Shown: piece by piece, positions 1 to 25,268 of the stretch
Layout: the number at the start of each line of letters is the position of its first letter
How positions within the stretch are numbered: the stretch's first letter is position 1
Notes under the pieces: model-generated
The model's database searches: none
What the model saw: the letters and a program-made list of their open reading frames with translations, nothing else
What the model was told of the DNA's origin: nothing
Position numbers and translations under genes: made by a program
Virus record (IMG/VR): IMGVR_UViG_3300020042_003587
Coordinates: 1 to 25,268 of that record
Source of the DNA: a virus
Taxonomy: Duplodnaviria; Caudoviricetes
Strand: one strand, 5' to 3'
DNA: 25,268 nt

Positions 1-699
1 ACTGGAAATTTAGGAGACAACACAGCTCAAATTCGTTTGATTAACAATTTAGCCACTACATCTACAACAGGAACAAATCACTTTGTTTCAATTTTACCTT
101 CATTTACACCAACAAGCGGAACAACAATATGGAACGCTGCTTTAATTAATCCAACGATTAATCAAACAGGTGGTGCTAATGGTATTACAAGAGGTCTATA
201 CATTCAACCAACGCTAACAGCAGCAGCTGATTTTAGAGCCATTGAAACAACGGCAGGAAGAATTGTTATTTCAGATACAGCAACTGTAACAGGAACAAAC
301 GCCACCTCATTACTTGATCTTTCTCAAACGTGGAACACAACAGGAACACCAATAGCATTAAAGGTGAATATAACCGATACAGCAAGTGCTGCGCTTTCTG
401 ATTTAATCAGTTTGCAGGTAGGCGGTGCGGTAAGATTCAGAGTGACAAAAGCTGGATATTTTGTTCATAGTACTGGCGGTGAAATTAACGGATCTTTAAT
501 TGTAGGTGGTAGTACAATTAGTGCATCAGCAATACTTCAAGCAGATTCTACCACTCGCGGCTTCCTTCCACCGCGTATGACCACAACGCAAAAGAACGCT
601 ATTGCTTCACCTGCGAGCGGTCTTGTTGTTTACGATACAACTTTGGGTAAGCTATGCGTTAGAACGGCTTCAGCGTGGGAAACAATAACATCAGTATAA
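1..699 (+). CDS. Tail fibre / receptor-binding-like protein, C-terminal part (5' truncated by window edge)
   Basis: Frame 1 is open from base 1 (TGNLGDNTAQIRLINN...). Thr/Gly/Ser-rich, beta-strand-like sequence ending in DSTTRGFLPPRMTTTQKNAIASPASGLVVYDTT, a motif I recognise from Bacteroidota phage fibres and surface proteins. Confidence 0.65.
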   Translation, partial: TGNLGDNTAQIRLINNLATTSTTGTNHFVSILPSFTPTSGTTIWNAALINPTINQTGGANGITRGLYIQPTLTAAADFRAIETTAGRIVISDTATVTGTNATSLLDLSQTWNTTGTPIALKVNITDTASAALSDLISLQVGGAVRFRVTKAGYFVHSTGGEINGSLIVGGSTISASAILQADSTTRGFLPPRMTTTQKNAIASPASGLVVYDTTLGKLCVRTASAWETITSV

Positions 700-719
700 A
701 TTATAACAAACAAAATACA

Positions 720-971
720 ATGGCTAAAATTCAACCAATCGTCTTTCCTCTTAACGCAGGAACGGCAACAGAGATGAGTGTTCTCATTCTCAACTTTGAA
801 ACTAATGCAATTAATTGCACTACCTACTATGAGTTAAAGACCGATGAAGGCAAAGTTCTAAGCAATGGAAATTACACATTGACCGAAGAAGAATTTGCAG
901 GGTGGGGATTCGACAACGAGTATGTCGCAGAATGCGTAGCTAACGCAATAGGTGTAACAATAATAAAATAA
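720..971 (+). CDS. Hypothetical protein (83 aa), possible tail-fibre-associated chaperone
   Basis: ATG at 720 follows an A-rich leader (ACAAACAAAATACA) and is preferred over the track's start at 675. Function inferred from position only. Confidence 0.7.
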   Translation: MAKIQPIVFPLNAGTATEMSVLILNFETNAINCTTYYELKTDEGKVLSNGNYTLTEEEFAGWGFDNEYVAECVANAIGVTIIK

Positions 972-974
972 GAT

Positions 975-1097
975 ATGAACTTAACAGAGGAACATTTAAA
1001 GCAACTTGACGCTTTCATTCAAGAGATGCCAGTTAAATTTGGCTTACCATTGATTCAGTTTTTCAACAAGATAAAAGAAGAGGCTGACAAAGAATGA
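975..1097 (+). CDS. Small hypothetical protein (40 aa, MNLTEEHLKQLDAFIQEMPVKFGLPLIQFFNKIKEEADKE)
   Basis: Not in the ORF track. Fills the gap between neighbours and overlaps the next start as ATGA (1094-1097). Confidence 0.75.
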   Translation: MNLTEEHLKQLDAFIQEMPVKFGLPLIQFFNKIKEEADKE

Positions 1098-1717
1098 GCA
1101 TACTTGCTGAGCTGTTTGAACAGGGAGCACTTTACGATGTGCTTTTAGATTTCGGTGAGACCGTTACTGATCGTGCACGCTCTAACATTAGAATACAGCA
1201 AACAAGGTATGGCAAGAAGCGCAGAGCCAACACTACAGGCACGCTCGCAGCTTCGCTCTACTATGATTTAGATGTAACAGGCACTACGCCATCTATAGGC
1301 TTTAACTCTACAGCAGACTACGCTAAGTGGGTTGAATATGGTAGACAAGGTAAGGAAAGCAATTACAAAGGAATAGATACACGCTTCGCAGCAAGCGCAG
1401 CCAAGCCTCCTGTAGAGGCCATTCTGAACTGGATGAATCTAAAGAAGATTAAGCTACGCTCAATAGGTGAGACAGGCAGAAGAACTAAGTTCGCTAAGAG
1501 TGCAATCAATAGAGACGAAGCACAGCGTTTAAGAGTGGCTAATGCAATGGCGAAGAGCATTGAAAAGAAAGGTATTGCACCATTGTACTATTGGAGAGAT
1601 GCATATCTTGAGACATTACCTGAATATGGGCCGCAACTGAATGAGGCAATGGGGGAAGCTGTGAACATCTATATCTTAAATCAAACGAGAAAATTAACTA
1701 ATATTAAACCTGTCTAA
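1094..1717 (+). CDS. Putative neck / tail-completion protein (HK97 gp10-like)
   Basis: Basic protein with TGTLAASL and YAKWVEYGR motifs and a GIAP..Y C-terminal segment; sits in the tail module. Confidence 0.55.
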   Translation: MSILAELFEQGALYDVLLDFGETVTDRARSNIRIQQTRYGKKRRANTTGTLAASLYYDLDVTGTTPSIGFNSTADYAKWVEYGRQGKESNYKGIDTRFAASAAKPPVEAILNWMNLKKIKLRSIGETGRRTKFAKSAINRDEAQRLRVANAMAKSIEKKGIAPLYYWRDAYLETLPEYGPQLNEAMGEAVNIYILNQTRKLTNIKPV

Positions 1718-1719
1718 TA

Positions 1720-3000
1720 ATGGCAATTACAATACATCAGCAGCCATACGTTTTTACTGCGCTTAAGCAGAAGCTTATCGTGGTGGCTACATCTTCTAAC
1801 ATAGGACAGCCTGGCTTTCGCTATGTGATAGAGGTAAGCAACGGCACTACTACCAATACTTTTTACGTGCAGCCTAACATCAATGGTGCTTTAGTGTTTG
1901 ACCTTAACCCTGTGGTTAGCTCTGCAATGGATTTAGGAGTGAACACTACAGACGTAGCAGCGAGCTTATTTGGTAGCTACACAGTGCAAGATGCGTCTAC
2001 ATCGCGTAATATTTTGGGCATTAGCACAATCATCAAAGAAGGTTATGAGGTGCTTGGTGTATTCGAGGTGCAAGCTACATCTTACCCATTAGATGGCAGT
2101 GCTTTAATCAATGCAGCCTTTCAGATTTCTGATGGGTTTAATCCTAATCCAGCTACACACTTTGCACTAAGCTCAGCAACGAGCTACATTATGAGTGATT
2201 TAGTAAGAAGCACCTATGCCTTAGATGATGTATTAACTAAGTATAGCTTAGGCGCTAACACGATAGGCATAACAGGATATAATGATGACTATGGGGTGCT
2301 TACTATTCCTGCTGATGATGGCACTACTTTAACAGGTAACGCGATAGATGAGGTGCAGATTATTCAATTCAATGCAGCAGGCTCACCTATTCAGACTGAC
2401 ACTTTAGCGTGCGTAATTGCAGCAGGAACAATTAACCATTTGCCTCTCATGCCTGCTAACATCAATGAGATGTTTGCGTTAGATGCAGCATGGCATCACT
2501 ACATCTTGAACTTCAGAACTTCGGGAGGCTCACCATGTGCACGATCAATAGCAGTATTTAAGGCAGCTGACGAATGCAGATTCGATAAGGTCCGCTTAGC
2601 GTGGACCAATAGCAGAGGTGGATGGGATTACTTCAATTTTACTAAACGTTCTGAGGATTCTTACTCAATAGAGCGCAAAAGATATAGAAAGGTAGTGGGT
2701 AACTACGGCACAGCAGATGAGACTACTGAATTTGGATTTAACACTTATGATAGAGGCTTAACTGAGCGCAGCCCATTCGTTGAAAAGATGATGCGCATAC
2801 GCACTGACTATTTAACAGAAGGGCAGTTCGAATATCTTAAGAATCTAATCTACTCAGAATCGGTTTACATGATTGGAGCAGATGGAAGCGCTACTCCTGT
2901 GGTCATTGAATCTAATAACTACGTGGCTATTAAGACTCGCAGCTTTGCGAAGACAGACTTAGAATTGACATTGAAATTTAGCAACGATTACACAGCATGA
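1720..3000 (+). CDS. Virion structural protein, putative tail tip / distal tail component
   Basis: 426 aa, beta-rich, with C-terminal RLAWTNSRGGWDYFNF...LKNLIYSESVY. ATGA-coupled to the large tail protein. Confidence 0.6.
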   Translation: MAITIHQQPYVFTALKQKLIVVATSSNIGQPGFRYVIEVSNGTTTNTFYVQPNINGALVFDLNPVVSSAMDLGVNTTDVAASLFGSYTVQDASTSRNILGISTIIKEGYEVLGVFEVQATSYPLDGSALINAAFQISDGFNPNPATHFALSSATSYIMSDLVRSTYALDDVLTKYSLGANTIGITGYNDDYGVLTIPADDGTTLTGNAIDEVQIIQFNAAGSPIQTDTLACVIAAGTINHLPLMPANINEMFALDAAWHHYILNFRTSGGSPCARSIAVFKAADECRFDKVRLAWTNSRGGWDYFNFTKRSEDSYSIERKRYRKVVGNYGTADETTEFGFNTYDRGLTERSPFVEKMMRIRTDYLTEGQFEYLKNLIYSESVYMIGADGSATPVVIESNNYVAIKTRSFAKTDLELTLKFSNDYTA

Positions 3001-6000
3001 AGCCATCAGTAATATTAACGGTTAAGGCAAGCAATGGAGCTGCTGTTGTTGTAGACCTTTACGAGAATGAGAGCATCAGCTACTCATCTAACTTCAACAG
3101 CCTTTCTGAGTTCACTACCAGGGGTGCTTTCTCGCGTGAGTTCAGAATACCTGCAACGAAGGCTAACGTAGATTTCTTCGGGCAGCAGTATAACGTGAAT
3201 CTGCTTAATGATGACACTACGCAAATCAATGTGCTTCGTAAGATAGAGGCAACTCTTTCAGTAGATACCTTACCCATTGCAGAGGGGCACATACAATTTA
3301 AGCAGGCCATTACTCAGCAGGGTAAGATGCATGAGTTCGTAATAGCTTTTTTTGGCGAGACTGTAGACTTAGCTCGCAGCATTGGAGATAAAATGCTCAA
3401 AGAATTAGACTACTCAGATTTAGACCATGAGAATAGCTACGCCAATGTAAATGATATTAATGATGGTACTTTATTTAATAACGCATTCTGCTACACGCTA
3501 ACGGATAAGGGGCAGAATTGGAGTGAGGATAGTACCTTAGGTAGTAGAAGAGTATTCAGCTCAGTTAATCCAATCTTTACCGGAGAGCTCACGCTAGCTG
3601 TTCAGGCTAAGTGGTTAATGGACAAGATAATAAATGAAGCAGGCTTTACTTGGAGTGGAGATACTATAGCTGCTGAGTTAGAAAATATGTATGAGCCTTA
3701 CATCACTAATCCTCTTACACTTGGCCCATTAAATAACGATGAAGCTAAATTTTTAGCAGCATTTGCAGGAGCAACTACATCAGTTACTATTAATGTTGCT
3801 GCTGCTAATGGCCAAACTAAGAAACAACTTACAGGATGGACTGAGTCAACTGATCCAAGCAATAGCTTTGCTTCCGATGTTTATACATCACAAGGTAACT
3901 TTAATGCAACCTTTTTTATTAGCGCTAATTTTATTATACCAGGTGCTGTAGCATTTGCTCAAAATGCTTATGACTTTGTTTTAGGAGTTACAAGAGATGG
4001 CATAGAAACACTTTTACCAATGGGCCAAGGTCAATCTATTTCCGATACTGTGATAGAATTTGATCCATCAATAGGCCAATATATTCAAGTTCCTGTTGAT
4101 CCTGTTGTATACGCTACCTATACTTTAGATATGCAAGTAGGTGATGAGATACGCTACTATGTTTATGCTCATGCAGGAAGCGCTCAAACTATTTTATTTG
4201 GTGCTAACTGTACTATAGGCGTCTCATTTGTAACAGGAGAGCTGCAAGCGCAGCCTGTAAGCTTTGTTAAGAATGCTCCTGAGCAGAAACAAGTAGATTT
4301 CTTAAGAGATATTCTTAAGATGTTTAATGCTGTGCTTGTGCCTAATCCTAACATGCCTAACGCTGTTGAGATTATTCCAATGGTAGAGTATTTAGGTACT
4401 GGAGATGATTACGATTGGACCGGTAAGTTAGACCTATCAAAAGACATTGTATTAACTCCTGCAGCTGACATCAGAAAGCGCCTACTTAAGTGGAGCTATA
4501 AAGAGCAGGGAGATTTATTTAATGCTAAGTATAAAACAGCAGCTCAGAGAGTCTATGGTGAATTAAGATTAACGGATGCAGGCAATGACTTTAGTACAAG
4601 TGATTTCACAGTAGAGCTAACTTTCGGAGCTTCGCCTTGCGACTTAATACCTAACACTAATTATATCATCCCTAAATACTTTAATGAGACGGGAGAGTTT
4701 ATGGCGCCTGGGCCGCGAATACTTTATAAAAGACCATTCGAGGAGAGCGCTGTAGTTATGGTGTATGATGAGGTAGCTGAGGATGCAACCTTTACAGTAT
4801 TACCTTTGCTTAGCCATTACCAAAATATTCCAACTGAGATAGGCACTAATGACCTAAACTTTGGGCAGGAAGTTCCTCCGCATCCAATCGAGGCTATGCC
4901 ATTGCACACGCTATTTGATAGATATTGGAGGCAGTATATTTCTGAGCTTTACGATTCAGAGCAAAAGATAATGGAGGCTTATTTCAAGCTTAGCGTAACT
5001 GATGTATTTGGGCTTAAGTTTAACGATAAGATTTGGATAAAGGATTCTTTTTGGAGAGTCATAGAATTGACTGATTACATAGTAGCAAATGAGCAAGTAA
5101 CTAAATGCAAGCTCATCCGATTACTTGACATTGGAGCGCTTTGTCAATTTACCCCATCTACAATAGATGTTAAGACTGGAGCAGTAGTATTCTTAGATTA
5201 CGATGGTGGAGAAAGTGTAGGCTCACAAGAGTGCTGCGAGTTTTACGGCTACACTTGGAGCAGTGCTAAAGGCCGATGCTTTGCAAGCACAGGCACTAAC
5301 GGCACAGGAGGTATAATTACCTCACCAAACAACGTAGGAGGTAGCAATATCACTAACACAAGTGGTAATCAGAAAAGCGCTACCGGTATGGGTAACGTCA
5401 ATAGGGCATCTATTGAGAATAACAACGAACGCATATTTGTTAGTGGCTTAGGTCATGGCATTAGTCCTAACAACAACTACTCTCAAGCTATGGGATATCG
5501 TAACTTCATCAGGCCTAACTTAGAAGGTACTACAGTGATGGGCCGATGGGCAGAGGCAGATGTAAGAGGTGTTCACTTTGGCGGGGGTACTTGGTACGAT
5601 GGTACTTCTGATTTCGGAACAACAATACCAGGGCGCTCACAGCACGGCTTTATACAGCTCATGGGGTTAGGTGAAATGACAAGCAATCCAACTAATGTGA
5701 ATCTATTTATAGATGGCATTAATAATGGTGTATTAGTTATGCCTACTGAGACAGTATGGGCTGTTAAGGTTTATATCTCAGTCATGGAATATGATTATGC
5801 AGGAGCTGACTTTACAGGGAAGGTAGCAGCTGCTGAATATAGCTGCATGGTATGGCGCGACAAAGTAACACACTACTCAGCTACACCTCATAAAATACAT
5901 GAATTCGTTAATGGCTTTGCATCTAACTCATTCATATTACACTTGCCAATAGTCAGCAATAGAATAGCACCTTACTTAGAATGCAAGCATACAGGTAAAA

Positions 6001-6065
6001 CAGCTGTAATCAGCGCAACATTCCAATACACTCAAACTAAATTCCAACGTACACCTATAATATGA
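2997..6065 (+). CDS. Large tail tip / hub protein
   Basis: 1022 aa. N-terminal FSREFRIPATKAN motif, a Cys cluster (CQF...ECCEFYGYTW...RCF) and Gly/Asn-rich repeats near the C-terminus. Two genes upstream of the tape measure. Confidence 0.65.
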   Translation: MKPSVILTVKASNGAAVVVDLYENESISYSSNFNSLSEFTTRGAFSREFRIPATKANVDFFGQQYNVNLLNDDTTQINVLRKIEATLSVDTLPIAEGHIQFKQAITQQGKMHEFVIAFFGETVDLARSIGDKMLKELDYSDLDHENSYANVNDINDGTLFNNAFCYTLTDKGQNWSEDSTLGSRRVFSSVNPIFTGELTLAVQAKWLMDKIINEAGFTWSGDTIAAELENMYEPYITNPLTLGPLNNDEAKFLAAFAGATTSVTINVAAANGQTKKQLTGWTESTDPSNSFASDVYTSQGNFNATFFISANFIIPGAVAFAQNAYDFVLGVTRDGIETLLPMGQGQSISDTVIEFDPSIGQYIQVPVDPVVYATYTLDMQVGDEIRYYVYAHAGSAQTILFGANCTIGVSFVTGELQAQPVSFVKNAPEQKQVDFLRDILKMFNAVLVPNPNMPNAVEIIPMVEYLGTGDDYDWTGKLDLSKDIVLTPAADIRKRLLKWSYKEQGDLFNAKYKTAAQRVYGELRLTDAGNDFSTSDFTVELTFGASPCDLIPNTNYIIPKYFNETGEFMAPGPRILYKRPFEESAVVMVYDEVAEDATFTVLPLLSHYQNIPTEIGTNDLNFGQEVPPHPIEAMPLHTLFDRYWRQYISELYDSEQKIMEAYFKLSVTDVFGLKFNDKIWIKDSFWRVIELTDYIVANEQVTKCKLIRLLDIGALCQFTPSTIDVKTGAVVFLDYDGGESVGSQECCEFYGYTWSSAKGRCFASTGTNGTGGIITSPNNVGGSNITNTSGNQKSATGMGNVNRASIENNNERIFVSGLGHGISPNNNYSQAMGYRNFIRPNLEGTTVMGRWAEADVRGVHFGGGTWYDGTSDFGTTIPGRSQHGFIQLMGLGEMTSNPTNVNLFIDGINNGVLVMPTETVWAVKVYISVMEYDYAGADFTGKVAAAEYSCMVWRDKVTHYSATPHKIHEFVNGFASNSFILHLPIVSNRIAPYLECKHTGKTAVISATFQYTQTKFQRTPII

Positions 6066-6259
6066 CAAATCCTTACGAAGACATTATCTATAGCATGACT
6101 TTACTAAGGTCAGGTGTACCTGGCAAGAGTAAAGAATTTCACCAAGCAAGTGGTATCCATCACGCAAGGCTAAAGGTGTGGCAAATAAGGGCTATTAATT
6201 ACACTATACTATTAGGAGTAATCGGTTTAATCGCACTAACAATTTATAGCATAGCATAA
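6062..6259 (+). CDS. Small membrane protein (65 aa)
   Basis: C-terminal hydrophobic helix TILLGVIGLIALTIYSIA. Overlaps both neighbours (ATGA and TAATG). Confidence 0.7.
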   Translation: MTNPYEDIIYSMTLLRSGVPGKSKEFHQASGIHHARLKVWQIRAINYTILLGVIGLIALTIYSIA

Positions 6260-8490
6260 TGGCAGCACAAGAAATGATATTAAAGCTCATCTTTAATGAT
6301 GACGGAACTTTTAAGGGATTAGAGGAGATTAACAAAGAGCTAAAAAAAACAGATGATGCAGTAGCAAGTGCAGAAGAAAAAGTAAAGACCTTAGCTCAGC
6401 AATTTAAAGAACTTAAAAAAGAGCAGGATAAGTACGATCCAGGAACAGAAAAGTTCAATGAGCTATCTATTAAAATGGGTGAGCTTAAGGATAGAATGAA
6501 TGATGCAGCGGATGCTCTTAGGGCAAATACAGGGCCTGCTATTGAGGGGATGAGTAACTCATTTGGAATGATGGGTGAGCAGCTAAGCAACTTAGACTTT
6601 GAAGGATTAACACAGTCGATTCAGTTATTTAGTGGTAATCTCGCTCGCATAGACACTAAGGCTTTAACGGGTGGTTTAAAGGCGGCTTTTCAAGCAGGGG
6701 TAGCAGGAGTAAAAGCTTTGGGTAAAGCGCTTTATGCTAATCCTATCTTCATTTTAGTAGGGGTGCTTATTGCTGTGATTGCTTACTGGGAAGAGCTTAG
6801 CGACTTTGTTACAGGCAAGAGCAAGATGCTTGAGAATCTTAAAGCTCAAGCTGAAGCGCTTAAATCACAAGAACAAGCGCTAACGCGTGAGCTTGCATTG
6901 CAGAAAGCCTTAGGCGCAGGCGCTGGGCAGATATTACGTACTGAATTGGAATTGCTTAAGAATAAGCAGAAGCAAGCTGAGGTAGCAATGAAGATAGCTT
7001 ATGCTGAAAAGAATAGAGAGGAATTCTTAGCAGCACAGCAAGCACAGTTACAAGCTATTAATGAGCTTGAGATGCGTAAGGTTAAGATTAATACCGATGC
7101 TCAAGCTTTATTAGATAAGATTCGTAGTGGTACAGATGACCAATACAATAAACAAGTATTGCAAAACCAAGCCTTTAGCGAATACAAAAAAGCTACTGAG
7201 GAATTAAGTGTATTACAGCAATTAAACAACGAAAGAGCAAGACAGGTTAATACAGAGATAGCCGCAGCTCGCCAGGCAGGTAATAACGCTTTAGCTGATC
7301 AGTTAGTTTTAGAAAGAGAATCATTAAAGCTTCAAAACATTTCACTTCAAAATAATAAGGATGAGATTTGGAATGCAGGAGAGGCAGCTAAAGACAACGT
7401 TAAGACAGAGAAAGAGCTTGAGGCTATAGCTAAAGCTAAAGCAGCAGCAGCAGAAAGAAAGGCTAAGGCAGATGCTGAAGCGAAGAAAATTCAAGAGGAT
7501 GCTTTAGAAGTAGATAAAAGATTAGATGCTATAGAAAAGGAGAGAGCAGATGCTAAAAAGACTGATTTAAATAGAGAGATAGATGACACCTTAGCACTAC
7601 AAAAGACTGAAGAGGAAGCTTATAAAAAAGCAAACAAGAGCGAGAAAGAGCTGCAAGATTTAAAGATAAGACACTCGCAAGAGCTGCAAGGATTATTAGA
7701 AAAATATGCTAAGCTTGAGCAAGAGCTTGCAGATGAGGCAGCAAAGAAATTAAGAGAGTTACAGCAGGAAGGTATAAATCAAAAGCAAGCTGAGTTAATA
7801 GAGCTTCAGTCTATCATAGATGAAGCAGATGAAGCTAACTTTCAAAATACTTTAAGCAAGCAAGAGCAGGAGCTAATGGCTCAGCAAGAGTATTACTTTC
7901 AACTCAAGACACAAGCTGAAGCAGCAGGCTTAGATGCTACTGCATTAGTAGAAGAGCAGGCACGTAAAGAGAATGAGATTAAAGAGAAGTATAGAAAGGA
8001 AGATGAGGCTAAGCGCATGGCTAACATTCAATCTAATTTCGATATGGCAGGCCTTGCATTGGATGCACTAAGCTCACTAAACGAGGCATCGGCTAAAGGA
8101 GATGAGGCAAGCCAGCGTAAAGTGTTTGAACGTAACAAGATGATTCAGAAAGCGCAAGCTACTATAGCTATGGCAAGTGGTATAGTTCAGCAGTTAGCTG
8201 TTCCACAAGATCAGTTAACCGGTATGAACTTCGCCAAGGCAGCAGCATTAGCAGCAGCAGGTATTGCTAACATAGTTAAGATTAATCAGACTCAATTCGG
8301 TGGATCTTCACCTTCGCCAAGCGGAGGCAATCTAACTGCACCATCTGCAAGCAATGCACCTGCTATAGATTTTAGCGCAGCCAATCTTCAGACTAACGCA
8401 CCTGGTGGCTTAGAGACTTATGTGTTAGCAGGCAATGTAGCCAACGCATTAGAGGCGAGACAAAAAATAATAGACCAATCTTATTTGTAA
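6259..8490 (+). CDS. Tail tape measure protein
   Basis: 743 aa, Ala/Glu/Lys/Gln-rich coiled coil, with a hydrophobic ANPIFILVGVLIAVIAYW segment and an Ala/Gly-rich C-terminus. Confidence 0.8.
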   Translation: MAAQEMILKLIFNDDGTFKGLEEINKELKKTDDAVASAEEKVKTLAQQFKELKKEQDKYDPGTEKFNELSIKMGELKDRMNDAADALRANTGPAIEGMSNSFGMMGEQLSNLDFEGLTQSIQLFSGNLARIDTKALTGGLKAAFQAGVAGVKALGKALYANPIFILVGVLIAVIAYWEELSDFVTGKSKMLENLKAQAEALKSQEQALTRELALQKALGAGAGQILRTELELLKNKQKQAEVAMKIAYAEKNREEFLAAQQAQLQAINELEMRKVKINTDAQALLDKIRSGTDDQYNKQVLQNQAFSEYKKATEELSVLQQLNNERARQVNTEIAAARQAGNNALADQLVLERESLKLQNISLQNNKDEIWNAGEAAKDNVKTEKELEAIAKAKAAAAERKAKADAEAKKIQEDALEVDKRLDAIEKERADAKKTDLNREIDDTLALQKTEEEAYKKANKSEKELQDLKIRHSQELQGLLEKYAKLEQELADEAAKKLRELQQEGINQKQAELIELQSIIDEADEANFQNTLSKQEQELMAQQEYYFQLKTQAEAAGLDATALVEEQARKENEIKEKYRKEDEAKRMANIQSNFDMAGLALDALSSLNEASAKGDEASQRKVFERNKMIQKAQATIAMASGIVQQLAVPQDQLTGMNFAKAAALAAAGIANIVKINQTQFGGSSPSPSGGNLTAPSASNAPAIDFSAANLQTNAPGGLETYVLAGNVANALEARQKIIDQSYL

Positions 8491-8495
8491 CGAAT

Positions 8496-8654
8496 ATGGC
8501 GAATTTTCCACTATTAAAAAAGTGCATCACAAGGGGAGTGAGAAATGCTCTATCTGAAATAGATAGAACAGAATTAGAAGATACTGAGCTTATAATAGAT
8601 GAAGTGATTAACGCTATACTTTTTGAAATATCTGAAACATACGATAATGAATGA
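8496..8654 (+). CDS. Small acidic hypothetical protein (52 aa, MANFPLLKKCITRGVRNALSEIDRTELEDTELIIDEVINAILFEISETYDNE)
   Basis: Not in the ORF track. Fills the gap after the tape measure gene and overlaps the protease start by 8 nt. Confidence 0.7.
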   Translation: MANFPLLKKCITRGVRNALSEIDRTELEDTELIIDEVINAILFEISETYDNE

Positions 8655-9240
8655 CAAATTAAAACTAATAGAATACGGCCTCGGTGAGGAACAAGATAAC
8701 ATGGGCGTGTACGCAGTAAGTTTGGTAAGCGAGCCTGCATTAATGGTAGACTTTGTAGCGCTTAGCAAGCAGAATCTTTTACTTGCAAGAGTAGAAGATG
8801 GAGAGAAGCGCATGCTTTACGGCCCTGCACTGATTCCTAATCAGCCTATAGTACGTTACGATGGTAATGGTGAGAAGTATTTCATCACTTACTCTAAAGA
8901 GACCATTGAGCAGACAGCGCAAGAATTCTTAAAGCGTAACATGCACCACAATCACACCATTCAGCATGAGATGCCTGTAAACAACTTAACTGTTGTAGAG
9001 TCGTGGATTAAGGCAGGAGCTGATAAGGGAGATAACTACGGCTTTGAATTGCCTGATGGCACATGGATGATTGGTGTTAAGGTAGATGATGATAACACAT
9101 GGGCAGCAGTAAAGAATGGCGAGGTTAAAGGCTTCTCAATAGAGGGGTGGTTTACTCCAATGGCTGAAACGCAAGTGCAAGAGAAAGACTTAGAGAAGCT
9201 ATTAGCTGAATTGAGCGCAGCGCTTGAAATGAATTCTTAA
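8647..9240 (+). CDS. Prohead maturation protease, XkdF-like
   Basis: Motifs SLVSEPA, RMLYGPALIPN, HNHTIQH, VVESW and GTWMIGVKV...W..VK.GEVKGFSIEG. ATG at 8647 preferred over 8623. Upstream of scaffold and capsid. Confidence 0.85.
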   Translation: MNDKLKLIEYGLGEEQDNMGVYAVSLVSEPALMVDFVALSKQNLLLARVEDGEKRMLYGPALIPNQPIVRYDGNGEKYFITYSKETIEQTAQEFLKRNMHHNHTIQHEMPVNNLTVVESWIKAGADKGDNYGFELPDGTWMIGVKVDDDNTWAAVKNGEVKGFSIEGWFTPMAETQVQEKDLEKLLAELSAALEMNS

Positions 9241-9266
9241 TTTTTTCCACTAATAATTATACAACT

Positions 9267-9842
9267 ATGAACATGATTTCTGAAATTTTAGAAAAGTTTG
9301 CTCCAGCGCTTTCAAAGCATGGGGTGAAATTATCAGTAGAAGAGACTCCTGCCGTTGAAACCTTTGAGGTGAAGATGATGGCTGAGGGTGCTTTAGCTGA
9401 TGGTACTATGATCTATTCACCTGCTGCTGAATGGGCAGAGGGAGTAGAGATATTCGTAATGGATGCAGATGGCAATCCTTCACCTTTAGCTGATGGCGAA
9501 TATACTTTGGACAACGGTAAAGTTATCGTAGTTACTGAAGGTAAGATAGCATCTATTGCTGAAGCTATTACTGAAGAGCCTACTGCTGAAGTAGAGGTAA
9601 CAGTAGAGCAAGAAGTAGCTGAGACTTATTCTAAAGAGCAAGTAGAAGGATTACTTAAGAACATCATTACTGAGTTCGAAACTAAGTTAAGCGCTGCTGA
9701 AGCTAAGATTACTGAGCTTTCACAAGCACCAGCTGCTGTAACAGTTAAGCAATCTCGCCAAGTAGCTCAGCCTACTGCTGTAGATATGTCACGCATGACC
9801 TCTCAACAAAGAGCTTATGCAATTATCAATAAATTTAAATAA
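9267..9842 (+). CDS. Capsid scaffolding protein
   Basis: Very acidic protein with PLADGEYTLDNGKVIVVTEGKI and a coiled-coil C-terminus, located between protease and capsid. Confidence 0.7.
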   Translation: MNMISEILEKFAPALSKHGVKLSVEETPAVETFEVKMMAEGALADGTMIYSPAAEWAEGVEIFVMDADGNPSPLADGEYTLDNGKVIVVTEGKIASIAEAITEEPTAEVEVTVEQEVAETYSKEQVEGLLKNIITEFETKLSAAEAKITELSQAPAAVTVKQSRQVAQPTAVDMSRMTSQQRAYAIINKFK

Positions 9843-9867
9843 ACACAAATAAAAACAACAACAAAAA

Positions 9868-10797
9868 ATGGCAACTAATTTAACCATTTCTTCAAGCTCA
9901 TATGCTGGCGAGTTAGCTCTGCCGTATATCAGCGCAGCGGTATTGTCAGGAGACACTATTGCTAACAACTACGTAACTGTTAAAGAGAATGTTAAGTACA
10001 AGATGGTACTTAAGACTCTTGCTTCCACAGGAATTGTAAAAGCATGGGGATGTGATTTCGATAACGCTGACTCTACCTTGACTTTGGCTGAGCGCGTATT
10101 GACTGTAACTGACCTTAAGGTAAATTTGGAAGTTTGCAAGGATCAATTCGCAAAAGATTGGGAAGCTGCTCAAACAGGCCGCGGATTTGCTAACGATACT
10201 ATCCCTGCTAACTTCGCTGATTTCTTAATCGCGCACCTTTCAGGTAAAGTAGCTGAGAATATTGAGTATACTTTGTGGCAAGGTAACTTTGAATCATCTT
10301 CTTACACTTCTTTCAACGGAATTTTGAAGGTGTTGGATACTGCTAAGAGTGGTACTCCTGACGTAGATTTCGCTAACGCATTCACTGCTGCTAACGTAAT
10401 CGCGTCTCTTGAGACTTTGATGTCTGCACTTCCTGCTGAATTGATTGGTGATACTACTGTTAAGCTTTACGTTAACCGTAAGACTGCTCAACTTTACCGC
10501 CAAGCATTAAGCGCTTTGGGTTACTTACAACAGTTCAACGCTGCTGCTAACTACCCTCTAATGTTTGATGGTTATGAGATTTATGTATGCCCAGGTATTC
10601 CTGACAACGTGGCTTTATTCTCTAAGCCTGAGAACTTGTTCTTCGGTACTGATGTAGTGTCTGACTTCAACGAAGTTAAGGTTGTAGATATGTCAACTAC
10701 TGATGGTAGCGACAATATCAGAATGGTTATGAAGTTCCGCGCAGGTACTCAAGTAGCTATCCCTACACAAGCTATCTTAGGATTCATGAATCCCTAA
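9868..10797 (+). CDS. Major capsid protein
   Basis: 309 aa after protease and scaffold. Strong codon bias (GCT/ACT/AAC/TTC), A-rich leader, LWQG...FNGILK and GYEIYVCPGIPDN segments, followed by a hairpin. Confidence 0.85.
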   Translation: MATNLTISSSSYAGELALPYISAAVLSGDTIANNYVTVKENVKYKMVLKTLASTGIVKAWGCDFDNADSTLTLAERVLTVTDLKVNLEVCKDQFAKDWEAAQTGRGFANDTIPANFADFLIAHLSGKVAENIEYTLWQGNFESSSYTSFNGILKVLDTAKSGTPDVDFANAFTAANVIASLETLMSALPAELIGDTTVKLYVNRKTAQLYRQALSALGYLQQFNAAANYPLMFDGYEIYVCPGIPDNVALFSKPENLFFGTDVVSDFNEVKVVDMSTTDGSDNIRMVMKFRAGTQVAIPTQAILGFMNP

Positions 10798-10806
10798 TTA
10801 ATACTC

Positions 10807-10854
10807 CTTTGTTAAAAGAGTGGGTTAGCTAATAGCTGCCCATTCTTTGCAAAG
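10807..10854 (+). terminator. Stem-loop after capsid gene (terminator or mRNA-stabilising hairpin)
   Basis: AAAGAGTGGG(10815-24) pairs with CCCATTCTTT(10839-48), inner AGCT/AGCT, outer CTTTG/CAAAG. The U-tract is weak. Confidence 0.6.
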
Positions 10855-10885
10855 AATATTTTAACTAATTTAATATAAAAAAACA

Positions 10886-11434
10886 ATGAGCTGTCTAACT
10901 ACCGCTGGATTCCAGATCAACTGTTCCGAAACGATTGGTGGCATCAAAGCTATCTACTTGGGAGACTATGCTACATTCGCTAACACTGCTACTATTGATC
11001 CTACAAGTAACTTAGTTACTGCTTTGACAACAGGAGATGTTTACGAATTTGCATTACCTAAGCACACAGGATCATTTACTGAAGAGGCTGCTATCAGCAT
11101 CGAGAATGGTACTGTATATTATACACAAACTATTGTAGCTTCATTCCATGGGATGAGCGCTGCACGTGCACTACAACTTCAAAATATCGCTAAAGGTCGC
11201 AACGTATTATTCGTTCAGGACAATAACGATAACATTTGGATGTGTGGCTACAAAGATGGAGTGCAAGTAACTGCATTCACAACTGCTACAGGAACTGCTA
11301 AGGGAGACCTTAACGGATACACCGTAACATTCACCGGAGAGGAGAAAGATAAGGCATACTTACTTGACCAAGATGCTGGAGATACTCCATTTGAAGACTT
11401 CACTACAGTTACTGTAGAGCTAGGTACATTGTAA
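10886..11434 (+). CDS. Putative major tail (tube) protein
   Basis: 182 aa, Thr/Gly-rich, beta-type (C...IGGIKAIY; GTAKGDLNGYTVTFTGEE). Codon bias similar to the capsid gene. Confidence 0.6.
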   Translation: MSCLTTAGFQINCSETIGGIKAIYLGDYATFANTATIDPTSNLVTALTTGDVYEFALPKHTGSFTEEAAISIENGTVYYTQTIVASFHGMSAARALQLQNIAKGRNVLFVQDNNDNIWMCGYKDGVQVTAFTTATGTAKGDLNGYTVTFTGEEKDKAYLLDQDAGDTPFEDFTTVTVELGTL

Positions 11435-11458
11435 ATAAATTTGTGCTATCTTTAAAGC

Positions 11459-11869
11459 ATGATTTATTTACTTAAAAATACAGCAGCACAGCTCCTCTAC
11501 CTTACACTAAAGGAAGGGGAGCTTTTGCTTGCTAATAGTTATACGCATTACCTGCTTGAGCTAACTAACGAGCAGACACTTCAAAAGCTTTATGCTATCC
11601 CAACTAAGATAGCAGAGAATGATAGGTATACTACCATTCAGATTGGCACGAATGCCAACACACCAACAGCTGCAAGCTTACTAATTAACTACCCAGCACG
11701 ATTCTCTTACATAGTGTATGGGCAAAATAGCAGCACCAACTTAGATCCAACAGCGGCCACAGTAGAAGGAGTAATTGAGAAAGGATATTTAATTGTTGAA
11801 GACATTACTACTCCTCGCTTTACTGAGCCTAATTTAACTATAGATAATGACATCACCTACAACGGATAA
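11459..11869 (+). CDS. Hypothetical virion protein (136 aa)
   Basis: ORF between tail tube-like gene and portal; beta-rich. Confidence 0.7.
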   Translation: MIYLLKNTAAQLLYLTLKEGELLLANSYTHYLLELTNEQTLQKLYAIPTKIAENDRYTTIQIGTNANTPTAASLLINYPARFSYIVYGQNSSTNLDPTAATVEGVIEKGYLIVEDITTPRFTEPNLTIDNDITYNG

Positions 11870-13625
11870 GATATCAGCTCCAATGCTGGTGAATCTTGGC
11901 GCAGCAATGCCGCAAGAAGCAGTAGAGAAAGAGACTCCTAAAGGCTTTGTGACTTTTGGAGAGGCTAATCTATTTCCTAATTACTTAATCGATTTGTACT
12001 ATAGCTCACCTGTGCACTCTGCACTGACAATGAGCATAGCTTTTATGATTGCAGGGAAGGAATTTAAGAGCTCTAATCTTGCTGCGCAACGTGAGATAGA
12101 CCGATTGAAATTAAATGCAATTAGAAGGCCTATAACGCTTGACGCTAAGATGCATGGTGGTTACTACTTAGAGATTATTTGGTCAGTAGATAGAAGCACT
12201 ATAGCTAAGATTAATCATCTTCCTTATGAGAATGTGAGATTAGCTGTAGCGAATGACGAGGATGTTATACCGGGAGTATATTACTCTAAAGATTGGAATG
12301 ACACACGCAAGAAGAAAAACATTCCTGCGTTTATCCCTATGTATAATCCAACATCTAAAGCTGAAGAGCCTTCTCAGGTGCTATTTGTTGGTATAATGAC
12401 ACCAGGCAGCGCCTACTATCCGAAGCCTGATTACTATTCTGCGATTAATTACATTGAAATCACTCGCGACATTAGCGAATTTTACCGAGCATTTTTAAGT
12501 AATGGAATGGCACCGAGCTACTTCTTGCACATGAATAACGGTATTCCTGATCCCGAAGAGCAAATGGCTATCCGCAGAAATTGGGAGACCATGGTAGGCG
12601 CTAAGAAAGCAGGTAAGGTAGTATTCACTTTCAACGAGTCAGCAGACCGCGCTCCGCGTTTAGACTTAGTTCCTATGTCAGATGCAGATAAGCAATGGCA
12701 AGAGCTTAGCGTGCAGTCAAGAGAGAACATCTTAGCAGCTCATCGCGTTACTTCTCCACTACTTTTTGGTATTAGAGACGCAGGTGGCTTAGGTAGCAAT
12801 GCTGATGAGATGAAACAAGCATATCGCATTTTTAATAAGAATATCATTGAGCCATATCAGCAAATCGTTACAGATTCAATTGAGGAAGTATTTAAAGGTA
12901 TGGGCATTATTGCTGATGTATACATTGAGTCTAATGATATATTCAGCGAAGAAATTCCTACGCCAACTGTTGCACAATCTGCAACAACTCAGCTTGAAAA
13001 AAAAAAGACTAATTTAAGTGATCCACAAGAGAAGCCTCCAATCTTTACAGAAGATGATGAGAATTGGTGGTGTGAATTCTTAGAAGATAAGGGCGAGATA
13101 GTAGATGAAGAGGAATGGGAATTAATCGAAGCTGAGCCTGTTAATTTAGCCTCAGTTAGAAGCTACGCTGATCCTGATAAGCCATCTGAAATGGATAGCG
13201 GATTGTATAAGATTCGTTACGCTTACTCTAAGAATCTTAGCGCTAATAGTCGCAAGTTTTGTAGACAAATGGTAAGCGCATCTAAAGCTGGTTACGTTTA
13301 CAGATACGAAGATTTGCAAGCAATGGAGCCCGATACGAATATCCTTAATCCTAACATGGGCCACAATGGCAGTACGTTCAGCGTGTGGTTATATCATGGG
13401 GGGGTTAACTGTAAACATTACTTTGAGCGCAGAGTATATTTCAGAAAGCGTGAGAAGGGAAGATTTGTAAAAGATAATGGCTTAGAGTCATCTGATCCTA
13501 TCTCAGTAGCAAAAGCTATACGTGCAGGCATGCCTTTAAAGGATATAGCTAAAGGATTTGCTACAGCTAATACTGCAACTTATGACCAATCCTCTACTCA
13601 TGGCAGATATCCAGGAACAAATTAA
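11847..13625 (+). CDS. Portal protein with C-terminal MuF / head-morphogenesis-like extension
   Basis: Residues ~1-365 look like a portal (FGEANLFP..L..LY..SP.H; YYPKPDY; NGMAPS; ILAAHRVTSP.LFGI; IIEPYQ). Then a linker and a ~200-aa domain with SRKFCRQM and GGVNCKHYF. Confidence 0.85.
   Translation: MTSPTTDKISAPMLVNLGAAMPQEAVEKETPKGFVTFGEANLFPNYLIDLYYSSPVHSALTMSIAFMIAGKEFKSSNLAAQREIDRLKLNAIRRPITLDAKMHGGYYLEIIWSVDRSTIAKINHLPYENVRLAVANDEDVIPGVYYSKDWNDTRKKKNIPAFIPMYNPTSKAEEPSQVLFVGIMTPGSAYYPKPDYYSAINYIEITRDISEFYRAFLSNGMAPSYFLHMNNGIPDPEEQMAIRRNWETMVGAKKAGKVVFTFNESADRAPRLDLVPMSDADKQWQELSVQSRENILAAHRVTSPLLFGIRDAGGLGSNADEMKQAYRIFNKNIIEPYQQIVTDSIEEVFKGMGIIADVYIESNDIFSEEIPTPTVAQSATTQLEKKKTNLSDPQEKPPIFTEDDENWWCEFLEDKGEIVDEEEWELIEAEPVNLASVRSYADPDKPSEMDSGLYKIRYAYSKNLSANSRKFCRQMVSASKAGYVYRYEDLQAMEPDTNILNPNMGHNGSTFSVWLYHGGVNCKHYFERRVYFRKREKGRFVKDNGLESSDPISVAKAIRAGMPLKDIAKGFATANTATYDQSSTHGRYPGTN
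12997..13012 (+). other. Candidate recoding site: A10 run containing in-frame A-AAA-AAG heptamer
   Basis: Zero frame reads GAA AAA AAA AAG ACT. The -1 frame reads AAA AAA GAC TAA (stop 13010-13012). The +1 frame stops at 13015-13017. Confidence 0.6.
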
Positions 13626-13636
13626 ACTATAACACA

Positions 13637-14209
13637 ATGGCAATAGCACCCGAAATACTTTTCATTAACGAGGAATTCCTTAAGAAATATACTCAGCTGA
13701 ATGAAGCTGTAGACACTAACTTAATTAGACCTGCAATGTACTTGGCTCAGGATAAGTACATTACTCTTTGGCTTGGAACAGACTTAACTAATAAGATTAA
13801 ATCTGAGATAGAGAATGGCACGTTAGCAGGAGTGTATGAAACATTACTTAATGAATACATCGTTAAGCCTACAGCGTGGTGGACCATGGTAGAGCTTTAC
13901 CCTATGCTCATGTACAAGCATGACAATGGGAACTTAGTTACTCGCCAATCTGAAAACACTACAGCAATCAGTAAGGGTGAGATGGATGCGTTAATAGACA
14001 AAGCTCGCGAGAATGCTAATTGGTACACTCAAAGATTAGTAGATTACTTGTGCGCTAATAATGCAGATTACCCTGAATACAGCTCTAATAATTGGCCCGA
14101 CATTCACCCATTACGCAAGGTGAATAGACAGAGCACTGTAGCTTTTAGCCAAGGTTATTCATCAGATAGCCCATGGAGCAGATTTAACGTGCGAGATTTC
14201 ACTAATTAA
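13637..14209 (+). CDS. Putative head-tail adaptor / connector protein
   Basis: 190 aa, helical, directly after the portal (LFINEEFLKKYT.L...VD..LI.PA...AQD..I...LG). Confidence 0.55.
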   Translation: MAIAPEILFINEEFLKKYTQLNEAVDTNLIRPAMYLAQDKYITLWLGTDLTNKIKSEIENGTLAGVYETLLNEYIVKPTAWWTMVELYPMLMYKHDNGNLVTRQSENTTAISKGEMDALIDKARENANWYTQRLVDYLCANNADYPEYSSNNWPDIHPLRKVNRQSTVAFSQGYSSDSPWSRFNVRDFTN

Positions 14210-14215
14210 GATTAC

Positions 14216-14329
14216 ATGACAAAGGAAGAGAAAACACGTAAAGACTATGAGCGTAAGCTTAAAGTCTACTTAAGCAAACGAGATAAAGAACTTAGAAAGC
14301 ATGAAAGCACCAACAATAGAAGAGCTTAA
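14216..14329 (+). CDS. Small basic hypothetical protein (37 aa, MTKEEKTRKDYERKLKVYLSKRDKELRKHESTNNRRA)
   Basis: Not in the ORF track. Fills the gap and overlaps the endolysin start. Confidence 0.55.
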   Translation: MTKEEKTRKDYERKLKVYLSKRDKELRKHESTNNRRA

Positions 14330-14846
14330 AGCTCAATTTACTGAGCTTGGCTACAAGTGGCCTACAATTCACATAGTAGGCATACGCTCTAAAGCTAATG
14401 AGCCTAATAAATTTGACGATCTAATAGGATTGGTGCAGGGCAACGAGGTGAAGTGGTACACCGGTACAACTAACCCGGGTACTTTTTGGCTGAATAATCC
14501 TATGAATAAATTAGGCACAGCTGTACTGAAGTGCGGACAATACGTAGACACTTGGGTAATAGGCTTGCATCAGGGTAAATACAGCGCTTTAATTCAGTCA
14601 AAGAAGGTTACTGTGCATAGAGATGCCGATAAAGATTCAGTAGCTGAGGAGCAAGGGAAAGAAGATACAGGCTTATTTGGAATTAACATCCATCGCGCTA
14701 ATGAATCTACTGAATCTAAGAATGTAGATAAGTGGAGTGCTGGCTGTCAAGTGCTGAATAATGCAACACAATTCAAAGAGCTTATGCAGGCATGTATTAA
14801 GTCGGGTAAAAAGTCATTCACTTACACACTACTAAAAGAGTCATGA
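14301..14846 (+). CDS. Putative endolysin with L,D-transpeptidase (YkuD)-like His/Cys motif
   Basis: GINIH-x14-SAGCQV resembles the Hx(14-17)[S/T]xGC motif. Directly upstream of holin-like and spanin-like genes. Confidence 0.65.
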   Translation: MKAPTIEELKAQFTELGYKWPTIHIVGIRSKANEPNKFDDLIGLVQGNEVKWYTGTTNPGTFWLNNPMNKLGTAVLKCGQYVDTWVIGLHQGKYSALIQSKKVTVHRDADKDSVAEEQGKEDTGLFGINIHRANESTESKNVDKWSAGCQVLNNATQFKELMQACIKSGKKSFTYTLLKES

Positions 14847-15016
14847 GTCAACAGCAGAGAATAGCAGAAGGAGCTACAGGAGCAATCAGCAGTATTTTAT
14901 TAAATATACCTGCATGGATGTTAGGAGTAGAATTTGCTTTGAAGATATTTTGTTTATTGCTATCAGCAGCTGCATCTATCTTCACCATCTATAAGATGTA
15001 CAAAAAGAAGCGTTAA
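14843..15016 (+). CDS. Putative holin / antiholin (57 aa, two hydrophobic helices, basic C-tail)
   Basis: Not in the ORF track. MSQQQRIAEGATGAISSILLNIPAWMLGVEFALKIFCLLLSAAASIFTIYKMYKKKR, with ATGA and TAATG overlaps on either side. Confidence 0.7.
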   Translation: MSQQQRIAEGATGAISSILLNIPAWMLGVEFALKIFCLLLSAAASIFTIYKMYKKKR

Positions 15017-15261
15017 TGAATTGGTTAAAAAGCATATTCAGTAATGATAAAGATGCCAGCTCTAAAAGAGTAGCATCTATCTTAGCGTTAGTAGTCTGCA
15101 TTAATCTTTCATACATCGGTACGTTTACTGAATATAAGACTCCTGAATACATGTTCGATGGCATGTTAATTTTAGCGGGTAGTGGTTTGGGATTAACAGT
15201 TATTGAGTCTATCTTTGATAAAAAGAAATCTAATGACACGCCAAACGAAGGATCAAATTAA
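15016..15261 (+). CDS. Putative holin (81 aa)
   Basis: SSKRV followed by two hydrophobic segments and a charged C-terminus; within the lysis cassette. Confidence 0.65.
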   Translation: MNWLKSIFSNDKDASSKRVASILALVVCINLSYIGTFTEYKTPEYMFDGMLILAGSGLGLTVIESIFDKKKSNDTPNEGSN

Positions 15262-15589
15262 GTTAGCTGTAGTATTCGGAGCAGCTGTATTTATCTGCAT
15301 ACTCATGCAGCTCATGTATATTAGAATTAAAGAAGATGAGAAAGCTATTGAAGGCTATGAGCGCAGAGCTGATAGAGCTACGCATGTTATTGATTCTTTA
15401 GAAGCTACCAATGTGCAGCGCATGCTTGAGATTGAACAACTGAATGTGCAATTAGAAAGAAATAAAGAAAGATATGAAGCAAACATTAGCGCTATTGATA
15501 GTCTTGACAGGAATGGCTTACGTAGAGCCATGCACAATTTACTCACAAGCCTTACCGGAGAGAGATACGCTGGTCAGCTTAACGACTGA
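15233..15589 (+). CDS. Putative inner-membrane spanin (Rz-like)
   Basis: N-terminal TM helix LAVVFGAAVFICILMQLMYI followed by a coiled coil. ATG at 15233 preferred over 15203. Confidence 0.55.
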   Translation: MTRQTKDQIKLAVVFGAAVFICILMQLMYIRIKEDEKAIEGYERRADRATHVIDSLEATNVQRMLEIEQLNVQLERNKERYEANISAIDSLDRNGLRRAMHNLLTSLTGERYAGQLND

Positions 15590-15872
15590 GCAGGTAAGAG
15601 CGCTACTAAAGTTAAAAGCTGAGCGCGATTATCTATTTAACGCAGTAAACATCTGCGCTAAATCGGATAGCGTTAAGGGTAAAGTGATTACTGATCAGGC
15701 TAAGACTATAGATGCATGGGCCATCACCAACGAAAAGACAGCTCAGCAGTTAGTTAAATCACAAGAGCAGCTATACAAAGAAGCTGCACGTAAAGAATCT
15801 TGGCGCAGCGCAGCGCTAATAAGTATACCTATCTCATTTATAGGGGGTATTATCTTCACTCTATTCTTCTAA
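15474..15872 (+). CDS. Putative spanin partner / lysis accessory membrane protein
   Basis: Signal-peptide-like N-terminus, coiled coil and C-terminal TM helix. Overlaps the upstream gene by 116 nt in another frame. Confidence 0.5.
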   Translation: MKQTLALLIVLTGMAYVEPCTIYSQALPERDTLVSLTTEQVRALLKLKAERDYLFNAVNICAKSDSVKGKVITDQAKTIDAWAITNEKTAQQLVKSQEQLYKEAARKESWRSAALISIPISFIGGIIFTLFF

Positions 15873-15919
15873 GCTAACATTTATTTGTTAATAACTTTGC
15901 TATAATTAGTAAGGTTTCT

Positions 15920-15950
15920 TTTGCTTTTCTAAAATATCGTAGTACATTTG
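15920..15950 (+). promoter_or_regulatory. Bacteroidota housekeeping-sigma promoter for the early operon
   Basis: TTTG(15920-23)-N19-TACATTTG(15943-50) matches the -33/-7 consensus TTTG-N19-21-TAnnTTTG. A second -7-like box, TAACTTTG, lies at 15892-99. Confidence 0.8.
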
Positions 15951-15972
15951 CTAAAATTAAATCAATAAGCAA

Positions 15973-16086
15973 ATGAAAAAAGCACTACTCTTCTTAGCCA
16001 TGCTGATCGCAGGCTTACTCATCGGAGGATCATTCGATGCAGACACTCAACGTTTAGAATCACAACCAAATCACATTAGCAAATGA
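15973..16086 (+). CDS. Small membrane/secreted peptide (37 aa, MKKALLFLAMLIAGLLIGGSFDADTQRLESQPNHISK)
   Basis: Not in the ORF track. First ORF after the early promoter, with ATGA overlap with the next gene. Confidence 0.7.
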   Translation: MKKALLFLAMLIAGLLIGGSFDADTQRLESQPNHISK

Positions 16087-16265
16087 AAACACTTTTTGAA
16101 ATTAAAGAAGTATGCCGCTATGATGGCACTCGTTACTTCCTGTACATTGATGGCTCATGCCAAAAGATGTTCTACACTTACGATGAAGCTTTCGCTGAAT
16201 TCACTTTAGCTACTAACTTCAGAGAGACTACTACAGTCTTAGTTAGCAAGGAGGTAGAGCTATGA
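16083..16265 (+). CDS. Hypothetical protein (60 aa)
   Basis: Coupled small ORF in the early operon. Confidence 0.7.
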   Translation: MKTLFEIKEVCRYDGTRYFLYIDGSCQKMFYTYDEAFAEFTLATNFRETTTVLVSKEVEL

Positions 16266-16492
16266 ATTTTCAAGTAGTAGTTACTCCATTGCGCGAGGAT
16301 AGAATCAGCATGTACCATCGCATGAAAATTCCTACATCATTTGACTGCGAGAGCTTCGCGTTAGCTCAGCAGATGGCACATCTTCTCTTTGACTTATACC
16401 AATTTAGAGAGCTTCCTTTATTCTTAGATGAATGGCCAGGTGAATACTCATTCGAAGGCGAAGGCTTTTTAATTGAGATAAAAGAAATTTAG
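16262..16492 (+). CDS. Hypothetical protein (76 aa)
   Basis: Coupled small ORF (ATGA overlap). Confidence 0.7.
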   Translation: MNFQVVVTPLREDRISMYHRMKIPTSFDCESFALAQQMAHLLFDLYQFRELPLFLDEWPGEYSFEGEGFLIEIKEI

Positions 16493-16517
16493 TATATTAG
16501 CAAACAATTTAATAATC

Positions 16518-16748
16518 ATGAATAAACCAAACAACATTACCGGAAGGGTAATCGTATCTCGGTGGGATGCCGAAGGATGCAAATGGAAGCTGTACACAAA
16601 TGCTCACAGCTACTCTCTAACTGATTTCTCAACAGCAAAAAAGCATGGTGAGGTATTCCCTGACGATGGCACTTTCTTATTCCAATTTGAAAGCGAGGGT
16701 GAAGAGAATGTACATGACTACTTTATGAGTGATCGCTATGTTATCTGA
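16518..16748 (+). CDS. Hypothetical protein (76 aa)
   Basis: ATG after an A-rich leader. Confidence 0.7.
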   Translation: MNKPNNITGRVIVSRWDAEGCKWKLYTNAHSYSLTDFSTAKKHGEVFPDDGTFLFQFESEGEENVHDYFMSDRYVI

Positions 16749-16893
16749 AAGAGCTAAGAGCAGATTCATCTGCGTGCAAAGTTCATTACCGGGAGAGGAG
16801 ATGAACTATAATGAGATGGCATCTAAAGTAGTCTACGAGAGCTGGCGAAGTTATTTCCAAAACAATCCTGATGAGTTACACAAGAGAAGTTAA
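16738..16893 (+). CDS. Hypothetical protein (51 aa, MLSERAKSRFICVQSSLPGEEMNYNEMASKVVYESWRSYFQNNPDELHKRS)
   Basis: Not in the ORF track. Bridges the two neighbouring genes with short overlaps. Confidence 0.65.
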   Translation: MLSERAKSRFICVQSSLPGEEMNYNEMASKVVYESWRSYFQNNPDELHKRS

Positions 16894-17497
16894 TTGGAAT
16901 AAGCTCAAGCCTACCATTGATTGGGATGAGCAGGAAGAAAAGTTAGCAGAAAAATTAGATAAGTATATTAATCAAAACAAAATAAAACAAGTAGTTATGA
17001 ATCAGTCAACAGTTAAAAGTCAGAAATTCGTTAGAAATTGGGATGGCCCATCAGGTACAATCTATTACTTTGATCTTGTATTAGAGAATGGTGAGGTAGG
17101 GCAAGTAGGTGTAAAGGACATGAATAGTCCTAAGATAGCAGTAGGCGCTACCATTCACTACACAAGTGAAGAGCGCACAGGCCCTACAGGTAGAAAGTCA
17201 ACTAACTTTAAACTACAAAATCCTAATCCATTTAATGGAGGAGGTAGCAGCGCAGCTCCATCAGGAGGAAGCTCATACGTGCCTCGCAAAGAATCACCTG
17301 AAGTTCAGAATTCTATCAGCAAATCAGTAGCACTTAATAACGCTGTATTGTTTTGCAAAGAGCAGAAAGGTGCAAAGCCAGGTGATGTATTAGATACAGC
17401 TGAGATATTCTTAGCATGGCTTAAGGGCGAGGCAGTAGAGGCAGTAGAAATTAAAGCAGTAACAAATGAAAGCAGCGACGATGAAATGCCATTCTAA
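16871..17497 (+). CDS. Putative single-stranded DNA-binding protein
   Basis: Beta-rich OB-like N-domain, Gly/Ser/Pro linker and acidic tail ending SSDDEMPF, typical of SSBs. Alternative start at 16997. Confidence 0.6.
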   Translation: MSYTREVNWNKLKPTIDWDEQEEKLAEKLDKYINQNKIKQVVMNQSTVKSQKFVRNWDGPSGTIYYFDLVLENGEVGQVGVKDMNSPKIAVGATIHYTSEERTGPTGRKSTNFKLQNPNPFNGGGSSAAPSGGSSYVPRKESPEVQNSISKSVALNNAVLFCKEQKGAKPGDVLDTAEIFLAWLKGEAVEAVEIKAVTNESSDDEMPF

Positions 17498-17699
17498 ATT
17501 AACACCGTTCCACAGCTGGGTACGCAGTCACTTTGTGACTGTGGCTCAGTTTGCGGAGGTGCTTGAGGTGAGTTACCCTACAGCACAGAAGTATATTAAG
17601 CAGCCACGATCTATGAAGGTAAGCGACATAGGTAAGCTGTCTAATGTTACTGAGGAAGAGATACCATACATTTTAGAACTAATGAAGGATAGCAAATGA
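17466..17699 (+). CDS. Helix-turn-helix DNA-binding protein (Cro/XRE-like)
   Basis: TVAQFAEVLEVSYPTAQKYIKQPRSMKVSDIGKLS. Start could be a few codons downstream. Confidence 0.7.
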   Translation: MKAATMKCHSKLTPFHSWVRSHFVTVAQFAEVLEVSYPTAQKYIKQPRSMKVSDIGKLSNVTEEEIPYILELMKDSK

Positions 17700-18181
17700 G
17701 CAACGCAGTAGAGAAAAAGATAGCAGATTTAATCTTATTGATTCCATCGGAGCAGCAGCAATACGCACGCAGACGAATTGATAACTTAGTTAGAGCTGTA
17801 ATAGAGACACCGATACCCGAGCTTAAGTGGCAGACGATTAATGGTGAGGTGGAATCTTTAAATGAGCAGCAAGTAAATAAGATGATGAAGGTAGTCTGCA
17901 AGCTCACCCAGGTAGATTGGTCAGAGCTTAAGGGCAAGTGCAGAAAGCGTGAGATTAATGATATCAGGCAGACGTCTATGTGGATCTTGCGTAAGGGTAC
18001 TTCGCTAAGCTTTGCTAACATCGGTACTATATTCAACCGACATCATGCTACTGTGCTGCACGCTGTTGAATCGGTTAACAATATGATTGAAACTGATAGC
18101 ATGTACAGAGGTCAGGTGGAGCAGATTCTAAATCACATAGATAACGAGAGGCTCACTAAAGCCTTTGAAAAATTAACTTAA
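17696..18181 (+). CDS. Stand-alone DnaA C-terminal (domain IV) DNA-binding protein
   Basis: LKGKCRKREINDIRQTSMWILRKGTSLSFANIGTIFNRHHATVLHAVESV matches the DnaA domain IV basic loop and HTH signature. No AAA+ domain. Confidence 0.85.
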   Translation: MSNAVEKKIADLILLIPSEQQQYARRRIDNLVRAVIETPIPELKWQTINGEVESLNEQQVNKMMKVVCKLTQVDWSELKGKCRKREINDIRQTSMWILRKGTSLSFANIGTIFNRHHATVLHAVESVNNMIETDSMYRGQVEQILNHIDNERLTKAFEKLT

Positions 18182-18194
18182 TCAATAATCAATC

Positions 18195-18578
18195 ATGAAG
18201 CAATTAACCATCAGTTACGATACCGGTAAGGTAACAATCGAAAGGGTAAAAAGAGTCTGCGTATTAATTAACGCAGGCATGACTCCCAGCGCAGCGCTAA
18301 GAACTGAGCGTATGGGTAAACAATACCTACAACTATTGAGAGAGGTAGGCATTATTAAGAAGGTAGGCTCACGCGAGTGGGAAGCTGCTAAGCATCTTAG
18401 GCAAGATAAGTTTAATCAGTTTATTGAGGCAAAGAATAAGTATTACGAAAACATTCAAGCCACTAAAGCAGATACTGATATGCTCGGTTTAGTCAATATG
18501 CCTAAGTCAGCACCTATAAAAAAAGCAGTAGCCTTGCCATGGTGGAAGAGATTTCTTCTATATTTGCTCAATCACTAA
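18195..18578 (+). CDS. Hypothetical protein (127 aa), possibly DNA-binding, amphipathic C-terminus
   Basis: ORF with A-rich leader; ends LPWWKRFLLYLLNH. Confidence 0.7.
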   Translation: MKQLTISYDTGKVTIERVKRVCVLINAGMTPSAALRTERMGKQYLQLLREVGIIKKVGSREWEAAKHLRQDKFNQFIEAKNKYYENIQATKADTDMLGLVNMPKSAPIKKAVALPWWKRFLLYLLNH

Positions 18579-18590
18579 TCAATTAAACCA

Positions 18591-18914
18591 ATGATGACTA
18601 TTCTATTAAGGCGCATAGAGGCGCTTGAGGAGAGGGTAAAAGCGCTTGAAACAAAGCGCTCTGCCTCTACCAAATTCACACCCCCATCACTCTCAGATGT
18701 AGTAGCTTACATGGATGACTTAGTTCTATCTAAGAAATTCTACTGCCACTATGAGAGCAACGGTTGGAAGGTAGGCAAGAATTCCATGAAGAGCTGGAGA
18801 GCAGCAGCAGATCAGTGGAAAGCAAGAGAGATTAACAATAAAAAAACTACAGAAGATGAGCAAAGAATTGGCCGCATTAGTAGACAAGAGCTTCAGTCGT
18901 TCACTCAGCGCTGA
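18591..18914 (+). CDS. Replication-initiator-like protein (C-terminal domain type)
   Basis: FTPPSLSDV..Y...FYCHYESNGWKVGKNSMKSWRAAA..W resembles the C-terminus of Bacteroidota phage replication proteins. The N-terminus is only a short coiled coil. Confidence 0.6.
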   Translation: MMTILLRRIEALEERVKALETKRSASTKFTPPSLSDVVAYMDDLVLSKKFYCHYESNGWKVGKNSMKSWRAAADQWKAREINNKKTTEDEQRIGRISRQELQSFTQR

Positions 18915-19602
18915 AGAGAAGGCTATAGCTGAATGCATTAGCTCACCTAAGCTTCACTCATTATCTGAGCAGGAGTTTAGAGAGCTTATAGCGCAGGCTG
19001 CTGTAATCAATTCTATTAAAGCTTTACCTTCAGATATAGAAGTTACTCTGCTTCAGCAACTTACTCAGTCTACTTATAGAAGTACATCAATTAAAGATTG
19101 GCAAAATGCTTTCTTGTATAATGCCATCGGTAAAGACTTCGAAAGAGTAGAGGCGTTCAACTTATTCAGCATAAGCTTTATGGCCGATGTGCTTAAGCGT
19201 TATGAGGAATATAAGAGCAAAGTGTGGCGAGAGCTGAACAAATCTTTAATCTTACCGGAAGCACAGTCTAAACCTATAGAGCCTACTGATCCTATTACAG
19301 CTTTGCATGAAGATGCAGAGCGCTATAAGAATGGTAAAGAAACATGGGTAGAAATCTCTGCACCGTACAACTGCCAGCGCCTCTTTAGAAAAGGTATCTA
19401 TAAGAAGTCTCAATGGCTGCCTGAAGTATGGGAACGCTTTGAAGATATTGCTAAGCAGAAAATAGAGGCTAAATTTAAGGCATCTAACAAAGTTATCTTA
19501 GGAGAATCTGCACAGTCTGAATTTGATGCTCTGCAAAAGATAGAGCTGAGCCGAATAGTTTACATAGATATTATTAAACAAATTAACAAAGAGAAATCAT
19601 GA
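18856..19602 (+). CDS. Hypothetical protein, possible helicase loader / initiator partner
   Basis: 248 aa, helical, overlapping the initiator-like gene. Function inferred from position only; no Walker A motif seen. Confidence 0.55.
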   Translation: MSKELAALVDKSFSRSLSAEEKAIAECISSPKLHSLSEQEFRELIAQAAVINSIKALPSDIEVTLLQQLTQSTYRSTSIKDWQNAFLYNAIGKDFERVEAFNLFSISFMADVLKRYEEYKSKVWRELNKSLILPEAQSKPIEPTDPITALHEDAERYKNGKETWVEISAPYNCQRLFRKGIYKKSQWLPEVWERFEDIAKQKIEAKFKASNKVILGESAQSEFDALQKIELSRIVYIDIIKQINKEKS

Positions 19603-19844
19603 CAAGAGAAAGGTTTCAAGAGCTCATCTATATTCATGAAGAGATAGATGATTTAAGAACTAAAATAGTAGACTTAACAAGAGCTAAAAAAAGAAAGCCT
19701 GAGCTTTACATACCTAAAGAATTTGGCTATTCAATTTCTATAGTTTACATCAGTAATGAAAATTATGAAAGCATTATTGATTATGAGATTGAAAAATGCC
19801 AAGAGCAAATAGAAACATTAACTAAAGAATTTGAAAAATCATGA
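19599..19844 (+). CDS. Hypothetical protein (81 aa)
   Basis: ATGA overlaps on both sides. Confidence 0.7.
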   Translation: MTRERFQELIYIHEEIDDLRTKIVDLTRAKKRKPELYIPKEFGYSISIVYISNENYESIIDYEIEKCQEQIETLTKEFEKS

Positions 19845-20035
19845 TACCATTCCACAAATCAATTAAGTGCTATAGACTTTTTTACGGCTATAAGCAAGAC
19901 TACCTGGCATACAAGTTAGGCATAGAGCAAAGTAATTACTGCCTTCGCGAGCAGGGCATAAGCAACTTTAAAGACCATGAGATAGAGATTCTTAAAGACT
20001 TGTTTAGAATAGAGATTCGGGAGGAGAAGCTGTGA
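19841..20035 (+). CDS. XRE-family helix-turn-helix protein
   Basis: IKCYRLFYGYKQDYLAYKLGIEQSNYCLREQG fits the XRE HTH pattern. Confidence 0.8.
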   Translation: MIPFHKSIKCYRLFYGYKQDYLAYKLGIEQSNYCLREQGISNFKDHEIEILKDLFRIEIREEKL

Positions 20036-21021
20036 AGCATGGCTCACTATTCAGCGGAATCGGTGGATTCGATTTGGCTGCCGAATGGATGGGATGGGAT
20101 AACATCTTTCACTGCGAATGGATGCCATTTCCACGCAAAGTATTAAATCATTATTGGCCTAATTCTATAAGTTATGAAGATATCACAAAAACAGATTTCA
20201 CTATTCACAGAGGAACAATTGACATACTCACAGGCGGGTTTCCTTGTCAACCATACTCAAGCGCAGGTAAGCGACTTGGGAAAGAGGACGAGCGACACCT
20301 CTGGCCGCATATGCTCAGAGTCATTTCAGAAGTTAAACCAACCTACGTCGTGGGCGAAAACGTTCGCGGACTTACTAATTGGAATGGGGGAGTGGTCTTC
20401 GAAGAAGTGTGCGTTGACTTGGAAAGTCAAGGGTACACCGTACAACCGATACTTTTGCCAGCTTGTGCCGTCGGTGCGCCACACCGAAGAGATAGAGTTT
20501 GGTTCGTCGCTTACAATGCTGCCTACTCCAATAGCAGGAGATTGGAAGGGACAGAGGAGATCAGATGGAACAGCATCAATGCTGAGTGGGAAAGCGAGTT
20601 TGGGATTACTTCCAACACCAACTTGCTTCGACAGCACGAACGCGAGTGCAACAATGAAGAGTTCACAAGTGAAGGAGGGATCAATGCACTCAATGACATT
20701 GCCGAGAATGTTGAGTATGGGGCTGCTGCATACCCCAAGAACATCGGACAAGAATATGCATTGGAAAACGGAGAACTGGAAAGGGGACGATTTAGGCAGT
20801 CAAATAAACGAGGCTTTTGGAACGCGTTCCCATCTCAATCCCCGATTTGTGGCGGAGATGATGGGCTTCCCACCGAATTGGACGGAATTACCTTTTCAAA
20901 GTGGCGACAAGAATCTATAAAGGGTTATGGTAATGCAATCGTTCCACAGGTTGCCTATGAAATTTTCAAGGTAATTGCTGAAATGGATGCAAGAGAAAAG
21001 GCACAACTGAAATTATTTTAG
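20032..21021 (+). CDS. DNA (cytosine-5)-methyltransferase, catalytic (alpha) polypeptide
   Basis: Motif I SLFSGIGG, IV GGFPCQ, VI ENV, VIII PHRRDRVW, X GYGNAIVP. No recognisable motif IX in this frame. GTG start overlaps the upstream stop. Confidence 0.92.
   Translation: MKHGSLFSGIGGFDLAAEWMGWDNIFHCEWMPFPRKVLNHYWPNSISYEDITKTDFTIHRGTIDILTGGFPCQPYSSAGKRLGKEDERHLWPHMLRVISEVKPTYVVGENVRGLTNWNGGVVFEEVCVDLESQGYTVQPILLPACAVGAPHRRDRVWFVAYNAAYSNSRRLEGTEEIRWNSINAEWESEFGITSNTNLLRQHERECNNEEFTSEGGINALNDIAENVEYGAAAYPKNIGQEYALENGELERGRFRQSNKRGFWNAFPSQSPICGGDDGLPTELDGITFSKWRQESIKGYGNAIVPQVAYEIFKVIAEMDAREKAQLKLF
20174..20920 (+). CDS. Nested +1-frame gene: putative beta polypeptide of the C5-methyltransferase (TRD-like repeats and motif IX)
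   Basis: 248 stop-free codons inside the MTase gene, with three L[P/H]TP..xD repeats and LNPRFVAEMMGFPPNWT, resembling motif IX (LTPRE.ARLQGFP). Confidence 0.8.
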   Translation: MKISQKQISLFTEEQLTYSQAGFLVNHTQAQVSDLGKRTSDTSGRICSESFQKLNQPTSWAKTFADLLIGMGEWSSKKCALTWKVKGTPYNRYFCQLVPSVRHTEEIEFGSSLTMLPTPIAGDWKGQRRSDGTASMLSGKASLGLLPTPTCFDSTNASATMKSSQVKEGSMHSMTLPRMLSMGLLHTPRTSDKNMHWKTENWKGDDLGSQINEAFGTRSHLNPRFVAEMMGFPPNWTELPFQSGDKNL

Positions 21022-21046
21022 GCATTTCTTCCACTAACAATAAGAG

Positions 21047-21075
21047 AGCTCAGCATAACGCTGGGCTTTTTTATT
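21047..21075 (+). terminator. Rho-independent terminator ending the early operon
   Basis: AGCTCAGC-ATAAC-GCTGGGCT followed by TTTTTATT. Confidence 0.85.
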
Positions 21076-21087
21076 AATCTTTATCGT

Positions 21088-21438
21088 ATGAATCTATTTA
21101 GAAAGAAGAAGGAAGTAGTAGATTTAAATGCGAAGCTGCTGCCTGAGTTATGCAGCACTTACATAGTTCAGTGGAACTATACCGAGGATATCGGAATGGA
21201 GGCTATCTATGCGGATAACGTGCCTTTTATGTTTGATGCTCGCAAATGTGTGGGCATCCAGGCTGAAGTAGAATTTAGAAGTGATGGCACTTACTACGTA
21301 GGGCAGCGCACAATAGCACTGATGCAAGGCATTGATAACGGAATAGTAATAGATGTGCCTTACAACGAATTTAAGAAGCATTTTCAGGAGCTTAAATCTA
21401 ATATTATAACTAATGATTACATCATATCGAGAGGGTAG
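21088..21438 (+). CDS. Hypothetical protein (116 aa)
   Basis: First ORF after the terminator; overlaps the phosphoesterase gene. Confidence 0.7.
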   Translation: MNLFRKKKEVVDLNAKLLPELCSTYIVQWNYTEDIGMEAIYADNVPFMFDARKCVGIQAEVEFRSDGTYYVGQRTIALMQGIDNGIVIDVPYNEFKKHFQELKSNIITNDYIISRG

Positions 21439-22291
21439 AAATGTCATAGTAACTACTTGCAAAAGCGGGGATAAATTCTTAATGATGAGCGACATCCATT
21501 GGGACAATCCTCACTGCGACAGGAAGCTACTTAAGGCGCATTTAGATAAGTGCTTAGAAGAAAACATCTACTTTGCTATAAACGGGGACTTATTTTGTTG
21601 CATGATGGGGAAGTACGATCCACGTAGAAGCAAGCAGGACATTCGCCCGGAGCACAACGTGGCAAATTACTTAGACGCATTAGTGAACACAGCTATAGAT
21701 TGGTTTAAGCCTTATGCTCATTTAATGGTTTTCGTAGGCTATGGTAATCATGAGACAGCCATTACTAAAAACTGTGAGACTGATTTAATAGAGCGCTTTG
21801 TTAGTGGTTTAAATCGCGAAGCTGGATCTAATGTATTAGTAGGTGGCTATGGCGGATGGTGGATTCATCGCGTGAGCAAGGGAAAGAGCAGCAGCTTTAT
21901 TTTCAAAACTAAATACTACCATGGATCAGGTGGAGGAGGAGTGGTTACGAAGGGAGTAATTCAGAATAATAGAATGGGAGTTATGATTGATGGCGCTGAC
22001 TGCATTTGGAGTGGTCACGTGCATGAACTTTACCACCATGCAGATATGGTAGAGGAGTTATGCTACAGCCCAGGCAATAGCTATAGAATTAACATGCGCT
22101 ACGTGCATCACATTAGAACAGCAAGCTATAAAGAAGAGTATGATGAGGGCTACATGGGCTTTCACGTGGAGCGAATGAGACCTCCTAAACCTTTGGGCGC
22201 TTACCTATTAGAATTAAATTTAGAAAGAATTAGAACTCCTGTAGATACTCACATCATTGTACCTAATTTTGTACAATGGCGGGACAAATAG
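21413..22291 (+). CDS. Calcineurin-like metallophosphoesterase
   Basis: All five motifs present: SDIH, NGDLF, GNHE, YHG, GHVH. Confidence 0.88.
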   Translation: MITSYREGRNVIVTTCKSGDKFLMMSDIHWDNPHCDRKLLKAHLDKCLEENIYFAINGDLFCCMMGKYDPRRSKQDIRPEHNVANYLDALVNTAIDWFKPYAHLMVFVGYGNHETAITKNCETDLIERFVSGLNREAGSNVLVGGYGGWWIHRVSKGKSSSFIFKTKYYHGSGGGGVVTKGVIQNNRMGVMIDGADCIWSGHVHELYHHADMVEELCYSPGNSYRINMRYVHHIRTASYKEEYDEGYMGFHVERMRPPKPLGAYLLELNLERIRTPVDTHIIVPNFVQWRDK

Positions 22292-23595
22292 ACTATAACT
22301 TTAAGCCACTAACGAGGCAAAGCGAAGCACTTAAATTCTTATCAGTAGACTCAGACGTTGAAACTATACTCTACGGAGGAGCAGCAGGCGGTGGTAAAAC
22401 TATGCTCGGCTGCATGTGGCAGATTCTTAGACGTTTAAAATACCCAGGCACACGATCTCTAATAGGCCGAGCTAAGTTAGATACGCTTAAAAAGACTACT
22501 ATGGCTACCTTCTTTCAGGTGGCTAATGAGATAGGCTTAAAGGCAGGAGAAGATTTTATCTATAATCAGCAATCACACATCATTAAATTTAGCAATGGCT
22601 CAGAGATAATACTTGCCGATTTGTTTCTCTATCCATCAGATCCCATGATGACGGATTTAGGGGGCTTGGAAGTTACAGATGTATTCATAGATGAAGCTAC
22701 AGAAATAACTGAGAAAGCTTATTCTATTGTTAGCTCACGTATACGTTATAAGCTTAAAGAATTTGGCCTTAAGCCTAAGATTTTACTCACGTGTAACCCA
22801 TCTAAGGGATGGATTTATAATCAGTTTTACTTGCCTTACAAGAATCAAAATCTGCCTGCTCACAGAGCATTCGTGCAGGCACTACCTGGGGACAATATAC
22901 ACTTACCTGATTCTTACGTTACAAGCTTAACGAGATTACCCGAAGCTGATAGAAAGAGACTGTTAGAGGGAGACTGGGAATTTGATAATAGCTCAGATAG
23001 ATTATACATGTACGATGAACTGATGCGCTGCTTCAGAGAGCCAATGAATGTAGGAGAGGGATATATCACAGCAGACATCGCGCGATTAGGAAAGGATAGA
23101 ACTGTGCTTTGTGTGTGGAAAGGCTTAAGCTGCATAGATATAGTTATACTGCGCCAAAAGAGACAGGATGAAGTTAAGGCAGAAATACAGCGGTTAATGA
23201 ATCAGCACCAAGTTAGACTAAGCAACGTACTTGCAGATGCTGATGGGGTGGGGGGAGGTCTCGTTGACAGCCTTCGATGCAGGGAATTTATGAATGGAAG
23301 CAAAGCTGTGAGGGGTACTCAGTACATGAATCTAAAAGCTGACTGCTACTTTAGATTAGGAGAGCTGATAGATAAAAATGAGATTACTCTGCCTATTAAA
23401 TATCAGGAAGATATAGTGAAAGAGCTTGAGTTAATAAGACGTGTTGATCCTGATAAGGAAGGAAAGCTAAGAGTAACAAGTAAAGATACCATAAGCCAGC
23501 GCACCGGTGGAATATCTCCCGATATAGCTGATGCTATCATGATGCGAGCTTACTTTGAGCTTAATAGAAATTATACTAAGTACGCTTTTATCTAA
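22276..23595 (+). CDS. terL: Terminase large subunit
   Basis: Walker A GGAAGGGKT, Walker B VFIDEA, coupling motif TCNP, nuclease acidic residues in ADIAR, DADGVGGG and SPDIADA. Confidence 0.93.
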   Translation: MAGQIDYNFKPLTRQSEALKFLSVDSDVETILYGGAAGGGKTMLGCMWQILRRLKYPGTRSLIGRAKLDTLKKTTMATFFQVANEIGLKAGEDFIYNQQSHIIKFSNGSEIILADLFLYPSDPMMTDLGGLEVTDVFIDEATEITEKAYSIVSSRIRYKLKEFGLKPKILLTCNPSKGWIYNQFYLPYKNQNLPAHRAFVQALPGDNIHLPDSYVTSLTRLPEADRKRLLEGDWEFDNSSDRLYMYDELMRCFREPMNVGEGYITADIARLGKDRTVLCVWKGLSCIDIVILRQKRQDEVKAEIQRLMNQHQVRLSNVLADADGVGGGLVDSLRCREFMNGSKAVRGTQYMNLKADCYFRLGELIDKNEITLPIKYQEDIVKELELIRRVDPDKEGKLRVTSKDTISQRTGGISPDIADAIMMRAYFELNRNYTKYAFI

Positions 23596-23597
23596 AG

Positions 23598-23891
23598 AAA
23601 AGTGTAATCCATTACATTTATTCGTACTTAAAAGTGTAATAGAGTCCCATTAAAGTATTATTTAACAGTCATTAGGGCGCTAAAAGACACGTTATGCATG
23701 ATATAACATACTTTAATATGAGTTAGATGCTATTAATAACATCTTTGTCGCAAGTATAGTAGACTTTTGCGACAGCTATAGTAGAAAATAATCTACAAAA
23801 TCAGGCTTATTGTGGAAAATACTCCCCAAAATTATATCTAAAAGCTCCTAATATTTACAACTTTTAGGATTTAATATGCAATTAGATATAA
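23598..23891. repeat. Cluster of imperfect palindromes and 31-32-bp-spaced direct repeats
   Basis: AAAAGTGTAAT at 23598 and 23630; GTTA...TAAC units at 23691 and 23722; GT[A/G]GAAAATA at 23781 and 23812; TGTCGCAA/TTGCGACA at 23746-23774; TTATATCTAA/TTAGATATAA at 23832-23891. Confidence 0.7.
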
Positions 23892-23923
23892 ACTAAAATA
23901 GCCCTGCACGTTTGCAAGGCTAT
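23889..23923 (-). terminator. Minus-strand Rho-independent terminator
   Basis: Minus strand reads ATAGCCTTGCA-AACG-TGCAGGGCTAT-TTTAGTTT. The stem has a U-G pair and a U-tract only in this orientation. Confidence 0.75.
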
Positions 23924-23969
23924 CTCAGAATCAATAATCAATGTTAGCCTAAACCAAAAGCTAAATGGA
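23890..23969 (-). ncRNA. Candidate ~80-nt trans-acting antisense small RNA
   Basis: Bounded by a TATCTTTG -7 box and a terminator, with no credible ORF. Contains complements of AATCAATAATCAAT and TAAACCAAA, which occur at the start regions of early genes. Ends are approximate. Confidence 0.6.
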
Positions 23970-23973
23970 TGCT

Positions 23974-23981
23974 CAAAGATA
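23974..23981 (-). promoter_or_regulatory. Bacteroidota -7 promoter box for the candidate sRNA
   Basis: Plus-strand CAAAGATA reads TATCTTTG on the minus strand (TAnnTTTG). The -33 element is only a partial match (TTA at 20-nt spacing). Confidence 0.6.
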
Positions 23982-23995
23982 CTATCTAAATCCTA

Positions 23996-24027
23996 TGTGA
24001 ATAAGTATGTTAACAAGATGTGGATAG
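23996..24027. promoter_or_regulatory. Three co-oriented DnaA-box-like 9-mers
   Basis: TGTGAATAA (23996, matches TTWTNCACA on the reverse strand), TGTTAACAA (24008, degenerate) and TGTGGATAG (24019, one mismatch). Start-to-start spacing 12 and 11 bp. Confidence 0.55.
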
Positions 24028-24044
24028 CGCTTAAGTTAATTAAC

Positions 24045-24052
24045 TAATTTTG
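24045..24052 (+). promoter_or_regulatory. Bacteroidota -7 box for the VRR-NUC / sigma operon
   Basis: TAATTTTG ending 4 nt before the ATG at 24057. Confidence 0.55.
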
Positions 24053-24056
24053 AATC

Positions 24057-24401
24057 ATGAAGAACGAGGAAGCACTCATACAGGAAGCAGTTATTAACTA
24101 TATTAATGCTCAATATCCTCGGCTGCTTTATTGTGCCTCAGCTGGAGGTGTTCGCACTTCTATGAAGCAAGCGGTAAAGATGAAGAAAACAGGGTATGTT
24201 AAAGGCTTCCCTGATATCTTTATCTATCACGCTAAGGGCACATTCTTTGGCTTAGCTATTGAAATGAAAACAGCTAAGGGTGTAATGAGTCAAAGCCAAA
24301 AGGATTGGCAGCATAAGCTTATTACTAATAACTACTACGCATGTACATGTAAGAGCTTTGATGAAGCTAAAAAAGTCATAGATGAATACATGGCGCTCTG
24401 A
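24057..24401 (+). CDS. VRR-NUC domain nuclease (PD-(D/E)xK; possible Holliday junction resolvase)
   Basis: EEALIQ, G..KGFPDIFI, LAIEMK, G.MS.SQK.W motifs. Confidence 0.85.
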   Translation: MKNEEALIQEAVINYINAQYPRLLYCASAGGVRTSMKQAVKMKKTGYVKGFPDIFIYHAKGTFFGLAIEMKTAKGVMSQSQKDWQHKLITNNYYACTCKSFDEAKKVIDEYMAL

Positions 24402-24882
24402 GTTTGATAAGTGTTATTTAGAGTGGCGCAGAGTAGCCCATAGCGTGGTGCGTGCAGATGTAGCAGATGAGTTACTCCATGACACGCTATTAAAGATTCT
24501 TGAGAGTGATAAAGATAAGTTACAGGATATCCACAACAGAGGCAAGCTAAACAATTACGTAAGCAATAGCATAAGACTTGCTGCACGCTGTAGTAACAGT
24601 TCATTCAATTACTCTTTGAGAAGATTCGAAAAGATACGTAATGATCTGAAAGATGATATCATTGATGATGTGAATAAGAGTGTAGGAATGCGTTTAGAGA
24701 ATGAGCAGTTAGATATCTTCATCAGCAGACTACCATACTTTGAGCGTGAGCTATTCTTTCTTTACGCATTGGATGACTTCAGCTATCAGGCATTAGCAGA
24801 TGAGACTGGAATACCTTTGAACTATCTTTACCGGACAATTAAGAAAGCTAAATTAACACTTAGAAATTCATTACAGATATGA
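24382..24882 (+). CDS. Phage RNA polymerase sigma factor (ECF-like, regions 2 and 4)
   Basis: ADELLHDTLLKIL (region 2) and ISRLPYFERELFFLYALDDFSYQALADETGIPLNYLYRTIKKAKLTLR (region 4 HTH). Confidence 0.8.
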   Translation: MNTWRSEFDKCYLEWRRVAHSVVRADVADELLHDTLLKILESDKDKLQDIHNRGKLNNYVSNSIRLAARCSNSSFNYSLRRFEKIRNDLKDDIIDDVNKSVGMRLENEQLDIFISRLPYFERELFFLYALDDFSYQALADETGIPLNYLYRTIKKAKLTLRNSLQI

Positions 24883-25268
24883 TGATTAACACAACCGACT
24901 TCGAAGCTCGCGTTAAAGTCTGCAAAGATTGCCCTGTGTACAATAAGACATTCGGTACATGTGGGCCTCCTGTTAACGCGATTAATCCATTCAAGCAGCC
25001 TCACACAATTGGAGAGGTAACATTCAAGCCTTGTGGTTGCCCTGTGGATCACTTAGCATCTTACGCTGCTACTGACTGCCCAGCTAAGCTATGGCCTAAG
25101 CTTGAGGAGAAAGATTGGAAGATGCCAACGCTTGAACACATCAGAGCTATTAAGCAAAGAGGTAGACTTGCACCGGGTGAGATGGCTAAGCTGTTTAAAT
25201 TGAGACGTGAATATCTTGGAATAAGAGACGGCAAGAACTTCACAAGCTGCACTCCCTGCATGAATGAC
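24879..25268 (+). CDS. Cys-rich putative metal-binding protein (3' truncated by window edge)
   Basis: Not in the ORF track. 130 open codons: MMINTTDFEARVKVCKDCP...GTCG...KPCGC...DCPAKLW...TSCTPC. ATGA overlap with the sigma gene. Confidence 0.75.
   Translation, partial: MMINTTDFEARVKVCKDCPVYNKTFGTCGPPVNAINPFKQPHTIGEVTFKPCGCPVDHLASYAATDCPAKLWPKLEEKDWKMPTLEHIRAIKQRGRLAPGEMAKLFKLRREYLGIRDGKNFTSCTPCMND

Follow-up and report, generated by a model that had tools for sequence, protein, structure and literature searches.

A conserved minus-strand unit in a tailed phage genome encodes a predicted small RNA that likely pairs in trans with several early gene starts

Genome and gene setting

The window analyzed here, a stretch of 25,268 nucleotides, is a whole record and comprises most of the length of a ~30-kb tailed phage genome, in which every annotated gene lies on the plus strand (Table 1). 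Structural and lysis genes are followed by an early/replication block and then, beyond the plus-strand terminator at 21039-21075, 5' of which lie all four predicted targets discussed below, by the gene for the large terminase subunit. A spacer of 461 nt (23596-24056) separates the terminase gene from that for a VRR-NUC protein, and it is in this spacer that the minus-strand unit described here is located. Among the early genes, the protein with the DnaA domain IV (17696-18181) is a stand-alone domain with an altered recognition motif, and two ORFs, 20032-21021 and 20174-20920, overlap in different frames and both match DNA methyltransferase families, so that they possibly represent a two-polypeptide or frameshifted C5 methylase.

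The -7 consensus of Bacteroidota sigma-A promoters is TAnnTTTG, with the box at -12..-5 (PMC9723704). Such boxes before the operons of the window, along with leaders that contain no Shine-Dalgarno sequence, suggest a host from the Bacteroidota. Neither a relative of the terminase nor the RNA pattern was found in GTDB genomes, and the sole match among GenBank phages was a weak one, to the terminase of Cellulophaga phi10:1. A freshwater origin of the phage is no more than tentatively indicated, by one weakly matching run.

Table 1. Features of the window relevant to the predicted small RNA (sRNA) and its candidate targets
Feature	Position	Strand	Evidence and remarks
Structural and lysis genes	1-15872	+	
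Target 1 (weakest): 5' UTR of the first early gene (15973-16086)	15960..15975	+	behind -7 box 15943-15950 with consensus -33; rank 4/40
Early/replication block	15973-21021	+	
Target 2: leader, AUG and codons 2-5 of the 76-aa gene e4 (16518-16748)	16510..16531	+	variant -7 box 16493-16500; rank 3/40
Phage protein with DnaA C-terminal HTH domain	17696-18181	+	PF08299, E 1.5e-18; matches DnaA domain IV structures
Target 3: leader of the 127-aa gene MKQ (18195-18578)	18180..18197	+	14/14 match
Target 4: 5' UTR of MMT (18591-18914)	18570..18593	+	behind -7 box 18559-18566; both seeds match; rank 1/40
Intrinsic terminator	21039-21075	+	likely 3' close of the early block with all four targets
Terminase large subunit	22276-23595 (with -7 box from 22264)	+	convergent with the sRNA unit; nuclease gene in same region
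Predicted sRNA, ~80-81 nt	23889..23969	-	layout in 79/80 relatives and in lineages B and C; predicted +1 at 23969
Intrinsic terminator hairpin and U-tract of sRNA	23889..23928	-	96.4% of cells paired; 4/13 pairs with two-sided changes
Single-stranded seed A, two GAUU units	23929..23943	-	invariant columns; unpaired in consensus structure
5' hairpin with seed B (23949-23958) in its loop	23944..23964	-	fold; 3/3 counted pairs with two-sided changes, 98.8% of cells paired
Sigma-A -7 box (TAnnTTTG) of sRNA	23974-23981	-	conserved alignment columns; consensus from PMC9723704
Cluster of three DnaA-box-like 9-mers (23996, 24008, 24019)	23996..24027	.	over the sRNA -33 region, between two divergent promoters
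Divergent operon	24045-24882	+	-7 box 24045-24052; VRR-NUC gene 24057-24401; sigma-70-like gene 24382-24882

The predicted minus-strand RNA

A preliminary description of this DNA had proposed that the spacer holds a promoter, a short non-coding stretch and an intrinsic terminator, all on the minus strand. Every string that it quoted was found where it had been placed, and the predicted RNA folds as described, with a hairpin of 7 bp followed by an unpaired stretch and then the terminator (z -3.6, largely due to the terminator). The box and the layout stand, whereas the +1 moves from 23970 to 23969 given a box at -12..-5. Four other minus-strand TAnnTTTG boxes exist, none of which has an adjoining terminator in the terminator list. 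The terminator hairpin of the sRNA with its U-tract is the strongest terminator-like site in 15800-25268.

The six terminator stem variants of the closest group of relatives, lineage A (introduced below), are all more stable on the minus strand, a count that is biased by G/U richness, so that the orientation rests mainly on the promoter and the U-tract. Two plus-strand readings of the same DNA were rejected. The hairpin is unlikely to serve as a plus-strand terminator, no plus-strand site being listed there, and the plus-strand micro-ORF, Met-Leu-Ala-stop, is not a gene, as had been said, its ATG being present in just 15 of 48 distinct lineage-A copies. By the same count, the "anti-AUG" end of the RNA is not conserved. 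Ten contigs from one freshwater metatranscriptome (7% of words), which are blind to strand and small RNAs, include none over 23776-24151.

Upstream of the -7 box, a -33 TTG element is found in 0 of 80 copies. The 9-mers that overlie this region are DnaA-box-like by comparison with the DnaA-box consensus; two of them stand at the sRNA promoter in 79 of the 80 lineage-A copies, and a similar 9-mer precedes the early promoter in all eight loci examined, from three lineages (15886-15894 in the window).

Conservation among related phages

A protein search with VRR-NUC returned 137 relatives, and in the best 80 of these, which constitute lineage A, the layout of the unit is present in 79, the remaining locus being cut short. 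Hardly any variation is seen across 57 distinct copies in the box, the loop or the open seed, in contrast to the 5' bases and the stems; two-sided changes occur in 7 of 16 base pairs, with 96.9% of cells paired, compared with at most 2 pairs and 53% for slid controls. The DNA between the terminase gene and the unit ranges from 1 to 392 nt in lineage A, with the terminase stop codon directly adjoining the terminator in 21 loci; the unit is thus retained independently of the spacer. The spacer itself (23596-23888 in the window; also in loci L194-L205 and L234-L240) is a mosaic of short palindromic modules, and an inverted repeat at ~23741-23775 is common to seven lineage-B and two lineage-C loci (some B contigs being counted twice) despite diverged flanking genes.

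The sister lineages B and C (terminase ~77% and 82% identical, respectively) also possess a minus-strand unit after the terminase gene, consisting of a promoter, a hairpin, an open stretch and a terminator, with seeds that differ from those of A. The unit was detected in all 10 lineage-B loci reported by a promoter-terminator scan, which excluded L204 (too short) and L201, and in 5 of 5 lineage-C loci that extend past the terminase. A terminase tree of 21 rows, with A subsampled to 8, supports each of the three lineages as a clade and favors no particular order of branching among them. Retention of promoter, seed and terminator in relatives, the comparison proposed at the outset, is accordingly observed in all three lineages. 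The DnaA-HTH protein is retained in lineage C.

A search for a fourth lineage through sigma homologues with at most 41% identity (28 and 21 loci) yielded no syntenic unit in the loci covered by a simple promoter-terminator scan, and the early module is inverted in these loci; a profile search with e4 detected no further lineage. In the distant relatives (L206-L233 and L251-L271), the early operon is divergent from the sigma gene and starts near the position of the sRNA promoter in lineages A to C, which may make this promoter a relic of an inversion. Short promoter-to-terminator units also occur in these phages with inverted modules (L232, plus strand, 6216; L230, plus strand, 2034; L252, plus strand, 5117, and minus strand, 5248), the one in L232 facing the terminase end.

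Predicted targets at early gene starts

The complementarities noted in the preliminary description were all recovered, namely, the 14/14 match at 18180-18193, the 13/14 match at 18570-18583 followed by a second word that runs up to the ATG at 18591, the match at 15960-15968 before the ATG at 15973, and the matches within 16510-16531. When duplex energies of the two seeds were summed for 40 hand-listed starts, of which one (coordinate 15242) is not at an ATG, the start regions of MMT (18591), MKQ (18195), e4 (16518) and the first early gene (15973) took ranks 1 to 4 in this order. With a single-seed score applied to 12 loci, the ranks of the targets are scattered from 1 to 22 of 29-42 starts. 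Three of the target genes are the first behind -7 boxes, so that their short 5' UTRs consist of the matched words; the fourth, MKQ, lacks such a box of its own in the window. No match between the spacer 23596-24056 and the rest of the window is longer than the 14-nt identity between 23929-23942 and 18180-18193, and when the window was simulated 300 times with a third-order Markov model, an exact match of at least 14 nt to the RNA body appeared in 3 of the simulations. The leaders of the capsid and tail genes are A-rich as well and do not pair with the seeds, so that pairing at the targets is not mere A-richness.

As for the products of these genes, MMT is similar to annotated replication initiators in their C-terminal part. 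MKQ is likely a winged-helix DNA-binding protein, judging from a structural model that combines a winged helix with a long helix and produces weak matches to DNA-binding proteins (Z about 5); in lineage A, MKQ comes in at least two alleles that are 30-45% identical, and seed words occur in the leaders of both. The model of e4 is confident, with no fold match above Z 4.3, and the ESM Atlas returned no usable match for either e4 or MKQ. A possible fifth target lies outside the window, in the late region ~2.2-2.5 kb after VRR-NUC, where a 12-13-nt match to seed A is situated ~20-30 nt before the ATG of a gene in several relatives (L001 at ~9567, L069 at ~12237 and L068 at ~12519).

Restriction of the matched words to early starts was assessed in lineage-A loci with mechanically called ORF starts. 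The word AATCAATAA occurs at 20 of 214 early and 0 of 404 late starts, TAAACCAAA at 32 of 214 and 0 of 404, and the shorter AATAATCA at 41 early and 10 late starts; the words are thus enriched at early starts and nearly absent from late ones, which answers the concern that late genes might carry them equally often. The advantage of the targets over other starts exceeds that of shuffled RNAs in 12 of 12 loci (six from A, three from B and three from C; z -2.3 to -7.3), the real value being reached by 0 of 25 shuffles in ten loci and 1 of 25 in two. The A words are present in 29 and 34 of 69 lineage-A target regions, in 0 and 2 of 168 controls, and in no target of B or C; the B and C words in the same comparison were chosen after seeing the sequences.

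These distributions bear on the possibility that the RNA acts mainly on A-rich leaders in mRNAs of the host or of unrelated phages, its match to leaders of the phage itself being a by-product of a common vocabulary. The U-rich seeds and the A-rich leaders of Bacteroidota would fit such an arrangement, and the phage sRNAs PreS, VpdS and DicF act on host mRNAs according to the account given in PMC12197685. However, the two longer words, AATCAATAA and TAAACCAAA, are rare in outgroup phages (3 and 1 of 511 starts) and absent from the phage's own A-rich late leaders, and the seeds change together with the phage's own leaders and codons, as detailed in the next section. We regard this explanation as highly improbable.

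Joint change of seeds and leaders

The targets in lineages B and C were picked by homology, not by pairing, and therefore provide independent tests. All duplexes considered are AU-rich, with energies of about -6 to -15 kcal/mol, and co-folding cannot model loop-kissing. When A and B were crossed, leaving out eight lineage-A "first gene" rows that proved to be a lysis gene, target leaders of A favored A over B RNAs in 85 of 92 cases, compared with 76 of 276 for A controls; B leaders favored B RNAs in 20 of 24 cases, and B controls favored A RNAs in 24 of 59. A three-way test on subsamples, with four RNAs and up to four leaders per cell, found the RNA of the same lineage to be the best partner for 38 of 47 target leaders (10/16, 13/16 and 15/15 for A, B and C) versus 26 of 82 controls (4/28, 4/28 and 18/26), the lineage-C RNAs being sticky in that they are also best in 18 of 26 of their own controls. 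In lineage A, leaders of the first early gene favor B RNAs (0 of 4 for their own), whereas in C this gene does show the own-lineage preference.

The clearest case of joint change in the sequences of seed and target is e4. A two-site duplex is predicted for it in A, B and C, in which the leader would be bound by the open seed, and the AUG or first codons by the loop or 5' seed. These codons (MNKP in A, MTK or MSR in B, MTQ in C) match the loop or the 5' seed lineage by lineage. One or two further early genes of lineage C begin with the same nine bases as e4.

Within lineages, covariation of single bases is mixed. An A inserted in seed A is accompanied by an inserted A in the MKQ leader (9 of 10 distinct lineage-A rows versus 1 of 26), perhaps a single event in related genomes. 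Codon 2 of MMT in lineage B (AAT or AAC) matches the RNA base in five of six loci, the exception being L205. Codon 2 of e4 in lineage A does not track the loop, a matching loop accompanying one of eight AAC alleles, and within lineage A an RNA pairs with its own leaders no better than that of a clade-mate does. With three lineages, we count two or three independent seed switches, and treat the rows within a lineage as relatives only. The expectation that seeds and leaders should co-vary is borne out between the three lineages and, for the inserted base, within lineage A too.

The same data speak to an account in which the words act as DNA, either as operators for phage proteins or as sequences spread by functionless recombination, with RNA pairing incidental. 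The words lie directly 3' of three early promoters, the phage encodes several HTH proteins, and the spacer adjoining the unit is highly mosaic, all of which such an account would accommodate. It does not readily explain why the spacing of the words varies by insertions, why the sites track the AUG, enter codons and occur at a gene without a promoter of its own, or why compensatory and G-U pairs restore the stems around the seeds, with a terminator following in one orientation. We consider it very unlikely.

Proposed mode of action and role

Comparison of the genomes establishes the unit and its orientation, its predicted stems, its complementarity to early starts and restriction to them, and the joint change of seed and target in three lineages. 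In comparative terms, this is a real, conserved and uncatalogued RNA unit, with good evidence for predicted pairing with the phage's own early starts, and the reading as a trans-acting sRNA is supported by the layout in relatives, the enrichment at early starts and the covariation of seeds and leaders. The RNA predicted from the conserved unit (23969-23889, minus strand) likely pairs in trans with the four early starts and likely lowers their translation, a reading to which we assign a probability of roughly 0.64.

The host sigma-A polymerase would transcribe the predicted sRNA, which would then pair at two sites, its open seed with the A-rich leader and its loop or 5' seed with the AUG or the bases adjoining it. 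Bacteroidia initiate translation on unstructured leaders with A at -3, -6, -12 and -13, by the account in PMC8710568. A duplex over about -20 to +14 would likely block initiation; we infer repression because initiation in Bacteroidota needs an unstructured A-rich leader and because the Bacteroides sRNAs GibS and FopS repress in this manner. The RNA could instead protect or activate the same leaders, for instance, by keeping nucleases away from the 5' ends of the short early UTRs, given that three of the four sites are at predicted transcript 5' ends. Yet unstructured leaders offer nothing for the RNA to open, the AUG lies inside the e4 duplex in each of the three lineages, and MKQ lacks a -7 box of its own in the window; we find this alternative highly improbable.

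Messages of the terminase gene and of the VRR-NUC/sigma operon would escape repression. The -7 box of the terminase gene (TAnnTTTG/A) is located 4 nt before the ATG in all 43 loci counted, from three lineages, and the +1 of VRR-NUC falls on or one base before the ATG in 32 of 32 lineage-A loci. Transcription would thus start on the ATG or one base ahead of it, and both messages are predicted to lack a leader and hence not to be addressable by the sRNA. The terminase box overlaps a conserved protein end, which could be an alternative cause of its conservation. No plus-strand terminator is listed between the terminase and VRR-NUC genes (23596-24056), so that read-through from the terminase gene would yield RNA complementary to the whole sRNA, which it could titrate.

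What the regulation is for can be suggested with less assurance. Delayed negative control, damping the early and replication-initiation genes as infection proceeds, is the most likely role, which we hold at somewhat less than even odds. The sRNA promoter has no -33 element and is overlaid by the DnaA-like boxes, so that, speculatively, the phage protein with the DnaA-type HTH (17696-18181) or host DnaA may time it through the 9-mers. No integrase was detected among 20 cluster representatives of the 252 ORFs unmatched in the window, out of 1177 distinct ORFs of at least 110 aa in the loci, a scan that excludes short singleton ORFs. This makes early shut-off or timing likelier than lysogenic immunity, a carrier state being still compatible; of the roles raised originally, an early-to-late switch is favored and an immunity factor is the less likely.

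The same pairing and repression might nevertheless serve a dormant or carrier state or superinfection immunity, as with the C4 RNA of phages P1 and P7. The RNA would then hold the early genes of a resident phage silent and shut down those of an incoming phage from the same lineage, and the divergence of seeds would define immunity groups. The choice of targets is compatible with this, as they include genes that open early transcripts, one for a likely DNA-binding protein and one that is initiator-like, and so are the lineage-specific seeds, the specificity of C4 residing in a variable loop as described in PMC5320573. Counting against it, besides the lack of an integrase in the 20 representatives, are the failure of terminase and RNA-pattern searches to find a copy in GTDB genomes and the position of the sole ParB-like gene, which adjoins the small terminase gene in lineage B. 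On balance, a role in dormancy or immunity seems unlikely.

A broader version of the timing role, which we put forward as a rather doubtful proposal, is that in non-integrating Bacteroidota phages the early-to-late transition is conducted by a multi-seed sRNA acting as an "address reader": lineage-specific address words in leaders and N-terminal codons would co-evolve with the RNA, the leaderless terminase and sigma messages would escape, the DnaA-type HTH protein would time the promoter, and terminase read-through would form an antisense sponge. If so, divergence of the addresses would sort co-infecting phages into cross-silencing groups, and a lytic phage would employ an RNA-based developmental switch in place of a protein repressor. 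More generally, the candidate RNA would co-regulate several early genes of the phage that encodes it, in a phylum that has neither Shine-Dalgarno pairing nor Hfq. Because seeds, leaders and first codons switch together, the three lineages offer natural matched and mismatched RNA-leader pairs, with which the rules of sRNA repression on leaders devoid of Shine-Dalgarno sequences are directly testable in Flavobacterium or Bacteroides, the phage's own host not being needed. Compact orthogonal translation switches for Bacteroidota may be a possible use.

Comparison with known small RNAs

As in trans-encoded sRNAs generally, there is a dedicated promoter, 12 nt before the predicted +1, an intrinsic terminator and no ORF, along with conserved exposed seeds that have short complementarity to distant mRNA starts. 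The absence of a recognizable family, noted in the preliminary description, agrees with our failure to find a family-level Rfam match. In the literature covered here, including parts of PMC12197685, PMC2864571 and PMC5415839, no account was found of this RNA or of any sRNA from a Bacteroidota phage that is directed at several genes of the phage itself; large catalogues of candidate structured phage RNAs could hold it unnamed.

The analogy to C4 drawn originally applies to the mode of action and not to family membership, the Rfam model (RF01695) giving no row at E values up to 5 or 10 with the window or with a lineage-B or -C copy. The targets of C4 lie within the operon of C4 itself. As outlined in PMC5320573, C4 of P1/P7 is likewise phage-encoded and ~77-80 nt in length, with two pairing elements, one of them over a ribosome-binding region, and variable-seed specificity; it differs in having three stem-loops, in being cut from a precursor by RNase P and in its role in lysogeny and immunity. 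The three stem-loops P1-P3 of C4 are not found in the present unit, whose consensus shows two stems, as do the copies of lineages B and C. It also carries a promoter and a terminator of its own and is predicted to act on four distant targets, in phages where no integrase was found.

Antisense RNAs such as OOP and aQ of lambda, sar of P22, as15 of PAK_P4 and STnc6030 of BTP1 also base-pair with phage genes but, as summarized in PMC12197685, have one target gene each, in contrast to the short, imperfect, multi-target pairing in trans predicted here. PreS (lambda), VpdS (VP882), 24B_1 (Stx phage) and DicF (Qin) are trans-acting phage sRNAs as well; in the same source, they are described as Hfq-linked, present in Proteobacteria and directed mostly at host mRNAs or one antirepressor gene. 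The phage sRNAs covered there thus either are one-gene antisense RNAs or act on host mRNAs in Proteobacteria, and the present unit differs from both.

The closest likeness is to FopS and GibS of Bacteroides thetaiotaomicron (PMC11697453 and PMC7366714), which, by these accounts, share with it an AU-rich single-stranded seed, an intrinsic terminator and pairing at initiation regions that contain no Shine-Dalgarno sequence. FopS, in addition, has a Bacteroidota sigma-A promoter, represses the first cistrons of several operons and is reported in sequence from one phage (PMC11697453), GibS uses two seeds (PMC7366714), and Bacteroides is said in these sources to have no obvious Hfq (PMC7366714 and PMC11697453). 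FopS produced no Rfam row with the window or the lineage-B and -C copies, and the best score for GibS (RF04182), from a single lineage-B region, was 25.4 bits (E 0.19) against a cut-off of 115. The phage unit is distinguished from both by being single-copy and phage-encoded, by having the phage's own early genes as predicted targets and by an extra hairpin that presents a seed (in A and C); its seeds differ even between lineages A, B and C. The best reading of these sequence comparisons is a phage-encoded trans-acting sRNA that would block several early starts, similar in action to GibS and FopS and distinct from C4, GibS and FopS alike.
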